From Bacteroidota bacterium (GTDB taxonomy: Bacteria; Bacteroidota; Rhodothermia; JANXDC01): a DNA stretch of 64,000 nucleotides. Shown piece by piece: positions 1 to 64,000 of the stretch. Position 1 is the first letter of the stretch; every line of letters starts with the position of its first letter. Below the pieces are notes generated by a model that was not told the origin of the DNA, made no database searches, and worked only from the letters and a program-made list of their open reading frames with translations. The translations under genes and the position numbers were made by a program. The DNA lies in the NCBI GenBank assembly GCA_025998875.1, contig AP024675.1, positions 1,273,549-1,337,548 on the forward strand, given 5' to 3'.

Positions 1-720
1 CCGGAGATGGCCATCGTAGGGGATATCGGACAGGCTTTGCGCCAGCTGGCCCGGAAGCTGGAGGGATTTCGCGTCTCGGGGGCCTGGATCGATACCCTGC
101 GCGAAGCCGAGGCCCGCGCCCGCGAGCATCTGGAGCCGGAGATCGCCTCTGCTCAGAGTCCGGTCAATCCCCTTCGCGTGGCCGCGGAACTGGATCGCAT
201 GCTCACCGAGCGCACCATCCTCGTCATGGACGGGGGCGACTTTGTCGGGGCCGCCGCGCGGGTGCTTCGACCCCGAGGGCCGGGACTGTGGCTCGATCCG
301 GGTCCGCTGGGCACGCTGGGGGCAGGACCTGGATACGCGATGGCCGCCCGACTGGCCCGGCCCGATCACGAGGTAATCATCCTCTACGGAGACGGCTCCT
401 TTGGCCTGCACGCCATGGAGTTCGAGGCCATGGTCCGACAGCGCATCAAGGTTATCGGGATTATCGGCAACGATGCGGCCTGGACTCAGATCCTCCGAGG
501 TCAAGTGGCCATGTACGGGCCCCAGCGGGTGGTGGCCACCCGCCTTGCGGAGGTGCGCTACGAACGCCTGGTCGAAGCCCTCGGAGGGTGGGGGCTCTAC
601 GTCGAGCGGCCCGAAGAGCTCCGTCCGGCTTTAGAACGCGCGCTCGGTGAAGAGCGTCCCGGCGTGATCAACGTGCGCATCGGTGCTACGCAGGCCCGGG
701 CCGAATCAATCAGCTTCTGA
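1..720 (+). CDS. Thiamine-pyrophosphate-dependent enzyme, C-terminal TPP-binding domain (5' partial, gene begins upstream of window)
   Basis: Frame of ORF 7..720 is open back to position 1; GDGSFG...GND TPP/Mg-binding signature typical of acetolactate-synthase-like enzymes. Confidence 0.7.
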   Translation, partial: PEMAIVGDIGQALRQLARKLEGFRVSGAWIDTLREAEARAREHLEPEIASAQSPVNPLRVAAELDRMLTERTILVMDGGDFVGAAARVLRPRGPGLWLDPGPLGTLGAGPGYAMAARLARPDHEVIILYGDGSFGLHAMEFEAMVRQRIKVIGIIGNDAAWTQILRGQVAMYGPQRVVATRLAEVRYERLVEALGGWGLYVERPEELRPALERALGEERPGVINVRIGATQARAESISF

Positions 721-785
721 GTGAGTTTGTTCAGGATACGGCTTTCGGCTACCTTACCGGAGCTGGCTACCTCGGGGGGCGAAAT

Positions 786-1700
786 ATGCCTGTGCGCGGC
801 TGTTGGCTGATTGTTCCGCTGTTTCTGTTTTCCGGAGCCATCATCCAGCCGGATCCATTCGCGGAGATCGAGTCCCGCTACGGGCTCCGGCTCGGTGTGG
901 CGGCGCTTAACCTCACCACGGGGGAGTCGCTTTACTACCGCGCTGATACCCTGTTCCCCACGGCTTCGGTGATCAAGCTCCCCGTGCTTGTGGAGCTATA
1001 TCGACAGTACGCGCGCGGATACCTGAGCCCCCAGGATACGGTCTATCTGCATGCTGCCCGTCTGTATCCCGGAAGCGGGATTTTGCAGTATTTGTCCGTG
1101 CCCCGGGTGCTTAGCCTCCAGGATGCGGCCGTGCTCATGATCATCCTCAGCGATAACACGGCCACCAATCTGGTCTTCGATAAGCTGGGCCCGCATCACG
1201 AAGCCCGGCTGGATTCCGTCAATCGCACCCTGCGCGCGCTGGGGCTTGAGAAGACCACCATGCACAATAAACCCTTCAGCTTGCAGACGCGCAAGAACAC
1301 CCCGGAAGCGCTCCGATATGGCATCGGCATGACGACCCCTCGCGAGATGGTGGAGCTGCTGCGCAAGCTCGCCCGCGGGGAGGTGGTCTCCCCGCAGGCC
1401 TGCCGAGAGATGATCGAGATCCTCAAACAGCAGCAGTGGACCGAGGTCGCCCCTCGGTATTTGCCTGTAGAGGCCGATTCGCTGCAGATCGCACACAAAA
1501 CCGGCGCCATCAGCACAGCCCGCTGTGACGTGGGCCTCATCTTCAGCCCCCGGGACACGATCGCCTACGCCGTGATGACCGACGGCGTGCAGGATCCTCG
1601 CTGGAGTATCGATCACAAAGGCAATGTGGCTGCCGCTGAAGCGGCGCGCCTGCTCTACGAACGACTCCATCGCAGGCCATCGGGAGGGAAGGGGTCATGA
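786..1700 (+). CDS. Class A serine beta-lactamase-like protein
   Basis: N-terminal hydrophobic signal; S-x-x-K (SVIK), SDN and KTG motifs in canonical order and spacing. Confidence 0.8.
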   Translation: MPVRGCWLIVPLFLFSGAIIQPDPFAEIESRYGLRLGVAALNLTTGESLYYRADTLFPTASVIKLPVLVELYRQYARGYLSPQDTVYLHAARLYPGSGILQYLSVPRVLSLQDAAVLMIILSDNTATNLVFDKLGPHHEARLDSVNRTLRALGLEKTTMHNKPFSLQTRKNTPEALRYGIGMTTPREMVELLRKLARGEVVSPQACREMIEILKQQQWTEVAPRYLPVEADSLQIAHKTGAISTARCDVGLIFSPRDTIAYAVMTDGVQDPRWSIDHKGNVAAAEAARLLYERLHRRPSGGKGS

Positions 1701-2092
1701 AGAAGCTGCTGGGAGTGCTGCTCCTACTCAGCGCGGGCTGCGGGACGGTCGGACCGCTGGAACGCCGTCTGGAGGGCTCCTGGGAATGGGTACAGTCCAC
1801 GGGGGGAATAGCCGGGCTTCACCTCACCCCGCAGTCCGAAGGTTATGTGCAGCAGCTGGTCTTTCGGACCAACGGCGAGCTGGAGATCTGGCGCTCGGGT
1901 AAGCGGCTGAGCCTACTGCGCTATCGTATTGAACATAAGCCCACCATGCTGAGCCCGGAGCCGGCCGACGTGCTGGTCTATGACGAGCCATTTCGGCCTG
2001 AACAGCTTATCCGCTGGGGGCGAGGGGATACACTGTACCTGATCGATGTGTGCTTCGACTGCTACGTGCACACGTACGTGCGCAGGCGCTAA
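1697..2092 (+). CDS. Small lipoprotein of unknown function
   Basis: Signal peptide with lipobox (LLSAGC); ATGA-type overlap with upstream stop; no recognisable catalytic motif. Confidence 0.5.
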   Translation: MKKLLGVLLLLSAGCGTVGPLERRLEGSWEWVQSTGGIAGLHLTPQSEGYVQQLVFRTNGELEIWRSGKRLSLLRYRIEHKPTMLSPEPADVLVYDEPFRPEQLIRWGRGDTLYLIDVCFDCYVHTYVRRR

Positions 2093-2248
2093 ACCCCGCA
2101 TACCGGCCCTGGCTGGATGGGCCCAAAAGAAGGGCCCCGCGAAGGATGATTCCAGGTCCAGAGGCCGCTCCGATGAGAAAGCCGGGAGCCCTCGCGCCGC
2201 GCCGGTGTCGGCCTTGAGGGCGCTGCACGGAGGGCTCCCCGGCGAGGG

Positions 2249-3223
2249 TCAGAGGGGGGCAGCGTACAGGTGCACAAGCCGCTTTTCGTGCCACAGGGCA
2301 AATCCCACCAGGCCGCCTTCACGCTCTGGCCCGGGAATCTGAAGCTGTCCCACGCCCACCCGGGCAGGCAGGACCTCCCAGCGGGCCATTGTGAGCGCTT
2401 TGCAGAATGTCCCGAGCTCGGGGCCGGATTCGTTTTCCGCCCGAAGCAGGCCCAGCGCATAACTGCGCAACAGGCGTTCGTGCACCCCGCGCCAGAGTTC
2501 AGAATGGGCAAATACGTCCATCCCCAGCACCTTTGCTCTGTAGGTGGCAATGATGCCTACGATCCCCTCCTCTACGAGCGTCCGCGGGATGTGCAGAGGA
2601 TGCGCGTTGGACAGTACGGATGCATAGCTTTCCGTATCCGAGTACCGATCTGCCTCCTCCAGGGCCCGGAAGACTTCGTGCCAGATCAGGCTCTGATCGG
2701 GCAGGGGGGTTTTGCGTAGATACCAGTTGGACCGAAGGCTTGTGATTTTCCTGCGCCGCAGGACGATATCCGTGAGCGCCTCCCTTTCGACCTCAAACGC
2801 CCTCCGGAAGCCCCATCGGCCCCTCTCTACGCAGGAGACAGGGATCACATGTTCGCCCTTGTTCAGGAGCAGGCTGATGTTTACTGTGCGCGTCTGCATG
2901 CCGCCTGTGAGCAACGTGCCCTCCGGGATGAAGACCAGACTCGGCTTTTGCACGGACACGGATAGGCGGGGAACCGTGGGGGTGCGAAGCTCATCGACCT
3001 GTGCCCACCCCTCCCGGAGCGCCTCCTCCAGCAGGACGTAGGGAGATGAGGGCGATTGCGGCCAGCATGCCCTGAGCGGCCACAGCTCCAGGTCCTTCTG
3101 CTGTCGTATGGGCGGAAGGAGTTCCAGTTCCGCGGAGCCACCGAAAAGGGAAAGGACGTGCGCGCTTTCGGACATAGGTCTTTGCTCCCGCTGCGTGTTC
3201 CTGTTTCCCGATTTATGATGCAA
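2249..3223 (-). CDS. Hypothetical protein (324 aa), last gene of minus-strand zinc-finger/sigma cluster
   Basis: Long ORF with protein-like composition (W, F, Y, K present) unlike GC-artefact ORFs; start may be internal Met at ~3175. Confidence 0.45.
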   Translation of the reverse strand: MHHKSGNRNTQREQRPMSESAHVLSLFGGSAELELLPPIRQQKDLELWPLRACWPQSPSSPYVLLEEALREGWAQVDELRTPTVPRLSVSVQKPSLVFIPEGTLLTGGMQTRTVNISLLLNKGEHVIPVSCVERGRWGFRRAFEVEREALTDIVLRRRKITSLRSNWYLRKTPLPDQSLIWHEVFRALEEADRYSDTESYASVLSNAHPLHIPRTLVEEGIVGIIATYRAKVLGMDVFAHSELWRGVHERLLRSYALGLLRAENESGPELGTFCKALTMARWEVLPARVGVGQLQIPGPEREGGLVGFALWHEKRLVHLYAAPL

Positions 3224-3286
3224 AACAGATGCGGTTGTGACCGATTCTGGGTGGTTTTCTGAAGATGGGATTGTGACGGAGAGCGA

Positions 3287-3913
3287 CTATACCTGCCGGC
3301 TCTCTCGGGCGTGGCGCACGCTTCGGCTCCAGAATTGCCGCAGAGCTTCCGGGGTAAGCGCAAGCGGGAGGTGGTAGAATAGCTCCCGCACGCTCTCCCA
3401 GTGTTTCAGCAGAGGATAGAGACGAACAAGGCCCGGGAAGCACTCCGCTATCGAGTCCCAGCCCTCCGGGGTGCGGAGGGGTCCGGACAGGAGATCAGAG
3501 ATCTCCTTCCACCGGTAGCCCAGCTCCCGGAGCAGATAGAGCGCAAGCAAACGAACGTCATGGCGTCCCCATTCCGGTTCCTCGAGCTGATCGGCGTCAG
3601 ATGGCCGTGCTATAGGCGCTTCCAGGTCGGGATGGGGCCGCAGAATATCGGCTCCCAGCCGGGTCAGGATCTCCTCAACAATCCATCTCGGAATCCCCAG
3701 CCTGTGGGCGATTTCCGCCTCGGTGGGGGAGCGCTCCAGCTGCTGATAGAGCCAGCGCCAGGCCCGGAGTACGGCCCCAACGTGTCGGCGTGCCGAGGGG
3801 CTCAGATTCAGTAGAGGGCCCACAAAGCGGAGCATCTGCCAGCGAATGTGCTGTAGGGCGAAAGCAGAAAACGGAACCCCTCGATCCGGATCAAAGCGCC
3901 GCACCGCCTCCAA
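3287..3913 (-). CDS. Sigma-70 family RNA polymerase sigma factor (group 3 / FliA-like), regions 2.3-4; conserved region 2.2 lies upstream of first available start codon
   Basis: FDPDRGVPFSAFALQHIRWQM (region 2.3/2.4-like), SPTEAEIAHRLGI (region 3-like), LALYLLRELGYRWKEISDLL (region 4-like). Frame translated by hand upstream of the TTG at 3913 gives ...FEDFLQEGCIGLLEAV (region 2.2 consensus) with no ATG/GTG/TTG back to an in-frame TGA at 4223-4225. Confidence 0.55.
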   Translation of the reverse strand: MEAVRRFDPDRGVPFSAFALQHIRWQMLRFVGPLLNLSPSARRHVGAVLRAWRWLYQQLERSPTEAEIAHRLGIPRWIVEEILTRLGADILRPHPDLEAPIARPSDADQLEEPEWGRHDVRLLALYLLRELGYRWKEISDLLSGPLRTPEGWDSIAECFPGLVRLYPLLKHWESVRELFYHLPLALTPEALRQFWSRSVRHARESRQV

Positions 3914-4125
3914 GAGGCCGATACACCCCTCCTGAAGGAAGTCCTCGAAGCAGAACGCCCGCCGGAGTCCGCATCCGAACAGCCGTCTGCTTAATCGGTA
4001 CGCCTCCAGGCGGATTTGAGGTGTCAGCGCATCGAGCAGTACAGCATAGGCCCTCTCCTCACCTCGCTGGGCGCGCAGGACGAGAGGAAGCAGCGAATCC
4101 GGAGCGGCAGCAGGTACCTCCTCGT

Positions 4126-5199
4126 TTACCGGCTCAGAAGCAACAGCGTGTGGGGTCCGACCCGGAACGTGTCGGGGAGGTCGATCTTCGCCCCGAGCAG
4201 GTCGGTGCCAACGGGCCGAAGTTCAACGTCTCCGAGCAACACGGGTTCCCGCCAGGCCGGATCGTAAAGGGCCACCCGGACCCTCTGGCTTTTCCGTCCC
4301 CGCATGCCCAGGATCAGGCACATGCTATCCAGGCTTTGCTCTACCGCCCAGTTCCAGCCGGCCAGTCTGCCCCGGGCTACAGACCAGAAGTCCAGCAGAG
4401 GGGCGCTGTACATCTCCAATCTGGTCTGCCGCTGCCAGCTGGCCCGCCGTTGCCAGCGCGCGCGGGGGCGCTTGGAGGCCGCGATCCTCAAGGCCAGGAG
4501 GGTGCTGGATCGGGGCTCCGGGATTATGGCCTGGAGGGCCTGAGATATATGGTACCACAAGGAGGGGGGCAGTGCGCCGGGAAGTCGGGAGACCAGCAGT
4601 TCGGCCTCCGCCCGACAGGCCGGACAGCTCTGCAGGTGCTGTGCTGTCCTCAGGTAGCCCCCCCGTCGCAGAAAGCGTGCGAGGTTTCGGGGCGAGGGGC
4701 AGAGCCGACGGACGCTCTGACGGGCTTTCGCCTGCATTTCCCGAAAAGCCTCCCGGCACTCCGCGCACCGCTCCAGATGGGCGCGCGTGGATTCGGGCAG
4801 GGCGGGATGGAAAAAGGCTTCTTCTTCGGGGGCGAAAAGGGCCTCGCGGGGCAGGTCTGCGATCTCTTCGAGCACCTTCCACCGTTGCGGACAGCGCAAC
4901 AGCTTCCGAAGCTGGTCCCAGTCTCCCTCCCGGACAACGGCATCGAAGAGGATGCGGAGTTCTGCGGACGGACGCGCGCCGGTGGGCAGAAGCAGAATGG
5001 CCTCCGGAAGTCGGCCTCCCCGCTTCCGGGCCTGAGGGGTATGCAACCAGCGCCGGAGCTGCTCCTGGAAGATGTTGCGGGCTTCCCAGGGCACGAGCAC
5101 AACGTCTTCAGGCGGCCAGCTGGCCCGACGGACCTCGAAGTCCGGGGGCCAGTCCAGACCGGTCCACTCGAGCCCGAAGACCTGCACCACGGTTTTCAT
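4126..5199 (-). CDS. Hypothetical protein with two H-x3-C-x2-C (ZAS-like zinc-finger) motifs; candidate anti-sigma factor
   Basis: HLERCAEC (aa 141-148) and HLQSCPAC (aa 188-195); protein-like composition, whereas the overlapping plus-strand ORF 3790..5439 is Pro/Arg/Gly-rich. Confidence 0.5.
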   Translation of the reverse strand: MKTVVQVFGLEWTGLDWPPDFEVRRASWPPEDVVLVPWEARNIFQEQLRRWLHTPQARKRGGRLPEAILLLPTGARPSAELRILFDAVVREGDWDQLRKLLRCPQRWKVLEEIADLPREALFAPEEEAFFHPALPESTRAHLERCAECREAFREMQAKARQSVRRLCPSPRNLARFLRRGGYLRTAQHLQSCPACRAEAELLVSRLPGALPPSLWYHISQALQAIIPEPRSSTLLALRIAASKRPRARWQRRASWQRQTRLEMYSAPLLDFWSVARGRLAGWNWAVEQSLDSMCLILGMRGRKSQRVRVALYDPAWREPVLLGDVELRPVGTDLLGAKIDLPDTFRVGPHTLLLLSR

Positions 5200-5303
5200 C
5201 GTCCTCTTCTGCCCGGGGGAGCGCTGTATCGCTCAGGGTCGATGGAACTCCCCCTGGAATATGGCGCTCTGCCCGATCAAAAGAAAGCAGACCCTGAACC
5301 CCC

Positions 5304-7820
5304 TTACGGATTCGGCTTCAGGATTTGCTCGATGCGCGCGAGCGCGTCCTCCAGGTGCAGGCGCGTGTTGCGGTCCGGCACGCGCCGCAGCGCGCTCCGG
5401 ATTTCCCGTTGCAGGGCCTGCAGTTCTCCCCGCACATAGGGGCGGATGTCGGACTGGGATACGCTTAGGCTCATGCTCTCCCCAGAAGCGCCCGGGCTCG
5501 GGGGTGAGGGGGGTTCCTGGCGCATCAGATAGGCCATGCGCTCCAGATAGCCGCGCTGCAGGTTGCGTCGGAAGGGATCGATTGGTCGGGCGGTGGCCAG
5601 CTCCGACCAGACCCCACGGCGCAGATCCAGAAGCATATCGGCGAGCCGGTATGGAGGGGTTGAGCCGGCCAGGGCTTCGGCTTCGATCAGGCGTCCCATG
5701 CGGGACGGATCGAGCACCCGGTTGAGCACCCCGACCTGTAGCGTCCGCACGCGTTCCATTGCCCCCGCAGGCTCGATGCGGCGCAGGATCGCCGTGTCGA
5801 GCATCCAAGTCGGGGTCTGAAAGGCGTGTCGGATCAGGAAGTCCATGGCTGCCCGCTGCTTTTGCCGGGGCACAGGCTCATAGACCGGCCCTTCCTGGTC
5901 ATAGGTTTTACGGGTTCTATAGACGCCCCCGATGTTCGTGATCACATGTCCCATGTACCGATTCCACTGCGCCAGCACCTGTTCGTAGAGCTCGCGCAGG
6001 TCCGCATAATCCTTGCCCGGTGCGGAGGTCCAGCTGATCAGATTGGGCAGGATGCGCTTGAGGTTGGCGATTCCGTATTCGCCGGCCTTCATGGCGTCAT
6101 CGCCCAGGTCCTCGGTCTGCGAGGTGGGATCGACCGAGCTGGGGTCGCCGAATCGATACAGCGGGTCGCCCTCGTGCTCTCGGATCCAGGAATCCAGCAC
6201 GGGCTTTTCCTCATCCGGGGTACGCGCTCCCGGAATGGGGCGATAACCCCAGGCGATGGCGTAGACGTCATAGGGGCCGATGGCGGGCATCAGGCAGGCC
6301 CCATCGCCGGGCTGGGCCACGTAGTTGAATCGGGCGTAATCCATGATGGAGGGCGCCGTGCCCATGCGGCAGGTAAAGGTGGGCGAGCGCAGGGAGTCGA
6401 CCGGATAGGCGGAGCTGGCCTTCATGTTGTGCGGCAGGCCCAGGGTATGGCCGACCTCATGGGCGGCCACGAAGCGGATCAGCTGGCCCATTGTTTCTTC
6501 GTCGAACTGCACGGCACGCGCCTTCGGGTTCGCGGCGGCCGTCTGCACGAAGTACCAGTTCCGCAGCAGGTTCATCACGTTGTGATACCATCCAATGTCC
6601 GCCTCCAGGATCTCCCCGGAACGCGGGTCGTGCACGTTCGGGCCGTAGGCGTTCTGGATCTCCGAGGCGAAATACCGGATCACGGAATACCGCACGTCTT
6701 CGGGATTGAATTCCGGATCCTCTTCCGGACCGGGAGGATCTTTGGCGATGATGGCGTTTTTGAAGCCGGCCGCCTCGAAGGCCTTGTTCCAGTCCTCTAC
6801 GCCCTGTTTGAGGTATTTACGCCATTTTACGGGCGTGGCCGGATCGATGTAGTAGACGATGGGTTTTTGGGGTTCTACGAGTTCTCCGCGGGCAAAGGCC
6901 TCCGGATCCTTGGGTTCCAGGCGCCAGCGCACGATGTAGCGCCGTCTGGCGGCGCGCTGTTCGTCACGTCCATAGTCCACCTGTTCGATGCGGAAGTAGC
7001 CCACGCGTTCGTCATAGAGGCGGGGCATCATGGGCTCTTTGGGCAGGAGGATCATGGAATGGTGCATCTCGAGCGTAATCGTGCGCGTGGAGGCCTGCGA
7101 GGGGGGTTCCTGGGCGTCATAGGTGAGCAGGTTGCGCACCTCGATGTTGAGCGGATAGCTGTGCGCGTACAGAAGCAGGGTGCGGGATTCGTCCAGGCGC
7201 GTTACCCGAAAACGCTCTCGGCGAGTTCGGTCCAGGCCCAGTACGGGTACGTCGCGCGTGAAGAGCTCCGTGATCTCGATGACGACGGAGTGCGAGTCGG
7301 GCCCGATGGCCTGGATGTCGAAGGCGCGGATGACGGGCTCGAAGTTCGAGTTGCGTACGGCCTGGTATATGGGCAGGGAATCGGCCGCCACGTTCTGGTA
7401 GGAGACCGTGCGCAGGAGCACCCTATCTGCCAGACGTTCCCAGCGCACCACCTGTCGGTTGAGTTCTTCACCCCCGTAGCCAATGCCGTTGGCCGTTCGG
7501 GCGATGCGGCTCACCCAGAGCATCTCACGCCCCAGGAGGCTATCGGGGATCTCGTAGTAGTAACGGGACCCGACCTGGTGGACATCGAACAGCCCCTTAT
7601 CTGTGCGCGCATCCTGGGGGATCACCTGCCGATAGGGTCGGGGCCCCGTCTGAGGCTGGGATGGGCGAGGGGCCGGACTTTGAGTCTGGTTCTGCCCGGA
7701 TGCGGTCTCGGTCCGTGGCGGGGCCGCAGAGCCAGCAGGCGAGCTCGGGCCAGGGGTGCGCGTAGTGGCACAACCGATCAGCAAAGAGGGGATAACAAAG
7801 AACCCGATAACAAAACGCAT
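5304..7820 (-). CDS. Zinc-dependent metalloprotease lipoprotein (HEXXHXXGXXH zincin)
   Basis: AAHEVGHTLGLPHN motif; start placed at internal ATG 7818-7820 giving lipoprotein signal MRFVIGFFVIPSLLIGC; Pro/Ser-rich linker after signal. Confidence 0.75.
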   Translation of the reverse strand: MRFVIGFFVIPSLLIGCATTRTPGPSSPAGSAAPPRTETASGQNQTQSPAPRPSQPQTGPRPYRQVIPQDARTDKGLFDVHQVGSRYYYEIPDSLLGREMLWVSRIARTANGIGYGGEELNRQVVRWERLADRVLLRTVSYQNVAADSLPIYQAVRNSNFEPVIRAFDIQAIGPDSHSVVIEITELFTRDVPVLGLDRTRRERFRVTRLDESRTLLLYAHSYPLNIEVRNLLTYDAQEPPSQASTRTITLEMHHSMILLPKEPMMPRLYDERVGYFRIEQVDYGRDEQRAARRRYIVRWRLEPKDPEAFARGELVEPQKPIVYYIDPATPVKWRKYLKQGVEDWNKAFEAAGFKNAIIAKDPPGPEEDPEFNPEDVRYSVIRYFASEIQNAYGPNVHDPRSGEILEADIGWYHNVMNLLRNWYFVQTAAANPKARAVQFDEETMGQLIRFVAAHEVGHTLGLPHNMKASSAYPVDSLRSPTFTCRMGTAPSIMDYARFNYVAQPGDGACLMPAIGPYDVYAIAWGYRPIPGARTPDEEKPVLDSWIREHEGDPLYRFGDPSSVDPTSQTEDLGDDAMKAGEYGIANLKRILPNLISWTSAPGKDYADLRELYEQVLAQWNRYMGHVITNIGGVYRTRKTYDQEGPVYEPVPRQKQRAAMDFLIRHAFQTPTWMLDTAILRRIEPAGAMERVRTLQVGVLNRVLDPSRMGRLIEAEALAGSTPPYRLADMLLDLRRGVWSELATARPIDPFRRNLQRGYLERMAYLMRQEPPSPPSPGASGESMSLSVSQSDIRPYVRGELQALQREIRSALRRVPDRNTRLHLEDALARIEQILKPNP

Positions 7821-7973
7821 GGACGTGCTTCCTTCGTCTCTCGGCTCTGCAAGATAGGCCCTGCAGGGGATCAAGAAACGGACGTATCGTAACATTATCG
7901 TGAAGAACGGGATCTTCTTGCCCGTGCTTTGCGTATAGAGCACGCTTGATGCCCGGACTCCGCCTGGCAGGGA

Positions 7974-9470
7974 TTGTATGCGTTGGAAGGGCTCAGAAAA
8001 AGCACTTTGCCAATCCGGATTGCGGTCCTCTGGCTAGGCAGTCTAGCCGTCGGGGCCGCCGATGCCCAGCCTGTACTCCGCTGGGGTGCAGATCCCAGCG
8101 GGGGAGCCCCACACGTCTTTGCCGATCCCCGGAATCCGGATCGGTATATTGGTTTTGAGAAGGAGTTCGTGGAAGCGCTAGCGGCTGTTCTGGGCCGCCG
8201 GCCCGTCATGGTGCCCACGGACTGGGAGAGCATTGTCTCCGCACTCAATCGGGGTGAGTTTGACATCATCGTCAACGGGCTGGAGCCCACCACGGATCGG
8301 GCGCGGCACATCCTCTTCAGTCGACCCTATTACCTCTTCCGCCAGCAGCTTGTGGTGCGCCGAGAGGAAGAGCGCATCCGCTCGCTGGCCGATTGTCGGG
8401 ATCGGCTCGTGGGCACGCTCGTCAACACCACATCCAGTCGACTGCTCGCCCGGGAAGGCATTCGCTACAGAGGCTACGCCGATCCCCCGGCCGCGTATCG
8501 GGATCTGGAGCTGGGGCGCGTCGATGCGGTGCTCATGGATCTGCCTATTGCGCAGTACTATGCTTTTTCCAATCCCCGCCTCAAGCCAGCCGGAGAGCCG
8601 TTTTATGTGAGCGCCTATGTGGTGGGCATGCGCAAGGCGGATTCTTTGCTTAAAGCCCAGATTGATGCGGCCATCGATACCCTGTTGCGCAACGGCACGA
8701 TGGAGCGCATCCTGCGCAGATGGAACCTCTGGGATGAGCTCCAGCCCCAGCTGCTGAGAGGCGAGGCACGCTATGAGGTGGCCGCCTCGGATTTCAACTG
8801 GACTGAAGCCCTGCTCCGGTTGGGGCGTGCGGCGCTTGTGACCGTGTTGCTGGCCTTTGGGGCCATGGCCGTGGCCCTGCTATTGGGGATTCCTCTGGCT
8901 CTGGGACAGGAGCAGGGTCCGCGCTGGGTTCGTGCCCTGTGTACGGGTTATGTTGAGTTCTTCCGGGGCACGCCCGTGCTCGTACAGCTGCTTTTCTGGT
9001 ATTTCGGGTTGCCCAAGGTGGGCATTGTACTTCCGGGCTGGTTTGTGGCCCTGGTGGGGCTGGGGTTGAACTACGCCGCCTACGAATCGCAGATCTATCG
9101 GGCGGCGTTTGCCGCCATACCCCGCGGGCAGTGGGAGGTGGCCTATGCGCTGGGTATGAATCCGGGGCTTGCGTTTCGGCGCATCATCTTGCCCCAGGCC
9201 ATGCGGATCGCCCTGCCCCCGGTGACGAACGACTTTGTCTCGCTCTTTAAGGATACCTCGGTGGCCTTTGCCATCTCTGTATGGGAGCTGGCCACGGCGT
9301 ACCGAGAGCTGGCCAACGCCTCTCAGGAGTTTCTCCTGCTGGGGGCGGTAACCTCCGCGTTTTATCTGGCCATGAGCGTGCCGTTAGCTCGCCTGGCACG
9401 CCGACTGGAGCGGCGTCTCATGCACGAGCGAAGTCCGGCTGCCGTGTTGCAGGAGGAAACCGGCCCATGA
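7974..9470 (+). CDS. Polar amino-acid ABC transporter, fused periplasmic substrate-binding domain and permease
   Basis: N-terminal signal plus binding-protein-like domain followed by multi-helix permease region; translationally coupled to downstream ATPase. Confidence 0.7.
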   Translation: MYALEGLRKSTLPIRIAVLWLGSLAVGAADAQPVLRWGADPSGGAPHVFADPRNPDRYIGFEKEFVEALAAVLGRRPVMVPTDWESIVSALNRGEFDIIVNGLEPTTDRARHILFSRPYYLFRQQLVVRREEERIRSLADCRDRLVGTLVNTTSSRLLAREGIRYRGYADPPAAYRDLELGRVDAVLMDLPIAQYYAFSNPRLKPAGEPFYVSAYVVGMRKADSLLKAQIDAAIDTLLRNGTMERILRRWNLWDELQPQLLRGEARYEVAASDFNWTEALLRLGRAALVTVLLAFGAMAVALLLGIPLALGQEQGPRWVRALCTGYVEFFRGTPVLVQLLFWYFGLPKVGIVLPGWFVALVGLGLNYAAYESQIYRAAFAAIPRGQWEVAYALGMNPGLAFRRIILPQAMRIALPPVTNDFVSLFKDTSVAFAISVWELATAYRELANASQEFLLLGAVTSAFYLAMSVPLARLARRLERRLMHERSPAAVLQEETGP

Positions 9471-10204
9471 TAGCGGTTCAAGGCCTGCAGAAGTGGCGGG
9501 GCGATCGCCACGTACTGCGCGGGGTGAGCTTTCAGGTGCCCGAGGGCACCGTGCTCGGCGTGATCGGGGCTTCCGGAAGCGGCAAGACAACCCTGCTGCG
9601 TTGTCTTATGGGGCTGGAGCCCTTCGAGGCGGGCTCTGTATCCTGGCGGGAGATACAGCTCCAGGGAGGGCTTCCGGAGTCGGTCTGGCGTCGTCAGCGC
9701 GATCAATGGCGCCGTCATGTGGGTATGATTTTTCAGCATCTGTACCTGTTCCCTCACCTCACCGTGCTGGGCAACCTCATCGAGGCCCCGGTCCGTGTGT
9801 TGCGCATGCCGGTCCCGGAGGCCGAAGCGCGTGCCCGGCAACTTCTGGCATGGTTCGGGCTGGAGGGATTTGCCCATCGCTATCCGGCCTCGCTTTCCGG
9901 CGGGGAACAGCAGCGCGTTGCCATCGCCCGTGCGCTCATGATGCGCCCGGATGTCCTGTTGCTCGATGAGCCCACCAGCGCCCTCGATCCTGTGCGGTCA
10001 GCCGACGTGCGGGCCCTGCTCCGAAAGTACGTCTCTGAGGGGCATACGATGATCATCGTCTCCCACGCGATCGGTTTTTTGCGGGGGCTGGCCGATTACC
10101 TGCTCTACCTGCAGGAAGGCGAGGTGGTAGAATACGGGCCGGCAGAGGCCGTGCTTCTGGCCCCGCAGGATCCCCGCACACAGGCTTTTCTGCGCTACGC
10201 CTGA
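9467..10204 (+). CDS. Amino-acid ABC transporter ATP-binding protein
   Basis: Walker A GASGSGKTT, ABC signature LSGGEQQRVAIARAL; start set at ATG 9467 overlapping upstream stop (ATGA). Confidence 0.85.
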   Translation: MIAVQGLQKWRGDRHVLRGVSFQVPEGTVLGVIGASGSGKTTLLRCLMGLEPFEAGSVSWREIQLQGGLPESVWRRQRDQWRRHVGMIFQHLYLFPHLTVLGNLIEAPVRVLRMPVPEAEARARQLLAWFGLEGFAHRYPASLSGGEQQRVAIARALMMRPDVLLLDEPTSALDPVRSADVRALLRKYVSEGHTMIIVSHAIGFLRGLADYLLYLQEGEVVEYGPAEAVLLAPQDPRTQAFLRYA

Positions 10205-10260
10205 GGCTGGCACGGGGATCGGGTCGGGCGTAAATTGAACCCACAGCCATCGGAGCCTAT

Positions 10261-11898
10261 ATGCGAAAGTGGTCTGCGGCCCTCGGGATCGCCCTGGCGG
10301 CTCTGCTCGGTCTGGGCTTTGCCCGGGATTCGGACTGGTTCTTTGAGCTGCGCAAGCATTTTACCATCTTCAGCGAGCTCTACACGGAGGTGGCCACCTA
10401 TTACGTGGACGAAGTGCCCCCCTCGAAGCTCATCCGCGGTGCTATAGAGGGCATGCTTGAGCTTCTGGATCCGTATACGAGCTTTATCGACGAAACCCAG
10501 CGCGAGGATGTGGAGCTGCTCACCAGCGGACGCTACGGGGGCGTTGGCCTGTCTATTGGCGAGCGCGAGGGGCAGATTGTCGTGCTGCGGCCGCTGGAGG
10601 GATATTCCGCCTTTCGTCAGGGCATCCGGGCCGGGGATGTGCTCCTGGAGGTCAACGGGCAGCCCCTGCAGGGCCTGAGCACAGCGGAGGTGAGCGCCCT
10701 GCTGCGCGGGGAGCCCAATACGACCGTCTCCGTCAAGGTGTTGCGGGAGGGTGAGCCCGAGCCCCTGGAGTTCGTGCTCGTGCGCGAGCGCGTCAAGCTG
10801 CGCGACGTGGCCTATGCCGGCCGGGTGGCGCCGGGGATCGGGTATGTGCGTCTGGAGCGATTCTCCGAGGGCGCTCCCAGGGAATTCGCCGAGGCGATCG
10901 CACAGCTGCGGCGTGAGGGCGCGCTGGAGGGTTTGATCCTGGACCTGCGGGGCAATCCGGGCGGGTTGCTGGAGGCCGCCGTGGCCGTGTTGGGGCATTT
11001 CCTGCCCCGGGGTAGTCCGGTGGTCACCATGCGCGGTCGCCGCGGGGCGCTGGAGCGGGAGTACCGCACCACCGACCCCCCGACGCTGCCGGATGTGCCC
11101 CTGGTTGTGCTCGTCGACAGGGAAAGCGCCAGCGCTTCCGAGATCGTAGCCGGCACCATCCAGGATCTCGACCGGGGCGTGATCATGGGTGAGCGCACCT
11201 TCGGCAAAGGGCTTGTCCAGATCATCCGCCCGCTTTCCTACAACACCTCGGTCAAGATCACCACGGCCCGGTATTATATTCCCAGCGGGCGCTCCATTCA
11301 GGCCATCGACTACGCCGCCCATACCCGCAACGGGGGGCGCCTCATACCCGATAGCCTGCGCCGCCCGTTCCGGACCCGTACGGGGCGGGTGGTGTACGAC
11401 GGAGTCGGCATAGAGCCCGATGTCCCCGTCGCCCGCCGGGCCATGAGCCCGCTTGAGGAAGCGCTCGCCCGGCGTATGCTGATCTTCGAATTCGCCAACC
11501 GGTTTGCCGCCCGGCATCGGACCATCCCGGATACGTTTTCCGTCTCCGATGCCCTGTATGCGGAGTTCCAGGCCTTTCTACGTGAGCGGGGATTTTCTTA
11601 CGAGACCCCCCTGGAACGCGGGCTTCGTGAGCTGGAACAGAGGGCTCAAGAGCAGGGACTGCTGGAGGCGTTGCGTTCCGAGCTGGAGGCGCTTGGCCGG
11701 GCTGTGGCCGCCGAGAAGGCGCGCGATTTCCTGCGCTATGCGCCTCAGATCAAGCGAGAGCTTCGCCGGGAGATCCTGGCCCGCTACTACGGCACCTCCC
11801 GCCTCATCGCGCTCGAGCTGGAGGAAGACGAGCTCCTCAGGCGCGCCATAGCGCTGCTGCGCAGCCCCGAGCAGTACCGTCGGATTCTGGGCGGTTAG
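10261..11898 (+). CDS. Carboxyl-terminal processing peptidase (S41 family) with PDZ domain
   Basis: Signal peptide; PDZ-like segment; S41 motifs LDLRGNPGG, SASASEI, GERTFGKG. Confidence 0.8.
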   Translation: MRKWSAALGIALAALLGLGFARDSDWFFELRKHFTIFSELYTEVATYYVDEVPPSKLIRGAIEGMLELLDPYTSFIDETQREDVELLTSGRYGGVGLSIGEREGQIVVLRPLEGYSAFRQGIRAGDVLLEVNGQPLQGLSTAEVSALLRGEPNTTVSVKVLREGEPEPLEFVLVRERVKLRDVAYAGRVAPGIGYVRLERFSEGAPREFAEAIAQLRREGALEGLILDLRGNPGGLLEAAVAVLGHFLPRGSPVVTMRGRRGALEREYRTTDPPTLPDVPLVVLVDRESASASEIVAGTIQDLDRGVIMGERTFGKGLVQIIRPLSYNTSVKITTARYYIPSGRSIQAIDYAAHTRNGGRLIPDSLRRPFRTRTGRVVYDGVGIEPDVPVARRAMSPLEEALARRMLIFEFANRFAARHRTIPDTFSVSDALYAEFQAFLRERGFSYETPLERGLRELEQRAQEQGLLEALRSELEALGRAVAAEKARDFLRYAPQIKRELRREILARYYGTSRLIALELEEDELLRRAIALLRSPEQYRRILGG

Positions 11899-12623
11899 CG
11901 CGCCCATCGGCGCAGCTGCCCGATGGCGGCCCGGAAATCCCTCGGATACGGCGCCTCGACCGTGATCGGAACGCCGGTTTCCGGATGGGGAAAGGTGATC
12001 TGGAGGGCATGCAGGGCGGTTCGGGCGATCAGCGGGTGATCCGAACGCCCCGGTCGGTAGGCGCGCTTAAGACGGCTCAGCTCCAGGGGGCGACCCGATC
12101 CATACAGGGGGTCGGCGACAATGGGCAACCGTACTGCGGCCAGATGAGCCCGAATCTGGTGCGTGCGGCCGGTTAGCGGTCGGGCCTCCAGGAGCGCGTA
12201 GCCTCTCCACCGTTCCAGCACGCGCAGAAGTGTCTGCGCAGGCTTGCCCCGGCGGGGATCGACGAGGGTGCGGTGGCGCCGGTCCCCATCGGGCAACAGA
12301 GGGAGGTCAATCTTTGTCTCTTCCCAGGTGGGTTGTCCTTCGACCAGAGCGTGGTAGCACTTCTCTACCCGCCTTGAGGCGAAAGCCTCATTGAGCGCGC
12401 GATGGGCCTCCGGCGTGCGTGCCAGCAGGAGCACCCCCGAGGTGTCCGCATCCAGCCGGTGTACGGGCAACAGGGGGCCGTAGCGTTCTCCAAGAAGCGT
12501 GGCTACAAAGGGAAGCTCCGGATCGTAGCCGTCAGGTACGGAGCGCAACCCGGGAGGTTTGTCGATCACAAGCAGGTGCTCATCCTCCCAGAGGATCTTC
12601 ACCGGGGCCGTTCTCATGGACAT
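11895..12623 (-). CDS. RluA-family pseudouridine synthase
   Basis: HRLDADTSG catalytic motif; N-terminal EDEHLLVIDKPPGL. Confidence 0.8.
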   Translation of the reverse strand: MSMRTAPVKILWEDEHLLVIDKPPGLRSVPDGYDPELPFVATLLGERYGPLLPVHRLDADTSGVLLLARTPEAHRALNEAFASRRVEKCYHALVEGQPTWEETKIDLPLLPDGDRRHRTLVDPRRGKPAQTLLRVLERWRGYALLEARPLTGRTHQIRAHLAAVRLPIVADPLYGSGRPLELSRLKRAYRPGRSDHPLIARTALHALQITFPHPETGVPITVEAPYPRDFRAAIGQLRRWAR

Positions 12624-14526
12624 CGAAAGGTTCAGGTTGCGGGGAATGTGGGGCGGAAAATCGGCTCTTTTCCAGATCGCGACGCAGGCTGATCAGCTCC
12701 TGTCGGCGCTCCAGTAGTTTTCTCATCTCTTCTTCGCCGGCTTCGCCTCTGCGGGTGCGCTCGGCGATCTGGCGGCTGTTTTCCTCGATCACCCGATCCA
12801 GCCGCCAGCATTTCAGGCGCCGGATCGCGTCCTCGGCCGCCTCGTGGGGATCGGGTTCCGGATCTGCGGAGAGGATCCTCCGTTCCAGCCAGCCCAGGCT
12901 CAGGTCATAGCGTTCCGTAAGCACCTCGAGCATGAGCTCTCCCAGCGGGGTACGTTCAAGCATCCGCATCCAGCGCGGTACCTCAATGGGTTCTCCCGCT
13001 TGCCAGGCCTGCAGGAGCCGGGCGGCCAGCTCTCGCGATGGGCCGTGAGTGAATTCCTCCAGGTTCATGTATGCGAATACGTGCTCCACCAGCCGGGCTC
13101 CGTATTCGAGCATGAGCCGCAGTAGCAGGCGCTCCGGAGGCGGTGGACCGGGAGGGCTTGTTGGGGGGCGGCTCTCCGCGCCGGGCGCTGTAGCGGAGTG
13201 CGGCCGCGCGAAGGAGGGCTTGTCCGCCGAGCGGGCGATGTGGGATTCCAGTTCACCCTGCAGCATCGCCTCGGGCAGGTGCAGGGTGCTGGCAAGCAGG
13301 CGCACATACGCCGTGCGCCGGAGGACGTCCGGAATACGGCCGATCAGGCGCAGAAGCAGGCGCGCGGTTCTGGCCTGCCGTTCCGGATCCGTGGAGGCAT
13401 CGATGCCGCCCAGCTCCTGTTCCAGCACAAAATGGAGGAAATCGCGCTCCTGTTGGCTCCGATAGGCCAGAAAGGCCTCGCGGCCTTGCCGGCGCAGAAA
13501 GCTATCCGGGTCTTCCCCCTGGGGCAGGCGCAGTACCCGCACCTCGAAATTCAGCGTCAGCAGCATCTCCAGGGCGCGCAACGTGGCCCTGAGTCCGGCC
13601 TCATCGCCGTCGAATAGAATGGTGACGCGCCGCGTATACCGGCTCAGCAAGCGGGCCTGTTCAGGGGTCAGCGCCGTGCCCCCGGAGGCGACGGCCTCTT
13701 CGAATCCGTATTCGTGCAGGGCCAGCACATCGGCATAGCCCTCCACGAGCAGGGCCTCGTCCCTGGCGCGGATCGCCTCCCGGGCCTGGTATAGCCCATA
13801 GAGCACCTCGCCTTTGCGGTACAGAGGGGTCTCAGCGGTGTTGACGTACTTGGGCTGATTGGGGATTGCCTGCAGCAGTCTGCCGGCGAACCCGATCACC
13901 TTCCCTGAAGGGCTTGTGATGGGGAACATGAGGCGATCCCGAAAGCGGTCCACGTAGGTGCCGTCCTTTCGGGGCAGGAGCAGATTGGTCCGCACAAACG
14001 GGTCAGGGTCCAGACCCATGGCCTGAACATGACGGGCCAGCGCATCCCAGCCGGCCGGGGCGTAGCCCAATCCGAAGCGTTGCGCGATGCGCTCGGAAAT
14101 CCCCCGACGGCGGAGGTAGTTCTGGGCCCGCTTTCCCGAGCGCGCGCGCAGCTGCTCGGAAAAAAACCGCATAGCCTCTCGCAGGGCCTCGTAGAGGGCC
14201 TCCTGATCGCGGGAGCGAGCCCCCCGCGGGTCGGGATCGGGCAGGGGGACGCCGAAGCGTTCGGCCAGCAGGCGCACGGCCTCCGGGAAGGAAACGCGCT
14301 CGTATTCCATGACGAAGGTAAAGACATCCCCGCCCCGGCCACAGCCGAAGCATTTGAAGAGCCCTTTATCCGGGGCGACCGTAAAAGAGGGGGTTTTTTC
14401 CGTGTGGAACGGGCACAGACCGACCCAGTTTTTGCCGCGGCGTTTGAGCGAGACGGCTTCTCCGATGACGAGCAGGATGTCGGCCGCCAGGCGTACTTCC
14501 TCGATTTTCTCCGGGGGCCAGCTCAT
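12580..14526 (-). CDS. dnaG: DNA primase
   Basis: CHC2 zinc finger (CPFHTEKTPSF...FKCFGCGRGGD), Toprim-like core; start set at ATG 14524-14526 overlapping cinA stop. Confidence 0.85.
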   Translation of the reverse strand: MSWPPEKIEEVRLAADILLVIGEAVSLKRRGKNWVGLCPFHTEKTPSFTVAPDKGLFKCFGCGRGGDVFTFVMEYERVSFPEAVRLLAERFGVPLPDPDPRGARSRDQEALYEALREAMRFFSEQLRARSGKRAQNYLRRRGISERIAQRFGLGYAPAGWDALARHVQAMGLDPDPFVRTNLLLPRKDGTYVDRFRDRLMFPITSPSGKVIGFAGRLLQAIPNQPKYVNTAETPLYRKGEVLYGLYQAREAIRARDEALLVEGYADVLALHEYGFEEAVASGGTALTPEQARLLSRYTRRVTILFDGDEAGLRATLRALEMLLTLNFEVRVLRLPQGEDPDSFLRRQGREAFLAYRSQQERDFLHFVLEQELGGIDASTDPERQARTARLLLRLIGRIPDVLRRTAYVRLLASTLHLPEAMLQGELESHIARSADKPSFARPHSATAPGAESRPPTSPPGPPPPERLLLRLMLEYGARLVEHVFAYMNLEEFTHGPSRELAARLLQAWQAGEPIEVPRWMRMLERTPLGELMLEVLTERYDLSLGWLERRILSADPEPDPHEAAEDAIRRLKCWRLDRVIEENSRQIAERTRRGEAGEEEMRKLLERRQELISLRRDLEKSRFSAPHSPQPEPFDVHENGPGEDPLGG

Positions 14527-15803
14527 GCTTCCTTTGCGGGTAGCGAGGCTTCCTCTTCGGATTCCAGTCCCACCAGATATCGCCACAGCCAGAAGAGCGC
14601 GGCCTGCACAGCGCGCTCTTTGTTGCGGCGTCGATCCTGTTCAAAAAGGAAGCGTCGCGCCCGGGTTCCCTCCGGGGTCGAAAGGCCGATCCAGACCAGC
14701 CCCACCGGCTTTTCCGGACTGCCCCCTGTGGGGCCAGCGATGCCTGTGGTGGAAATGCCTATCTGGGCGCCGAAGCGCTGGCGCACGCCCTCGGCCATCT
14801 GACAGGCTACGGGTTGGCTCACCGCCCCGTATCGGGCGATGGACTCCGCCTCAATCCCGAGCAGGGCCACCTTGGCTTCATTGGCATAGGCCACCACACC
14901 GCCCAGGAGGTAGCGGGAGCTGCCGGGAATGTCTGTGATCCGGTCCAGCAGCAGGCCGCCCGTACAGGATTCCGCCACGGCGATTGTGCGGTTTTGTTCG
15001 GCAAGCAAACGGCCGACGACGGCCGGGAGCGTTTCCTCGTCGGTGCCGTAGATATACCGTCCGGCGCGGGTGCGGATGTATGCTTCCAGCTCCTCGATAG
15101 CCCGGTTGAGCGCCTCTTCGTCCTCCCCGCGCGCAGTTATGCGCACGCGCACGCCCAGCGGGCCGGGCAGGTAGGCCACCTCCAGGCCGCGACACAGCCA
15201 GGGGCTGAGCTCTCCGATACGTTCGGCCAGGGCCGATTCGCCGATGCCGGCCGTCAGCAGGGTGCGCATGCGCAGGCGGGTTCCCCGATGGCGCGTCCGC
15301 AGGCGGGGAAGCACGAAAGCCTCCATCATGGCCTGCATCTCGTAGGGCACACCGGGGAGTACGATGAGGATGCGGCCTTCGCGTTCGAACCAGATCCCCG
15401 GCGCCGTGCCAAGCTCGTTGGGGATGAGTTCTCCTTCCCGGGGCAAGAGGGCCTGTTTGAGGTTGTTTTCTGGCATCGGGCGGCCGCGGGAGGTGAAAAA
15501 GGCGCGCATGCGCGCTACCCATTCCGCGTTCAGCTCCAGATGCCAGCCGAAATATTCGGCCAGGGCCTCCACGGTGCGATCATCGTGCGTGGGGCCCAGT
15601 CCTCCGGTGCTGATGAGCACTTCCCCTGCGGTCCACAGGCTGCCGACCGCCTCCCGGATCAGGACCGGATCGTCGCCTACGGTGAGCTGCCGAATGACCC
15701 GGATGCCGATCTCGGTGAGTTTTCCCCCGATCCAGGCCGCGTTCGTGTTAACCACCTGGCCGATCAGGAGCTCATCCCCTATGGATAGAACGGCCGCTCT
15801 CAT
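14523..15803 (-). CDS. cinA: CinA-family competence/damage-inducible protein (MoCF-binding domain plus nicotinamide-nucleotide amidohydrolase domain)
   Basis: MRAAVLSIGDELLIGQVVNTNAAWIG N-terminus at internal ATG 15801-15803; C-terminal CinA domain ESCTGGLL; the N-terminal 100 aa of the track ORF are Arg/Pro-rich and not protein-like. Confidence 0.8.
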   Translation of the reverse strand: MRAAVLSIGDELLIGQVVNTNAAWIGGKLTEIGIRVIRQLTVGDDPVLIREAVGSLWTAGEVLISTGGLGPTHDDRTVEALAEYFGWHLELNAEWVARMRAFFTSRGRPMPENNLKQALLPREGELIPNELGTAPGIWFEREGRILIVLPGVPYEMQAMMEAFVLPRLRTRHRGTRLRMRTLLTAGIGESALAERIGELSPWLCRGLEVAYLPGPLGVRVRITARGEDEEALNRAIEELEAYIRTRAGRYIYGTDEETLPAVVGRLLAEQNRTIAVAESCTGGLLLDRITDIPGSSRYLLGGVVAYANEAKVALLGIEAESIARYGAVSQPVACQMAEGVRQRFGAQIGISTTGIAGPTGGSPEKPVGLVWIGLSTPEGTRARRFLFEQDRRRNKERAVQAALFWLWRYLVGLESEEEASLPAKEA

Positions 15804-16461
15804 GGATCTGCTCGTAGTGTCGAGACCAGGATTCCGGATCGCGATACCAATCCCGAAGCAGGGATTCCTGGGCTTCCGAAAGCAAGCCCATGCGCCGGGC
15901 CTGTTGCAGGAGGGCTTCCAGTCCGCAGAGGGCCACGGCCGATAGCCCTGCCTCGGCCAGACGCGCCGCCGTGCCGGGCAGGCTGTAGCTGAAGATCGCG
16001 ACAATCCCCCGCATATGGGCCTTCTCGCGCCGCAGGGCTTCGGCCGCTCGGATGCTGGAAGAGCCCGTCGAGATGAGGTCCTCGATGAGCACCGTGCGCG
16101 CACCCGGGATCAGACGGCCCTCGACCTGACGACCCCGTCCGTGTTCTTTGGGCTGTGGTCGCACGTAAACCATAGGCAACCGGAGTCGGTCCGCCACCCA
16201 GGCCGCATGAGGGATGCCGGCCGTGGCCGTGCCCGCAAGGAGTTCCACGTCGGGATATCGTTGCCGGATCGTTTCCGCCAGCGCCTCGGCCACGAAAGCC
16301 CGCAACTCCGGATCCGCCATCAGCAGCCGGTTGTCGCAGTACAAAGGGGCCCAGAGGCCAGAGGCCCACCGGAACGGTTCCTCGGTCCGGAACAGCACAG
16401 CGCCCAGGCGCAGTAGCCCCTCGGCTACGCGGGGGGCGAAGGTATGAGCGATCTCGAGCAT
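15772..16461 (-). CDS. pyrE: Orotate phosphoribosyltransferase
   Basis: PRPP-binding motif VLIEDLISTGSS; size and N-terminal pattern of type I phosphoribosyltransferases. Confidence 0.8.
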   Translation of the reverse strand: MLEIAHTFAPRVAEGLLRLGAVLFRTEEPFRWASGLWAPLYCDNRLLMADPELRAFVAEALAETIRQRYPDVELLAGTATAGIPHAAWVADRLRLPMVYVRPQPKEHGRGRQVEGRLIPGARTVLIEDLISTGSSSIRAAEALRREKAHMRGIVAIFSYSLPGTAARLAEAGLSAVALCGLEALLQQARRMGLLSEAQESLLRDWYRDPESWSRHYEQIHESGRSIHRG

Positions 16462-16593
16462 ACATGTAAGGTAGCACGGCCGTTTTCTGTTTGGCCAGAC
16501 CGCACTTCACGAAACATTCACCGAATCGGGTGACACCCCGGCGGCTCATGAGGCTTCTAACCAGGTGAAGCGCACGGACACAGGAGGACGTCC

Positions 16594-16842
16594 ATGTATA
16601 CGATCAAGCAGGAAGTCGACGCACGCGGCATGGCCTGCCCGGGACCCCTTATGGAGCTGGTCCGGATGGCCAAGAAGGCACAGCCCGGAGATGTAATCGC
16701 CGTCATCTCCTCCGATCCGGGGTCGATCAAGGATATCCCGGCCTGGGCCGAAAAGGTTGGGCACCGACTGCTCGAGGTCATCGAGCTCGACAACCGAGCA
16801 CGCAAGTTCGTCATCGAGATTCAGGCCAGGAAGCCGCTATGA
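16594..16842 (+). CDS. TusA-family sulfurtransferase (sulfur carrier)
   Basis: 82 aa; conserved CPGP motif (MACPGPLM). Confidence 0.8.
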   Translation: MYTIKQEVDARGMACPGPLMELVRMAKKAQPGDVIAVISSDPGSIKDIPAWAEKVGHRLLEVIELDNRARKFVIEIQARKPL

Positions 16843-17975
16843 AACCGTACCGCATTCTCATCGTCGGGGGCGGGGTGGGGGGCACGTTGCTGGCTAACCT
16901 TCTGGTCAGGCGCCTGAGGCCCGAAGAGGCCCAGGTGACGTTGCTGAGCCGGGATGGGGAGCATGTATACCAGCCCGGCTGGCTCTACGTGGCCGTCGAG
17001 GATGAGGAAGAGACCGAGCTGTCTCGTCCCGAGAAGGAACTGCTGCGGCAGGAGGTCTTTTTCCTACATGATGAAGCGGAGCGCTTCGATCTGGATCGCC
17101 GCCAGGTGTGGACGCATTCCGGTGAGCGGGTGCCCTACGATATGCTTGTAATCGCCACCGGATCGCGCCTGGATCTGGATCGTATTCCGGGTCTGCGGGA
17201 GGGAGCGCATCATTTTTACTCCGCCGTGGGTGCGCGCAACCTGCAGCATGCCCTGCGCGCTTTCCGGGGAGGGCGAATCGTGATCGGTATCGGCGGTATG
17301 CCGTTTAAGTGCCCCGTGGCCCCGCTGGAGTTTACCTTCCTGCTGGACGACTACCTGCGCCGGCGCAACCTGCGCCAGCAGAGCGAGATTGTCTATACCT
17401 TCCCCATCGGTCGTTGCTTTCCAATCGAATCCGTGGCCGAACTGGCCCAACGGTATCTCGATGAGCGGGCCATCCGCACAGAGTTCTTCTTCGATATCGA
17501 CGGTATCGATCCGGAGCGCCGTCGTATTTCCAGTCTGGTCGGGGAGCTGGAATACGATCTGGCCGTGATCATTCCCCCGCATCGGGGCGCAGAGGCGATC
17601 ATCGCCAGCCAGATCGGGGATGAGGAGGGCTGGATCCCCACGGATCGCTACACGCTCCAGATGGAAGGGGTTGAACAGGTATGGGTGATCGGGGATGCGA
17701 CGAACATCCCCATTTCCAAGGCCGGCTCCACGGCGCATTATCAGGCCCACGTGGTCGCTGAGCGCATCACGGCCTTTGTGCGGGATCAGGAACCGGAGGC
17801 GCACTACGATGGACACGTACAGTGCTTTCTCGAACTCGGCGAGGGAAAGGCCACGCTACTGGATTTCAATTACGAGATGCCCCCCAGCCCGCCCAGGCCA
17901 TCGCGTTTTTACCACATCGCCAAAAAGCTCTTTAACCGGGCTTACTGGTATCTGATTCCACCGGGTCGGATATAG
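16839..17975 (+). CDS. FAD-dependent pyridine-nucleotide-disulfide oxidoreductase, sulfide:quinone oxidoreductase-like
   Basis: N-terminal Rossmann [10 protein letters not shown]; [10 protein letters not shown] segment; ATGA overlap with tusA-like gene. Confidence 0.65.
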
Positions 17976-19194
17976 GGCCGTTTCCGGAGCCGCCGAAGCG
18001 TTGGGCCACATAGGCCTCCAGAAGGGCGATGAACTCCTCGGCGATGTGTTCGCCTTTGAGCGTCGTGTGGTGCCGGCCGTCTATGTAAACGGGCGCGCGG
18101 GGCGACTCCCCCGTTCCGGGGAGGCTGATGCCGATATCGGCGTGCTTGGACTCCCCGGGGCCGTTGACCACGCACCCCATTACGGCTACTTTGAGCTGTT
18201 CCACGCCCGGATAGCGGACTCGCCATTCCGGCATACGGGTGGCGATGTGCTCGGAGACGCGCTGGGCCAGCTCCTGGAAGAAAGTCGAGGTGGTGCGTCC
18301 ACAGCCCGGACAGGCCGATACGGAGGGGCTCAGCTGCCGCAACCCCAGGGCCTGCAGGATTTCGCGGGCGACCTCCACTTCACGGGTGCGTGGTTCTCCC
18401 GGTGCGGGGGTGAGGGAGATGCGGATCGTGTCCCCGATTCCCTCCAGCAGCAGGGGGGTGAGGGCCGCGGTCGAGGCCACAATGCCCTTGACCCCCATAC
18501 CCGCCTCGGTCAGGCCCAGGTGTAAGGGAGCCGGGGTGCGGCGGGCCAGTTCCCGATAGACCCACCACAGGTCCGGGGGGCTGGAAACCTTGGCCGACAA
18601 GATGATCTGATCCTCTCGGAGCCCGTAGCGGAGGGCCAGCTCATAGCTGCGCACAGCCGATTCCACAATGGCCTCCAGGAGTACCTCATGGGCCGAGCGG
18701 GGCTCCGGACGACGGGCGTTGTTGTCCATGAGCTCGGTGAGCAGGTATGTATCCAGGGAGCCCCAGTTGACCCCGATGCGTACGGGTTTGCCGTATTCAC
18801 GGGCCACCTCGACCATCGTGCGGAAGTTGCTATCCTGCTGGGCCCCCCGGCCCACCGTGCCGGGGTTGATGCGGTATTTATCGAGCGCACAGGCCATTTC
18901 GGGATAGCGTCGCAGGAGCAGATGCCCGTTGAAGTGGAAGTCCCCCACCAGCGGCACATCTGCCCCCATGTCCTCGAGCCGTTTGCGAATCTCCGGCACG
19001 GCCTGGGCGGCTCGATCCGTGTTGACCGTGATGCGCACGACCTCGCTTCCGGCCCGATATAGCTCCGCCACCTGCCAGGCCGTGGCCTGCGCATCTTCCG
19101 TAGGGGTGTTCGTCATGGACTGGACCACCACAGGGTGGGCGCCGCCGATAGGGACGGTTCCCACCCAAACGGTCGGGGTTGTACGACGCGCCAT
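17932..19194 (-). CDS. ispG: 4-hydroxy-3-methylbut-2-en-1-yl diphosphate synthase
   Basis: GcpE signatures: CPGCGRT and [13 protein letters not shown] cysteine motifs; start taken at internal Met ([12 protein letters not shown]). Confidence 0.85.
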
Positions 19195-19258
19195 GGAATG
19201 GTTCCTTCTATTCGGCCAGGGTTGCAACGCTTAAGGGGGGCAAGAGGATTCCAGCCGG

Positions 19259-20749
19259 CTATCCCTGCTGATGCTGGCGCCAGGCTCGCAGCCGCCGCAA
19301 CAGCCACCAGTGACCCACATCCACGTAGGCCACCTCGAAGGTGGCGCGATAGGTAAGCCAGAGACCCAAAAGACCGAACAGCAAGTTGCCCCCCCACATC
19401 CCCAGCCAGGGGGGAATATGGCCGCGGTCGGCCATTTTTTCTCCCTGGATGAGCAATACCCAGTAGATGAGGAAGCAGAAGGTGCTGATCGTGGCTGCGG
19501 TTCCGATCCCGCCCTTGCGCACGGTGGCGCCCAGTGGGGCGCCCAGCAGGATGAAGAGCACACAGGCGACAGAGACGGCCAATTTTTTGTGGATTTCCAC
19601 CTCGTACTGGGCGATCCGATTCCGGCGCCAGGAGAGGAGGTTGGCCGCGTTATCGGCCTGGTTGCGCAACATGCGCGCCCGGGCGGCGGCGCGGTGGGCC
19701 CACAGCAATGCGGAATCCGGTGGAGCGCCGAGCAGGGCGTGAAGTTTCCCCCCGGCGGATCGGGGCTTTGCCTGCTGGGCTGCCAGAAGCCTCCGATACA
19801 GGAGCGTGTCTCCGGGTGCAGGGGGCGTGAGCAGCTCATCCCAGGCGCGCAGTACGCTGTCGCGTCGGAAAAGGCGGCTTTCCCGCTCCAGGCGCAGCCG
19901 GTCTCCCCTGATCTCTCGACGCAGGGTGTCGGCGGCCGCGCGCAGCTCGCCCAGCGTCATGGTGCGATCCGTTCCCCGTTGCGGACCCGATTCGGAACGG
20001 ACCAGCCGATATTCGGATAGATCGAAGTACAGCACCAGCTCCTGAAAGCGCATGCGCTCATAGCGATGATCCGTGCCCGATGGCAGACCGATCTGCCGAT
20101 CCACCGCCCCCTCTTGCAACACCAGACGCAGTGTCCGTCCCCCCGCGCGAAACTGCAGTATGCCTTCCCGGGCCGTGATCACGGCGGTACGGTTGAATCC
20201 CTCCGCATAGTCGTAGATCAACAGCCCGTGCAGGCGTCCGTTGTTTTCTATGCGTTCCACATAGATGCTATAGCCCTCCAGGCCCGTGTAGAAGGTTCCG
20301 GGCCGCAGGGCGAAGGCGGGTCGGGTCTGCCGTATATCGATCCACAACGCCCGGGCACGCGCGTTGGCCCGGGGCAGGATCTCGGCGGCGAAAACAGCCA
20401 TCAGCACCATGAGCAGCGCGCCGACCAGGAGCGTCGGCCGCATAAGCTGGAGCAGATGAATGCCTGCGGCCCGTGCCGCGGTGAGTTCATGAAATTCGGC
20501 CATATCCCCGTAGGCCACCAGCGCGGCCACCAGCACGGCCATGGGCACGGCCAGCACGACCATATAGGCCAGATTGTAGGCGATAAGCTCCAGAATCGTG
20601 CCCGCTCCCAGATCCTTGCCCACAAGCTCCGGCAGGTACCGGGCCAGAAACTGCAGCAGGAGCAGGAACATGAGCAGGCTGAAGGCGAACAGAAACGGCC
20701 CGATATGCGCGCGCAGCAGCAGGCGATCGAGATGGCGGAGTCGGAGCAC
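19259..20749 (-). CDS. LptF/LptG-family (YjgP/YjgQ) LPS export permease
   Basis: Six predicted TM helices split by a large periplasmic loop; N-terminal LDRLLLRAHIGPFLFAF typical of family. Confidence 0.65.
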   Translation of the reverse strand: MLRLRHLDRLLLRAHIGPFLFAFSLLMFLLLLQFLARYLPELVGKDLGAGTILELIAYNLAYMVVLAVPMAVLVAALVAYGDMAEFHELTAARAAGIHLLQLMRPTLLVGALLMVLMAVFAAEILPRANARARALWIDIRQTRPAFALRPGTFYTGLEGYSIYVERIENNGRLHGLLIYDYAEGFNRTAVITAREGILQFRAGGRTLRLVLQEGAVDRQIGLPSGTDHRYERMRFQELVLYFDLSEYRLVRSESGPQRGTDRTMTLGELRAAADTLRREIRGDRLRLERESRLFRRDSVLRAWDELLTPPAPGDTLLYRRLLAAQQAKPRSAGGKLHALLGAPPDSALLWAHRAAARARMLRNQADNAANLLSWRRNRIAQYEVEIHKKLAVSVACVLFILLGAPLGATVRKGGIGTAATISTFCFLIYWVLLIQGEKMADRGHIPPWLGMWGGNLLFGLLGLWLTYRATFEVAYVDVGHWWLLRRLRAWRQHQQG

Positions 20750-20957
20750 GGCCGGTCCTTGCTTCGGGTCCGGGAAGTCACGTACTTTTTGCCCCGATCC
20801 AAGATAGCCTGCCTGTCGGGGTCGGGCAATGCGGATCGCAGACCGGAGACGTTTCTACCAGAAGAGGTCACTTCCTGCCTGAGCCGTTGCTACGGTAACG
20901 TTGCCGCCCAATATCGACCGGAGTCAGAGCAGGCGGCGCATATAGAAACGCATCTGT

Positions 20958-23900
20958 ATGGTCGGACAGCAGGATGGGCGGGCGTTCTCTGGACGCCCTC
21001 TCGGATTCTTCATGATTGCGCTCACCCTGTGGGGGCTGGCCTCAGGGTCTGTTCCCCGGGGTACAGATCGGTTTTTCCCTGCTCAGCACACCCTTTCGCC
21101 CCCGGCCGTGGGGGCCGACAGCGCGGCGGCGGATACGGGTCGGTCCGCGTTGCCATATCGCCTTCGGTCCTACTGGGTCAGCCCGCTCTTTCCCCGACGG
21201 GTGGAACCCCTTGTCGCCCTGCCCCTGCCGGGCTCCGTGTGGCGCCATGAGGTGCGGCCGGATTCCACCTATAGCCGCATGACCGCGCGGGAAACCGTCT
21301 CCGGCCTTACCGTCCGGATACCGCTCACGGTCGATTATCTGAGCTATCGACAGGAGCGGCTCCGATACGACCTCGCCCGCACCTGGCGGGAGCTGTTGCG
21401 CCTTCGCCAGCAGGAGCAGGCCGCTTCGCGGGGGTTGCTGGATCTGCGCATCGAGGTGCCTGGAGGAAGGTCTTCGGCTTTTAGCACGCTCTTTGGCGCT
21501 CCGACTGTGTCCCTTCGGGTAAACGGCCAGGCCGATATCGATCTGGGCCTGTCCATACAGAACAACCGCGACCCCAACCTACCTCCACAGCAACAGAAGC
21601 GCATCGATCCCCTCTTCGGGCAGAACATCCGGCTCGGGATTTCCGGGGGTATCGGGGATAAGCTGACGGTCTCGACGGACTGGGATACGCAGCGCATGCT
21701 GGATTTTGAAAACCGTCTCAAGCTCCAGTACATCGGCTATGAGGACGAGATCATCAAACGCATCGAGGCCGGAAACGTCTCCCTGCAGACCCCCTCGCAG
21801 CTCATCAGCGGCGGGCAGGCGCTTTTCGGAATTCGCTCCGATCTACAGCTGGGTCCGGTGCGTCTGTCGACGGTCTTCAGTCAGCAGGACGGCGAAAGGG
21901 CGCGCATTGTGCTCGACGGCGGGGTGGAGGAGAACGTCTTTGAGCTCAAGGCTACCGATTACGAGGATGATACGCACTTCTTTCTGGGTTTTTACTTCCG
22001 CAATCGCTGGGGGATCGGCCCGGGGCAGGCCTTCAGCCGTCCACCGACCATCCTGGCCGAGGTACAGATAACCGATGTGGAGGTCTGGGTGTTGCGCCAG
22101 AGCCAGCAGCGGTTGCAGGAAAATGAACGCGACGCGGTGGCGCTGCTGGAGCTCGGTGAGGCCGGGGAGAGCCGACCACCCGATCCAGCGCTGGACCGCT
22201 TCTCGGATGCGGTGCTTGAGCGCCTGCGGCTTTCCAACCAGGTCACAGACATCCTGGAGCGCGAGCTGGGGGTAAGCCCGCGGGCCTACGTACAGGGCAC
22301 TTTTCTTCGGCTGGAGCCGGGCCGGGACTACACTTTCGACCCCAACTTGGGGTATATCAGCCTGCGTACGAGCCTGTCGAATTTCCAGGCGGTGGCGGTG
22401 GCCTACCGCTATGTAGATGCCTCCGGGCGGCTGGTAGAGGTGGGGGACTTCGCCCGGGGAGGGGGGTCGAGTGGATCCCAGATCAACCGCCTGGTGCTCA
22501 AGCTCATCCGACCCACCAATCCGGTGCCCGGGGATCCGTCCTGGGATCTGGTGTTGCGCAACATATACCGATTGCCCGGGAGCAATTTCCGGGCCGGGGA
22601 GCTGCAGCTCGATGTCGTCTATCGCAAACCCGGACTGCCGGAGTCGCGCACCTTGCCCGGGCTGGATATCCGGCAGCGGGATGGTCGGCCCGTTTCGCTT
22701 CTGCAGCTGACCGGGCTGGACAGGCTCAACGACAATCAGGCTCCCCAGCCGGATGATCGCTTCGATTTTCTGCCGGGTTATACAATCAACGAACGCGAGG
22801 GGCGGCTTCTTTTTCCCGTGCTGGAGCCCTTCGGAAGCACGCTCCGGCAGGCCATCTACCAGGCGGCCGCCGAGCGCGCGGACCTCAAGGAGCTGGAAAA
22901 CACCCTCGTCTTTGATGCCCTCTACCGAGAAACCCGCGTCGAGGCCCGACGCGACCCGCGCGATGTCTATTTCATCAAGGGGCGATCTCGCGGCAGCGCA
23001 CGCCAGCAGTACAGCCTGGGTGCCGGGCTGGGTGGGGTCGTGGAGGGCAGTATTCGCGTGCTCAGCGGGGGCGTGCTTGTGCCCCCTTCGGCCTATACGG
23101 TGGACTACATCACGGGCACGATTACCTTTACCGATCCCACCTATCTGCAACCGGGACGGCAGATCATCGTGGAATTCGAACAGCAGAAAGCCTTCCGACT
23201 GCAGCAAAAGACCCTGCTCGGCCTGCGGGCCGACTACGATGCGGCAGAAAATCTCAAACTCGGGGCCACTTTCCTGCAGCTGGGCGAACAGCCCATCGCC
23301 GATAAAAACCGCATCGGCGAGGAGCCGGTCCGCAACCTGATCTGGGGGCTGGACGGCAACTACACGGTGGAATCCCGCTGGCTGACGCGTCTGCTCGATG
23401 TCCTGCCGCTAGTGCAGACCAAAGCCCCCTCCAAACTGCAGGTGCGCGGTGAGGTGGCGCAGCTGGTGCCGGGATTTGTGAGCACCGCCCTGGTCCGTCA
23501 GACCCAGGAGCGGCTGCGCCGCGAAGGCTATCCGGTGCCTCCGGATGAGCGTCGGGGGGTGTCCTATATCGACGACTTTGAGGGCGTGCGCAGCGCGGTC
23601 TCCCTGCTCAGTCCGGGGATCTGGCGTCTGGCCAGCGTGCCCGACTCCATAGGCCGGGTGCGCGGCAGTACGGCCTTTGATGATTCCCTGAAGACAACCT
23701 GGCGCGCCTGGTTGTCTTGGTATGCCATCCCCATTCAGCTCTATGGACAGGATAAAGCCCCTCTGGGCCCGGAGACATGGCCCATTCAGCAGCGCCAACT
23801 CTTCCCCGAACGCCAGGTGCAGCGGGGACAGGACTACCTGCAAACTTTTGATCTATGGTATCTGCCCGGAGAGCGAGGGCCGTACAACTACAACCGCGAT

Positions 23901-26900
23901 CTGGCCGGCTTCAAGGCCGATCCCCGCTCCGCCTGGGCCGGGATCATGACCCGTATTCCGGATGGATACAACAACTTCGAAATCAACAACATCGAGTTTC
24001 TCGAGTTCTGGTTTGCTCCCCAGCTGCGTCCCGGGGATCGGGGCCGACTGTATATCGACATCGGCTATATCAGCGAGGACGTCATTCCGAACGGACAGCT
24101 GAACACAGAAGACGGGCTGGATTCGACCAGTAACTCGTTTACACGCGACCCGTGGGGAAAGGTATCCCGGGGGATCAAGGATCAACTGCTTTCCAACGAC
24201 CCCCGCGTGCGTGCCTACGAGGACGTGGGGTTGGATGGGATGCGGGACGAAGAAGAACGCCTCCATTTCCGGGACTTTCTGGAGGCCGTACGCAGGCAGT
24301 TCGGGGAGAACTCCCCGGAGTATCAACGCCTCTGGAACGATCCCTCTGCGGACAATTACCGCTACTATCTGGATCCGACTCTTCCGGCCGAGGTGGGCTG
24401 GCAGGAGCGATTTCGGCGCTATTTCCCCGGTTTGGAGGGCAACACCCCGCTTGCGCAGTCCGGTATCCTGGGTTCGACAAAGTTTCCGGATACCGAGGAC
24501 CTCAACGGTAACAACGCCCTGGATACACGCAACGCGTATTTTCAGTACGAGCTGGAGCTCGATCCGGAGCAGATGCAGCCGGGCAGGGGATATGTGGTCG
24601 ACCGGCGGGAGGTCGAAATCGGAGGGGTACGGCAGACCTGGTATCTGGTGCGCATTCCTCTGGCGCAGTACCGGCGTCGGGTGGGGGACATCCGGGACTT
24701 CAAGGTGGTTGAGGCCCTCCGATTCTGGCTTACAGGCTTCAGCCAGCCGGTCACGTTGCGCTTTGCCACCCTGGAGCTGGTCGGTAGCCAGTGGACGCGT
24801 CTGAACGTGGGCACGCAGAATCCGGATACCCGCTTTGAGGTGGCCACGATCAATATCGAGGAAAACGCCACGCGCACCCCCATTCCCTACAAGAGCCCTC
24901 CCGGGGCGATCCGTCCGGTCGATCGCACGACGCTGGAGCAGATTCAGCGCAACGAGCAAGCGCTTTTGTTGCGGGTGCAAAACCTCTATCGAGGCGACGA
25001 GCGGGCGATCTTTAAAACCTTCGGAGGCTTGAACCTGTTGCGTTATTCCAACCTGCGTATGGACGTCCACGGCGAGGGATACGAGAAAGCGGAGGAAGCG
25101 GAACTGTTTGTGCGGATCGGTTCGGATTTGCTGCGCGATTACTACGAATACCGGCAACCGGTGAAACCGACCCCCCTGTTGCCGGGAGGGGCCAGCGCCT
25201 ATACGGCCGAGCTTCTATGGCCCGCCGAGAACCGGGTCAATATCCTCCTGGATCGGCTCAATCAGCTCAAGCAACTGCGAGATGAGCGGGGGATTCCCGA
25301 GGATTCTCTTTTCGGGGCTCCGGAGTTGCTCGACTACGAGGATGTGCCCCCCGGGGCGGGCCTGTATATTCGGGGTAGACCCAGCCTGAGCCAGGTTACC
25401 AAGATCGCTGTCGGAATCCGAAACCCGCGCACGGGCCGAGCCGTGCTGAATGCGGAATTCTGGATAAACGAGCTGCGCGTGACGGGCTTCGATGCCCGAT
25501 CCGGATGGGCCGCCGTGGGCAGTGCCAGCCTGCAACTGGCCGATCTGGCTCAGCTGGATTTCAGCCTGGACCGCCGCACGGCGGGATTCGGTTCTGTGGA
25601 AAGCCGGCTCGAAGAGCGCGGCAAGGAAGATCGCTTCAGCTGGTCGCTGAACACGCGCTGGAACCTGGAGCGCTTCTATCTTGCCCGTTACGGATGGCAA
25701 ATCCCTCTGTCCGTCACCTGGCAGCAGTCCCGCACTACGCCCACCTACGCTCCCGGGGCAGGGGGCGATGTGCAGTTGGTCACCATTCGCCGATTGATCG
25801 AGCGGGATACGACGTTGGATCCGGCCCTCCGGCGTATGCGGGTCGATTCCCTCTATCAGGCGGCCCGTACCCAGCGGCAGACACGTTCCATCGCCCTTCC
25901 GAGCATTCGAAAATCGGGTTCTACACACCCGCTGGGTCGGTACCTGCTCGATCCGCTGGGGGTGCAGTTTTCCTATGTCGAGGAGGAGGCCTCCAGTCCC
26001 ACGCTGATCTTCGATCGCCGCTGGCAGTGGTCTACGACGGCGCAGTATCAGCTCACCTTGCCTCGCCTGGCCGTTGTGCGCCCATTCCGTTTTCTGGAGG
26101 GGGTTCCGGTACTGGACCTGCTGGCCGATCTTCGTCTGAATTACCTGCCCAGCTCCCTCTCCTTGCAGGCCGGGCTATCGCGACAGCTCATCCGCACGCA
26201 GGACCGGCCCACGACGGGGGATCTGCGCCAGCAACCCGGTCTGCCCCTGGAGGCCATCAAGCCGGTTCGGGAAACGCATCAGCTGCAGTATCGGGAGGGG
26301 ATGGGCCTGCAGTATAACCCCTTCCCGTTTCTCGGGCTCGGGTACACGTACAATGGACAGACGAGCCTGGCCGCGCTGGGGGTGGATACGATCTATGTGA
26401 CCCTGCAGGATACGGTGCGACTGCGCCGGTTGCGGGTGCTCTCGGAACGCGCCGTCTGGGATCGCCTGTGGGGGCGCTATCCGGGGGTCCGACCGGAGAC
26501 GTACACGCAGAGCTTTTCGGCCACCTTCACTCCCCGGTTCAGCGCCTACCCCGCCTTGCGCTGGCTTGTGCTCTCTGGCGCTTATACGGGAGACTTTTTG
26601 TGGAACAACGGTCCGGCGGGGGACAGTACGGGCGCCCAGATAGGCAACCAGGCCGACTGGCGGATAAACGGGCAGCTGCGTATCGGGGAGCTGTGGAGTT
26701 CGGCTCGCTGGTATCAGGAGCTGCAGGCCTGGTCGCGCGGCGGTAGCCGGGCTTCTGAGCCCCTCTGGAAACAGCTCTGGAGGCGGGTGCTTTTCGCCCT
26801 TACGAGCCTACGCCAGATAGACCTCTCCTTCACCCAGCGGCAACAGGCCCGAAATGCGGGCTTTGCCGGTCCGGCCGGGTTGCGCGCGCTTTTTGCCGAT

Positions 26901-28121
26901 GATCCCAGTCGTCGCTCTCCCTCCCTGGCCTACCGGCTGGGCTGGGAACGCACGCTCGATCCACAGCAGCGCGTGCGCGTAGGCGGGGTGCGGTTTCTGG
27001 ACAGCTGGCAGCAGACCCGGCAGATAGGGGCGCGCACGAGCCTTTCCCTGTTGCCCGAGTTACGGCTGGATCTGAACTGGGATGGGCAGTGGCAGGGCAA
27101 TCTGCAGAGTACGGTTACCTTTGATCCAATGCAGAGGCGCTTTCAGGAGGCTACCACCCGAGAAGGGCAGACGACGCTTACGACTTGGGGGCTGCGGGGC
27201 TCCTACGGTCGGTTTTTCCGGGCTCAATGGGCTCGACTGCAGGCCGACGGTATACAGGGCGGCGAGGTGCGGGACCGCGACGGAGACGGTTTCGTGGTGG
27301 GTTCGAACGCCTCGCTGCTGTGGGATTTTCAACGCACCTTTGGCGGTCCGTTCTCCGGCGTGCGGGATCGCTATGGTATGCTTGTTCTGCCGCTTCCGAA
27401 CTGGCAGGTCGTCTGGACGGGGCTGGAGCGCCTCTGGATTCTGCGCCGGCTGGTCAGCTCGATCGTCCTGCGCCACGGATATGTGGGGCAGTACCAGGCC
27501 TCCTGGAGGGCTAATCTCAACGCGGGGGCACCCTTCACCTACCGCATCGGGGGGATTCGAGTCTACGACACAATCCCCGCCTACGAGGGGCGCGATCTGA
27601 GCATAGCGCAGCGTTTTGCGCCCTTGATCGGTCTCAGCCTGACCTGGAAGGGGGACGTGCGTACGGAGCTCACCTATAATCAGGCGCGCATCGTCTCGCT
27701 CAGCTTTTCGAACGCGAACGTGAACATACGCCGCGTGGCCGAGCTCAGCTTTCGAACCAGCTACCGGCGTTCCCGCTTCCGGCTTCCTTTTTCCCTCTTC
27801 GGCATACGCTCGCTGGATAACGATGTGACGATAGGGCTGGCCATTTCGTTCAGCCAGGAGGTGCGCGATGTCTATTACCTGAGCCAGGACCTCGATGAGG
27901 CGCTTTCGGGTGCTCTGCGCATCGAAGATCTGCGGCCGCGTACCAGTGACGGTTCCGCCCGCTGGGTCATAGAACCCACCTTCGGATACACCTTTTCCAG
28001 CCGGGTCACAGCCGAGTTTCGCTGGCGCATCGAGGACGTGGCCCCGCGCGGCTCCTCGCGCGTGACGCCCTCGACCACGCAGCAGATCGGCTTTAAAATT
28101 CGGGTTGGCATCACATCCTGA
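20958..28121 (+). CDS. sprA: Giant outer-membrane protein, SprA/Sov-like type IX secretion translocon (2387 aa)
   Basis: Single uninterrupted 7.2-kb ORF; N-terminal signal; beta-rich composition with frequent aromatic residues; size and taxon context match SprA. Start may be internal Met at ~21012. Confidence 0.6.
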   Translation: MVGQQDGRAFSGRPLGFFMIALTLWGLASGSVPRGTDRFFPAQHTLSPPAVGADSAAADTGRSALPYRLRSYWVSPLFPRRVEPLVALPLPGSVWRHEVRPDSTYSRMTARETVSGLTVRIPLTVDYLSYRQERLRYDLARTWRELLRLRQQEQAASRGLLDLRIEVPGGRSSAFSTLFGAPTVSLRVNGQADIDLGLSIQNNRDPNLPPQQQKRIDPLFGQNIRLGISGGIGDKLTVSTDWDTQRMLDFENRLKLQYIGYEDEIIKRIEAGNVSLQTPSQLISGGQALFGIRSDLQLGPVRLSTVFSQQDGERARIVLDGGVEENVFELKATDYEDDTHFFLGFYFRNRWGIGPGQAFSRPPTILAEVQITDVEVWVLRQSQQRLQENERDAVALLELGEAGESRPPDPALDRFSDAVLERLRLSNQVTDILERELGVSPRAYVQGTFLRLEPGRDYTFDPNLGYISLRTSLSNFQAVAVAYRYVDASGRLVEVGDFARGGGSSGSQINRLVLKLIRPTNPVPGDPSWDLVLRNIYRLPGSNFRAGELQLDVVYRKPGLPESRTLPGLDIRQRDGRPVSLLQLTGLDRLNDNQAPQPDDRFDFLPGYTINEREGRLLFPVLEPFGSTLRQAIYQAAAERADLKELENTLVFDALYRETRVEARRDPRDVYFIKGRSRGSARQQYSLGAGLGGVVEGSIRVLSGGVLVPPSAYTVDYITGTITFTDPTYLQPGRQIIVEFEQQKAFRLQQKTLLGLRADYDAAENLKLGATFLQLGEQPIADKNRIGEEPVRNLIWGLDGNYTVESRWLTRLLDVLPLVQTKAPSKLQVRGEVAQLVPGFVSTALVRQTQERLRREGYPVPPDERRGVSYIDDFEGVRSAVSLLSPGIWRLASVPDSIGRVRGSTAFDDSLKTTWRAWLSWYAIPIQLYGQDKAPLGPETWPIQQRQLFPERQVQRGQDYLQTFDLWYLPGERGPYNYNRDLAGFKADPRSAWAGIMTRIPDGYNNFEINNIEFLEFWFAPQLRPGDRGRLYIDIGYISEDVIPNGQLNTEDGLDSTSNSFTRDPWGKVSRGIKDQLLSNDPRVRAYEDVGLDGMRDEEERLHFRDFLEAVRRQFGENSPEYQRLWNDPSADNYRYYLDPTLPAEVGWQERFRRYFPGLEGNTPLAQSGILGSTKFPDTEDLNGNNALDTRNAYFQYELELDPEQMQPGRGYVVDRREVEIGGVRQTWYLVRIPLAQYRRRVGDIRDFKVVEALRFWLTGFSQPVTLRFATLELVGSQWTRLNVGTQNPDTRFEVATINIEENATRTPIPYKSPPGAIRPVDRTTLEQIQRNEQALLLRVQNLYRGDERAIFKTFGGLNLLRYSNLRMDVHGEGYEKAEEAELFVRIGSDLLRDYYEYRQPVKPTPLLPGGASAYTAELLWPAENRVNILLDRLNQLKQLRDERGIPEDSLFGAPELLDYEDVPPGAGLYIRGRPSLSQVTKIAVGIRNPRTGRAVLNAEFWINELRVTGFDARSGWAAVGSASLQLADLAQLDFSLDRRTAGFGSVESRLEERGKEDRFSWSLNTRWNLERFYLARYGWQIPLSVTWQQSRTTPTYAPGAGGDVQLVTIRRLIERDTTLDPALRRMRVDSLYQAARTQRQTRSIALPSIRKSGSTHPLGRYLLDPLGVQFSYVEEEASSPTLIFDRRWQWSTTAQYQLTLPRLAVVRPFRFLEGVPVLDLLADLRLNYLPSSLSLQAGLSRQLIRTQDRPTTGDLRQQPGLPLEAIKPVRETHQLQYREGMGLQYNPFPFLGLGYTYNGQTSLAALGVDTIYVTLQDTVRLRRLRVLSERAVWDRLWGRYPGVRPETYTQSFSATFTPRFSAYPALRWLVLSGAYTGDFLWNNGPAGDSTGAQIGNQADWRINGQLRIGELWSSARWYQELQAWSRGGSRASEPLWKQLWRRVLFALTSLRQIDLSFTQRQQARNAGFAGPAGLRALFADDPSRRSPSLAYRLGWERTLDPQQRVRVGGVRFLDSWQQTRQIGARTSLSLLPELRLDLNWDGQWQGNLQSTVTFDPMQRRFQEATTREGQTTLTTWGLRGSYGRFFRAQWARLQADGIQGGEVRDRDGDGFVVGSNASLLWDFQRTFGGPFSGVRDRYGMLVLPLPNWQVVWTGLERLWILRRLVSSIVLRHGYVGQYQASWRANLNAGAPFTYRIGGIRVYDTIPAYEGRDLSIAQRFAPLIGLSLTWKGDVRTELTYNQARIVSLSFSNANVNIRRVAELSFRTSYRRSRFRLPFSLFGIRSLDNDVTIGLAISFSQEVRDVYYLSQDLDEALSGALRIEDLRPRTSDGSARWVIEPTFGYTFSSRVTAEFRWRIEDVAPRGSSRVTPSTTQQIGFKIRVGITS

Positions 28122-28132
28122 AGGAGAGGATC

Positions 28133-28678
28133 ATGAAGATCTATACCCGAACCGGAGACGAGGGGTATACTTCGCTTTTCGGGGGAAGAAGGCTGTCCAA
28201 AGACGCCCTCCGGGTGGAAGCCTACGGTTCGGTCGATGAACTCAACGCCGTTCTGGGGGTGGTACTCGTAGAGGACCCCCCGGCAGGACTCGTTGAGCCC
28301 CTGCAGGAGGTCCAGCGAGACCTCTTTGTCGTGGGGAGCGACCTGGCCGCTCCGGAGGAGAACGCCTATGTGCCTCGCGTGCGCGGGGAGATGACCCACA
28401 GGCTGGAAGTCTGGATCGACGGCTGGGAGGCGGAGCTAGAGCGGCAGAAGTACTTTATCCTCCCCGGAGGCTCCAGGGCGGCCGCGTTTCTGCATCTGGC
28501 CCGCACGGTATGTCGCCGGGCCGAGCGGGTATGTGTGGCCCTGGCCCGAGAGGAGCCCGTCAATCCGGAAATTCTGCGCTACCTGAATCGACTTTCCGAT
28601 GCGCTGTTCGTGATGGCTCGATGGGCCAATCGGCAGGCCGGGATCCCCGATAGGCCCTGGCAGGCGCCGCAGCGATAG
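28133..28678 (+). CDS. PduO-type ATP:cob(I)alamin adenosyltransferase
   Basis: N-terminal MKIYTRTGDEGYTSL signature. Confidence 0.85.
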   Translation: MKIYTRTGDEGYTSLFGGRRLSKDALRVEAYGSVDELNAVLGVVLVEDPPAGLVEPLQEVQRDLFVVGSDLAAPEENAYVPRVRGEMTHRLEVWIDGWEAELERQKYFILPGGSRAAAFLHLARTVCRRAERVCVALAREEPVNPEILRYLNRLSDALFVMARWANRQAGIPDRPWQAPQR

Positions 28679-28738
28679 TTGCCCGAAAACCGGTGGGTCG
28701 CCTTTTTTCCACCATCCCCACAAGCAAGGGAGCAACGT

Positions 28739-30268
28739 ATGGAGAACGTCCGTCCGCAGGTCGCTTCCGATCTCGTCGGGGATCGGGGCTTTTTCGGCCA
28801 TCCCCGCGGGCTATCGACCCTGTTTTTCACCGAACTCTGGGAGCGCTTCAGCTACTACGGGATGCGCGCCCTGTTGATCCTGTTCATGACCGCGCCCGTG
28901 GCCTCCGGAGGGCTGGGCTTCGATGTGGCCACCGCCGGAGCCATATACGGGCTGTACACGGCCCTGGTGTACATGACGGGTTTGCCCGGCGGGTGGATCG
29001 CCGACCGGTTTCTGGGCGCCCGGCGCGCCGTCTTGCTGGGGGGTATCATCATCGCCTGTGGCCACTACAGCATGTTCCTTCCGGCCGTGACGGATCTCTT
29101 CGGGGACCTCGTCCCCTTCTATACGGGCCTTGCGCTCATCGTTGTCGGCACGGGGCTTCTTAAGCCGAACATCAGCACGATGGTGGGCATGCTCTACGGA
29201 CCAGAGGATATCCGTCGGGATGCCGGCTTTTCCCTCTTCTACATGGGCATTAACCTGGGCGCCTTCATCGCGCCGTTTGTCTGCGGTTATCTGGGCCAGC
29301 GCATTGACTGGCACTACGGCTTCGGGGCCGCGGGCCTGGGGATGACGCTGGGTCTGGTGCAGTATGTGCTGGGGGGCCGACATCTGGGACAGGCCGGGCT
29401 CCGGCCCCAGCGCCGGATCGATCCCGCGGAGCGGGCTCGTGACCTGCGCCTGTTGCTGGGGGGAATTGCGGGCCTTCTCGGGGTGATCGCACTGGCTATA
29501 GGGCTCGACCGGGCGGGGCTGTGGCGGCTTTCGGTGCAGGGGGTCACGCGCACCCTGGGCCTGCTCCTGCTCGGCGTGCCGCTTGTGTACTTCGGATCCC
29601 TCTTTCTGCGGGGACGGTGGACCGCCCTCGAGCGGGGCAGGCTTGCGGCCGTGTTTGTGCTCTTTCTGTTTTCCGCTCTGTTCTGGTCCGCTTTCGAACA
29701 GGCGGGATCGACGCTGAACCTGTTCGCGGATCGGTACACGAACACCGTGCTGTTCGGATTTTCCTTTCCTTCGAGCTGGTTTCAGTCCGTAAACGCCTTC
29801 TTCATCATCGTGCTTTCCGGGGTTTTTGCCGGGCTCTGGCTCTGGCTTGCCCGGAGGGGACGGGAACCCTCTTCGCCGGCCAAGTTCGCCTGGGGGCTTT
29901 TCTTTGTGGGGCTGGGGTTTCTCCTGCTCGTGCCCGCGGCCTGGATGGCCCAGAACGGGGTCAAGGTGAGCCCGTTGTGGCTGATTGCCACCTACCTCTG
30001 CCATACCATCGGGGAACTCTGTCTGAGCCCCGTGGGGCTGAGCACGGTCACTAAGTTGGCCCCGGAACGGGTAGTGGGGCAGATGATGGGCGTCTGGTTT
30101 CTGTCCATTTCCGTGGGCAACTTTATAGGCGGGCAGGTTGCCGGGCTATTCGAGCGACTGCCCCTGCCCGGGCTGTTTCTGGCCATCTTCGCCACTACGG
30201 CCGGATCAGCGCTCGTGCTGGCGTGGCTGGTGCCTCATATTCGACGGCTCATGGGAGGGGTGCACTGA
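28739..30268 (+). CDS. Proton-dependent oligopeptide transporter (POT/PTR2 family)
   Basis: FGHPRGLSTLFFTELWERFSYYGMRALLILFM signature; multiple TM helices; start set at ATG 28739. Confidence 0.85.
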   Translation: MENVRPQVASDLVGDRGFFGHPRGLSTLFFTELWERFSYYGMRALLILFMTAPVASGGLGFDVATAGAIYGLYTALVYMTGLPGGWIADRFLGARRAVLLGGIIIACGHYSMFLPAVTDLFGDLVPFYTGLALIVVGTGLLKPNISTMVGMLYGPEDIRRDAGFSLFYMGINLGAFIAPFVCGYLGQRIDWHYGFGAAGLGMTLGLVQYVLGGRHLGQAGLRPQRRIDPAERARDLRLLLGGIAGLLGVIALAIGLDRAGLWRLSVQGVTRTLGLLLLGVPLVYFGSLFLRGRWTALERGRLAAVFVLFLFSALFWSAFEQAGSTLNLFADRYTNTVLFGFSFPSSWFQSVNAFFIIVLSGVFAGLWLWLARRGREPSSPAKFAWGLFFVGLGFLLLVPAAWMAQNGVKVSPLWLIATYLCHTIGELCLSPVGLSTVTKLAPERVVGQMMGVWFLSISVGNFIGGQVAGLFERLPLPGLFLAIFATTAGSALVLAWLVPHIRRLMGGVH

Positions 30269-30338
30269 GGGGAGTGGTAAACAAATCCCGGGGTCGGGTA
30301 ATTTTGCTCTGATCCAAACCCAACCAGAGGGAAACATC

Positions 30339-31469
30339 ATGCTTGTCGGGGTTCCCAGGGAGATCAAGCCTTACGAGAACCGGGTGGCAATCACCCCGGC
30401 CGGGGTGCATGAATTTCGCAAGCGGGGACATCGGGTGCTCATAGAGGCCGGAGCCGGGCTGGGGAGCGGGTTTACGGATGCCCAGTACCGCGAGGCGGGG
30501 GCGGAAATCCTCGACACCGCCGAGGAGGTCTACGCACGCGCGGAGATGATCCTGAAGGTTAAGGAGCCCATCGAGCCGGAGTACCGGTTGTTGCGAGAAG
30601 ATCAGATCGTCTTCACGTTTTTTCATTTCGCCGCCAGCCGGGAGCTCACCGAGGCCGTTATGCGCTCTCGTTGCGTGGCTATAGCCTATGAGACCGTGCA
30701 ACGGGCCGATGGCTCCCTGCCCCTGCTCATCCCCATGAGCGAGGTGGCCGGGCGTATGTCCATCCAGGAGGGGGCCAAGTACCTGGAGAAGACCCATGGC
30801 GGGAAGGGGATTCTGCTGGGTGGGGTTCCGGGGGTGCGTCCGGCCCATGTGCTCATCCTGGGTGGGGGGGTGGTGGGCTCCAATGCGGCCCGCATTGCCG
30901 CTGGCATGGGAGCGCAGGTGACGATCCTGGATGTGAACCTGTACCGGTTGCGGCAGCTCTCGGAGGTCATGCCGGCCAATGTGATTACGCAGGTCTCCAA
31001 CGAGCATACGATCCGGGAGCTGTTGCCCTCGGTGGATCTGGTCATCGGTGCGGTGCTGATCCCGGGTGCCCGGGCACCCCATCTGATCACGCGCGACATG
31101 CTGGGGCTTATGCGGCCGGGCACGGTGGTCATCGACGTGGCCGTTGATCAGGGCGGCTGCATCGAGACCTGTCATCCGACCACACACGAAAACCCCACCT
31201 ACGTGGTCGATGGGATCGTGCACTACTGCGTGGCCAATATGCCTGGCGCGGTGCCCATGACCTCCACGATCGCGCTCACCAACGCCACCCTTCCCTATGC
31301 CCTCGAACTGGCGGATAAGGGATGGGTGCGGGCGTTGCGGGAGAACCGGGAGCTGCTGGCGGGCGCCAACGTGGTGCACGGGCGGATCGTCTATCCGGGC
31401 GTGGCCGAGGCCTTCGGGCTGCCCCTGTCGGACCTGCAGGAAGTGCTCGGACAGCATTCCATGCTCTGA
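30339..31469 (+). CDS. ald: Alanine dehydrogenase
   Basis: N-terminus [23 protein letters not shown]; NAD-binding GGGVVG; start ATG at 30339, upstream part of track ORF is not protein-like. Confidence 0.85.
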
Positions 31470-31915
31470 TGCTGGAAATTTCTGTACTGCTCCTGCCCCA
31501 TGGGGCCCGCTGGGGGCTTCCAGAGTACGCCACCGAGGGCGCAGCCGGTCTGGATCTGCGCGCGGCTATAGAGGAACCCCTGCTGCTGGAGCCCGGCGGA
31601 CGCGCCCTTGTGCCCACCGGGCTCGCCCTGGCCTTGCCCCCCGGCTACGAGGCCCAGGTACGGCCCCGCAGCGGTCTGGCGCTGCGTCATGGGGTGACCG
31701 TACTCAACGCACCGGGCACGATAGATAGCGATTACCGGGGCGAGGTGCAGGTGATCCTCATCAACCTGGGGAAAGAACCCTTTCTGATACAACCCGGCGA
31801 GCGCATCGCCCAGCTCATCATCGCCCGTTATGAACGCATCCGATGGCGGTTGGTGCCGGAATTGGAAGCCACCCGGCGCGCTGCGGGCGGTTTTGGGCAC
31901 ACGGGCCGTCTGTAG
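31469..31915 (+). CDS. dut: dUTP diphosphatase
   Basis: dUTPase motifs [20 protein letters not shown]; start ATG 31469 overlaps ald stop. Confidence 0.85.
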
Positions 31916-32036
31916 CCTGTCCGTAACCGCTTCTTTACAACCCCATCGAACTTTTTGCTGTCGCTTTGCGTCTATAGAGGCGAGTTTTCCGGGGATCAAA
32001 GGATAATTCCCAGAAGCACAAAAAGGGGAAAGTGAC

Positions 32037-34934
32037 ATGCGGTATGTGCGGTTATTGTGGGTAGCGGGTCTGTTGATGGGCTACGCGTTGGGCGCAGAGG
32101 CCCAGGATCGAGCTATTCTCGTCAGCGGACGCGTCATCGACGCCAAAGAGCGTATTGCGCTCCCCGGTGCGAACGTGGTGCTGCGCGCCCTTCCGGATAC
32201 GACCCGGATGTTCGGCGTGGCTGCCGATATGCAGGGGAATTTCGCCGTCCGGCTTCCGGCTCCGGGCCGGTACCGACTCTATATCTCCTTTGTGGGCTAT
32301 AAGCCCCTGCAGCGCGAGCTCAATGTGACCGCTGCGGTGAATCTGGGCACGCTGGCTCTGGAGCCGGCGCCGCTTACGGCCGGAGAGGTCACCGTCGAGG
32401 CCGTGCAGGAGCGGGCCGTGGTCAAGGGAGACACGATCCAGTTCAATGCGGCGGCCTTTAAGGTCACGCAGGACGCCACGGCGGAGGATCTGGTCAAAAA
32501 GCTGCCCGGGGTTACGATCGAGAACGGGCAGGTGCAGGCGCAGGGGGAAACCGTGCGCCGGGTGCTCGTTGATGGCCGGGAATTTTTCGGCCAGGATCCT
32601 ATGGCCGTACTGCGCAACCTGCCAGCGGAAGTCGTGCAGAACATTCAGGTCTTTGATCGACTCAGCGAGCAGGCTCAGTTTACGGGTTTCAATGATGGCA
32701 ACACGGAGCGGACGATCAATATCATCACGCGCCCGGATCGCCGTTTTGGTCAGTTCGGTCGCCTTTATGCCGGCTACGGCTCCGATTCCCGCTACATGAG
32801 CGGGGGCTCGGTGAACGTCTTCGCCGGCAACCGGCGTATCTCTCTCATCGGGCTGGGCAACAACGTCAACCAGCAAAACTTCGCCATCGAGGACATTCTG
32901 GGTGCCCTGGGCTCCTCCGGCGGAGGGGGCATGTTTCGCATGTTCGGCGCCTTCGGAGGACCTGGAGGGGGGCCCAGGGGAGGCGGCGGAGGAGGACAGG
33001 GCGGGATGTTCTTCGGAGGAGGTGGCCCCGGCGGGGGCGGAGACATGTTCCGCAACGTGGGCAATTTCCTCGTCGGAGAGCAGCCCGGCCTGAATACGAC
33101 CCACTCCGTGGGGATCAACTATTCCGATGTGCTCAACAACGGGAAAATTCAGCTAACGGGAAGCTACTTCTTCAACCGGCTGGGCAATCAGGCCGAGACG
33201 TACACAAACCGGCAGTACTTCTCCGACATAGCGGCTTTCCAGCAACGCTATGAGGAGGTGAACCGCAATCAGAGCACGAACTACAACCATCGCCTCAACC
33301 TCCGCATGGAGTATACGATCGATCCGAACAACAGCCTGCTCATCACCCCCCGGATCAGCTTCCAGGATAACGGCACGCGCAACACGCTGCGGGGTATTAC
33401 GCTTCTGCCCTCCGGGCAGTCCTTGAGCCAGACCTCCAATGCCTATACATCGGACCTGTTTGGCTACAACGGCAGCGTGGAGGCGCTCTACCGGCGCCGG
33501 TTCGCCGTACAAGGCCGCACCTTCTCTGTGCGTCTGAACACGGGTTTTAATAACCGCTCTCAGGAGAGTGAGCAGAATTCGGTCAATGTTTTCTTCCGCA
33601 ACGGTCCCCTGGGACCGATCGAGATCGATTCTACCTTCAGCCAGCACGTCCAGGATCGGCGTCCTGGCTACAGCGTGGATCTGGACATCAGCTACACGGA
33701 GCCCGTAGGTCGGTACGGACAGCTGCAGCTGGAATACGAGCCCACCTTCGAGCGCAGATGGGCGGACAAGCAGACCAGCCAGCTGGATCCGAGTACGGGG
33801 CTACTGGGCGATCCCATCCCCGCGCTCTCCAGCCAGTTTGACAACACGATCCTCACCCAGCAGGGGGTGCTCAGCTACCAGTATCGGAGGCAGGCTACAC
33901 GCCTGACCCTGCGTCTGACGTATCAGCACCGCCGCATGATGGGGGATCAGACCTATCCCTACGCCGTGCGGGTGGATCGGTCCTTTAACACGCTGCTGCC
34001 CTTTGCGGAATTCGAGTATCGTCTGGGCCCGACGCAGAATCTGCGCTTTACGTACCGCACCTGGTCGAGCCTGCCCTCCATTAACCAGCTGCAGCCTGTG
34101 GTGGATAACTCCAATCCCCTCTTTCTCTCCAGCGGCAATCCGGATCTGGAGCCCAGCTATAACCACATAGGCCTAATCCGGTATCAGGCGACCGATCCGC
34201 TGGGAGGACGCTTCTTCCTGGCCGTCCTGAACGTGAACTACGGGTTCAACTACGTGACCAATGCCACGATCCTGGCCCGGCGGGATACTCTGTTGCCCAA
34301 CGGGGTCCTGTTGCCGCGCGGGGCGCAGTACTCCTATCCCACAAACCTGGACGGCAACCGGGGTGCGCGTCTTTTCCTGGTGCACAGCCGGCCTTTGGGC
34401 CTGCTCAGAACAAACATGAACCTGCTTGCGGGGCTCAACTACACCCGTACCCCCGGGCTGATCTCCGGGCTTCGCACCTGGTCTGATCTCTATGGGCTCA
34501 ACAGCGGACTGGGACTTACGAGCAACATCAGCGAACGGGTGGACTTCAACCTCATGTACAACTTCAACCTCAACCAGGTGCGCACCTCCACAGGTGCGGG
34601 GGACAGCCGCTATCAGCTCCATCGCGTTTCGGCAAACGTGAACCTGCAACCGTGGGGCCGGTTTGTGTTCAGCTCCCAGTTCGCCTATAGCCAGTATCGG
34701 GGGCTCGGGGGGGAGCTCGACAAGCCCGTATTGCTCTGGAACGCCGCGCTGGGGGTGAAATTCCTCAAGGACAACGCCGGCGAGCTGCGCATCGGGCTGG
34801 CCGATATCCTCAATCAGAATAAAAACATCAACCGTAACGTGACCGAGCAGTACATCCAGGACGTGCGCACCCAGGCGCTGGGCCGATATCTCATGTTCAG
34901 CTTCTCCTACCGGTTGCGCAACTTCCGGGTATAG
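32037..34934 (+). CDS. Outer-membrane beta-barrel protein with N-terminal carboxypeptidase-regulatory-like domain (TonB-dependent-receptor-like)
   Basis: Signal peptide; CarbopepD_reg-like N-terminus; plug-like segment; long beta-barrel with terminal aromatic residue; internal Gly-rich MF repeat. Confidence 0.65.
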   Translation: MRYVRLLWVAGLLMGYALGAEAQDRAILVSGRVIDAKERIALPGANVVLRALPDTTRMFGVAADMQGNFAVRLPAPGRYRLYISFVGYKPLQRELNVTAAVNLGTLALEPAPLTAGEVTVEAVQERAVVKGDTIQFNAAAFKVTQDATAEDLVKKLPGVTIENGQVQAQGETVRRVLVDGREFFGQDPMAVLRNLPAEVVQNIQVFDRLSEQAQFTGFNDGNTERTINIITRPDRRFGQFGRLYAGYGSDSRYMSGGSVNVFAGNRRISLIGLGNNVNQQNFAIEDILGALGSSGGGGMFRMFGAFGGPGGGPRGGGGGGQGGMFFGGGGPGGGGDMFRNVGNFLVGEQPGLNTTHSVGINYSDVLNNGKIQLTGSYFFNRLGNQAETYTNRQYFSDIAAFQQRYEEVNRNQSTNYNHRLNLRMEYTIDPNNSLLITPRISFQDNGTRNTLRGITLLPSGQSLSQTSNAYTSDLFGYNGSVEALYRRRFAVQGRTFSVRLNTGFNNRSQESEQNSVNVFFRNGPLGPIEIDSTFSQHVQDRRPGYSVDLDISYTEPVGRYGQLQLEYEPTFERRWADKQTSQLDPSTGLLGDPIPALSSQFDNTILTQQGVLSYQYRRQATRLTLRLTYQHRRMMGDQTYPYAVRVDRSFNTLLPFAEFEYRLGPTQNLRFTYRTWSSLPSINQLQPVVDNSNPLFLSSGNPDLEPSYNHIGLIRYQATDPLGGRFFLAVLNVNYGFNYVTNATILARRDTLLPNGVLLPRGAQYSYPTNLDGNRGARLFLVHSRPLGLLRTNMNLLAGLNYTRTPGLISGLRTWSDLYGLNSGLGLTSNISERVDFNLMYNFNLNQVRTSTGAGDSRYQLHRVSANVNLQPWGRFVFSSQFAYSQYRGLGGELDKPVLLWNAALGVKFLKDNAGELRIGLADILNQNKNINRNVTEQYIQDVRTQALGRYLMFSFSYRLRNFRV

Positions 34935-34957
34935 CTCGGCCGCTTTTCTCACCCCCC

Positions 34958-34992
34958 GGAGCCGGACCTGGGAACAGGTCCGGCTCTTTTTT
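34958..34992 (+). terminator. Rho-independent terminator downstream of outer-membrane protein gene
   Basis: Perfect 10-bp stem GAGCCGGACC / GGTCCGGCTC with 8-nt loop followed by TTTTTT. Confidence 0.75.
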
Positions 34993-35064
34993 GGTCGGTT
35001 CATGCCTCCGCTTGCCCGAGTGCGGGCGGGGATGCTTTTTTGGTGGGCGTAAGAAGGCAGGAGG

Positions 35065-35871
35065 ATGCGTATGCATACCCGTTGGGTGGGGGGAGTGTTG
35101 ATCGGCCTCCTCGGCATAAGCCCCGCCTCTTTATGGGGGCAATCGGAAGATATGCCGTTCGGCCGTCCGCTATTGCGGCCGCAGGTTTCCTGGGTTTCGG
35201 CCTCGCGTTCCCCCTGGGAGGGGTCCCTGCAGATCATCCTGTTGCGCGGGGGCCCTCGCACGGATGTAGAGCAGGCCCTTATTGCGCAGGGATACGGAGA
35301 TCTGGACGAGGAGGCTCCCTACGTGGGGGGGCTGGAACATCCCCGATCCGATGGGGGCGATTACCTGTCCGTGCAGCTGCGCATGCAGCGCCAGCTGGCC
35401 GAGTCGCTCTCCGGGGGATTGCTTCTGGGGCTGAGCACAAAAGGGATGACCAACGGCTACGACCGGCCTACGCGTGTCACGGCCGATGTGGGCTACCGGA
35501 CCTACTGGATAAGCCCGATCCTGGCCTATCGGATGTTGCCCTATGTGGACGTTTTCGTGGGGCCGTCTGTGTTGCTGGCGCAACTGGAGGCGCGTCTGGG
35601 CCGGGCTACGCTGCTGGATTACGTGCGCGCTGTCGTCTACCGTCCCGTGCCTGGATTTACGATGGGCCTCCGGTTGTTTTCCTTCAGTGAGACGGGGCTG
35701 TTTCTGGAGCTGACGGCCCAGTATCGATACGGGGCGTTTATGCGCTCTCCGAATCTCGAGCTGAGCTTCGAGAATCCGGATACACAGCAGCCCGTCACCC
35801 AGCGCCTGAGCCCTTTTAATCTGGGCTTTCGGTACCTGAGTGCGGGTATCGGGTTGGGCTATCGATTCTGA
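35065..35871 (+). CDS. Predicted outer-membrane beta-barrel protein, unknown function
   Basis: Signal peptide; alternating hydrophobic pattern; C-terminal aromatic (…GLGYRF). Confidence 0.5.
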   Translation: MRMHTRWVGGVLIGLLGISPASLWGQSEDMPFGRPLLRPQVSWVSASRSPWEGSLQIILLRGGPRTDVEQALIAQGYGDLDEEAPYVGGLEHPRSDGGDYLSVQLRMQRQLAESLSGGLLLGLSTKGMTNGYDRPTRVTADVGYRTYWISPILAYRMLPYVDVFVGPSVLLAQLEARLGRATLLDYVRAVVYRPVPGFTMGLRLFSFSETGLFLELTAQYRYGAFMRSPNLELSFENPDTQQPVTQRLSPFNLGFRYLSAGIGLGYRF

Positions 35872-36842
35872 AGCGCAGCCTCATAGAGCCTATCCGCGGC
35901 GGCTTGCAGTTCAGCGCTGGCTTCCAGGCCCGAGATCCAGGCTTCCGGGAACCCCCCCTGCCCGTGCAGAGCCCCGCAGAGGGAGCCGATGAGCGCGCCT
36001 ACCGTGTCCGTATCACCCCCTGTGTTAATACCCGACAGCAGGGCGGTTTCTGGCTGATGGAAAACACGGCCAAAGAGCACCAGGGCGAATGGACCCAGCT
36101 GATGAGCTTTGCCTCTCAGCCCGCCGAGCCGTTCGGCCAGCTCCAGCGGAATTTCGTGGTGTACAGCCCAGAGTGCGCGCGTCCGCGCGATCAGAAAGGC
36201 AGCCTCCGGATACGGGCAGACGAATAGCAGGGTCCGGCCCAGCTCATCCATCCATGTGTGGGGATCGAAGGTATCCGGATCGGATCGGGCCAGCTCCCGT
36301 ATAGCCCAGGCGTGCAGGAAGGCCCCCGCGATCGCCTTGGGGTGGGCGTGCGTGACGCGTGTGAGGCTTTCTGCCTCCCTCCAGGCCTGCTCAGGCGCTG
36401 TATCCCGGGCCGCCCACCAGAGCCCCAGAGGAGCTACGCGCATGAGCGCCCCGGCCGTATCCGCACACGGATCTCCGCTCTCTTTCGGATCCCAGCCCGC
36501 TTCCAGCCGCAGCACAGCCTCCCGGCTGTATCGTCCCCAACGTCGCGCACCGGAACGATACATGCGCACCAGCGCCCGCGCGAAAGCCTGTGGCTCTGCC
36601 CCGCCCGCCTCACAGAGCGATTCCAGCAGGGCCAGCATCTGTTGGGTATCGTCCGTCCATTGGCCGGCCTTCAAACCCTCCAGATCGAAGTGATCGTCTT
36701 CATAGGTGCGGATGCCGCGGTAGTAGGTGCGGATCTGCAGATGACTCCGCCCCTCGGCGGGCATGCCCAGAGCATCTCCGATGGCGGTTCCCAGCACAGC
36801 TCCCCGGAAGCGGTCCTGAAGAACAGGTGCGCGATCTCGCAT
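35859..36842 (-). CDS. ADP-ribosylglycohydrolase family protein
   Basis: GAVLGTAIGDALG and GQWTDDTQ motifs. Confidence 0.8.
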   Translation of the reverse strand: MRDRAPVLQDRFRGAVLGTAIGDALGMPAEGRSHLQIRTYYRGIRTYEDDHFDLEGLKAGQWTDDTQQMLALLESLCEAGGAEPQAFARALVRMYRSGARRWGRYSREAVLRLEAGWDPKESGDPCADTAGALMRVAPLGLWWAARDTAPEQAWREAESLTRVTHAHPKAIAGAFLHAWAIRELARSDPDTFDPHTWMDELGRTLLFVCPYPEAAFLIARTRALWAVHHEIPLELAERLGGLRGKAHQLGPFALVLFGRVFHQPETALLSGINTGGDTDTVGALIGSLCGALHGQGGFPEAWISGLEASAELQAAADRLYEAALQNR

Positions 36843-36845
36843 GGG

Positions 36846-37730
36846 TTATGATGCCTGCGAATGCGGAGAGGGAGATTGGGGTGGAAGGGCCGTCAGCCGA
36901 TCGATGGCCTCAAAATCGCGTTCCGTTTTGCGGACCCGACAGAGCACGACCTCCGGATCATGCTCCAGAAACAGCCACCAGCCCTCCTCGGCAGCCTGTT
37001 CCAGAAGCAAGGTTTTTTCCTCCATCGTGGTCTGCGCGCACATGTCGTAGGCCATAATCCAGGGCAGGCCTATGTGATGGACGGTCGGCAGCAGATCGGC
37101 CGCGTACAGCAAGGTATGGTTGCCGTCGGAGACCTTGAGGAGTTGCTGGCCACGGGTGTGCCCGTTGACAACCCGGGTGGCGATTCCGGGCAACACCTCC
37201 ACGTTGCCGTCCAGGAACTCAAGTTGCCCGTGCTCCAGCAGAGGGAGGAAGTTTTCCGGCAGAAAACTTGCGCGCTCCCGGGGGTTTGGCGCTATGGCCG
37301 CCTCCCATTGCGAACGCTGCACGTAGTAGGTAGCCCTGGGAAAAGTGGGCACCGCCCTTCCCGCCTCGGCCCAGCGTGTTGCCCCTCCTGCGTGATCGAA
37401 GTGCAGGTGGGTCAGAAAAACGTCCGTTACGTCTTCCGGACGCAGACCGAGGGCTTCCAGACCCCGCTCCAGGGTTTGCTCTCGCTGGTCGATGGCGTAC
37501 ATATCGGCGAATTTCTCCGAGTATTTGGTCCCGATGCCCACATCGACCAGCACCACGTGCCCGTTGCCGATCAAGAGCAGGCAACGCGTGCCTAGCAGGA
37601 TCCGGTTGCGTTCGTCCGGAGGGGCACGCCGCTCCCAGAGCACCCGGGGTACGACCCCGAACATGGCTCCTCCATCGAGCCGAAACCAGCCGGCCTGCAG
37701 GGCATACACCGTATAGGGTCCGATACGCAT
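36846..37730 (-). CDS. MBL-fold metallo-hydrolase
   Basis: HLHFDHAGG metal-binding motif. Confidence 0.8.
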   Translation of the reverse strand: MRIGPYTVYALQAGWFRLDGGAMFGVVPRVLWERRAPPDERNRILLGTRCLLLIGNGHVVLVDVGIGTKYSEKFADMYAIDQREQTLERGLEALGLRPEDVTDVFLTHLHFDHAGGATRWAEAGRAVPTFPRATYYVQRSQWEAAIAPNPRERASFLPENFLPLLEHGQLEFLDGNVEVLPGIATRVVNGHTRGQQLLKVSDGNHTLLYAADLLPTVHHIGLPWIMAYDMCAQTTMEEKTLLLEQAAEEGWWLFLEHDPEVVLCRVRKTERDFEAIDRLTALPPQSPSPHSQAS

Positions 37731-37731
37731 C

Positions 37732-38343
37732 CTACGTTATCCGTCCATTTCCCTGAATGCGACGTTGCAGCAGGGCCGTGCCCACCTGCCGGTGCAGATG
37801 TTCCACCAGGACCGAGAGGCGGGCGTTTTCGGAACGCACCTCCAGAAGCTCCTGTCCCTGCTCCAGGCTCAGCTCCCCGTGCGCGGCTAGGAAAAAAGAA
37901 ACGCGCCGGTAGCGGTTGTAATTGGCTAAATCGGGACGTTTGCCGATGGTTTCGATGAGCTTGATATGCAGGGCAATGGCCCGCTCCCGGAGCGGTTCAT
38001 CGAGGGGTTCCAGTTCGATGTCGTCGAAGAAGCGAACGGTGGCCTCCAGATAAGGGGCTTCCCGGAACGTCTCCAGGATCTCAAAGCGTCGCTCTCCATA
38101 GAGCAGCACGTCCATCCGTCCATCCGGATAGGCGCGCACCAGGCGCACGATACGCGCCGAACACCCTACAGAGGCCAGTTCGCCTTCTGAACGCTGCCAG
38201 ACCACCCCAAGAGGGCGCGCCTCTTCCAGACAAGCCCGTACCAACAGGCGATTGGGGTACTCGGATACGTGCACCGGAAGGGTGGTCTCCGGATACAGGA
38301 TAGCAGGGAGGGGAAAGAGCAACAATCGCGTGTCGCTAGCCAT
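37732..38343 (-). CDS. LON N-terminal (substrate-binding) domain protein
   Basis: LLLFPLPAILYPETTLPVHVSEYPNRLL pattern typical of Lon N-domain. Confidence 0.6.
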   Translation of the reverse strand: MASDTRLLLFPLPAILYPETTLPVHVSEYPNRLLVRACLEEARPLGVVWQRSEGELASVGCSARIVRLVRAYPDGRMDVLLYGERRFEILETFREAPYLEATVRFFDDIELEPLDEPLRERAIALHIKLIETIGKRPDLANYNRYRRVSFFLAAHGELSLEQGQELLEVRSENARLSVLVEHLHRQVGTALLQRRIQGNGRIT

Positions 38344-38502
38344 GCCGGTTACGTGCGCCAGGGCGCGCCAACGAATATATGCGTTCGTGCTTTTCTGTCG
38401 CCAACGGGGGTCGGGAAAAAGTTGCCTGCAGGAATGCCCCTGAAGGGAAAAAAGCGGTGCTCGAAAGCGGCCTTAGAGGCTGCTCTGCGACCCCAGAGCG
38501 CC

Positions 38503-38517
38503 TGGCAAGGCCTTTGT
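38503..38517 (+). promoter_or_regulatory. Candidate sigma-54 (-24/-12) promoter upstream of flgF
   Basis: TGGCAAGGCCTTTGT versus consensus TGGCACG-N4-TTGCW, with GG and TTG correctly spaced, about 35 nt upstream of flgF start; a GAFTGA-type activator is encoded at the operon end. Confidence 0.3.
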
Positions 38518-38551
38518 CTGAGGTTCCCGAGCGGATCCGGAGAAGGCCTCT

Positions 38552-39277
38552 ATGCTTGATCGCATTCGCAACGCCACGCAGGCCATGAGCCTGCTTATGC
38601 GCCGCCAGGAGCACCTGGCCCATCAGCTGGCCAATCTGCAGACAGCCGGATACAAGCGGGATCGCCTCTTCCAGGAGCTGCTCGACGAGACCCTGGTGGA
38701 GGATCTGACCTATCAGAGCGAAATCCGCGTGGGCCAGTGGCTGGAGATGGCGCAGGGGCTTCTGGAACATACCGGAGGCATGCTGGACCTGGCCCTCGAG
38801 GGGCCCGGATGGTTTGTGCTCGAGCAGGGCGGAGAGCGCTTCTACACACGCGATGGTCGGTTCTCTATAGATGCATCTGGATTTCTGCGCACCATCTCGG
38901 GCGCCTTCGTGCTCGGTCAGGCGGGGCCGATCCGAATTCCGGAGGCCGATCAGAGGGCCGGGCTGCGCATCGACCCGGACGGGAGTCTGTGGTCGGGTGA
39001 GCGTATGCTGGACCGGATTCAGGTGGTTCGGTTCTCTCGCCCGGATCGGCTGCAGAAGGTGGGAGCTTCCCTGTTGCGCGCCCCTGAGGATATGCCTCCG
39101 GAGTCCGATCGGCAGAGCGTGTTGCGCCAGGGATATCTGGAGCGCTCCAATGTGGATCCGTTGCGCGTGATGACCGAGCTCATCGCCGTTCATCGGCTTT
39201 TTGAGTTTCAGCAACGCGCGCTCATGAACACAGACGGATTACTCTCCCGCGTCGCCACGGAAATGGCCAGACTCTAA
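38552..39277 (+). CDS. flgF: Flagellar basal-body rod protein FlgF
   Basis: N-terminal rod motif NLANLQTAGYK; C-terminal LERSNVD. Confidence 0.8.
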   Translation: MLDRIRNATQAMSLLMRRQEHLAHQLANLQTAGYKRDRLFQELLDETLVEDLTYQSEIRVGQWLEMAQGLLEHTGGMLDLALEGPGWFVLEQGGERFYTRDGRFSIDASGFLRTISGAFVLGQAGPIRIPEADQRAGLRIDPDGSLWSGERMLDRIQVVRFSRPDRLQKVGASLLRAPEDMPPESDRQSVLRQGYLERSNVDPLRVMTELIAVHRLFEFQQRALMNTDGLLSRVATEMARL

Positions 39278-39297
39278 GAGGAGGAGCACGAACGAAG

Positions 39298-40083
39298 ATG
39301 TTGCGAGCTCTTTATACCGCCGCCCTGGGTATGCGCGCTCAGCAGCTGGGCGTCGACACGATCGCACACAACCTGGCTAACGCCAATACGACCGCCTTTA
39401 AGCGCGCACGCATGGAATTTCAGGACCTGTTCTATCAGCTTGTGCCCGTGGTGCCGGAACAGCGCGACCAGCGCACTCCCCCGGCCGCCCTGGAGCTGGG
39501 ACATGGCGTGCAGGCCGTGGCCACCGCGCGCAGCTTCCTGCAGGGAAGCCTGCTCGAGACGGGCAACCCGCTGGACCTGGCCCTCATGGGCGACGGCTTC
39601 TTCCAGATCGAACGGCCCGATGGAACCATCGTCTATACCCGGGATGGATCCTTTACGCTCAATGAGAACGGGGAGATCGTAACCTCAACCGGCTTGCCCC
39701 TGGCCGGCCGCTTCACCATTCCTCCGGAGGCCGACTCCGTTACGATCGGCGCCGACGGCGTGATCCTGGTCACCCTGCATGGGCAGAGTCAGTCGATCCA
39801 GGTCGGCCAGATCGAACTGGCCCGCTTTATCAACCCGGAGGGGCTCCGGCCCATCGGGGGCAACCTTTATGAGGCCACCCCGAGCTCTGGAGAGCCCATA
39901 CTGGGTGTTCCGGGAGCCGATGGGCTGGGTACCATCAAGCAGGGTTTCCTGGAACAGTCCAACGTGGATGTGGTCCAGGAGATGGTCAACCTCATCGTGG
40001 CTCAGCGGGCCTATGAAATCAACACGAAAATGGTCCAAACGACCGATGAGCTCTGGTCCATGACCAACAACATCAAACGATGA
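39298..40083 (+). CDS. flgG: Flagellar basal-body rod protein FlgG
   Basis: HNLANANTTAFK N-terminus; C-terminal LEQSNVD...AQRAYE. Confidence 0.85.
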   Translation: MLRALYTAALGMRAQQLGVDTIAHNLANANTTAFKRARMEFQDLFYQLVPVVPEQRDQRTPPAALELGHGVQAVATARSFLQGSLLETGNPLDLALMGDGFFQIERPDGTIVYTRDGSFTLNENGEIVTSTGLPLAGRFTIPPEADSVTIGADGVILVTLHGQSQSIQVGQIELARFINPEGLRPIGGNLYEATPSSGEPILGVPGADGLGTIKQGFLEQSNVDVVQEMVNLIVAQRAYEINTKMVQTTDELWSMTNNIKR

Positions 40084-40742
40084 GGCTCCTGCTAACTATA
40101 GGATGGCTGCTGGCCTCAGGCGGGCCGGATCCGGGGGCGATACAGAAGGCCGTTGAAGAGGTCCTGGGGCGGCGTTTTGCCGATCGCCTCCCGTACTGGA
40201 AGGTGGAACTGCGCCGGATCCCGGCCTGGCCAGAGGAGAGGGCTTTCCGGATCGAATATACCGACCCCCATCCCCCCCGGGGGCTTGCGCTCTGCTGGAT
40301 GGTGGATGCTCAGGGCGCGCTTCGACGTCCGGTGAGCATCTATGTCGCCCATTTCGATACGGTCTGGACCCTCACGCGCGCCCTCAGGGCCGGAGAGGCG
40401 ATCGGGCCCGATGCCGTGCGGCCGCGCTGGATGGAGGTGACGCATCTCGGCGCGTCTTACGTGCGCCGCCCAGAACAGTGGCGCAATATGCGGACGCGTC
40501 TTCCCCTGCGGGCCGGGGCCGTGCTCCTGGTGCATCAGCTCGAGCCTCAGCCCGTTCTCCGTCCTGGAGAGGCTGTCACCCTGCTGGTGCGACGCGACGG
40601 ATTCGAGCTCGCTCTGCCTGCCATAACGCGGGGCGGTGGACCGGTGGGGACGATCATCCGGGTTTATGCTCCGGATACACGTCGGGTATACGAGGCGGAA
40701 ATCCTTGATTCGAGGACCGTGCTATGGAGGCGTACCCTGTAG
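40080..40742 (+). CDS. flgA: Flagellar P-ring assembly chaperone FlgA-like
   Basis: Signal peptide; size and position between flgG and flgH; ATGA overlap. Confidence 0.55.
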   Translation: MRLLLTIGWLLASGGPDPGAIQKAVEEVLGRRFADRLPYWKVELRRIPAWPEERAFRIEYTDPHPPRGLALCWMVDAQGALRRPVSIYVAHFDTVWTLTRALRAGEAIGPDAVRPRWMEVTHLGASYVRRPEQWRNMRTRLPLRAGAVLLVHQLEPQPVLRPGEAVTLLVRRDGFELALPAITRGGGPVGTIIRVYAPDTRRVYEAEILDSRTVLWRRTL

Positions 40743-41374
40743 TCCGTCTGCTGAGCACAGGCGTGCTCCTGTTCGCACTGACCTGTTCCGTTCATGGACA
40801 GATTCGCTCCCTCTATGGCGATGTGCGGGCCTATCGGGTGGGTGATGTGATCACCGTCATCCTGCTTGAGTCGGCCCAGGCGCAACGGGAGTCCCGGTGG
40901 GCTAACGCCTCCGAGGCCTCCTCCGAAGGAGGGGCCGTCCTGCAGGGAGGGGTACTCCCGGGTAGCCCCTCAATCGGGCTGAACACCAGCGCCAAAAACG
41001 CGGCAAGTAACCAGAATCAGTCCGTCCAGCGGGATCTGCTGCGGGCCACCCTGAGCGCGCGTGTTGTGGGCACAGATGAGGGGGGGAATCTGCTCATCGA
41101 GGGCCAGCGCACCGTGGAGATCAATGGAGAGCGGCATCTGATGCGCATTCGCGGCGTGGTGCGCCCCTTCGATGTGCGGGCCGACAATACGGTGCTGTCC
41201 ACCCAGATCGCCGATGCGCAGATCACATATCGTCGCGATGGGCTGTTGCATCGGTTTGCGCGTCCGGGGTTCTGGACGCGTCTGCTGGCCGCGGCGCTGA
41301 GCGGTGTGGTGCTGTACGCGGCGGTAGGAAAACTGCTCAAGAGCGCAACCCCGAAAACCTCCACGACGCAATAG
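40724..41374 (+). CDS. flgH: Flagellar L-ring protein FlgH
   Basis: Lipoprotein-like signal; SLYGDVRAYRVGDVITVILLE motif. Confidence 0.8.
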   Translation: MEAYPVVRLLSTGVLLFALTCSVHGQIRSLYGDVRAYRVGDVITVILLESAQAQRESRWANASEASSEGGAVLQGGVLPGSPSIGLNTSAKNAASNQNQSVQRDLLRATLSARVVGTDEGGNLLIEGQRTVEINGERHLMRIRGVVRPFDVRADNTVLSTQIADAQITYRRDGLLHRFARPGFWTRLLAAALSGVVLYAAVGKLLKSATPKTSTTQ

Positions 41375-41378
41375 GGCT

Positions 41379-42551
41379 ATGCAGATCCTCTTGACCGCGT
41401 TCGTTGCCGCAGACGGCCTCCGGGCGCGCATGCGCGCAGGCCTTCTGCTGTCCGTCCTGCTCCGGGCGCTTATGTCCGGGGACCTGCAGGCCCAGAGCCG
41501 GATCAAGGATGTGGCCACGCTGCAGGGTGTGGCGCCGGTCGAGGTCATCGGCTACGGCCTGGTTACAGGTCTGGATCGTACGGGAGATCGGACCCTGTCC
41601 CGGAGGGGTGGGCAGTTTACGGTGCAGGCCGTGGCGAACATGCTCCGGCACTTCGGGATCACGGTCGACCCGGCGCTGCTGAATACGCGCAATGTGGCGG
41701 CCGTGATGGTCACCGCCGAGATCAGCCCGCTCTATGGCAAGGGAAGCCGGGTGGATGTGACGGTTTCCTCCCTGGGAGATGCGACCAGCCTCTACGGTGG
41801 GGTGCTGCTACTTACACCCCTGATCAATCCCGCCGACGGGGAGGTGTATGTGACCGCCCAGGGCCCTCTGGTGGTGGGGGGTATGCAGGCTGAGGCGGCC
41901 GCGGGGGCCTTTTTCTCCCGCTCCGGGCGCAATCACGCCCTCACGGCTCGGGTCATCGGAGGCGGCGTGGTGCAGAAGGAGCTGCCGAGGACCTTGCAGC
42001 CCGGTCAGCCCATTACGCTGTTGCTCAAGGAGCCGGACTTCACCACGGCGCATCGGATCGCGGAGGCCATCAATGGCGCCGCTCTGGGCGCTCAGGCCCG
42101 CGTGCTTCACGGGGGAGCGGTGGAAGTGAGCATCTCGTCTGAAAAAGACTGGTTTGCCACCCTGGCCGCCATCGAGGCCCTGCCCGTGGAGGTCGATGTG
42201 CCCGCTCGTGTGGTGATCAACGAGCGCACGGGCACGGTCGTGGCCGGAGGAGAGGTGCGTATCGGACCGGCTATGGTGGCACACGGCAATATCCGGATCC
42301 AGACGCAGGTCAGTCCGGCCGTATCCCAGCCGGCTCCGTTTTCCCCTCAGGGACAGACGACCGTGGTGCCCGTTCCGGAGAGCCAGATTCAGGAGGAGGG
42401 CGGACGGCTTTTTGTCCTTCAGCCCAACACCACCGTGGCCGATCTGGCCGCTGCGCTCAACGCCGTCGGGGTGTCGCCTCGCGATATCGTGGCCATCTTT
42501 CAAGCTCTGGCCCGGGCCGGCGCCCTGCGGGCCGAAATCGTAGTGCTGTGA
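41379..42551 (+). CDS. flgI: Flagellar P-ring protein FlgI
   Basis: RIKDVATLQGV N-terminal motif; size ~370 aa. Confidence 0.85.
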   Translation: MQILLTAFVAADGLRARMRAGLLLSVLLRALMSGDLQAQSRIKDVATLQGVAPVEVIGYGLVTGLDRTGDRTLSRRGGQFTVQAVANMLRHFGITVDPALLNTRNVAAVMVTAEISPLYGKGSRVDVTVSSLGDATSLYGGVLLLTPLINPADGEVYVTAQGPLVVGGMQAEAAAGAFFSRSGRNHALTARVIGGGVVQKELPRTLQPGQPITLLLKEPDFTTAHRIAEAINGAALGAQARVLHGGAVEVSISSEKDWFATLAAIEALPVEVDVPARVVINERTGTVVAGGEVRIGPAMVAHGNIRIQTQVSPAVSQPAPFSPQGQTTVVPVPESQIQEEGGRLFVLQPNTTVADLAAALNAVGVSPRDIVAIFQALARAGALRAEIVVL

Positions 42552-42859
42552 GCTTTATGCGTCCTGAAACGGTGACGATAATACATCCGAGGCAAGATCC
42601 CGCTGCGTTTCCGGGGGATCGGGCCCGGTTGCAACAGGCCGCGCGCTCCTTTGAGGCGCTCTTCGTGCGCGAGGTCGTGCGCGTGCTGATGCGCGAGTTA
42701 CTCGCTAGCGGAGGTCCTGAGGTGCGCATGGTACAGGATCAATGGCTCGATGTGCTGAGCCAACAGCTTCTGCAACAACATCGCACCGGCATTGCGGAGG
42801 CCGTGCTGCGGCGATGGGCCTCCGGGCACGGTTCCGTTTCCGAGGAGATCCAACCGTGA
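42548..42859 (+). CDS. Rod-binding protein (FlgJ N-terminal domain only, no muramidase domain)
   Basis: ARSFEALFVREVVRVLMRE resembles the FlgJ N-domain FEAMFLQMMLKSMR; 103 aa. Confidence 0.6.
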   Translation: MSFMRPETVTIIHPRQDPAAFPGDRARLQQAARSFEALFVREVVRVLMRELLASGGPEVRMVQDQWLDVLSQQLLQQHRTGIAEAVLRRWASGHGSVSEEIQP

Positions 42860-43374
42860 ATCCCTCCTTCCAGGCCATAGAGATCGCCTCCTGGGAACAT
42901 CTGCTGGGGCTCCTGCGGCAGGAGTGCGCCCAGCTGGAGATTCTAAAGACGACGCTGGAAGAACAACTGGAGGCGTTGCGCCGAATCGACCTGGAGGCGC
43001 TGGATCGCTGTGTGGAGGCGGAAAACGCCGTGCTGTTCCTGTTGCATCGCATCGAGCGCCAACGGCGAGAGCTGTTGCGCCACATGGGGACGATGCTGGG
43101 GCTGGAGACGGAAGAGATCTCCTGCGAGTGGTTGCTGGAGGGCGCCCCGGAGCGCTTCGGCAATCAGCTCCGGTCTCACCTGCTGAAGCGGCGTATGTTG
43201 CTGGAAGGCGTGCTGGCATGTCAGGTCCGCGTGCAGAAGGTGCTCGAATATGCCCAGCAGCTGCTGCGGGATCGGTATCGGGAGATCGCCCCTCCGGGGG
43301 CTGTAATCGCCTACGATCGCACCGGATCGCGGGCCGGAGCCGTGGAGGCAAGCTGGATCGATCAGACCGCATAA
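42856..43374 (+). CDS. FlgN-like flagellar chaperone
   Basis: GTG start overlapping upstream stop; helical Leu/Glu/Arg-rich 172-aa protein immediately upstream of flgK. Confidence 0.45.
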   Translation: MNPSFQAIEIASWEHLLGLLRQECAQLEILKTTLEEQLEALRRIDLEALDRCVEAENAVLFLLHRIERQRRELLRHMGTMLGLETEEISCEWLLEGAPERFGNQLRSHLLKRRMLLEGVLACQVRVQKVLEYAQQLLRDRYREIAPPGAVIAYDRTGSRAGAVEASWIDQTA

Positions 43375-43378
43375 CGCG

Positions 43379-44755
43379 ATGGCCGGGATCAACAACCTCT
43401 TCGAGCTCAGCAAACGCGCGCTGCTGGCCTACCAGGGTGCGATGAACACGGTGGGCCACAACGTGGCCAACGCGCAAACCCCGGGCTACTCGCGCCAGCG
43501 TGTGGATCTGCGCCAGAGCGGGGTACAGGAGGGGCGCTGGTATCTGGGTCTGGGTGTGCGTCTGGAGGGCGTCGAACGGTTGCGGGATCGGTTTCTGGAG
43601 ACCCAGATCCTGGAGCAGACGGCGCGCTGGGGGCGCTTTTCGCGGGAGCGCGCGCTACTGGAGCGCCTGGAAGGGCTGTTCTTGCCACGCACCGAGGGGG
43701 GGCTGGAGGCGGCTTTCGAGCGCTTCTGGAACGCCTGGAACGACCTGGCCGCTCAGCCCGACAGCCTGGCCGTTCGAGGCGAGGTGCGCGAGGCCGCGCG
43801 CGCCCTGGTCCACCTCTTCCACAGCCAGGATCGCTATCTGCAAACGCTCGGGGAGCAGGCGCTCCAAGAAGCCCGACAGAAGGTCGATCGCGTCAATGAG
43901 CTCCTCGGGCAGATCGCCCGGATAAACCAGCAGGAGCATACCAACCGCCTGCAGGGAGTGGTGGATAACACCTTGCTCGATGAGCGGGATCGGCTGGTGC
44001 GGGAGCTGGCCGGATTGGTGGAGCTCACCGCCCAGACCGACCCCCGAACGGGTATGCTCGTGCTCTTCAGCGGGGGGCTCGCCCTCGTTCAGGGAGAAAA
44101 GGCCGAGACCCTGGAATTCGATGCCGACCCCGCAAGGGCGACCTTCTCGCTTCGGCTACGGAATGCGCAGGTGGCCTTCCGTCCCGCCCACGGGGAGCTG
44201 GGGGGGCTTAGGGAATTCCTGCAGGATACCCTTCCCGAACTGCGGGCCCGGTTGGATACCCTGGCCGGAGAGCTTGTTGCGGCGGTAAACACCCTGCATA
44301 TGGGCGGGTTTACTCTGGATGGACAGACCGGGATCGCCTTCTTTGACCCCTCCGGCACCACTGCGGCCACCATCGAGCTGGACTCAGCCGTACAGGGGGA
44401 TGTTAGCCGCATCGCGGCCGCTGACAGGCCCGATGAGCCGGGCAATAACGCCGTAGCGCGTGCCATAGCCGGTCTGCGGCTACAGCGGTGGCTTGACTCT
44501 GGGCTGGCCACACCGGGGGAGTTTCTCTCCTCCCTTTATGGTCTGGTCGGCTCCCGAAGCCAGCAGGCCCGCGCCCGGGCGGATGCGCAGCAGGCCATTC
44601 TGGATCATCTGCAGACACTGGGTGAGGCTATCTCCGGAGTGTCGCTCGATGAGGAAATGACCCACCTGATCCGCTTCCAGCAGGCCTATGGAGCCGCAGC
44701 GCGGGTGTTGCAAACGGTACAAGAGATGGTAGAGACGCTGTTGAGCCTGAAGTAG
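43379..44755 (+). CDS. flgK: Flagellar hook-associated protein 1 (FlgK)
   Basis: N-terminal rod/hook family motif; C-terminal conserved helix; 458 aa. Confidence 0.8.
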   Translation: MAGINNLFELSKRALLAYQGAMNTVGHNVANAQTPGYSRQRVDLRQSGVQEGRWYLGLGVRLEGVERLRDRFLETQILEQTARWGRFSRERALLERLEGLFLPRTEGGLEAAFERFWNAWNDLAAQPDSLAVRGEVREAARALVHLFHSQDRYLQTLGEQALQEARQKVDRVNELLGQIARINQQEHTNRLQGVVDNTLLDERDRLVRELAGLVELTAQTDPRTGMLVLFSGGLALVQGEKAETLEFDADPARATFSLRLRNAQVAFRPAHGELGGLREFLQDTLPELRARLDTLAGELVAAVNTLHMGGFTLDGQTGIAFFDPSGTTAATIELDSAVQGDVSRIAAADRPDEPGNNAVARAIAGLRLQRWLDSGLATPGEFLSSLYGLVGSRSQQARARADAQQAILDHLQTLGEAISGVSLDEEMTHLIRFQQAYGAAARVLQTVQEMVETLLSLK

Positions 44756-44765
44756 GAGCTCTCCC

Positions 44766-45656
44766 ATGCGCATCACCCAGGGCATATGGCATCGAGAGGC
44801 GCTTCGGCATCTGGAGCGTCTTCAGGAAGCGCTTCATGAGGTGCAGACCCGCATTGGAACAGGATACCGCATCAACCGGCCCTCCGATGATCCGGCCGCG
44901 CTCGTTATGGCCCGGCGACTGGCCCAGGAGCGCGCGTTGCGGGAAGGATACCTGCGACACATCGATTTTGCCCGCGGCTTTACCGAGGCCACCGCCGGAG
45001 CGCTGGATCGTATGCTCAACCAGCTGGCCGAGTTGAGCGAGCTGGCCACGCGCGGGGCCAGCGATGGGCTCGGCCCCGAAGAGCGCCGCTCCCTGGCCGC
45101 CCAAGCGCGCGCGCTCCTGCAGGAGCTGGTTTCCGAGCTCAACGGCCAGCACGCCGGCTGGTATCTGTTCTCCGGAACCCGGATTCATACGCAACCCTTC
45201 CTCGATGGAGGGGGAACGTATCTCTACCAGGGCAACGGAGAGGAATTGCTCCGGGATGTGGGCCCGGGAGTGACCGTTCCCCTGGGCCTTCCGGGAAACC
45301 GCATTCACGATCTGGGAGGTGGACAGACCCTGACGGGCGTAGCTCTGGGCCTTGTCGCCGCGCTCCAGTCCGGAGATCGGGCCGCCATTCAGGGGAGCAT
45401 AGGGGAGTTGGCGCGGGCCCAGGAGCATGTGCGCGCCCTGGCGGTGGAGATGGGCGCCCGGCTGAGGTGGCTCGATAGTCTGCAGGAGCGCCACCTGAGC
45501 GACATCGAACAGCTGGAGGCGCTGCGCTCCCGCCTGGAGGATACCGATTACGCGCGCGCTGCCTCGGAGCTCGAGCGGGTGCAGACCGTTTATACGGCCA
45601 CGGCGAAAGTGATCAGCTGGCGTTTGCCCCAGAGTCTGGTCGATTACCTGCGATAA
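44766..45656 (+). CDS. flgL: Flagellar hook-associated protein 3 (FlgL)
   Basis: Flagellin-like N-terminus (RPSDDPAA) and flagellin-like C-terminal helix; follows flgK. Confidence 0.75.
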   Translation: MRITQGIWHREALRHLERLQEALHEVQTRIGTGYRINRPSDDPAALVMARRLAQERALREGYLRHIDFARGFTEATAGALDRMLNQLAELSELATRGASDGLGPEERRSLAAQARALLQELVSELNGQHAGWYLFSGTRIHTQPFLDGGGTYLYQGNGEELLRDVGPGVTVPLGLPGNRIHDLGGGQTLTGVALGLVAALQSGDRAAIQGSIGELARAQEHVRALAVEMGARLRWLDSLQERHLSDIEQLEALRSRLEDTDYARAASELERVQTVYTATAKVISWRLPQSLVDYLR

Positions 45657-45666
45657 GGAGTTTGCT

Positions 45667-46278
45667 ATGACGCGTCCGGAAGAGTTACACACAGCCATCG
45701 CGCTGCTGGAGGCTGAGCACTACCAGGAGGCGCTTCCGCTCTGGAAAGCGGCTCTGGAACGCGATCCGCATGATCCGGTCGCCCTGTGGGGGTGCGGGAT
45801 CTGTCTGGAGCAGCTGGGCCAACTCCAGGAAGCGGTCCGCGTCTACGAGGCCCTGCTCGGGTCTGAAGCGCTGGAGGCCCGGTTTCGGGTCGCTATCCTC
45901 AACAACCTGGGCCTGTGCTACTTCCGTCTGGGCCGCTATGAAGAGGCCCGCTCCTGTTTCGCCTCCGCTCTGCCGGAGGATCCGTCGGCCTGTTCGGGTC
46001 GCCATCTGGCCATGACGCTGATCGAACTGGGAGCCTATACCGAAGGGGTGGATCAACTGGTGCGCACGCTGCGCCACCATCCCCAGGATGTGCCGGCCCT
46101 GCTGCTGCTGGCCGGATATCTGGAGGAGGTGGGGGCTTTCGACCGGGCGGCTACCTACTACGAGTGGGCCCGGGACGTGATCAGGGCAAACAGTCCTGAG
46201 CATCCGGATCTGCGGTTTATCGAGGCGCGCATCGAAGGCCTGGCCATCCACAGGCAGAGCACAGGGGAGCGGACATGA
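45667..46278 (+). CDS. TPR-repeat protein
   Basis: Repeated Ala/Leu/Tyr-rich 34-residue helical pattern. Confidence 0.6.
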   Translation: MTRPEELHTAIALLEAEHYQEALPLWKAALERDPHDPVALWGCGICLEQLGQLQEAVRVYEALLGSEALEARFRVAILNNLGLCYFRLGRYEEARSCFASALPEDPSACSGRHLAMTLIELGAYTEGVDQLVRTLRHHPQDVPALLLLAGYLEEVGAFDRAATYYEWARDVIRANSPEHPDLRFIEARIEGLAIHRQSTGERT

Positions 46279-47648
46279 AGCCGCGCATCAGCCTGGCCAT
46301 GATTACGCGCAACGAAGAAAAAAACCTGCCCGAGGCGCTCCGTTCCGTCCAGGGCGTGGTCGATGAGGTGGTGATCGTGGATACAGGCTCAACGGATGGG
46401 ACGATCCGCATCGCGCGCGCCTGGGGTGCTCGGGTCCTTTCCGTACCCTGGGAGGAGGATTTCGCGCGGGCCCGAAACGCGGCGCTGCCCCACATCCGCG
46501 GCGACTGGTTGCTGTGGATGGATGCCGATGAGCGGCTGGTCCCCGAAAGCCGGCCGTTTTTTGATCTGTTGCCGGAGCAGGCAGATCCTCCGATCGGATT
46601 CCGGGTATACCTGCGCAACTGGACCGAGGACCGGCGCTCCTTTGATCTCTCCTGGGCGATGCGGCTGGTACGCCTCTTTCCGGGCCTTGCCTTCACGGGT
46701 CGCGTGCACGAACAGCTCTCCAGCGCCCTGGCCCGACACGGGGGTGTGGTGCTCGACAGTCCGGTAGTGCTCGATCACTTCGGCTACGGGCTTTCCGCAG
46801 AACAGATGCGGCTCAAGTTGGAGCGCAACTATCGGCTCCTGGCGCAGCAGATCAAAGAAGAGCCTCACAACGCCTATGCGCACCTGACCATGGGGCTCAA
46901 CCGCCTGAGCGCCGGAGATTTCGGGGCGGCTGTACGCCATTTTCGCCTGGCGCTTCGGCTTCGCCAGGGTCTGGATTCGATGCTCCTGCTAGCCGCGCAC
47001 AACGGACTGGCCCGGGCGTATCTGGAGCAGGGAGAACTGGAGCAGGCCTACCGGTGGGCACGCCGTTCCTTGCGTTTGGAGAAAAGCCAGGCCTGTCCCT
47101 ATTTGGTTCTGGGAGATATCTATCGGCGCCGGGGACAGCGCAAGCGGGCCTATGCGGTCCTGCAGAGCGCCCTGCAGTATGGTCCAGAGCGCTCCCGGGC
47201 TGCCTATGACATAAATCCCCATCGACCGGCGCTGTACGAGACGATCCTCGGGCTGGCCCTGGAGCTGGGCCGATACGAAGAGGCGCGCCTTTTTCTGGAG
47301 CGGCTGTGGGTGCTCAAGCCGGAGCGGGCGATCGCCGAGTGGCGCTATCGCATGGCCGTCGCATGCGGTGCGCCCGCACAGCAGGTGCTGGAGGCCTACG
47401 AAGCCCTGCTTGGCTTTCTAGAGAGGGAGGCAGAAGCCGATGCCCCCCTGCACCTGCTGTTAGCGGAAGGGCGGCTGGCAGAGGCCGCGGGGGGTTACGA
47501 AATGGCGCTATGCCGGTTTCCAAATGCTCCGCTCCTGCTGCGTCGTCTAGCCGGGGTTCGAGTCAAGCTGGGCGATCTGCGTGGGGCACATGCTTTGCTG
47601 AGCGAGGGTTTGCCGGTTGCCGGAGCAATCAAGGAGGTCCGTGCATGA
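46275..47648 (+). CDS. Family-2 glycosyltransferase with C-terminal TPR domain
   Basis: GT2 N-terminus SLAMITRNEEKNLPEAL...VVDEVVIVDTGSTDGT, DxD-like WMDADE; C-terminal TPR repeats; ATGA coupling to both neighbours. Confidence 0.75.
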   Translation: MKPRISLAMITRNEEKNLPEALRSVQGVVDEVVIVDTGSTDGTIRIARAWGARVLSVPWEEDFARARNAALPHIRGDWLLWMDADERLVPESRPFFDLLPEQADPPIGFRVYLRNWTEDRRSFDLSWAMRLVRLFPGLAFTGRVHEQLSSALARHGGVVLDSPVVLDHFGYGLSAEQMRLKLERNYRLLAQQIKEEPHNAYAHLTMGLNRLSAGDFGAAVRHFRLALRLRQGLDSMLLLAAHNGLARAYLEQGELEQAYRWARRSLRLEKSQACPYLVLGDIYRRRGQRKRAYAVLQSALQYGPERSRAAYDINPHRPALYETILGLALELGRYEEARLFLERLWVLKPERAIAEWRYRMAVACGAPAQQVLEAYEALLGFLEREAEADAPLHLLLAEGRLAEAAGGYEMALCRFPNAPLLLRRLAGVRVKLGDLRGAHALLSEGLPVAGAIKEVRA

Positions 47649-48130
47649 ACACGGCCGAAGTTTCCATCCCCTTTGCCAGCCGCGAAGCCTTTCTGGGCCT
47701 GGACCGGCGTCAGCAGGCCACCGAAGAGCTGGTGGAACTGGTGGCCTTTTCCGTCTCGGGCCAACCCCTGGCCGTTCCCATGGAGAACGTTCAGGAGGTG
47801 ATCTCCTGGCGCGAGGTCACGCGCGTGCCGCTGGCGCCGTCGTACTATCGGGGCGTGATCAACCTGCGCGGCACGATCGTGCCCGTGCTGGATACGGCCC
47901 TTCGGCTGGGTCTGCCGGGGGGTCGGGTGGAGCAGCTGGTCGTTCTGCAGACGAGCCGGGGGCTGGTGGCGTTGACCATAGACGAGACGCGGGATGTGTT
48001 GCGCGTGCCCCCCGAGGCGCTCGAGTACGATGTGGAAAGGGCAACCTATACGGATGGCCGTTTCTTTCAGGCTGTCTGCCGGTCAGGTGAGCACCTGTAC
48101 CTTGTCCTAAACGGGGAGGCGCTGCTGTAG
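47645..48130 (+). CDS. cheW: Chemotaxis coupling protein CheW
   Basis: 161-aa CheW-like domain (VAFSVSGQPLAVPMENVQEV); start ATG 47645 overlaps upstream stop. Confidence 0.8.
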   Translation: MNTAEVSIPFASREAFLGLDRRQQATEELVELVAFSVSGQPLAVPMENVQEVISWREVTRVPLAPSYYRGVINLRGTIVPVLDTALRLGLPGGRVEQLVVLQTSRGLVALTIDETRDVLRVPPEALEYDVERATYTDGRFFQAVCRSGEHLYLVLNGEALL

Positions 48131-49033
48131 ATGCCCGGCATGGAACCCGATATCACGGCACAGAGGGTGCGCTGGGAGGGGTTTTCTATACCTCCCCTGT
48201 CGGCCACGTTCGCCGATATGGTGCGCCTGATGAACCAGCCCGAGCTGATCGAGGTCCGGCGCGTGGTGGAGATCATCGGCCGCGATCCGGCTGTGACGGC
48301 CCGCATTTTACGCATCGTAAACTCCGCCTATTACGGGCTCCGGGCCAGAGTGGGTACGGTCGAGCACGCCGTGGTGCTTCTGGGGGCGGAAGCCACCGTG
48401 GGGTTTGTTATCGGCATGGGCATAATCAACATGCGGCGGCATTTCCATCCAACGATGCGCCATCTGGTTCTGCACCTCATTCGGCATCTGGTTGCCACAG
48501 GCGCCCTGGCCGGGCAGATCGCCCAGCTCGCCCACCTTGCCACCGCCCAGGGCAGGGGACTGGAGTTTACCGCCGGGCTCCTGCACGATCTGGGCAAGAT
48601 CGTGCTCCTGTACAACGTCCCGGACAGGTATCAAACCCTTTGCGGCGCCTCCCGACAGGAGGCCTGTGCGGAGGAGGAGAGCGCCTTCGGGCTCAATCAC
48701 GCCGAGCTGGGGGCGCTTCTGGCCGAGCAGTGGGCCTTTCCGGAAGCGCTCGTCGAGGCCATTCGCTGGCATCACTGCCCTGAAGAGGCCCCCCCAGCGT
48801 ATCGGCCTATCGCCCAGGTGGTCCACCTTGCCGATACGGCCGCCTACCGAATGGGACTGGGGTTTCATGCCGGAGAGGAGGCGATTGCGGACAGTGAGCT
48901 TGCCAAAAGGTGGGAAAAAGCCTGTGGCCCGAACGTGCCAGCCTTCGAGGAACTATTCCGGCATTTGGAATCTGGAAAGCCCCAGTTGCACCAGTTCGTC
49001 GATACCTTGCTCGGATCGGATAGGGAACCGTGA
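48131..49033 (+). CDS. HDOD-domain signalling protein
   Basis: HD-related output domain pattern (ILRIVNSAYYGL..., HDLGKIVL, HAELGALLAEQW). Confidence 0.7.
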   Translation: MPGMEPDITAQRVRWEGFSIPPLSATFADMVRLMNQPELIEVRRVVEIIGRDPAVTARILRIVNSAYYGLRARVGTVEHAVVLLGAEATVGFVIGMGIINMRRHFHPTMRHLVLHLIRHLVATGALAGQIAQLAHLATAQGRGLEFTAGLLHDLGKIVLLYNVPDRYQTLCGASRQEACAEEESAFGLNHAELGALLAEQWAFPEALVEAIRWHHCPEEAPPAYRPIAQVVHLADTAAYRMGLGFHAGEEAIADSELAKRWEKACGPNVPAFEELFRHLESGKPQLHQFVDTLLGSDREP

Positions 49034-49887
49034 GTATACTGCCGGAGCCGTATTTCACTGAACTCAGCCACCTGCTGCAGCAGGCCACGGGGATATACTT
49101 CGATGCAAGCAAAAAGTACTTCCTCGAGGCCCGTGTACAGCTGCGCATGCGCACGCTGGGTATTGCCTCCCTGGAGGAATACGTGCGCTATCTGCGGCAG
49201 GGGGCGCATCGTGCCCAGGAACTCAAGCAGCTCCAGGAGCTCGTGGCCGTACATGAGACCTACTTTTTCCGCCACCCCCAGCAGATGGACCTGCTCCGCC
49301 AGGAGGTCTTTCCCCGCTGGGGAGAGCGGATACGGAGGCCGGGCGCCCGGGTGCGGATCTGGTCCAGTGGGTGTTCGAGCGGGGAGGAGCCGTATTCGAT
49401 CGCGATCCTTCTTGTGGAGCATTTCGGCTACGAGCTTGTGCGGGACCGTTTTGAGCTCCTGGCCACCGATCTGAGCGAGGCGATTCTGCACAAGGCTCGT
49501 CGGGCTATTTACGGTCCGGCTTCCTTTCGGGGGCATATGCCCGAGGCGTATCTGGGCCGTTACTTCCGGACCCACAGACAGGGCCGGGCGCTGTGCGAGG
49601 AAATCCGATCCCTTGTGCGCTTCCAGACGCTCAATCTGAAAGATTCCCTATGGCCCATCGGCGCCGGATGGGATCTGATTCTGTGCCGGAACGTGCTGAT
49701 CTACTTCGACGCCCCAACCAAGCAGCACATACTTCGGCGGTTTTTCGAATTGCTGTTGCCGGGTGGGTATCTGGCTCTTGGAGAGTCGGAATCCCTTTAT
49801 GGCTACACGGACGACTTTCGGGTTATCTCCGGGAAAGGAGCCATGCTGTACCAGAGACCGCAGGCCACGGGAGGGGAGCAGAGATGA
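49030..49887 (+). CDS. cheR: Chemotaxis protein methyltransferase CheR
   Basis: SAM-dependent CheR motifs (RIWSSGCSSGEEPYSIAILL, CRNVLIYFD); GTG start overlapping upstream stop. Confidence 0.85.
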   Translation: MSILPEPYFTELSHLLQQATGIYFDASKKYFLEARVQLRMRTLGIASLEEYVRYLRQGAHRAQELKQLQELVAVHETYFFRHPQQMDLLRQEVFPRWGERIRRPGARVRIWSSGCSSGEEPYSIAILLVEHFGYELVRDRFELLATDLSEAILHKARRAIYGPASFRGHMPEAYLGRYFRTHRQGRALCEEIRSLVRFQTLNLKDSLWPIGAGWDLILCRNVLIYFDAPTKQHILRRFFELLLPGGYLALGESESLYGYTDDFRVISGKGAMLYQRPQATGGEQR

Positions 49888-51614
49888 GCGAGTTTAGAGA
49901 CATTCTCGATGAGTTCATCCAGGAGAGCCGGGAACTGCTGGAGCAGGCCGAGGGGGCCCTCATCGAGTTGGAGCGCAGGCCTCAGGAAGGGGCCCTGCTC
50001 GATGCGATCTTCCGGGCCTTTCATACGATCAAGGGCACGGCCTCCTTTGTGGGTCTGGAGCGTACGACCCAGCTCACGCACCGGGCCGAAGATCTGCTCA
50101 ACCGGATGCGCAAGGGGGAACTGCCCGTCACGCCGGCTGTGCTGGACGTGCTCTTTTCCGTAATCGATCGGACGCGCCGGCTTATCGAGTCCGTACAGAG
50201 CCGAGAGGCCGAAGAGGAGTCCATCGATGATGTCCTGCTGATGATCGAGGTGATCCTGGATGTCGAGGTGGGTCCGGGCCGGCCGATATCGCACCACGCG
50301 GAAGCCGTTGAGGGGGCGCAGAGGGAGTCGGACGCTTCGTCACCGATTCAGCCGTCCCAGGAGGGACGCCCCGCTTCCCGCTCCGGGCCCGCTGGGGCAG
50401 AGCCGCGAATGGGGCTCTCGGAGCAGACCATCCGGGTGGATGTGGAGCGATTGGACCATCTCATGAACCTGGTCGGGGAGCTTGTCCTGAGCCGCAATCA
50501 GCTTCTGGAGCTGGCGCGCGTGTTACGGGCCGAGTTGCAGGGAAACGACTCCGCAGAGCGGGTATGGGATATGCTGGCCCAGCTGGATTGGATCACCAAC
50601 GAGATCCAGCGCGCCGTCACCCGTACGCGTATGGTGCCTGTGGGCCGGGTTTTCGCCCGTTTCGAGCGCATGGTGCGCGACCTGGCCCGGGAGCTCGAGA
50701 AGTCCATTCGTTTTGAAGCCTTCGGGGCAGATACGGAGGTTGATAAATCCGTGGCCGAGGTGCTCGTCGATCCCCTGGTGCACCTGATCCGCAATGCGGT
50801 CGATCACGGCATCGAATCTCCCTCTGAGCGCCTGCAGCGGGGCAAACCTGCCGAGGGCAAGGTGCAGCTACGCGCCTATCAGGAGGGAAACACGATCGTG
50901 CTCGAAGTAAGCGATGATGGCCGGGGCATCGATCCGAATTTTGTGCGGCGCCGCGCCGTCGAAAAGGGGCTCCTTTCCCGGGAAGCGGCCGAGGGGCTTT
51001 CGGACCTCGAGGCCCTGCAGTTGATCTTTCTGCCCGGCTTTTCCACGCGCACGGAGGCCAGCAACCTCTCCGGCCGGGGGGTGGGCATGGATGTGGTGCG
51101 GACGAATCTGGCTCGCATAGGGGGCTCGGTGAGCGTGCAGACCGAGCCCGGTCAGGGCACCACCTTTACACTGCGCCTGCCGCTTACGCTGGCTATCATC
51201 CCCGGTCTGACCGTGGGCGTATACGAGGAGTGCTTCATCATCCCGCTGTCGACGGTGCTGGAGATCGTTCGCCTCTCCGATTATCGGGTCGAGGTCAGCG
51301 AGGGACGACGGGTGATCGTGCTTCGGGATCAGATCTTGCCCCTGTACTGGCTCCACGAACTCCTGCAGGTGCCCGCGGGCGCGCCGCCGGCAGGGGAGTA
51401 CGTGGTGGTGCTCGCCGTCGGGGAGCAGCGTTTCGGGCTCGTGGTACACACCCTGGTGGGACAGGAAGAGGTGGTGGTCAAGTCCATCGGTTCGGTCTTT
51501 GGCCAGCTTCCCGGTATTGCGGGCGGCACCATTCGGGGCAATGGGCAGGTGGGCATTATCCTGGATATTCCGGAGCTGTATCGCTACGCGCAGACCCTGG
51601 CATGGGCGGCATGA
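49884..51614 (+). CDS. cheA: Chemotaxis histidine kinase CheA
   Basis: P1 His box FRAFHTIKGTASFVG; HATPase N/G boxes; C-terminal CheW-like domain; start ATG 49884. Confidence 0.9.
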   Translation: MSEFRDILDEFIQESRELLEQAEGALIELERRPQEGALLDAIFRAFHTIKGTASFVGLERTTQLTHRAEDLLNRMRKGELPVTPAVLDVLFSVIDRTRRLIESVQSREAEEESIDDVLLMIEVILDVEVGPGRPISHHAEAVEGAQRESDASSPIQPSQEGRPASRSGPAGAEPRMGLSEQTIRVDVERLDHLMNLVGELVLSRNQLLELARVLRAELQGNDSAERVWDMLAQLDWITNEIQRAVTRTRMVPVGRVFARFERMVRDLARELEKSIRFEAFGADTEVDKSVAEVLVDPLVHLIRNAVDHGIESPSERLQRGKPAEGKVQLRAYQEGNTIVLEVSDDGRGIDPNFVRRRAVEKGLLSREAAEGLSDLEALQLIFLPGFSTRTEASNLSGRGVGMDVVRTNLARIGGSVSVQTEPGQGTTFTLRLPLTLAIIPGLTVGVYEECFIIPLSTVLEIVRLSDYRVEVSEGRRVIVLRDQILPLYWLHELLQVPAGAPPAGEYVVVLAVGEQRFGLVVHTLVGQEEVVVKSIGSVFGQLPGIAGGTIRGNGQVGIILDIPELYRYAQTLAWAA

Positions 51615-52687
51615 ACATGGAGCGGCGCATACGGGTACTCGTCATAGACGATTCGGCTTTTATCCGGCACGCCATCCGGCGCGTGCTCAGCGAGGCCCCC
51701 ACGATCGAGGTGTTGGATATGGCGGCCAACGGTCGGGAGGGGCTGGAGAAGATCCGCGCGCTGCAGCCGGATCTGGTGACGCTCGATCTGGAAATGCCCG
51801 AGATGGACGGGTTTGCTGTCCTGCGCGCACTCCAGCAGGAGGGGCTGCAGGTACCCGTGATCGTGGTCAGCTCCCTGACGCAGGAAGGCGCCGAGGCCAC
51901 CTTGAGGGCGCTGGAGCTGGGTGCGGTGGATTTTGTGCCCAAAACCCATGGGCCGGGCGCCACCGACATTGCCCGGCTGCGCCGAGAGTTGCTGCTAAAG
52001 ATCGAACAGGTGGCATCCGGATACCGGGCTCCCCTCGCCGCTGCCCCTCCTCAAAGGACTCGGTGGGGTGTGCCGGCTCGGAGCGAGGTTCCGGAGCTGG
52101 TGCTCATCGGCGCTTCCACCGGGGGACCTATGGCCCTGCAGCGGATCTTCTCGGCCTGGCGCACCCCGCTCCCGGTTCCGGTGGTTGTCGTGCAGCATAT
52201 GCCCCCATTTTTTACCGCAAGCCTGGCCAGAAGGCTCGATAGCGTATCGGCGCTGCATGTCAAAGAAGCCGAAGATGGGGAACGACTCCAGCCCGGATGG
52301 GCCTACGTGGGGCCCGGCGGACGTCAGATGCGTCTGCTACGTCGCAAAGGAGAGCTCGAGATAGAACTTCACGATGAGCCCTACCCGTCACCCTTTCGGC
52401 CCTCGGTGAATATGGTGGCCAGTTCCGTAGCGGCCATCTGCGGCCCGAGGGCCATCGGGGTGATTCTCACGGGTATGGGAGACGATGGAGCTCTGGGCCT
52501 GAAGGCCATGCGCGATCGAGGGGCCTTCGTTATCGGACAGGATGCGGCCACCTCGGTCATCTATGGCATGCCCAGAGCCGCCTTTGAGCTCGGAGCGGTC
52601 AACGTCCAGTTGCCCCTGGATGAAATTCCGGAGGCTGTAGAGCGATTACTTGCCTGTGCAAGCCCTATCGCCGTGGCGAAAGCATAA
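51611..52687 (+). CDS. cheB: Chemotaxis response regulator protein-glutamate methylesterase CheB
   Basis: Receiver domain (VLVIDDSAFIR...VTLDLEMPEMDG) plus methylesterase domain (GASTGGP, GMGDDG). Confidence 0.9.
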   Translation: MNMERRIRVLVIDDSAFIRHAIRRVLSEAPTIEVLDMAANGREGLEKIRALQPDLVTLDLEMPEMDGFAVLRALQQEGLQVPVIVVSSLTQEGAEATLRALELGAVDFVPKTHGPGATDIARLRRELLLKIEQVASGYRAPLAAAPPQRTRWGVPARSEVPELVLIGASTGGPMALQRIFSAWRTPLPVPVVVVQHMPPFFTASLARRLDSVSALHVKEAEDGERLQPGWAYVGPGGRQMRLLRRKGELEIELHDEPYPSPFRPSVNMVASSVAAICGPRAIGVILTGMGDDGALGLKAMRDRGAFVIGQDAATSVIYGMPRAAFELGAVNVQLPLDEIPEAVERLLACASPIAVAKA

Positions 52688-52704
52688 ACAGGAGGGAGCA
52701 TCCT

Positions 52705-53091
52705 ATGGAGCTCACCATTCTGGTCGTGGACGATTCCCCCACCATGCGGCGGATCATCTGCAACACGCTGGACCGGCTCGGCTACAAGAATCATGTGGAG
52801 GCCGAAAACGGACAGCAGGCCTGGGAACTCATTCAGAAAGGGGGGATCAACTTCCTGCTTACAGACTGGAACATGCCCGAGATGAACGGCCTGGAGCTGG
52901 TAACAACCATACGGCGTTCGCCGGCGCATAAAGATCTGCCCATCATTATGATCACCACCAAGGGCATGACCGAAGAGGTGCTGGAAGCCGTCAAGGCCGG
53001 GGTGAATAACTATATCGTCAAACCGTTCACCCCCGAGGTGCTGGAAGAGAAGATCAAAGCCGTTCTGGCCAAGATGGCCGTAGCTAGATAA
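52705..53091 (+). CDS. cheY: Chemotaxis response regulator CheY
   Basis: 128-aa single receiver domain (DDSPTMRR, TDWNMPEMNG, KPF). Confidence 0.9.
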   Translation: MELTILVVDDSPTMRRIICNTLDRLGYKNHVEAENGQQAWELIQKGGINFLLTDWNMPEMNGLELVTTIRRSPAHKDLPIIMITTKGMTEEVLEAVKAGVNNYIVKPFTPEVLEEKIKAVLAKMAVAR

Positions 53092-53108
53092 CGGGAGGGG
53101 AAGAGGCC

Positions 53109-53744
53109 ATGGAGAAGAACGGACAAAACGTGCAACAGCAGGTACTGGAGCGCATCGAGCAACTCAAGCATTTGTTCTTGCTGGGGCAGGAGATCCTGCC
53201 GTTTCTGGAGCAGTTGTTCATCTTTCTGAAAGAAATCGCCCCCTTGATGAGCGAGCTCTCGCGATCCGTTTTTGAAGGCTCGTTGCGCATGCCGGAGGCC
53301 ACTAACGAGATCGAGTCCATACACGCCAAAACCTCAGACGCCACGTTCCGTATTCTGGCCCGTACCGAACAGCTGCTCGCCGACCTGGAGACCCTCCGTA
53401 TGGAGCTGGCCTCCGGAGAAAACACCGGACAGTGGGCCGAAAAGGTCGACCGGGCCCACGAGGCCGTGATGGATATCATGACCTCCCTGCAGTTTCACGA
53501 CATCGTGACGCAGAAGCTGGCCGCCGTACGGGATGTGCTCACGCGCGTGCAGAATCAGCTCATCGAGCTTTTTGAGAGCTTCCATCGGCTGGAAATCGAC
53601 TCCAACCTCAAGCGCAACCTTATGGCCGCCATGGGCATTACCGAGGAGGAACTGCAGCGCCTTGTGGCACTGCGCAATCACCAACCCGCGGCGAAACCGG
53701 AGGTGAGCATTTCGCAGGCCGATATCGATGCGCTCTTTGCCTGA
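53109..53744 (+). CDS. CheZ-like chemotaxis phosphatase (remote homolog)
   Basis: Helical 211-aa protein directly after cheY; LQFHDIVTQKL matches CheZ active-site segment FQDLTGQVI (D-x3-Q). Confidence 0.5.
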   Translation: MEKNGQNVQQQVLERIEQLKHLFLLGQEILPFLEQLFIFLKEIAPLMSELSRSVFEGSLRMPEATNEIESIHAKTSDATFRILARTEQLLADLETLRMELASGENTGQWAEKVDRAHEAVMDIMTSLQFHDIVTQKLAAVRDVLTRVQNQLIELFESFHRLEIDSNLKRNLMAAMGITEEELQRLVALRNHQPAAKPEVSISQADIDALFA

Positions 53745-53820
53745 GCGTTGCGCTGGCCCGCCGGAGGGGTTAAATTGCCCTCCACAGACGAGAGCGGGAC
53801 GGTGGAGGGTCAAGGCAGGT

Positions 53821-55293
53821 ATGGCTACGGGTTCCCGAAGGGTTCTCATTGTTGAGGATGAGCCCTTGCTCAATACGTATCTCAAAAAACTGCTCACCCG
53901 GCACGCTTTCGAGGTGGACACCTTCATCGACCCCGAACAGGCCCTGGAGGCCTTCAGCAGGCAACCGTATGATCTGGTGATCACAGATTACAAGATGCCC
54001 AATCTGACCGGTGAGGATGTGCTTCGTCGGGTCAAGGAAATGAAACCGGATGTGGGCGTTATCGTGATCACCGCATACGGGACGATTCAGAACGCGGTTC
54101 GCTGTATCCAGTTGGGGGCTTTCGATTACATCACCAAGCCGTTTCCTCCGGATGCGCTCATCGAACGCATACAGGCCTTCTTTGCCCAGCGGGAATCTGC
54201 CCCGCTGGAAGGGGAGGGTAGGGAGTCGAGACGTCGGCGATCGAGCAGAAGCGAATACGGGGCGGTTTTCATCGGCGAGCATCCCAAGATCGTGCAGCTG
54301 CGTCAGCTGGCCCGTCAGCTGGCGCAGAACGATGCCCCCGTGCTCATTCAGGGGGAAAACGGTACGGGCAAGGAGGTACTGGCGCGTTTCATCCACGCCC
54401 ACAGCCGACGTGCCCGGGGCCCCTACGTGGCCATCAACTGCGCCAATTTGCCGCGGGAGCTGGTCGAAAGTACCCTGTTCGGGCATAAAAAAGGGGCTTT
54501 TACCGGCGCCATCGAGGATGCCTCCGGAGCTTTCGAGCAGGCCCGAGGGGGTACGTTGCTGCTTGATGAAATCACGGAGATCGAGCTGCCTATCCAGGCC
54601 AAGCTGCTGCGCGTGCTCCAGGAGCGGGAGTTTACCCGCGTGGGGAGCCATGAGCCCATTGTGGCCGATGTGCGCGTGATCGCCACCACGAACCGGGACA
54701 TTCACGAGGCCATCGCGCGGGGGCTGTTCCGTGAGGACCTGTATCACCGCCTGAGCGTCTTCCCGATCGTGATCCCTCCCCTTCGGGAACGGGCTTCCGA
54801 CATCCCGGTTCTGGCGCGCCACTTCGTGCAGAAGTATACCGCTCTCTATAACCTGCCCGAAAAGGAGCTCGCTTCCGATCTGGTGGAGGCGCTGCTGGCC
54901 TACGACTGGCCGGGAAACGTGAGACAGCTGGAAAACCTCATCCACCGGGGTGTGTTGCTCTCCGGAGATCGGAGGCGGATCGAGGTCGAGGACGTCTTTT
55001 CCGAGTATTTCTCCGACCGCGTACTGTTCCGCGCGGTGCGGCGTGGTTCGGAGGAAAAAACCCGCACCCTCGAGCCCGTAGCCGGGGATGCTTCTGATGA
55101 GCCTTCGGCCTCGGCGCTTGTTTCGGAGCCGGATGTGCCGCTAAAACCCCTCGAGGAGGTGGAGCGTTTGCTGATTCTGAAGGCGCTGGCGGAGGCCAAC
55201 CAGAATCAGCAGCGCGCCGCCGCCATGCTCGGCATCAGCGCGCGCACGATCCGCAACAAACTCCGCCAGTACCGACAGCAGGGTTTACTCTAA
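53821..55293 (+). CDS. Sigma-54-dependent response regulator (FleR/FlgR-like)
   Basis: N-terminal receiver; AAA+ Walker A GENGTGKE; GAFTGA sigma-54 contact motif; C-terminal HTH. Confidence 0.85.
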   Translation: MATGSRRVLIVEDEPLLNTYLKKLLTRHAFEVDTFIDPEQALEAFSRQPYDLVITDYKMPNLTGEDVLRRVKEMKPDVGVIVITAYGTIQNAVRCIQLGAFDYITKPFPPDALIERIQAFFAQRESAPLEGEGRESRRRRSSRSEYGAVFIGEHPKIVQLRQLARQLAQNDAPVLIQGENGTGKEVLARFIHAHSRRARGPYVAINCANLPRELVESTLFGHKKGAFTGAIEDASGAFEQARGGTLLLDEITEIELPIQAKLLRVLQEREFTRVGSHEPIVADVRVIATTNRDIHEAIARGLFREDLYHRLSVFPIVIPPLRERASDIPVLARHFVQKYTALYNLPEKELASDLVEALLAYDWPGNVRQLENLIHRGVLLSGDRRRIEVEDVFSEYFSDRVLFRAVRRGSEEKTRTLEPVAGDASDEPSASALVSEPDVPLKPLEEVERLLILKALAEANQNQQRAAAMLGISARTIRNKLRQYRQQGLL

Positions 55294-55773
55294 CGGTTCC
55301 CGACGCAGCTGCCGCAGGATGCGTTCGGCCAGCGCCCGTCGTACCTCGATCCGATCATAATAGCCGCCCTGGAGCCGCTCTACTATGAGCTCCGAATCAG
55401 CGGGGCCCGAGGTCTCCAACTCACGGCTCTTCTCCGAACTCCGCACCAGCTCCTCGGCCAGCTGACGGATAAAATCGTCCCGGTTATAGAAGCCTTCTTG
55501 CAGGCGGGCCTGGATTGTCCTCAGATGGGCCTGTCGCTCCCGATCGAGGGCGTACAGCGCCTGACGGGCGAACTGGACTGTGCGGGCTTCGGGCTCCTGC
55601 CAGGCGCGGATCTCCAGGCGTACGGCCTCCGGGGAAGCGCCTGTCTCCGGGGGCTCATCGGTGGGCCTGGTTGCGGAGGGTTCCGCGGTGCGGACTTTGC
55701 CGGGCGAGCCTCCCCGAATCCCGGTGGACGGGGAGGGTTGTGCGGCGTCGGGAAGTAGCTTGCGAATATCCAT
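55285..55773 (-). CDS. Hypothetical protein, disordered N-terminus with duplicated C-terminal helix motif (possible FlgM-like anti-sigma-28)
   Basis: Pro/Ser/Thr-rich N-terminus then two copies of a G-aromatic-Y...D...I..LAE..L segment loosely resembling FlgM C-terminus; last gene of filament operon. Confidence 0.3.
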   Translation of the reverse strand: MDIRKLLPDAAQPSPSTGIRGGSPGKVRTAEPSATRPTDEPPETGASPEAVRLEIRAWQEPEARTVQFARQALYALDRERQAHLRTIQARLQEGFYNRDDFIRQLAEELVRSSEKSRELETSGPADSELIVERLQGGYYDRIEVRRALAERILRQLRREPLE

Positions 55774-55776
55774 GGC

Positions 55777-56124
55777 CTACCCTTCCCACTCTAGCCATCC
55801 CCCATCGGATGATCGAGGCCGATAGCGGTCCTGGGCCTCCGCGTAACGGTGAAGCTCCGCCAAAGCGGCCTCACAGGCGGCCAGCTGTTCTCGTAAGCGG
55901 CTTTCGAGCTCCCGCTCCTTCTGGGCGATCCGTTCTAGGCAATCGCGCATCTCTTGGTCTTCGCTTTGGCCGGTCTGCGGCTCCCGAAGGAGTTCCTGCA
56001 ATTCCCGTTCCCTTTCTTCGAGCAGTTCGAGCGCGCCCGTGGTATCATGAGTGTGCAAGGCGTTCAGGATCTGCTCCGTAAGGTGCTCGATGCGCCGCAG
56101 GCGCGCCGTTGCTCTCATGGTCAT
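55777..56124 (-). CDS. Hypothetical coiled-coil protein (possible FliT-like chaperone)
   Basis: 115 aa, Glu/Leu/Arg-rich heptad pattern; location downstream of flaG/fliD/fliS; overlaps flaG 3' end by ~80 nt so start is uncertain. Confidence 0.3.
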   Translation of the reverse strand: MTMRATARLRRIEHLTEQILNALHTHDTTGALELLEERERELQELLREPQTGQSEDQEMRDCLERIAQKERELESRLREQLAACEAALAELHRYAEAQDRYRPRSSDGGWLEWEG

Positions 56125-56533
56125 CCCCCTGGAGGCTGCTCAGCAGGTTCTGCAGGCTCTGGACCAGCTCCAGAAACTCCGTGGGCGGAATCTCCCGGAT
56201 CACCTCTCCCGTGTCCGGATCGATCAGGCGCGTGATGATACGGCCTGTTTCCGGATGCACCTGAAAGGTAATCGCGATCCGATTGGCCCGCAAGACCATA
56301 TCCCGCTGCCGGAGCCATTCCTGCAGATGCCGGATCTGTAGGCCCAGCTCGGAAAGCTCAACGGCTTCCTGAAGCCCGGCGTTGTTCTGCCGCTCCGGGG
56401 TATTCGAGAGCTCGGATTCGGAAAAGTGCGTCGATCGATCCGAAGCCGTCGCCTCTGAGGGGGCGACCGGACGTACGGGGGGAAGGGGGGCCGGCAGGGG
56501 TTGTATGCGTTCTATGGGTGCGAGGTTGGCCAT
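56045..56533 (-). CDS. flaG: Flagellar protein FlaG
   Basis: ITFQVHPETGRIITRLIDPDTGEVIREIPPTEFLEL matches FlaG core. Confidence 0.7.
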   Translation of the reverse strand: MANLAPIERIQPLPAPLPPVRPVAPSEATASDRSTHFSESELSNTPERQNNAGLQEAVELSELGLQIRHLQEWLRQRDMVLRANRIAITFQVHPETGRIITRLIDPDTGEVIREIPPTEFLELVQSLQNLLSSLQGDDHESNGAPAAHRAPYGADPERLAHS

Positions 56534-56549
56534 GACGGCTCCTCCTCTA

Positions 56550-58028
56550 TTATCGGTGGATCGTCAGTTGCGCCATGTAGGCCTGCAAGGCGCTCATCTG
56601 GGATTCGGCTTTGGAGAGCGCATCCCGCAGTTGAGCAAACTGCCGGCGCAGTTGCTCTTCGCGCACCTTCATGCGCGCCTCGAAGTCCGATATCTGTTTG
56701 TTCGTGCGCCCAAGCTGAGCGTCTATGCTCTCCTGCATGCGCTGCAGGGTGCCATCCTGCCGCCGGTAGCTATCGACCAGCGCGTTGAGCCGGGTGGCCA
56801 GCCCATCTGGGCCGGCAAAGAAGGCCCGCACAGCCTCCGGATCCTCCTCCAGCGCCTGTGCCAGCCGGGCCGGATGGGAGATCGTCAGCCGTCCTTCCCG
56901 GTCGGCGGTGATGCCCAGCGCGGCGAGCGTGCTGTAGGTGCCGGAGACGCGCTCCAGCGCGCTTCGCCGCAGACTGCCGAGCAGGCCCAGCACAAGGCCA
57001 TCGCCCGCCAGCGGGCCACGGGTCCGGGAGGCGGAGTTTATGCTCGTGTGGGTGCGCAGCGTGGAGAGCGCCTCGTTGTAGGCGCGCAAAAAGTCCTCTA
57101 TCGATCGGCGCGCCGCGGCCCCATCGCGGGAAACGGTTACGGTGACCTCCTGGGTCGTGGGGGCCAGGAGGGTAAGGGTGAGCCCTTCGATGGCATCGGA
57201 AACGGTGTTCCCGTCCCGGTAAAACGGCAGGCCGTTTATCGTGAAGGCCGCATTCAAGGACGAGGAGGCCGCATCTGTTCCCGGATCGGCCAGGTATCCT
57301 CCGGAGGATCCGGATGCCAGCCCGTTTCGGGAAAGCTCCAAGGCGCCGAGCAGGCCACCTGCGGAATCGATAAAGCCAAGCCGATATGTATACCCCGTCT
57401 GGGAACTGCTCAGGAGCAGACGGACCGTTCCCCTGTGCTCCTGCACCACGGAGACAGTGGGCTTCTCGGAGCGCAACAACAGGCCATCGGATACGGCCTG
57501 ATCGAGAGCACCTGCAATGGCCGCGGCGATCTCCTGCAGGATGGTGGCGTTATCCGATCCGGTGGGATTGAGCGTGACGGCGATTTGCAGACGCCCTTCG
57601 GGGTCGGATTCGGTGGGATGGGCCACTTCGAGCCAGAAGGTCTGGGGACCGTTTGCGTCGAAGAAGGCGCGCAGCTCAGATCCGCTCCGACTGTACTGCT
57701 GCGAGACGCGTGTGTCGGCCCGTGCCAGGCGCTGGACCGAAACGGTATACGTGGCCGGTGAGGCCAGTTGCGAAGCGCTGACCCGCAGGAGCTCAGGGTG
57801 AGAGGAGCTGGCGGTTTTGGCCACGAAGGCCCCACCTTGAGGATCGAGGAGGTTGTTCAGCTGGGTCTGCAGCGCACTCAAGCGGCTTTGCAGCTCAGCG
57901 AGCGCGGAGCGGCGCGTCTCCAGACGTTTGCGCTGCTCGAGGAGTCGGTTTTTGGGCGTGCTTTCGTACTGGATGATCTTCTCGATCAACTGCTCATAGG
58001 GATCGTTGAGCAACTGGTTGATCAGCAT
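56550..58028 (-). CDS. fliD: Flagellar filament cap protein FliD
   Basis: N-terminal and C-terminal coiled-coil FliD regions; start placed at ATG 58026-58028, 2 nt after fliS stop (track ORF begins at GTG 58058). Confidence 0.8.
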   Translation of the reverse strand: MLINQLLNDPYEQLIEKIIQYESTPKNRLLEQRKRLETRRSALAELQSRLSALQTQLNNLLDPQGGAFVAKTASSSHPELLRVSASQLASPATYTVSVQRLARADTRVSQQYSRSGSELRAFFDANGPQTFWLEVAHPTESDPEGRLQIAVTLNPTGSDNATILQEIAAAIAGALDQAVSDGLLLRSEKPTVSVVQEHRGTVRLLLSSSQTGYTYRLGFIDSAGGLLGALELSRNGLASGSSGGYLADPGTDAASSSLNAAFTINGLPFYRDGNTVSDAIEGLTLTLLAPTTQEVTVTVSRDGAAARRSIEDFLRAYNEALSTLRTHTSINSASRTRGPLAGDGLVLGLLGSLRRSALERVSGTYSTLAALGITADREGRLTISHPARLAQALEEDPEAVRAFFAGPDGLATRLNALVDSYRRQDGTLQRMQESIDAQLGRTNKQISDFEARMKVREEQLRRQFAQLRDALSKAESQMSALQAYMAQLTIHR

Positions 58029-58030
58029 GG

Positions 58031-58339
58031 CTATCGCTTGAGCACGTGGTTTTTCCACTGCTGGCGTAGTTCGGCCAGCACTTCACGTACGGCCTCGAAA
58101 TGGCCATTGTGCGTCTGATGCAGACAGTACATGTAGAGCTCGAAGAACGTACGGGCCACCTCCTCGTAGTCGAAATTCAGGCTGTTGATCAGCTCCCGGA
58201 GTACGAGGCGCAGCCGGTCACGGTCGCGGCGCGCACAGGCCTGTAGCCCGAGGTCATAGAGGGTAAGGACTAATTCTTCCGGGGAGGCAGACAGAATTTC
58301 CTGCTGTTTGTACTGTCGGGCGTACTGCTGGGCGAGCAT
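58031..58339 (-). CDS. fliS: Flagellar export chaperone FliS
   Basis: 102-aa helical bundle protein with FliS-like core (LTLYDLGLQACARRD...FELYMYC). Confidence 0.75.
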   Translation of the reverse strand: MLAQQYARQYKQQEILSASPEELVLTLYDLGLQACARRDRDRLRLVLRELINSLNFDYEEVARTFFELYMYCLHQTHNGHFEAVREVLAELRQQWKNHVLKR

Positions 58340-58386
58340 GGCGCTGTTTCCCTTGCTTGCTGGATCCGGACATCAAGTCCTGTACC

Positions 58387-58421
58387 GGAAAAGGAGGGGA
58401 GGGGTTTCCGCCCTCCCCTCC
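58387..58421 (-). terminator. Rho-independent terminator downstream of fliC
   Basis: On minus strand: stem GGAGGGGAGGG, loop CGGAAA, stem CCCTCCCCTCC, then TTTTCC; lies 10 nt after fliC stop. Confidence 0.7.
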
Positions 58422-58430
58422 AGGTTGCTA

Positions 58431-59309
58431 TTAGCGGAACAGGGAGAGCACGGCCTGGGGATTGGCGTTGGCCTGCGCCAGGGCAACGGTGGCCGTCTGC
58501 TGCAGGATCTGCAACTTGGCCACGCGCAGCTGCTCCTTGGCAAAATCGGCATCAAAGACCCGGCTGCGAGCCCCCTCCGTGTTCGTGATCTGCGCGGAGA
58601 GCATGTTTTCCTTGACCGTGAGCCGCGTCTGGAAGGCGCCCAGGTCCCGGATGGCCGCGCTTACCGTGGAAATTGCCTGGTCAATAGAGGCCAGCGCCGC
58701 CGAGAAGCTGGCCGCCGACGACGATCCGGTGAGCGCACCCGATCCGGTGACCACCCCGCTGAGCAGACCCACGGACTGGAAGGTCGTGGTGCTGCCGCTG
58801 GAGGTGATGGAGAAGGTCACGGTGTCGGAGTTGTCCGGACCCACGTGGAACTGGAGGGTGCTCGAGGAAGAGTTGTAGTCCTTCAGCAGGGCGCGTCCGT
58901 TGTACTTGGTCTGCTCGACGATCTGGTCGATCTCCCGACCCAGGGCCTGGATGTCGGCCACGATGGCGGTGCGCTCCTCTTGCGCCATGGAATCATTGGC
59001 CCCGCGGGTGACCTTCTCCTTGATCGTCTGCAGGATGTCCATGATCGACTGCAGACCGCCCTCGGCCACCGAGAGCATGTTCTTGGCGTCCCCGATGTTG
59101 TCCAGGGCCGCGCTCAGCCCCCGAATGCGGGCCTCGAGCTTCTTGCCCAGGGCATAGCCGGCCGAATCGTCCTCGGCCGAGTTGATCCGATAGCCCGTGG
59201 CCAGACGCGTCTGCCGCACGCCCAGCTCCCGGTTGATGCGAAAGAGCGAATTGAGCGCGCCCAGGGACTGAGCATCGGAATTGATGCGCGTCAGATCTCC
59301 GAACGGCAT
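58431..59309 (-). CDS. fliC: Flagellin
   Basis: Conserved flagellin N-terminal (LRINSAEDDSAGYA) and C-terminal (QILQQTATVALAQANANPQAVLSLFR) helices; short Ser/Thr-rich central region. Confidence 0.9.
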   Translation of the reverse strand: MPFGDLTRINSDAQSLGALNSLFRINRELGVRQTRLATGYRINSAEDDSAGYALGKKLEARIRGLSAALDNIGDAKNMLSVAEGGLQSIMDILQTIKEKVTRGANDSMAQEERTAIVADIQALGREIDQIVEQTKYNGRALLKDYNSSSSTLQFHVGPDNSDTVTFSITSSGSTTTFQSVGLLSGVVTGSGALTGSSSAASFSAALASIDQAISTVSAAIRDLGAFQTRLTVKENMLSAQITNTEGARSRVFDADFAKEQLRVAKLQILQQTATVALAQANANPQAVLSLFR

Positions 59310-59379
59310 GGCAGTACTCCTTTTTACTTGGGGTTTGGGGTGGTTGGCCAGGTTCTCTGGCTTTTCTTCTCCGAGGGTA

Positions 59380-59407
59380 GTTATCGGTACGATGAGAAAA
59401 AACTTAA
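59380..59407 (-). promoter_or_regulatory. Candidate sigma-28 (FliA) class III promoter for fliC
   Basis: Minus strand reads TTTAAG-N14-ACCGATAA versus consensus TAAA-N15-GCCGATAA; -10 element ~70 nt upstream of fliC start. Confidence 0.5.
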
Positions 59408-59575
59408 ATTGTCCCTGGGGGGGTATGTCTGTACCGAACCAGATGGCGGGCCTGCAGGGCCGATATTCTGATCAGTCCAATGGGGAGCGGGAAGACGGCC
59501 AGGCAGGACAGGGGATGGGATTGACGACCGCCGTTCTGGTCCCGACAGAGCCGGGGTAATTTTTTCCGCATCTCG

Positions 59576-62362
59576 ATGGGGAATGAATTTGGCCTGCTCG
59601 GCTGTGTATGTCGAGGAAAGGAAGGCGTTATGTCGGCTGATCGGCGGCTGTACCGGCGTTATCCTGCCCGGGGACCCTGGCCAGAGGTGAACGTGTCCGT
59701 GATCGTAGTGAACTACAACCGAGCCTCTTGCCTGCAGGATTGCTTCGATAGCCTGTTTCATCAAACATATCGAAATTTTGAAATCATTCTTGTAGATGAC
59801 GGAAGTTCGGATAATTCCAGAGATATTTTATTGAATATTTTTGAAAAAAATAGGAAAGACAAAAAAATTCCTTTTAGAATGATAATTCAACAAAATAGTG
59901 GACATCCTTCTTATCCCATAAATAGAGCTATGAGGCTTGCGAGAGGAAAGTATATACTTTTTCTTTCGTCAGACGACATGATACATCATAAGTGTATAGA
60001 AATATTTGTAAAAATTTTAGATGAAATGCAAGAATATGGATATGTTTATTGTGATAGAGTGGATTTCAAAGATAAAAACATTTTAAAAATAGTAAAATCA
60101 AATTATTTTGATGCTGATAAGTTAATTTTTGAAAATTTTGTTTCTTATTGTTCTATGTTTAGAAAAGAAATATTTAAAAAAGTTAAAAAAATTAAAAAAG
60201 TTGGCTTTGAAGATTGGAATTTATGGATTGAATTTCTAAAGTTTGGTTATCATGGATTTTATGTTCCTGAGCCTCTGTTTCTGTATCGAATAAACGAAGA
60301 TGGATTGTTTTCGAAAAATATAGAAGAAAAAGAAAAGAATATTGCCCAGCTGATCCGGGAAAATACAGTGTTATACCACCCGGAGGTGCTCAACTGGGCG
60401 TTCAAGGTGCTGGGCGAAAGGCAGGAACCTCCGCTCTTCAGCATTATCGTGCCTACCCGCAACAGGCCGGAGTGGCTTCGGGAGGCCCTTCGGAGCATTC
60501 AGCAGCAGACCGTGGCCAATTTTGAGGTGCTCGTCGTCAACGATGGGGGGCAGGATGTCTCCCACGTGGTCGCATCCCTCCAGGACAGTCGATTTCGATA
60601 CATCGCGCTTCCGGAGCGGCGGGGACTGGCTGCCGCCCGCAACCGGGGCCTTGAGGAGGCGCGCGGCCGGTATGTGGCTTTCCTGGATGATGATGATCGC
60701 TTCCTGCCCCATCATCTGCAAACGGCCTGGATCGCCCTCTCCGAGGGGGCGCGCGTGGTCTACACGGACGCGCTGCGCGCCGTCTGGGCACCCCTGCCCC
60801 GGGGAGGGGAAGCGATTGTCGATCTCTGTCTGCCGTATCGGCTTGACTTCCATCCCGATCGGCTTCTACTGGGCAACATCGCGCCCGTAAACTGCTTCGT
60901 GCTGGAGCGCGAACTCATTGAGCGATACGGCCCCTTTGATGAGTCCTTGCCCGTGCTGGAGGACTGGGAGTTCTGGTTGCGCCTGTCGCGGCGGGTGCGC
61001 TTTCGGCGCATCCCTGAGCCCACGGTGTGGGTCAACTGGCGGCCCCACGGCCAGAACCTGACCCACAGCCGGGAGCAGGATTTCGCCCGGGCCCGTGCCC
61101 GCATTCAGGCCCGATACCGTCGGGCCCTTGTCCGGCTTGCGCCCGAGAGACGGCAGGAGATCCTCCACGAGTTCCTTCGCATCTGGTCTCGGGATGGTGT
61201 GCTTCCTGAACCGCCCCTGCTCTCCATTGTGATCCTGGCACACAACCAATTTCCTCATACCCGAGCCTGTCTGCAGTCCGTGCTCACCCATACTCCGCCC
61301 TGGTCGTTCGAATGCATCGTCGTCGACAACGGCTCCACGGACGAAACGCCCCGCCTGCTTCCCCGGTGGGCAGAGGAGCATCCACAGATTCGATACATCC
61401 GCCTGGAGGAGAACCGGGGGTTTCCGGCCGGCAATAACGTGGGGCTGGCCGCCGCCCAGGGACGCTATGTGATCCTGCTCAACAACGATACCGTCGTTAC
61501 CCCCGGATGGATCGAGCGCCTGCTGCTGCCCGCCGTAACCGATCCCTCTGTGGGGCTCGTGGGGCCCGTTTCCAATCGCGTCTCCGGCAGGCAACAGCTC
61601 CCGGCCGTCGCCTACGACACCGAGACCCTCAAGGGGTTGGAGGCTTTCGCCTTGAAACGGGCGCGCTGGTATGCGGGCCGAAAGCTTGAAGTCCGACGTC
61701 TGGTGGGCTTTTGTCTGCTCATCCGACGCGAGTTGCTCGAGCGCATCGGTGGGCTGGATGAGCGCTTCGGTATGGGCAACTTCGAGGACGACGATTACTG
61801 CCTGCGCGCCGCTCTGGCCGGTTTCCGGGCCGTCGTGGCGCTGGATTGTTTCGTGCATCATACCGGAAGCCAGACTTTCCGCGCCCTATCCATAGATTAC
61901 GGCCGATTGCTGCTGGAGAACTGGGAGAAGTTCAAACATAAATGGCATCTGCCCGCCGATCTTCCCTATGGGCATCCGTATCCGTTTCCCGAGCGGCCCT
62001 TCGATCCGTCCCGGGATTACATCCCGCTACCCCGATGGGAGCGGCCGCTGGAGGACTTCGTGGCCGGTGTGCAACAAGCCCTTCTGCAGGGCGACGCGCT
62101 CCGAGCCGAGCATCTGGCCTACGAGGTCACTCGAGTCCATCCCCGAAACCCCTACGCCTGGTTGTTGCGCGCCTTGGTGGCCCGGCTGGACCGTAGATGG
62201 GATGAGGCTCTTGAGGCCGTGCGATATTCCCTTCGGCTCCAGGAGACCCCGGAAGCGCTCCAGGAACTGCGCCGTCTGCTCGAGGGCACTGGCGTGGGCA
62301 AGCAAGTGCCGCCGTATAGGGAAGAGCCCTGCCCTGAGCAGGCGGCCCTCAAGCACCTCTGA
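59576..62362 (+). CDS. Multidomain glycosyltransferase: three tandem GT2 domains plus C-terminal TPR-like region (928 aa)
   Basis: Three GT2 cores: (1) VSVIVVNYNR...ILVDDGSSDNS...SSDD; (2) FSIIVPTRNR...VVNDGGQD...DDDD; (3) LSIVILAHNQ...VVDNGSTDET...NND; start may be ATG 59630. Confidence 0.8.
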   Translation: MGNEFGLLGCVCRGKEGVMSADRRLYRRYPARGPWPEVNVSVIVVNYNRASCLQDCFDSLFHQTYRNFEIILVDDGSSDNSRDILLNIFEKNRKDKKIPFRMIIQQNSGHPSYPINRAMRLARGKYILFLSSDDMIHHKCIEIFVKILDEMQEYGYVYCDRVDFKDKNILKIVKSNYFDADKLIFENFVSYCSMFRKEIFKKVKKIKKVGFEDWNLWIEFLKFGYHGFYVPEPLFLYRINEDGLFSKNIEEKEKNIAQLIRENTVLYHPEVLNWAFKVLGERQEPPLFSIIVPTRNRPEWLREALRSIQQQTVANFEVLVVNDGGQDVSHVVASLQDSRFRYIALPERRGLAAARNRGLEEARGRYVAFLDDDDRFLPHHLQTAWIALSEGARVVYTDALRAVWAPLPRGGEAIVDLCLPYRLDFHPDRLLLGNIAPVNCFVLERELIERYGPFDESLPVLEDWEFWLRLSRRVRFRRIPEPTVWVNWRPHGQNLTHSREQDFARARARIQARYRRALVRLAPERRQEILHEFLRIWSRDGVLPEPPLLSIVILAHNQFPHTRACLQSVLTHTPPWSFECIVVDNGSTDETPRLLPRWAEEHPQIRYIRLEENRGFPAGNNVGLAAAQGRYVILLNNDTVVTPGWIERLLLPAVTDPSVGLVGPVSNRVSGRQQLPAVAYDTETLKGLEAFALKRARWYAGRKLEVRRLVGFCLLIRRELLERIGGLDERFGMGNFEDDDYCLRAALAGFRAVVALDCFVHHTGSQTFRALSIDYGRLLLENWEKFKHKWHLPADLPYGHPYPFPERPFDPSRDYIPLPRWERPLEDFVAGVQQALLQGDALRAEHLAYEVTRVHPRNPYAWLLRALVARLDRRWDEALEAVRYSLRLQETPEALQELRRLLEGTGVGKQVPPYREEPCPEQAALKHL
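59760..60350. other. AT-rich compositional island (roughly 30% GC by eye) inside the glycosyltransferase ORF, in frame
   Basis: Visibly Lys/Asn/Ile/Phe-rich AT-rich codons across ~590 bp flanked on both sides by high-GC coding sequence of the same reading frame. Confidence 0.85.
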
Positions 62363-63263
62363 GGGCGTGCGTATCGGGCATCCCCACCAGGCGGATGCCC
62401 GGCTCCCGGGCGAGCCGATCCAGCAGCTGGCGATGGATTTCGTCGGCCGTCTGCCTTCGGCCCCGTACCGGGCTTAGGTAGCGAAGCGTGAGCTTTACCC
62501 CCTGCGGGGTGATCTCGGTGTAGACATAGGGATCGAGTTTGTGTAACTGGATGGGATAGCGCTCATTGAGCCGCTGCAGGTCCTCTCGGGCCTTGCGTAC
62601 AGCCGATGCACTCACCTGGCGACCCAGCTCCTCGAGCAGGGTCCGGGCGGCCCGCCAGTCGCTCTCAAAATGGCAGGTGATCGTCAGCTCGTTCCACAGG
62701 TACTCCAGTCCCTCGGTGGCGTTGTGTAGCGGATGAGTGAAGAGCTGACCGTTGGGAATGTGCACCAGCCGTCCTGTGCTCTGCTCGCCCTCCACCCAGG
62801 CCCCCACCTCGAAGACGGTAAAACGGGTGGGCCGGATGTCGACCACATCACCCCGAATGCCGGCGATCTCCACCCGATCTCCGAGCCGAAACGGCTTGCT
62901 TACGGCGATGTATATACCCCCCGCGAAGTTCAGGATCACCTCTTTGAGCACGATCGTCAGCGCGGCGGCGACGATCGTCAGCAGCGTGAACAGCCAGCCG
63001 CTGAAGGGCGCCCAGATGGGCAGGGCCAGCAGGAGCCCCGTCGTGCCCAGCGCGATGCGCAGCCGCTTGCGGATCCGGTGTCGAATGGTCACGTCCTCGA
63101 TGCGCTGTAGCCAGCTGAGCCGCAGTACCTGATAGAGGACGCCGAGCAGAAGGAAGATGATCAGCGTCCAGAACAGGTTCTCCAGGATAGAAAGGCCGAC
63201 CCCATTTAGAAAGGTCTCTCTCAGGGCGGAGGCCAGATGTTCGATGAGTTCTACAGGGACCAT
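62349..63263 (-). CDS. MscS-family mechanosensitive ion channel
   Basis: N-terminal TM helices followed by beta-domain typical of MscS-like channels. Confidence 0.65.
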   Translation of the reverse strand: MVPVELIEHLASALRETFLNGVGLSILENLFWTLIIFLLLGVLYQVLRLSWLQRIEDVTIRHRIRKRLRIALGTTGLLLALPIWAPFSGWLFTLLTIVAAALTIVLKEVILNFAGGIYIAVSKPFRLGDRVEIAGIRGDVVDIRPTRFTVFEVGAWVEGEQSTGRLVHIPNGQLFTHPLHNATEGLEYLWNELTITCHFESDWRAARTLLEELGRQVSASAVRKAREDLQRLNERYPIQLHKLDPYVYTEITPQGVKLTLRYLSPVRGRRQTADEIHRQLLDRLAREPGIRLVGMPDTHALRGA

Positions 63264-64000
63264 TTACGTGGTGGCCGCTTCCTCGTCGTTGAAGATGTCC
63301 CCTTCGGCCGCCTCGTTGCGCAGGCGGGGTTGTTCAAGCAACTCGATACGATGCCATGCCGACAGATACCAGGTGCGCGTGGGTCGGAGCTGAACGGGTA
63401 ACCAGGACCAGGAGCGCATCTGTTCAATATAGTTCCAGTTCGCATAGGCGCTGAATTCGTCCCGCAGCTCGGTCAGCACCGCCCCGTGTTCGAGCAGAAA
63501 GCGCTGGACCTGAGCCCACTTGGGCAGGCTCGATTCCGCATGCGTCAGGCCGAAGTATCCCGCACCCCCGGGCCCATGGAGGGCCAGCAGACCCCGGCTG
63601 AGCGTCAGGGTCAGGCCGCGAAAGCTTTCCGTTGGATCCGTGAAGAAGGTGTCGAATTTCCCGATCCAGGCCTCCGGAAGGGGGGTGCGCAGATCGTAGC
63701 GTACCGCTTCCAGGTTATCAAGCCCCTCGGCGCGGGCGGCCTCCTGGAGAAAGCGCACCAGGCGCTCGTCGACGTCCACAACCAGTACGTATCGGGGGGC
63801 CCCGCTCAGAGCGGCAGCCAGGCTCATGAGATCGTCATCGCCCAGGACAAAAATCCGCCGGCCCTGCAAATCGCCCCGGGACCAGGCCAGGGCAATGCGC
63901 GCCCAGGTGGTTTCTTCTGTGACAAATCCCTGATCGAAAGCCTGTATGGCTTCCGGGCGCCGGCGGGCCAGACGGCTGAAGCGTTCCCGAATATCCTCCG
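63264..64000 (-). CDS. BpsA-like branched-chain polyamine synthase (DUF43 family), C-terminal part; gene start lies beyond window end
   Basis: RIFVLGDDDLMSLAAA motif; reading frame stays open upstream of track start (TTG 63869) to window edge with protein-like sequence. Confidence 0.55.
   Translation of the reverse strand, partial: EDIRERFSRLARRRPEAIQAFDQGFVTEETTWARIALAWSRGDLQGRRIFVLGDDDLMSLAAALSGAPRYVLVVDVDERLVRFLQEAARAEGLDNLEAVRYDLRTPLPEAWIGKFDTFFTDPTESFRGLTLTLSRGLLALHGPGGAGYFGLTHAESSLPKWAQVQRFLLEHGAVLTELRDEFSAYANWNYIEQMRSWSWLPVQLRPTRTWYLSAWHRIELLEQPRLRNEAAEGDIFNDEEAATT

Follow-up and report, generated by a model that had tools for sequence, protein, structure and literature searches.

A putative flagellin-glycosylation system with a mosaic triple-GT2 glycosyltransferase in an uncultured hot-spring bacterium

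Listeria monocytogenes GmaR, a GT2-plus-TPR flagellin O-GlcNAc transferase, moves GlcNAc onto flagellin, and its TPR region is thought to recognise that substrate (PMC9638930). In type B Clostridioides difficile, GT1 primes with GlcNAc, and the multifunctional GT2 attaches two rhamnoses and carries out methylation; the locus also includes GT3 and a dTDP-3-amino-3,6-dideoxyhexose-type aminotransferase (PMC5207246). The Maf and FlmG enzymes, encoded in flagellar loci, combine TPR or adaptor-type flagellin recognition with a catalytic module (PMC7591256; bioRxiv 10.1101/2023.12.03.569772), and surveys of candidate flagellin glycosyltransferases treat GT2 plus TPR repeats as a signature (PMC13317340, PMC5109656, PMC4875605).

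The locus described here belongs to an uncultured thermophilic hot-spring bacterium of the FCB group, labelled "Bacteroidota bacterium" at NCBI (genome GC, 63%), and was analysed within a stretch of 64,000 nucleotides, here called the window. The initial annotation knew of no described system of this architecture in this lineage, which overstated its novelty, as both GT2-plus-TPR and multifunctional elongating flagellin glycosyltransferases are established (PMC9638930, PMC5207246, PMC13317340). On the model favoured here, the locus encodes a variant form of a familiar type of flagellin-glycosylation system; its unexpected part is an apparently foreign segment inside the first domain of a triple-GT2 enzyme. 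The most likely role of this enzyme is to extend sugar chains started by a GmaR-like enzyme.

The flagellin gene and its divergent neighbour

The flagellin gene and the genes and elements around it are as follows.

56045..56533, minus strand: FlaG (Pfam FlaG)
56550..58058, minus strand: FliD, filament cap (Pfam FliD_N and FliD_C)
58031..58339, minus strand: FliS, flagellin chaperone (Pfam FliS)
58431..59309, minus strand: flagellin, fliC, 292 aa (Pfam Flagellin_N, E 7e-33; Flagellin_C, E 1e-20)
59381..59407, minus strand: sigma-28-type promoter of fliC, TTAAGTTT-N11-ACCGATAA, ~72 nt 5' of the ATG, read from the sequence
59417..59423, no strand: poly-G tract in the divergent fliC/GT intergenic region, 9 to 10 bp upstream of the fliC -35 element
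59539..59567, plus strand: small hairpin followed by AATTTTTTCC, 5' of the GT gene, a terminator-like scan match
59630..62362 (910 aa, from Met19) or 59576..62362 (928 aa, from the first ATG), plus strand: triple-GT2 glycosyltransferase (three Pfam Glycos_transf_2 stretches, E 1e-88)

The pairing of a 292-aa flagellin with a divergent triple-GT2 ORF, on which the initial annotation was built, was thus confirmed with Pfam support. The flagellin consists only of the conserved N- and C-terminal helical regions and a ~70-aa central loop (aa 141 to 210), in which Ser and Thr make up 39% of the residues versus 11% to 15% in the terminal helical parts. The previously noted Ser/Thr runs (NSSSSTLQ, TSSGSTTTFQ, and TGSSSAASFSA) were all found in this protein, which is 88% identical to the flagellin of the closest relative, with the Ser/Thr-rich loop mostly kept. 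Such loops are frequent in short flagellins, so the loop by itself is not discriminating.

The FliA promoter consensus is TAAAGTTT-N11-GCCGATAA, and the fliC gene of the relative is preceded at equal distance by TAAAGTCTT-N11-GTCGATAA; the sigma-28-type promoter is thus conserved. The poly-G tract differs in length among assemblies (G7 in the window and L090, G8 in L001, and G10 in L002 and L003), which is the sole indel across ~4.7 kb of 99.9% identical DNA between the window and the other assemblies. No promoter of flagellar type could be recognised for the GT gene. The hairpin/AATTTTTTCC element may represent either a -7-like promoter element or a leader structure; its core, CGGGGTAATTTTTTCC, is kept in the relative (15/16 identity to L004 positions 9831 to 9846), where the surrounding DNA is unalignable. 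The fliC-GT gap measures 266 bp, or 320 bp if the GT protein starts at Met19. The previously given length of 928 aa holds from the first ATG, but public gene calls mostly place the start at Met19 (59630; 910 aa; P0001), and a purine-rich GGAAAGGAAGG lies just 5' of 59630, with none before 59576. The protein is therefore probably 910 aa long.

In the closest relative, the triple GT2 is 54% identical and the locus is fully syntenic, and fliC and the triple GT2 are separated by three dTDP-amino-sugar genes (encoding a formyltransferase, a DegT-type aminotransferase, and FdtA). In the window, no nucleotide-sugar genes adjoin the triple GT2, and the downstream genes encode MscS and a polyamine synthase. 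Co-occurrence with fliC, which had been proposed as a check, was seen among the close homologs but not the distant ones: of 80 genome loci, the 14 best-matching ones include 7 with a short flagellin no more than 10 kb from the triple-GT2 homolog (five Nitrospira, one Ignavibacteria, and one Myxococcales), and the remaining 66, which are more distant GT2 loci, include none with a flagellin in that range. Two of three metagenome contexts checked also had a short flagellin within 10 kb, and no flagellin was found in the examined flanks of the Brocadiaceae, Vulcanimicrobiota, and Verrucomicrobiota homologs. In locus L087, NulO genes occur together with a triple GT2. This conserved, recurrent neighbourhood, together with the sugar-nucleotide cassette of the relative, supports a functional tie of the triple-GT2 gene to flagellin; the support for flagellin glycosylation comes from genomic context and not from chemistry.

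Domain structure and composition of the triple-GT2 protein

The following elements were delimited within the triple-GT2 gene (plus strand; domain residues in the 928-aa form).

59687..60400, plus strand: GT2 domain 1, aa 38 to 275 (PDB sequence matches to GalT1, TarP, heparosan synthase, and SpsA)
59757..60345, plus strand: in-frame AT-rich segment, aa 62 to 255, covering most of domain 1 (GC, 24% to 29%; GC3, 0.18)
60431..61165, plus strand: GT2 domain 2, aa 286 to 530, of native composition (GC3, 0.78; best PDB sequence match 9jma, E 8e-30)
61208..61975, plus strand: GT2 domain 3, aa 545 to 800, conserved core, 72% identical to the relative
62048..62290, plus strand: helical-repeat (TPR-like) tail, five helices of 13 to 14 residues in the AlphaFold2 model

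The acidic catalytic motifs of all three domains (D115 D116, D353 to D356, and N618 N619 D620) show little or no variation across the family alignment. The protein is soluble, with no membrane-spanning segment (peak 19-residue hydropathy, 1.62); the GmaR-like enzyme described below likewise lacks membrane segments. The domains match sugar-acceptor enzymes (a PglI-type glucosyltransferase, TarP, GalT1, K4CP, and PmHS2); for 9jma, the PDB-match table names a PglI-type molecule (GalNAc5-diNAcBac-PP-Und beta-1,3-glucosyltransferase) and the fold-search table AvpGT. Domain 3 matches chondroitin synthase domain 2 and two subfamilies, MftF and rhamnosyltransferase; its match to polypeptide GalNAc-transferases is weak (E about 1e-4). 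In NCBIfam, the domains are nearest to exopolysaccharide (EPS), teichuronic-acid, and colanic-acid glycosyltransferases, with every score below the family cut-off, and PDB searches matched neither GmaR nor SunS to any of the three. The top fold matches of the whole AlphaFold2 model (mean pLDDT, 82) were the tandem GT-A polymerases K4CP (E 3e-27) and PmHS2 (E 1e-19), at low alignment TM-scores (0.3 to 0.45) and 12% to 18% sequence identity. Likeness to sugar-acceptor GT2 enzymes and tandem GT-A polymerases fits sequential addition of one sugar per domain; the processive synthesis suggested earlier is unsupported. The TPR-like tail of the initial annotation is only a sub-threshold TPR_16 match in Pfam (19 bits; cut-off, 32.7 bits), but the model contains five consecutive helices (residues 807 to 887 of the 910-aa form; block pLDDT, 79 to 92), as expected for ~2.5 helical-hairpin repeats. 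Homology of the tail is confined to that of P0002.

Identity to the relative is 45%, 54%, 72%, and 49% for domains 1, 2, and 3 and the tail, respectively, and 74% to 92% for conserved chemotaxis, regulatory, and flanking genes, a range that domain 3 nearly reaches. The AT-rich segment (~0.6 kb), for which no donor was found, encodes 46% FYMINK residues, compared with 15% to 18% in domains 2 and 3. Domain 2 of the relative is AT-rich, unlike the native-composition domain 2 here. An assembly or binning chimera might be suspected from the extreme 40-point GC drop and the metagenome-derived data, but this is very improbable: both junctions keep the frame and lie within one uninterrupted GT2 fold, the segment aligns position by position to domain 1 of family members, and a sister species carries an analogous, larger AT-rich block. 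Moreover, the segment recurs, with scattered SNPs and private amino-acid variants (K139R, S190Y, and K202N), in independent contigs from JGI (3300020567, Ga0197143), Logan (SRR27730026, SRR27730023), ENA, and NCBI (KatS3mg041 MAG) samples.

A GmaR-like enzyme and the order of action

The initial annotation missed a likely initiating enzyme encoded in a second flagellar operon; the flagellin/triple-GT2 pair makes up only part of the module.

43379-44755, plus strand: FlgK, hook-filament junction protein (Pfam FlgK_D1), heading the operon
44766-45656, plus strand: FlgL, hook-filament junction protein (Pfam Flagellin_N), second in the operon
45667..46278, plus strand: TPR-only protein, 203 aa (Pfam TPR families), kept in L085 and L086
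46275..47648, plus strand: GmaR-like protein, 457 aa, N-terminal GT2 and C-terminal TPR (Pfam), last in the flgK-flgL-TPR-GT run

Against the PDB, the 457-aa protein gave its best match with GmaR (glycosyltransferase domain, 22ao; E 4e-24; aa 1 to 196, DADE motif kept), ahead of the peptide S-glycosyltransferase SunS. Its ortholog in the relative is 65% identical and has an equal operon position, and the protein is 33% identical (E 5e-46) to the product of an Ignavibacteria GT2-plus-TPR gene sited between a triple GT2 and flagellin. The stop of the TPR-only gene overlaps its start by 4 nt, and the TPR-only protein may be an adaptor. These two proteins, encoded 11 kb from the fliC/triple-GT2 pair, are stronger candidates for recognising flagellin and initiating its modification. 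A triad of triple GT2, GmaR-like GT2-plus-TPR, and short flagellin within 10 kb recurs in L012, L087, and L088, and fusion proteins of 1344 to 1348 aa (L091 and L094) join a domain-3-like GT2 to a GmaR-like GT2-plus-TPR. Two GmaR-like homologs (36% identical; Neomarinimicrobiota and Paenibacillus) sit outside flagellar loci, so family membership alone leaves the substrate unfixed.

We favour, with a probability of roughly 0.6, cytoplasmic O-glycosylation of a minimal flagellin by two enzymes, in which the GmaR-like enzyme primes, the triple GT2 extends, and domains 1 and 2 of the latter are exchangeable. The GmaR-like enzyme would bind unfolded flagellin via its TPR region, possibly helped in recognition by the co-translated TPR-only protein, and place the first sugar on Ser/Thr of the central loop. 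The soluble triple GT2 would then lengthen it by one residue per GT-A domain, up to three, yielding up to a tetrasaccharide. Domain 3 and the helical tail would be the vertically inherited core, and domains 1 and 2 would be specificity modules. Here, a homologous segment of an unsampled low-GC donor appears to have taken the place of most of domain 1 without breaking the frame; for the sister species, a single AT-rich block may have brought in domains 1 and 2 along with three dTDP-3-amino/formamido-3,6-dideoxyhexose genes. We infer that such a swap could have changed the glycan.

An unlikely alternative is that the triple GT2 is a self-sufficient flagellin glycosyltransferase, with flagellin bound by its tail, Ser/Thr primed by a single domain (domain 3, the conserved one, being the most plausible), and the chain extended by the remaining two; the GmaR-like enzyme would then have a separate or redundant function. 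The directly attached helical-repeat tail, the shared conservation of flagellin and of domain 3 plus tail, and the weak resemblance of domain 3 to polypeptide GalNAc-transferases would agree with this, as would the Nitrospira loci, where the module adjoins flagellin and no GmaR-like gene was found within 10 kb. However, the tail comprises only ~2.5 repeats, is limited to this lineage, and is just 49% conserved, whereas the GmaR-like gene lies in a flagellar operon and recurs beside triple-GT2 genes, to which its type is also fused. Slightly less probable still is a non-flagellar product (EPS, LPS-related, or another protein glycan), with the position beside fliC meaningless and any flagellin modification being a single sugar from the GmaR-like enzyme. 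The similarity of the domains to EPS, teichuronic-acid, and colanic-acid glycosyltransferases and to glycosaminoglycan polymerases suits such a product, and thousands of multi-GT2 giant proteins exist, many from non-flagellated cyanobacteria and Flavobacteriia; the Brocadiaceae homolog, too, lies away from flagellin. Yet linkage to flagellin is far more frequent than chance would give and is restricted to the closest homologs, the sugar cassette of the relative is placed between fliC and the GT gene, the protein is soluble, and the adjacent genes include no flippase, polymerase, ABC exporter, or lipid-carrier priming transferase.

Comparison with known systems

Like GmaR, the 457-aa protein has an N-terminal GT-A domain (DxD kept) followed by TPRs, and the presumed target flagellin is minimal (292 aa; Listeria FlaA has about 287 aa). 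It has no counterpart of the linker and anti-repressor domains that occupy the C-terminal ~200 aa of GmaR (637 aa) and so would not be expected to have a regulatory role of the MogR type; it is also encoded within the flgK-flgL operon of a Gram-negative FCB-group organism. The logic of a recognition module plus a catalytic module is shared with the Maf and FlmG nonulosonic-acid flagellin glycosyltransferases; no Maf or GT-B FlmG-type domain was detected among the scanned proteins of the window, and no NeuB, PseC, or CMP-synthetase gene among its scanned ORFs.

As in type B C. difficile, a (putative) priming glycosyltransferase is combined with a multifunctional elongating one beside fliC, a likeness of organisation, and the cassette of the relative similarly has a dTDP-3-amino-3,6-dideoxyhexose-type aminotransferase. 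The differences are that three GT2 catalytic domains share one polypeptide with a helical-repeat tail and that the candidate priming enzyme lies 11 kb off in another flagellar operon. With Escherichia coli K4 chondroitin polymerase K4CP and Pasteurella heparosan synthase PmHS2, the triple GT2 shares multiple GT-A domains in one soluble chain, each presumably using its own donor, but it has three domains instead of two, its proposed acceptor is a protein-linked sugar, and nothing points to polymerisation. Finally, flagellar glycosylation islands and hypervariable regions (Geobacillus, Enterobacteriaceae, and Clostridium) likewise carry variable glycosyltransferase and sugar-biosynthesis genes beside fliC. 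No description of whole-catalytic-domain swaps within one ORF was found in the literature searched; unlike in those islands, the variability here lies inside a single ORF, with whole catalytic domains swapped and a GC contrast of 35 to 40 points.

The flagellin gene and its chromosomal setting

The short flagellin and the triple-GT2 protein encoded divergently from it very probably belong to a flagellin O-glycosylation system, as judged from sequence and gene order. The features of this region are listed below.

Features of the window concerning fliC, the triple-GT2 gene, and the host
20958-28121: SprA, the type IX secretion translocon (2387 aa)
58431-59309, minus strand: fliC flagellin (292 aa; Pfam Flagellin_N, E 7e-33, and Flagellin_C, E 1e-20, with nothing between)
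59417-59423: poly-G tract, nine to ten bp upstream of the -35 element of the fliC promoter
59539-59567: hairpin with T-run (AATTTTTTCC; core CGGGGTAATTTTTTCC), upstream of the triple-GT2 gene
59576-62362, plus strand: triple-GT2 ORF (928 aa from the first ATG; three Glycos_transf_2 stretches, E 1e-88)
~59757-60345: AT-rich in-frame segment of the triple-GT2 ORF (residues 62 to 255, most of domain 1)
63264-63869: BpsA_C branched-chain polyamine synthase (E 8e-73; the gene extends past the listed ORF start)

The flagellin is as the initial annotation described it in position and length, and every Ser/Thr run quoted there is present. Ser and Thr make up 39% of residues 141 to 210 and 11 to 15% of the helical termini. 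Downstream of fliC, the minus strand carries fliS, fliD, flaG, and a weak fliT-like gene. Farther to the left are genes for a sigma-54 response regulator, a CheZ-like protein, CheY, CheB, CheA, CheR, and an HDOD protein, and beyond the chemotaxis genes lies a flgG-flgA-flgH-flgI-...-flgK-flgL run. On the other side, the triple-GT2 gene is followed by genes for an MscS-type channel and BpsA and, in longer contigs, for an aminotransferase and HemN. A lipid-linked (Wzx/Wzy or ABC-dependent) polysaccharide locus was considered and rejected, as these neighbors include no flippase, polymerase, or ABC exporter and no initiating phosphoglycosyl transferase.

SprA is encoded in the same window as the full flagellar and chemotaxis cluster, and the organism therefore has both a type IX secretion system and flagella, as in Rhodothermia-type FCB bacteria. 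Branched-chain polyamine synthase is a marker typical of thermophiles. The flagellar genes, BpsA_C, SprA, the GC content of the window (~63%), and the NCBI label "Bacteroidota bacterium" on identical or related proteins (e.g., in MAG KatS3mg041) therefore indicate that the host is a flagellated, and probably thermophilic, member of the FCB group. BpsA_C also fits the hot-spring origin of contigs identical to the window.

A sigma-28-type promoter (TTAAGTTT-N11-ACCGATAA) lies ~72 nt upstream of the fliC ATG, and its position and sequence are kept in the nearest relative, a sister species. For the triple-GT2 gene, the one sigma-28-like element is the -10-like octamer GCCGATAT (59459 to 59466), which has no matching -35 element; a pattern scan was uninformative. 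The hairpin core upstream of this gene is retained at 15 of 16 positions in the sister species within otherwise unalignable DNA. The poly-G tract measures 7, 7, 8, 10, and 10 nt in five otherwise 99.9% identical assemblies and is the sole indel in 4.7 kb; this variation could reflect a contingency locus, and hence a possible phase-variation site, or sequencing noise. Independent metagenome assemblies (L001, L002, L003, and L090, which begin at equivalents of window positions 59183 to 59294, and L086) repeatedly break at the fliC 5' end or near the fliC-GT island. The repeated breaks suggest that strains differ at this site or that it holds another copy of the flagellin gene.

Two glycosyltransferases and their linkage to flagellin

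PF00535 matches the triple-GT2 protein over three stretches with a score of 296 bits, above the Pfam cutoff. Thus the three GT2 domains proposed in the initial annotation stand, while the proposed length of 928 aa is doubtful: in the majority of public gene calls the protein begins at Met19 (59630) and has 910 aa, and this start has a purine-rich Shine-Dalgarno-like sequence (GGAAAGGAAGG) just upstream, which the start at 59576 lacks. The "TPR-like tail" is a subthreshold match in Pfam; in the AlphaFold2 model (mean pLDDT, 82), residues 807 to 887 form five successive helices of 13 to 14 residues, as would be expected for ~2.5 helical hairpins. The model also displays the GT-A beta/alpha pattern, and a family alignment of ten sequences (A1) shows conservation of the acidic motifs D115 D116, D353-356, and N618 N619 D620.

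The matches differ among the domains: GalT1, TarP, heparosan synthase, and SpsA for domain 1 and a PglI-type beta-1,3-glucosyltransferase for domain 2 (E 8e-30). Those of domain 3 are chondroitin synthase (its second domain), the MftF subfamily, a rhamnosyltransferase subfamily, and, at a weak level, polypeptide GalNAc-transferases. Neither GmaR nor SunS is among the PDB sequence matches of the three domains, and none of the domains received an NCBIfam equivalog-level assignment. Together with the acidic motifs and the lack of a membrane segment, these matches give the profile predicted for an enzyme that extends an existing sugar, with one residue added per domain.

Two public gene calls (BCX01162.1 and P0124) start at Met194, inside the AT-rich segment, and give 735 aa (60155 to 62362). 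This segment contains A7-A8 runs at 59843 to 59869 and 60178 to 60200; a frameshift variant at an A-run, a contig edge, and a gene-calling artifact or choice are all possible sources of the shorter calls. The GT2-GT2-GT2 module also occurs inside giant proteins (2168 to 3735 aa) of Nitrospira, Brocadiaceae, and others (e.g., L010, 5891 to 12397; L089, 1826 to 9997). These add GT1, GT9, methyltransferase, radical-SAM, and TPR domains and form a large uncharacterized family.

Two genes that the initial annotation did not flag continue the flgK-flgL operon and overlap by 4 nt.

Features closing the flgK-flgL operon
45667-46278: TPR-only protein (203 aa)
46275-47648, plus strand: GmaR-like glycosyltransferase (457 aa; GT2 domain N-terminal, TPRs C-terminal)

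In the second protein, Pfam TPR_19, TPR_2, and TPR_8 match aa 200 to 450. Its top match among all PDB sequences is the glycosyltransferase domain of Listeria GmaR (22ao_A; E 4e-24; aa 1 to 196), with the DxD motif MDADE aligned to IDADE; this is followed by the peptide S-glycosyltransferase SunS, and the TPRs match those of OGT. The GmaR match is confined to the glycosyltransferase domain and does not take in the MogR-binding C-terminal anti-repressor domain. Given this and the length of 457 aa versus 637 aa, we regard the protein as a GmaR-like enzyme and not as a GmaR ortholog. The TPR-only protein and the GmaR-like enzyme are likely to constitute a flagellin-recognizing, initiating glycosyltransferase. 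Two GmaR-like homologues (36% identity) sit outside flagellar loci; flagellin is indicated as the substrate by the genomic setting in this window rather than by belonging to the family. In neither transferase is there a hydrophobic segment of the membrane-span type (maximum KD19, 1.62 and 1.03), and both are predicted to be soluble and cytoplasmic, which would place them before type III export. Of the motif for general periplasmic O-glycosylation in Bacteroidota, D(S/T)(A/I/L/V/M/T), the flagellin has a single copy (DTV), which was judged irrelevant because flagellin leaves through the flagellar type III channel.

Both transferase genes are linked to flagellar genes, one divergent from fliC and the other in the flgK-flgL operon, and the sister species (MAG GCA_033580315.1) keeps both arrangements. 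Its triple-GT2 protein is the nearest relative (54% identity), its locus is syntenic from cheB to HemN, and its GmaR-like ortholog (65% identity) has the identical operon position. In its fliC-GT gap there are three extra genes, for a formyltransferase, a DegT-family aminotransferase, and FdtA (L004, 7340 to 9741), which are predicted from sequence to be the enzyme set for a dTDP-3-amino/formamido-3,6-dideoxyhexose. A sugar-nucleotide cassette between flagellin and a glycosyltransferase is a classical signature of a flagellin glycosylation island.

Using the flagellin of the window, we searched the flanks of the 80 loci returned by a scan of the genome collection. A flagellin lies within 10 kb in seven of them, all inside the best 14 (five Nitrospira, one Ignavibacteria, and one Myxococcales), and in none of the remaining 66, mostly from cyanobacteria, Flavobacteriia, and Patescibacteria; L005, L006, and L089 are exceptions to the linkage. 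Two metagenomic loci extend it. L087 has the glycosyltransferase gene directly upstream of that for a 272-aa flagellin, in a fliW-csrA ... flaG-fliD-fliS cluster that also contains NeuB-type sugar genes, and L088 has it 7 kb upstream of flagellin-fliS-fliD. A Brocadiaceae homologue on a metagenome contig has no flagellin in its flanks. The linked flagellins are uniformly short (244 to 292 aa), with Ser/Thr-rich loops. Linkage thus recurs across independent lineages beyond chance. The initial annotation had named consistent absence of fliC linkage as an outcome that would count against its proposal; with seven of the best 14 loci, L087, and L088 linked, close homologues therefore do not behave in this way, and absence is true only of generic distant GT2 proteins.

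GT2+TPR homologues also accompany the pair elsewhere: Ignavibacteria (33% identity; E 5e-46), L087, and L088 have such genes next to those for the triple GT2 and flagellin or in the gap separating them. Moreover, in other metagenomic organisms, a domain-3-like GT2 and a GmaR-like GT2 with TPRs are fused, together with a GT1-like domain and a methyltransferase, in single proteins of 1344 to 1348 aa (L091, 2261 to 6295; L094, 6426 to 10472). By the Rosetta-stone argument, these fusions suggest that both enzyme types act in one pathway.

Compositional mosaic within the triple-GT2 gene

Along the triple-GT2 ORF, the GC content falls from ~63% to 24 to 29% in the AT-rich segment and then returns. 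GC3 is 0.18 in the segment versus 0.74 to 0.78 in the remaining protein, and the share of FYMINK residues is 46% in the segment, 15 to 18% in domains 2 and 3, and 10% in the tail. On the left, the change takes place within about ten codons, just past the first strand-helix, a conserved part of the GT2 fold; on the right, it is more gradual (~20 codons). Both ends keep the reading frame, and the segment can be aligned to domain 1 of family members. An assembly artifact is ruled out as its source, because several samples (JGI, Logan, ENA, and NCBI) have contigs with the same sequence, in which private substitutions occur.

In the sister species, a 4-kb block of ~30% GC covers most of the formyltransferase gene, within which its left edge lies, the aminotransferase and FdtA genes, and domains 1 and 2 of the glycosyltransferase; domain 3 and the tail are native (~63% GC). 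Between the two species, identity is 45% in domain 1, 54% in domain 2, 72% in domain 3, and 49% in the tail. By comparison, conserved chemotaxis, regulatory, and flanking genes reach 74 to 92%, and the flagellin reaches 88%. The simplest reading would be vertical inheritance for domain 3 and, for domains 1 and 2, independent replacement in the two lineages by DNA from low-GC donors carrying the same family. Low-GC carriers of the family (34 to 39% GC) are found among Ignavibacteria, a "Bacteroidetes" MAG, Vulcanimicrobiota, and L087.

None of the collections searched contained a donor closer than 47% identity. With aa 62 to 255 as the query, a word-indexed search against 5.8 billion proteins, which missed even the query protein itself, returned only generic GT2 proteins at ≤50% identity (full-length, ≤33%), and no match exceeded ~40% when 1.84 billion representatives were scanned exhaustively with HMMER. 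By domain-wise BLAST against all fetched proteins and loci, the best match was domain 1 of the sister species (47%), and blastn against plasmids and phages gave nothing. The donor thus lies outside the sampled sequences. A metagenome scan for other alleles of the lineage, using domain 3 and the tail, recovered only the same species (L090) and distant domain-3 homologues. No notable direct or inverted repeats flank the AT-rich segment as signs of a mobile element, and no Rfam families were identified across the whole window.

Proposed model and comparison with known systems

We propose that the GmaR-like enzyme primes the flagellin and that the triple GT2 extends the glycan, a two-enzyme model to which we assign a probability of roughly 0.6. 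Some action of the triple GT2 on flagellin, in whatever form, is distinctly more probable. A much more tentative and, as a whole, rather unlikely reading would make the triple-GT2 gene a recombination scaffold. Single catalytic domains would be replaced in frame by homologous ones from distant low-GC bacteria, the swapped domain sometimes traveling with the genes that make its donor sugar. The flagellar glycan would thereby be reprogrammed module by module within one ORF, while the flagellin-facing core, made up of domain 3, the tail, and the GmaR-like primer, would stay fixed. On/off or rheostat control may come in addition from the poly-G tract next to the fliC promoter, which would then be hypermutable. 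The outcome would be a cross-phylum, domain-level, O-antigen-like diversification of flagella in hot-spring mats, perhaps under phage or grazer pressure.

If the proposals hold, a compact, soluble, and thermostable primer plus three-domain extender would build a defined oligosaccharide on a minimal flagellin, an attractive set for glyco-engineering. The gene would also be a natural experiment in glycosyltransferase domain swapping with junctions at nucleotide resolution, visible because donor and recipient are ~40 GC points apart. For metagenome annotation, a triple GT2, a GmaR-like GT2+TPR protein, and a short flagellin would form a usable rule. The finding opens no long-standing question.

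Work on flagellin glycosylation has dealt mostly with pathogens and a few Firmicutes. The literature searched contained no description of a three-GT2 fusion as a partner of short flagellins and no flagellin-glycosylation report for flagellated FCB-group thermophiles, Nitrospira, or Ignavibacteria, groups in which the present glycosyltransferase module lies next to flagellin. The initial annotation was aware of no such architecture in this lineage; that novelty is only partial. The system is of a well-known kind, since both flagellin glycosyltransferases of the GT2+TPR type and hypervariable glycosylation islands next to fliC are already well documented (PMC9638930, PMC13317340, PMC5109656, PMC4875605). 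What appears new is the three-GT2 fusion that recurrently partners short flagellins in FCB-group bacteria, Nitrospira, and others, and the domain-level cross-composition mosaic inside one ORF.

Among known systems, those based on Maf (MAF_flag10) or the FlmG GT-B domain differ from the present one, as neither Pfam domain occurs in either transferase; NeuB, PseC, and a CMP-transferase were likewise absent from the scanned window ORFs. The tandem GT-A polymerases K4CP and PmHS2 are the best fold matches of the whole model, but with TM-scores of 0.3 to 0.45 and 12 to 18% identity, the triple GT2 is not placed among these glycosaminoglycan polymerases. GmaR adds O-GlcNAc to Listeria flagellin, and its TPR domain is proposed to recognize flagellin (PMC9638930); the enzyme described here shares the order of a GT-A domain with DxD followed by TPRs but is shorter and differs in the anti-repressor part. 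The division of labor between primer and extender proposed here has a precedent in Clostridioides difficile type B flagellin, where GT1 attaches the priming GlcNAc and two rhamnoses and methyl groups are then added by a multifunctional GT2 (PMC5207246).

Follow-up and report, generated by a model that had tools for sequence, protein, structure and literature searches.

An AT-rich island inside a flagellin-adjacent glycosyltransferase gene is most likely a recombination import

Why should most of one domain of a flagellin-adjacent glycosyltransferase be encoded by AT-rich DNA when everything around it is GC-rich? Within the 64-kb stretch of DNA analysed here (the window, ~63% GC), an AT-rich island of 588 bp and 196 codons at 59756-60343, with a GC content of 25.5%, is the sole low-GC segment, and the reading frame runs through it unbroken.

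59756-60343, + strand: AT-rich island, residues F43-I238 of the 910-aa protein (change-point fit, HMM, codon-position GC, composition and codon use)

Measured in 200-nt windows, GC drops from 0.58-0.66 to 0.17-0.32 over ~59700-60350, and no 1-kb bin outside the island falls below 0.57 anywhere in the 64 kb. With 150-nt windows, GC averages 0.630 (sd 0.054), and its lowest value, 0.167 at 60045, lies ~8.5 sd under that; the island is the only stretch below 0.45, which bears out a preliminary description of ~590 bp of AT-rich DNA in an otherwise high-GC window. Segmentation by a two-change-point likelihood fit and by a two-state HMM gives the same single segment, 59756-60343, with a GC of 0.255 against 0.60 in the flanks and 2-lnL support intervals of 59738-59763 (left edge) and 60340-60375 (right edge), so that the coordinates first proposed, 59760-60350, were accurate. 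GC3 falls from 0.75-0.80 outside to 0.05-0.25 within the island, where the host-rare codons ATA, AGA and TTA are strongly enriched. The low-GC signature reaches beyond synonymous sites to the protein itself: the FYMINK fraction is 0.47, versus 0.15-0.18 elsewhere, and K/(K+R) is 0.70, versus 0-0.19. Codon use and amino-acid composition are of the type of a ~30% GC genome, and the island thereby shows what is expected of a recombination mosaic: sharply bounded DNA whose base composition and codon use are atypical.

The gene that contains the island, and the parts of its product, are as follows.

59630-62362, + strand: triple-GT2 glycosyltransferase gene, 910 aa plus stop (ORF list; PF00535 in three stretches; exact 910-aa product on record)
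59693-60304, + strand: GT2 domain 1, residues 22-225 (AlphaFold2 secondary structure; PDB sequence matches to GalT1, TarP and SpsA)
59795-59806, + strand: D56-D57-G58-S59, nucleotide-binding motif of domain 1, within the island (sequence; family consensus IIVNDGS)
59969-59977, + strand: S114-D115-D116, DxD-type metal/donor-binding motif of domain 1 (sequence; family consensus L.ADD)
60209-60217, + strand: E194-D195-W196, acceptor-side motif of domain 1 (sequence; family consensus EDWDFW)
60305-60412, + strand: interdomain helical linker, residues 226-261 (AlphaFold2 helices 226-232, 234-244 and 251-261)
60437-61189, + strand: GT2 domain 2, residues 270-520, GC 0.65, deeply diverged from the AT-rich domain 2 of a sister species
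61220-61942, + strand: GT2 domain 3, residues 531-771, GC-rich in both species and 71% identical to that of the sister
62048-62287, + strand: C-terminal helical repeat, TPR-like, residues 807-886 (AlphaFold2 helices 807-886; weak PF13432 match)

The probable start is the ATG at 59630, the choice of most gene callers; an alternative upstream ATG at 59576 would yield 928 aa. Residues 1-14 of the 910-aa protein are disordered in the AlphaFold2 model, and the weak PF13432 match covers residues 838-887 of the 928-aa ORF, i.e. 820-869 of the shorter protein. Two gene calls of 735 aa (P0122 and P0124) begin at M176, inside the island, possibly owing to a frameshift in an A-run. Pfam PF00535 scores 296 bits, against a gathering cut-off of 23.3 bits, over three GT2 stretches; the model (pLDDT 87.8) has an alternating beta/alpha pattern in every domain, and Foldseek and phmmer match the protein to SpsA, TarP, GalT1 and K4CP. 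The motifs SDD, DDDD and NND, together with EDW, supply the DxD-type motif behind beta-4 and the acidic acceptor-side residue expected of a GT-A fold. As modelled, the protein is composed of three tandem GT-A/GT2 domains, for which catalysis is predicted.

The island-encoded part of domain 1 reaches from strand beta-2 into the interdomain linker and contains all three motifs (DDGS, SDD and EDW), while beta-1 and alpha-1 (residues 22-42) are encoded by GC-rich DNA as far as F43, the last residue of alpha-1, with which the island begins. The right composition junction (60340-60375) lies within the linker, so that in the AlphaFold2 model the two junctions sit at the end of helix alpha-1 and in a linker helix. 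The predicted fold of domain 1 (E22-28, H32-43, E50-57 ... E209-220) is intact over both, at a pLDDT of 84-96. The earlier reading of the island as an in-frame, coherent GT2 core therefore agrees with the Pfam match, the modelled fold and the PDB sequence matches, and the three motifs quoted in its favour were all located, as D56-D57-G58-S59, S114-D115-D116 and E194-D195-W196.

It may be asked whether the patch is real, since reads of a low-GC organism might have been joined into a high-GC gene during assembly or binning. The window is probably of metagenome origin, and the contigs of other assemblies end a few hundred bases upstream. Against this, a protein identical to the 910-aa product is encoded on 20 or more independently assembled contigs from four archives (JGI, Logan, ENA and NCBI) and different assemblers; the DNA over both junctions, whose verification the preliminary description had called for, is identical in L001, L003, L004 and L028; both junctions are in frame and structurally sensible; and a mosaic of like kind occurs in the sister species. 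With the protein reproduced on these contigs and five DNA copies identical over both junctions, the probability of a chimera is negligible, and we exclude it. The island is identical in all five copies and common to all sampled strains. Scanning metagenome DNA with a 26-mer from the left flank added one further contig, which has this mosaic too, and turned up no alternative allele; within-species polymorphism is too sparse for the direction of amelioration to be read.

The island also does not resemble a mobile element. Near it, no direct or inverted flanking repeats were found beyond AT low-complexity matches, nor any tRNA or mobility genes, and Rfam gave no matches; terminal repeats, a target duplication, an integrase or transposase and a tRNA attachment site were likewise not found. 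As the entire segment is one GT2 reading frame, a mobile element or cassette is ruled out, in line with the original view that this is no insertion element.

The setting of the gene bears on its likely role.

58431-59309, - strand: flagellin gene fliC, 292 aa (Pfam Flagellin_N and Flagellin_C; 88% identity to the FliC of the sister)
59417-59423, unstranded: poly-G tract in the fliC-glycosyltransferase intergenic region (length G7, G8 or G10 depending on assembly)
59555-59567, + strand: GGTAATTTTTTCC, a 13-mer identical in the sister (L002 9834-9846)
46275-47648, + strand: second flagellar-cluster glycosyltransferase, N-terminal GT2 and C-terminal TPR (Pfam)

The fliC gene is oriented divergently to the glycosyltransferase gene. 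Its start at 59309 leaves a gap of 266 bp to an ATG at 59576 and of 320 bp to the likelier one at 59630; the adjacency first reported thus stands, with its distance of 270 bp fitting the less likely start. Directly upstream of the glycosyltransferase gene lie fliC, fliS, fliD and flaG, an arrangement also present in the sister (L002) and in L025, and the gene thus adjoins flagellin and filament genes in the manner of a flagellin glycosylation island. The family is flagellin-linked elsewhere too: L025 has flagellin, FlaG, FliD and FliS beside NeuB and a CMP-sugar transferase. The second glycosyltransferase of the cluster is a candidate partner enzyme. The 13-mer GGTAATTTTTTCC sits in a GC-rich intergenic patch that is otherwise roughly 60% identical to the sister. 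The Bacteroidota -7 element is TAnnTTTG, and by resemblance to it the 13-mer is possibly the promoter of the glycosyltransferase gene; RNA structure in the conserved patch was not significant (z-scores of -0.87 and +0.72).

The sister species is the only related genome found, and its locus (L002) is syntenic with that of the window. It carries a homologous AT-rich domain 1 inside a larger low-GC region of ~3.9 kb, made up of two blocks (7662-9750 and 9872-11653 of L002) with a native-looking GC patch between them. This region also spans domain 2 and three sugar-synthesis genes (FdtA, DegT-aminotransferase and formyltransferase) that the window does not have, and its breakpoints differ from those of the window: one falls within the formyltransferase gene, another at VDNGSTD, a motif of domain 3. 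Searches for FdtA, DegT and formyltransferase gave no match in the 64-kb window, where linked nucleotide-sugar biosynthesis is thus not found. Because the sister has these genes and the window does not, a difference in glycan between the two is plausible, a 3-formamido-3,6-dideoxyhexose being predicted for the sister alone; so, from sequence, is the altered flagellin glycan initially suggested, with the gene placed beside fliC.

Between window and sister, domain 1 is 47-48% identical, domain 2 51% and domain 3 71%, with flanking orthologs at 55-92%. Relative to outgroups, their distance is 0.86, 0.87 and 0.53 in domains 1, 2 and 3, and 0.84, 0.89 and 0.46 after Dayhoff-6 recoding, which neutralises composition-driven swaps; these ratios may partly reflect quicker evolution of domains 1 and 2, and the comparison rests on two lineages only. 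Judged by these sequences, domains 1 and 2 are nearly as far apart between the two species as from the outgroups, while domain 3 is an ordinary ortholog. The distance ratios of segment and flanks are thus discordant (0.84-0.89 versus 0.46-0.53), yet neighbour-joining pairs window and sister in all three domains, with bootstrap values of 98% (domain 1), 100% (domain 2) and 100% (domain 3). Synonymous sites between the two species are saturated (third-position identity 0.2-0.5).

Where, then, might the island have come from? Among ~15 billion proteins, none is nearer to it than domain 1 of the sister (47%; the next is at 39%). An island-only search of 90%-identity clusters gave matches of 31-38% and no donor, and an exhaustive HMMER search of 1.84 billion representatives found, the sister aside, at most 39% identity, so that a donor lineage was not identified in this set. 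The AT-rich aminotransferase of the sister likewise has no match above 59%, and its matches are of mixed taxa. A scan of GTDB species representatives, among which window species and sister are absent, matched only distant family members. Family members in low-GC Bacteroidota and Ignavibacteria are uniformly low in GC, so low-GC versions of the gene exist; other members follow the GC of their own hosts. Little of direct relevance was found in the literature on the GC content of flagellin islands and on intragenic mosaic glycosyltransferases.

These results qualify the original proposal of a recent swap from a foreign low-GC donor. Its low-GC coding type stands, whereas the donor was not recovered (at most 39% outside the sister), and "recent" was argued from missing amelioration alone, with an identical island already in all sampled strains. 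The expectation that island and flanks would have different best matches failed: the sister is best for both, followed by the same multi-GT2 family. It had also been said that relatives all carrying the same AT-rich segment would speak against the swap, and the sole relative does have a homologous AT-rich domain 1, so the objection applies in part.

The island is nevertheless most likely a recombination import, and we lean towards a reading in which low-GC segments of related glycosylation genes were taken up repeatedly at this locus, with junctions at domain boundaries. The enzyme would be cytoplasmic and, coming from a family found beside flagellin genes, would build or extend an O-linked glycan on flagellin. 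The island would be a low-GC recombination tract that replaced the resident GC-rich sequence of domain 1 from beta-2 to the interdomain linker, and every residue with which this domain binds donor or acceptor would therefore be new, with domains 2 and 3, beta-1/alpha-1, the N-terminus and the promoter left in their native state. The incoming sequence was probably donated by a homologue from this multi-GT2 subfamily, carried by an unsampled ~30% GC organism, rather than by an unrelated GT2. The sister locus would have taken up different, larger low-GC tracts, namely the sugar-gene block with domains 1, 2 and the start of domain 3. Since the tracts differ, the locus would act like a hypervariable surface-glycan locus, re-assorted at domain boundaries. 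Domain 1 may as a consequence add a different sugar or linkage, and translation is possibly reduced because the 196 codons are rich in the host-rare ATA, AGA and TTA. The direction of exchange (AT into GC, not GC into AT) is read solely from host composition.

The empty donor search (at most 39% outside the sister) speaks against import, and independent imports need two donors that are mutually closest relatives. As window and sister pair for domain 1 (98%) and domain 2 (100%), simple parsimony places an AT-rich domain 1 in their common ancestor. One low-GC cassette, comprising the sugar genes and the N-terminal two thirds of the glycosyltransferase, may thus have pre-dated the species split and remained AT-rich since; in the window lineage the sugar genes would have dropped out later and GC-rich sequence would have replaced domain 2 and the 5' stub, which would make the 588 bp a relic rather than a recent import. 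The pairing of AT-rich domains 1 in both lineages, that of domains 2, the larger state seen in the sister and the undetectability of separate donors in our searches all favour this account. On the other hand, a domain 1 inherited vertically should scale like domain 3 (~0.5), and 0.84-0.86 was observed; synonymous sites are saturated, yet GC3 in the island is still 0.05-0.25 against a genome near 0.8; the overwriting of domain 2 needs a GC-rich donor of its own; and gradual amelioration does not yield sharp edges. We therefore regard it as rather unlikely, though it is the import reading's principal competitor.

That selection itself holds the GC low, through a translational throttle of rare codons, silencing or altered transcription of AT-rich DNA, or local melting in a thermophile, seems to us quite improbable. 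AT-rich tracts do persist at the same locus in two diverged lineages, host-rare codons are strongly enriched, and Reeves et al. state that the low GC of glycan genes "needs explanation" (PMC3715488). However, the amino-acid composition is shifted as well, tract boundaries differ by lineage (those of the sister take in whole sugar genes), other family members just match host GC, conserved RNA structure was not found, and promoter-like sites within the island show no excess over shuffled sequence (2 seen against 2.6 expected). One might also think of gene conversion by an AT-rich paralog of the same genome, for instance an O-antigen cluster glycosyltransferase, because low GC is frequent in surface-polysaccharide clusters and our view of the genome is limited to 64 kb; but proteins of this organism are among the searched collections (a cluster with NCBI, JGI, ENA and Logan members; a 2.4-Mb contig), which give no island match above 48% identity, and we hold it to be highly improbable.

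The import reading places the locus beside known systems, and by analogy it mirrors the mosaics of O-antigen clusters. In Salmonella these contain blocks of 28-37% GC in a 52% GC genome, with junctions inside genes and donors that were generally not identified (PMC3715488). The shared features are low-GC blocks in a higher-GC genome and related taxa with different mosaics at one locus, as in O-antigen and capsule clusters; in the rfb groups B, D and E of Salmonella the glycosyltransferase genes are the most AT-rich, and junctions inside rml and wbaN produce chimeric genes (PMC3715488). Unlike these, the block here is confined to 588 bp within a single one of the enzyme's three domains, the contrast with the genome is larger (25.5% versus 63%), and the locus is flagellar, in a hot-spring Bacteroidota/Rhodothermia host. 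Flagellin glycosylation islands of Pseudomonas, Campylobacter, Aeromonas and Clostridium hold glycosyltransferase and sugar-synthesis genes by fliC, fliD and fliS, with content that varies among relatives. L025, with NeuB and a CMP-sugar transferase, and the sister, with FdtA, DegT and formyltransferase, are alike in this respect, whereas the window is without sugar-synthesis genes within its 64 kb. The enzyme belongs to neither the Maf nor the FlmG type, and flagellin glycosylation is inferred here from the genes.

The best solved-structure matches to the whole model are K4CP chondroitin polymerase and PmHS2 heparosan synthase (Foldseek E of 1e-25 to 1e-19), which also have several GT-A/GT2 catalytic domains per chain, each with its own DxD site. 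They differ in having two domains rather than three, share 12-20% sequence identity and make polysaccharide polymers; their domains are also arranged differently, which keeps the TM-scores low (0.2-0.35). GmaR is a GT2-TPR flagellin O-glycosyltransferase, and the GT2 plus TPR gene at 46275-47648 resembles this design. Compared by design, FlmG and GT2-TPR enzymes are modular as well, joining a catalytic portion to helical repeats or TPRs, and are encoded in flagellar clusters; FlmG has an N-terminal specificity domain and a single catalytic domain (PMC7591256), in contrast to the three GT2 domains and the short C-terminal TPR-like tail of the protein described here.

A bolder claim, which we consider improbable, is that AT-rich specificity domains, rather than being in a transient state that follows transfer, have been stably maintained at this flagellar locus in two ~63% GC lineages since before their divergence to ~70-75% protein identity. 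If true, it would point to glycan-specificity modules being selected for low GC or for rare codons or, alternatively, to the locus having escaped whatever force, biased gene conversion or selection, holds the remainder of the genome GC-rich; it would then offer a tractable case for an old puzzle, raised in PMC3715488, namely why in many bacteria no genes are lower in GC than those for surface glycans.

As an import, the island requires no new mechanism: recombination is a familiar route by which surface-sugar genes diversify, so the case illustrates it cleanly without being anything new in kind. The patch amounts to a domain-swap experiment done by nature, in which one GT-A domain would have received a new core for donor and acceptor binding, with the fold still predicted to be intact by AlphaFold2. 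Taken with the sister, whose breakpoints fall at a domain boundary and at a GT2 motif, it suggests that multi-domain flagellin glycosyltransferases evolve by module replacement at conserved motifs, which would be useful for glyco-engineering and may help in understanding how flagellar surfaces diversify in environmental bacteria, for example under pressure from phages or grazers.

The preliminary description placed an AT-rich segment inside the glycosyltransferase gene near fliC, and this placement is borne out by GC windows, a change-point fit and an HMM. Mean GC of the window is ~63%, and every 1-kb bin lies at or above 0.57 except the two that hold the island. GC falls to 0.17-0.32 from ~59700 to ~60350 in 200-nt windows; in 150-nt windows (mean 0.630, sd 0.054) it reaches a minimum of 0.167 at 60045, ~8.5 sd under the mean, and the island is the sole stretch of the window below 0.45. 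A two-change-point likelihood fit (support intervals: left 59738-59763, right 60340-60375) and a two-state HMM both return the single segment 59756-60343, which is 588 bp (196 codons) long, with a GC of 0.255 versus 0.60 in the flanks. GC3 is 0.05-0.25 in the island versus 0.75-0.80 outside, and host-rare codons follow suit (ATA 10 versus 1 in the rest, AGA 6 versus 2, TTA 5 versus 1). The shift extends to the protein level, with a FYMINK fraction of 0.47 (rest 0.15-0.18), a GARP fraction of 0.13 (rest 0.33-0.35) and a K/(K+R) of 0.70 (rest 0-0.19).

The island lies in frame within the ORF 59576/59630-62362, for which most gene callers give the 910-aa form starting at 59630, and encodes residues F43-I238. 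Pfam reports three GT2 stretches in the product and a weak TPR match at its C-terminus. An AlphaFold2 model, obtained from 27 family sequences (mean pLDDT 87.8; 84-96 across the island), comprises three GT-A domains and a helical repeat:

Residues 22-220 (strands), GT-A domain 1
Residues 270-470, plus helices up to 520, GT-A domain 2
Residues 531-771, GT-A domain 3
Residues 807-886, helical repeat

The solved-structure matches are SpsA, TarP and GalT1 for single domains, and the tandem GT-A enzymes K4CP and PmHS2 for the whole chain. In the model, the left junction lies where helix alpha-1 (H32-43) ends, immediately ahead of beta-2 and D56-D57-G58-S59, and the right junction inside the interdomain linker helix (H234-244). 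With the junctions so placed, all donor- and acceptor-side elements of domain 1, S114-D115-D116 and E194-D195-W196 among them, are therefore island-encoded, whereas GC-rich DNA codes for the domain's first beta-alpha unit.

The identical 910-aa product is found on at least 20 contigs (JGI, Logan, ENA, NCBI), and contigs of four other assemblies carrying the locus (L001, L003, L004 and L028) each differ from the window at 3-4 sites over ~4.8 kb, all of them outside the island and away from its borders. Given this recurrence, and junction DNA that is the same in all four, an assembly chimera is not credible: it would have to be double, in frame and repeated by different assemblers, and we give it practically no weight as the maker of the mosaic. 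These four contigs, from independent assemblies, all stop in or just upstream of the 5' end of fliC (59183-59294), which suggests that the strains are heterogeneous here, or that the coding sequence for the flagellin N-terminus is repeated and breaks assemblies. In two assemblies, a 735-aa product starting at M176 (60155), inside the island, is annotated (P0122, BCX01162.1, KatS3mg041_1208; and P0124), which hints at a frameshift in an A7 run or at a contig end; the A7 runs of the island lie at 59844-59850, 59861-59867 and 60185-60191, the third downstream of M176. Finally, the spacer that separates fliC from the glycosyltransferase gene holds a poly-G tract (59417-59423) of varying length: G7 for the window and L001, G8 for L003, G10 for L004. 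With a neighbouring C/G difference, the tract makes up nearly all strain variation across the 4.8 kb. It could switch expression of fliC or of the glycosyltransferase by strand slippage, or its length differences could be errors of assembly at a homopolymer.

The surroundings of the gene, with flgI, flgK, flgL, a second glycosyltransferase and SprA farther upstream, are as follows:

20958-28121, SprA gene (2387 aa, type IX secretion system)
Within 41379-45656, flgI, flgK and flgL
46275-47648, second glycosyltransferase, N-terminal GT2 and C-terminal TPR repeats, just downstream of flgK/flgL
56045-56533 (-), flaG
56550-58058 (-), fliD
58031-58339 (-), fliS
58431-59309 (-), fliC
62349-63263 (-), MscS-type channel gene
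From 63264 (-), BpsA_C-domain gene

Since SprA and flagellar genes share the same 64 kb, the organism has type IX secretion and flagella; by database names, it belongs among hot-spring Bacteroidota/Rhodothermia MAGs. The GT2 and TPR enzyme at 46275-47648 may partner the triple-GT2 enzyme by recognising flagellin. The island junctions lack tRNA genes, Rfam matches and element-like repeats.

The triple-GT2 protein has just one close relative, P0002 (890 aa, 54% identity), which is encoded at the syntenic locus L002 of a sister species (GCA_033580315.1). Flanking orthologs of the two species share 55-92% identity (FliC 88%, sigma-54 activator 83%, BpsA_C 75%, MscS 67%, FliD 64%). The low-GC DNA of the sister is much larger than that of the window and forms two blocks:

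L002 7662-9750, block 1: 5' two thirds of the formyltransferase gene, DegT-family aminotransferase, FdtA
L002 9872-11653, block 2: upstream region of the glycosyltransferase gene, its domains 1 and 2, and the start of domain 3 to VDNGSTD

The window genome is therefore not alone in having a low-GC domain 1. The sister's formyltransferase, aminotransferase and FdtA genes (L002 7340-9741), which predict a dTDP-3-formamido-3,6-dideoxyhexose pathway, lie between fliC and the glycosyltransferase gene and lack counterparts throughout the window. Within the formyltransferase gene, too, composition is mosaic: its 3' ~320 nt are GC-rich and the remainder AT-rich. At this locus, the two species share neither the same set of genes nor the same extent of low-GC DNA. 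Between the sister's blocks lies a 121-bp GC-rich patch (L002 9751-9871) homologous to intergenic DNA of the window; it overlaps a terminator-like hairpin call, and its RNA structure is not significant. The 13-mer GGTAATTTTTTCC is identical in both species (window 59555-59567, L002 9834-9846) and resembles the Bacteroidota -7 promoter element TAnnTTTG.

No donor of the island was found, either in an island-only search, which returned single-domain GT2 proteins at 31-38% identity, or in HMMER, run exhaustively against 1.84 billion representatives, where the sister's domain 1 was closest (47-48%) and the next best match reached 39%. For the sister's AT-rich aminotransferase, likewise, no close relative was found (best at most 59%). 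No representative of the window species or of the sister turned up among the 100,044 GTDB r220 species genomes, though both have NCBI MAGs; the best matches there (33-48%) are family members in Bacteroidota, Ignavibacteria, Bacillota, Eremiobacterota and Paenibacillus. GC is uniformly low (0.32-0.39) in the family members of low-GC Bacteroidota and Ignavibacteria. One low-GC member, L025, belongs to a classical island for flagellin glycosylation that also includes NeuB and a CMP-sugar transferase, and a gene resembling that at 46275-47648 also occurs near its flagellin gene.

In all three domains, the best match is the sister, followed by the same multi-GT2 family, and neighbour-joining pairs window and sister in domains 1, 2 and 3 (bootstrap 98, 100 and 100%). 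The island is therefore this family's own domain 1 and not an unrelated GT2. The ratio of the window-sister distance to the median outgroup distance is unequal among domains, also after Dayhoff-6 recoding, which neutralises K/R, I/V and D/N swaps:

Domain 1, 0.86 (amino-acid), 0.84 (Dayhoff-6)
Domain 2, 0.87 (amino-acid), 0.89 (Dayhoff-6)
Domain 3, 0.53 (amino-acid), 0.46 (Dayhoff-6)

Identity rises from ~50% to ~75% at the sister's AT-to-GC breakpoint. This unequal depth thus indicates vertical descent for domain 3 and the flanks, and in their N-terminal two thirds the two proteins appear to be old, separate alleles.

We consider it somewhat probable that this is a hypervariable flagellin-linked glycan locus, with low-GC segments recombined into resident GC-rich genes. 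The segments would stem from homologous loci in unsampled low-GC organisms, presumably by independent imports in the two species. Crossovers would fall on domain boundaries or on conserved motifs of GT2: in the window, QTY/VDDGS of domain 1 and the linker; in the sister, the domain 3 motif VDNGSTD and the domain boundary of the formyltransferase. The GC-rich stubs resemble remnants of resident genes: beta-1/alpha-1 in the case of the window, and in that of the sister the promoter patch as well as the 3' end of the formyltransferase gene. Of the preliminary account, a foreign low-GC origin by recombination survives as the best explanation, but the donor is not demonstrated (best non-sister match 39%), nor is a division into one foreign and two native domains. 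Nor is recency, and the sister genome does have a homologous AT-rich domain 1, there part of larger low-GC tracts.

A single ancestral import, AT-rich ever since, with the window lineage later overwritten by GC-rich DNA, is the main rival and in our judgement unlikely: it agrees with the neighbour-joining pairing but not with the distance ratios or with the unameliorated GC3 of the island. Synonymous sites are saturated between the two species, and an island GC3 still at 0.05-0.25 argues against the tracts having resided at 63% genomic GC ever since the species separated. The argument presupposes amelioration of the ordinary kind; the process may be slower if GC is kept by biased gene conversion and not by mutation. 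Selection of AT-richness as such seems improbable, and gene conversion from a paralog very improbable; no AT-rich paralog of the island turned up in the same genome.

The low-GC mosaic of the locus follows the pattern classically described for O-antigen clusters: blocks of 28-37% GC within a 52% GC genome, the greatest AT-richness in the glycosyltransferase genes, intragenic junctions, chimeric genes and unidentified donors (PMC3715488). Variable content is already well known for flagellin glycosylation islands. Particular to this locus are its fine resolution, down to a single 588-bp domain core, the large contrast (25.5% versus 63% GC) and a second species with a different mosaic at the same place. 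A change in glycosyltransferase specificity is plausible, and the sugar or linkage, probably on flagellin, may have changed with it.
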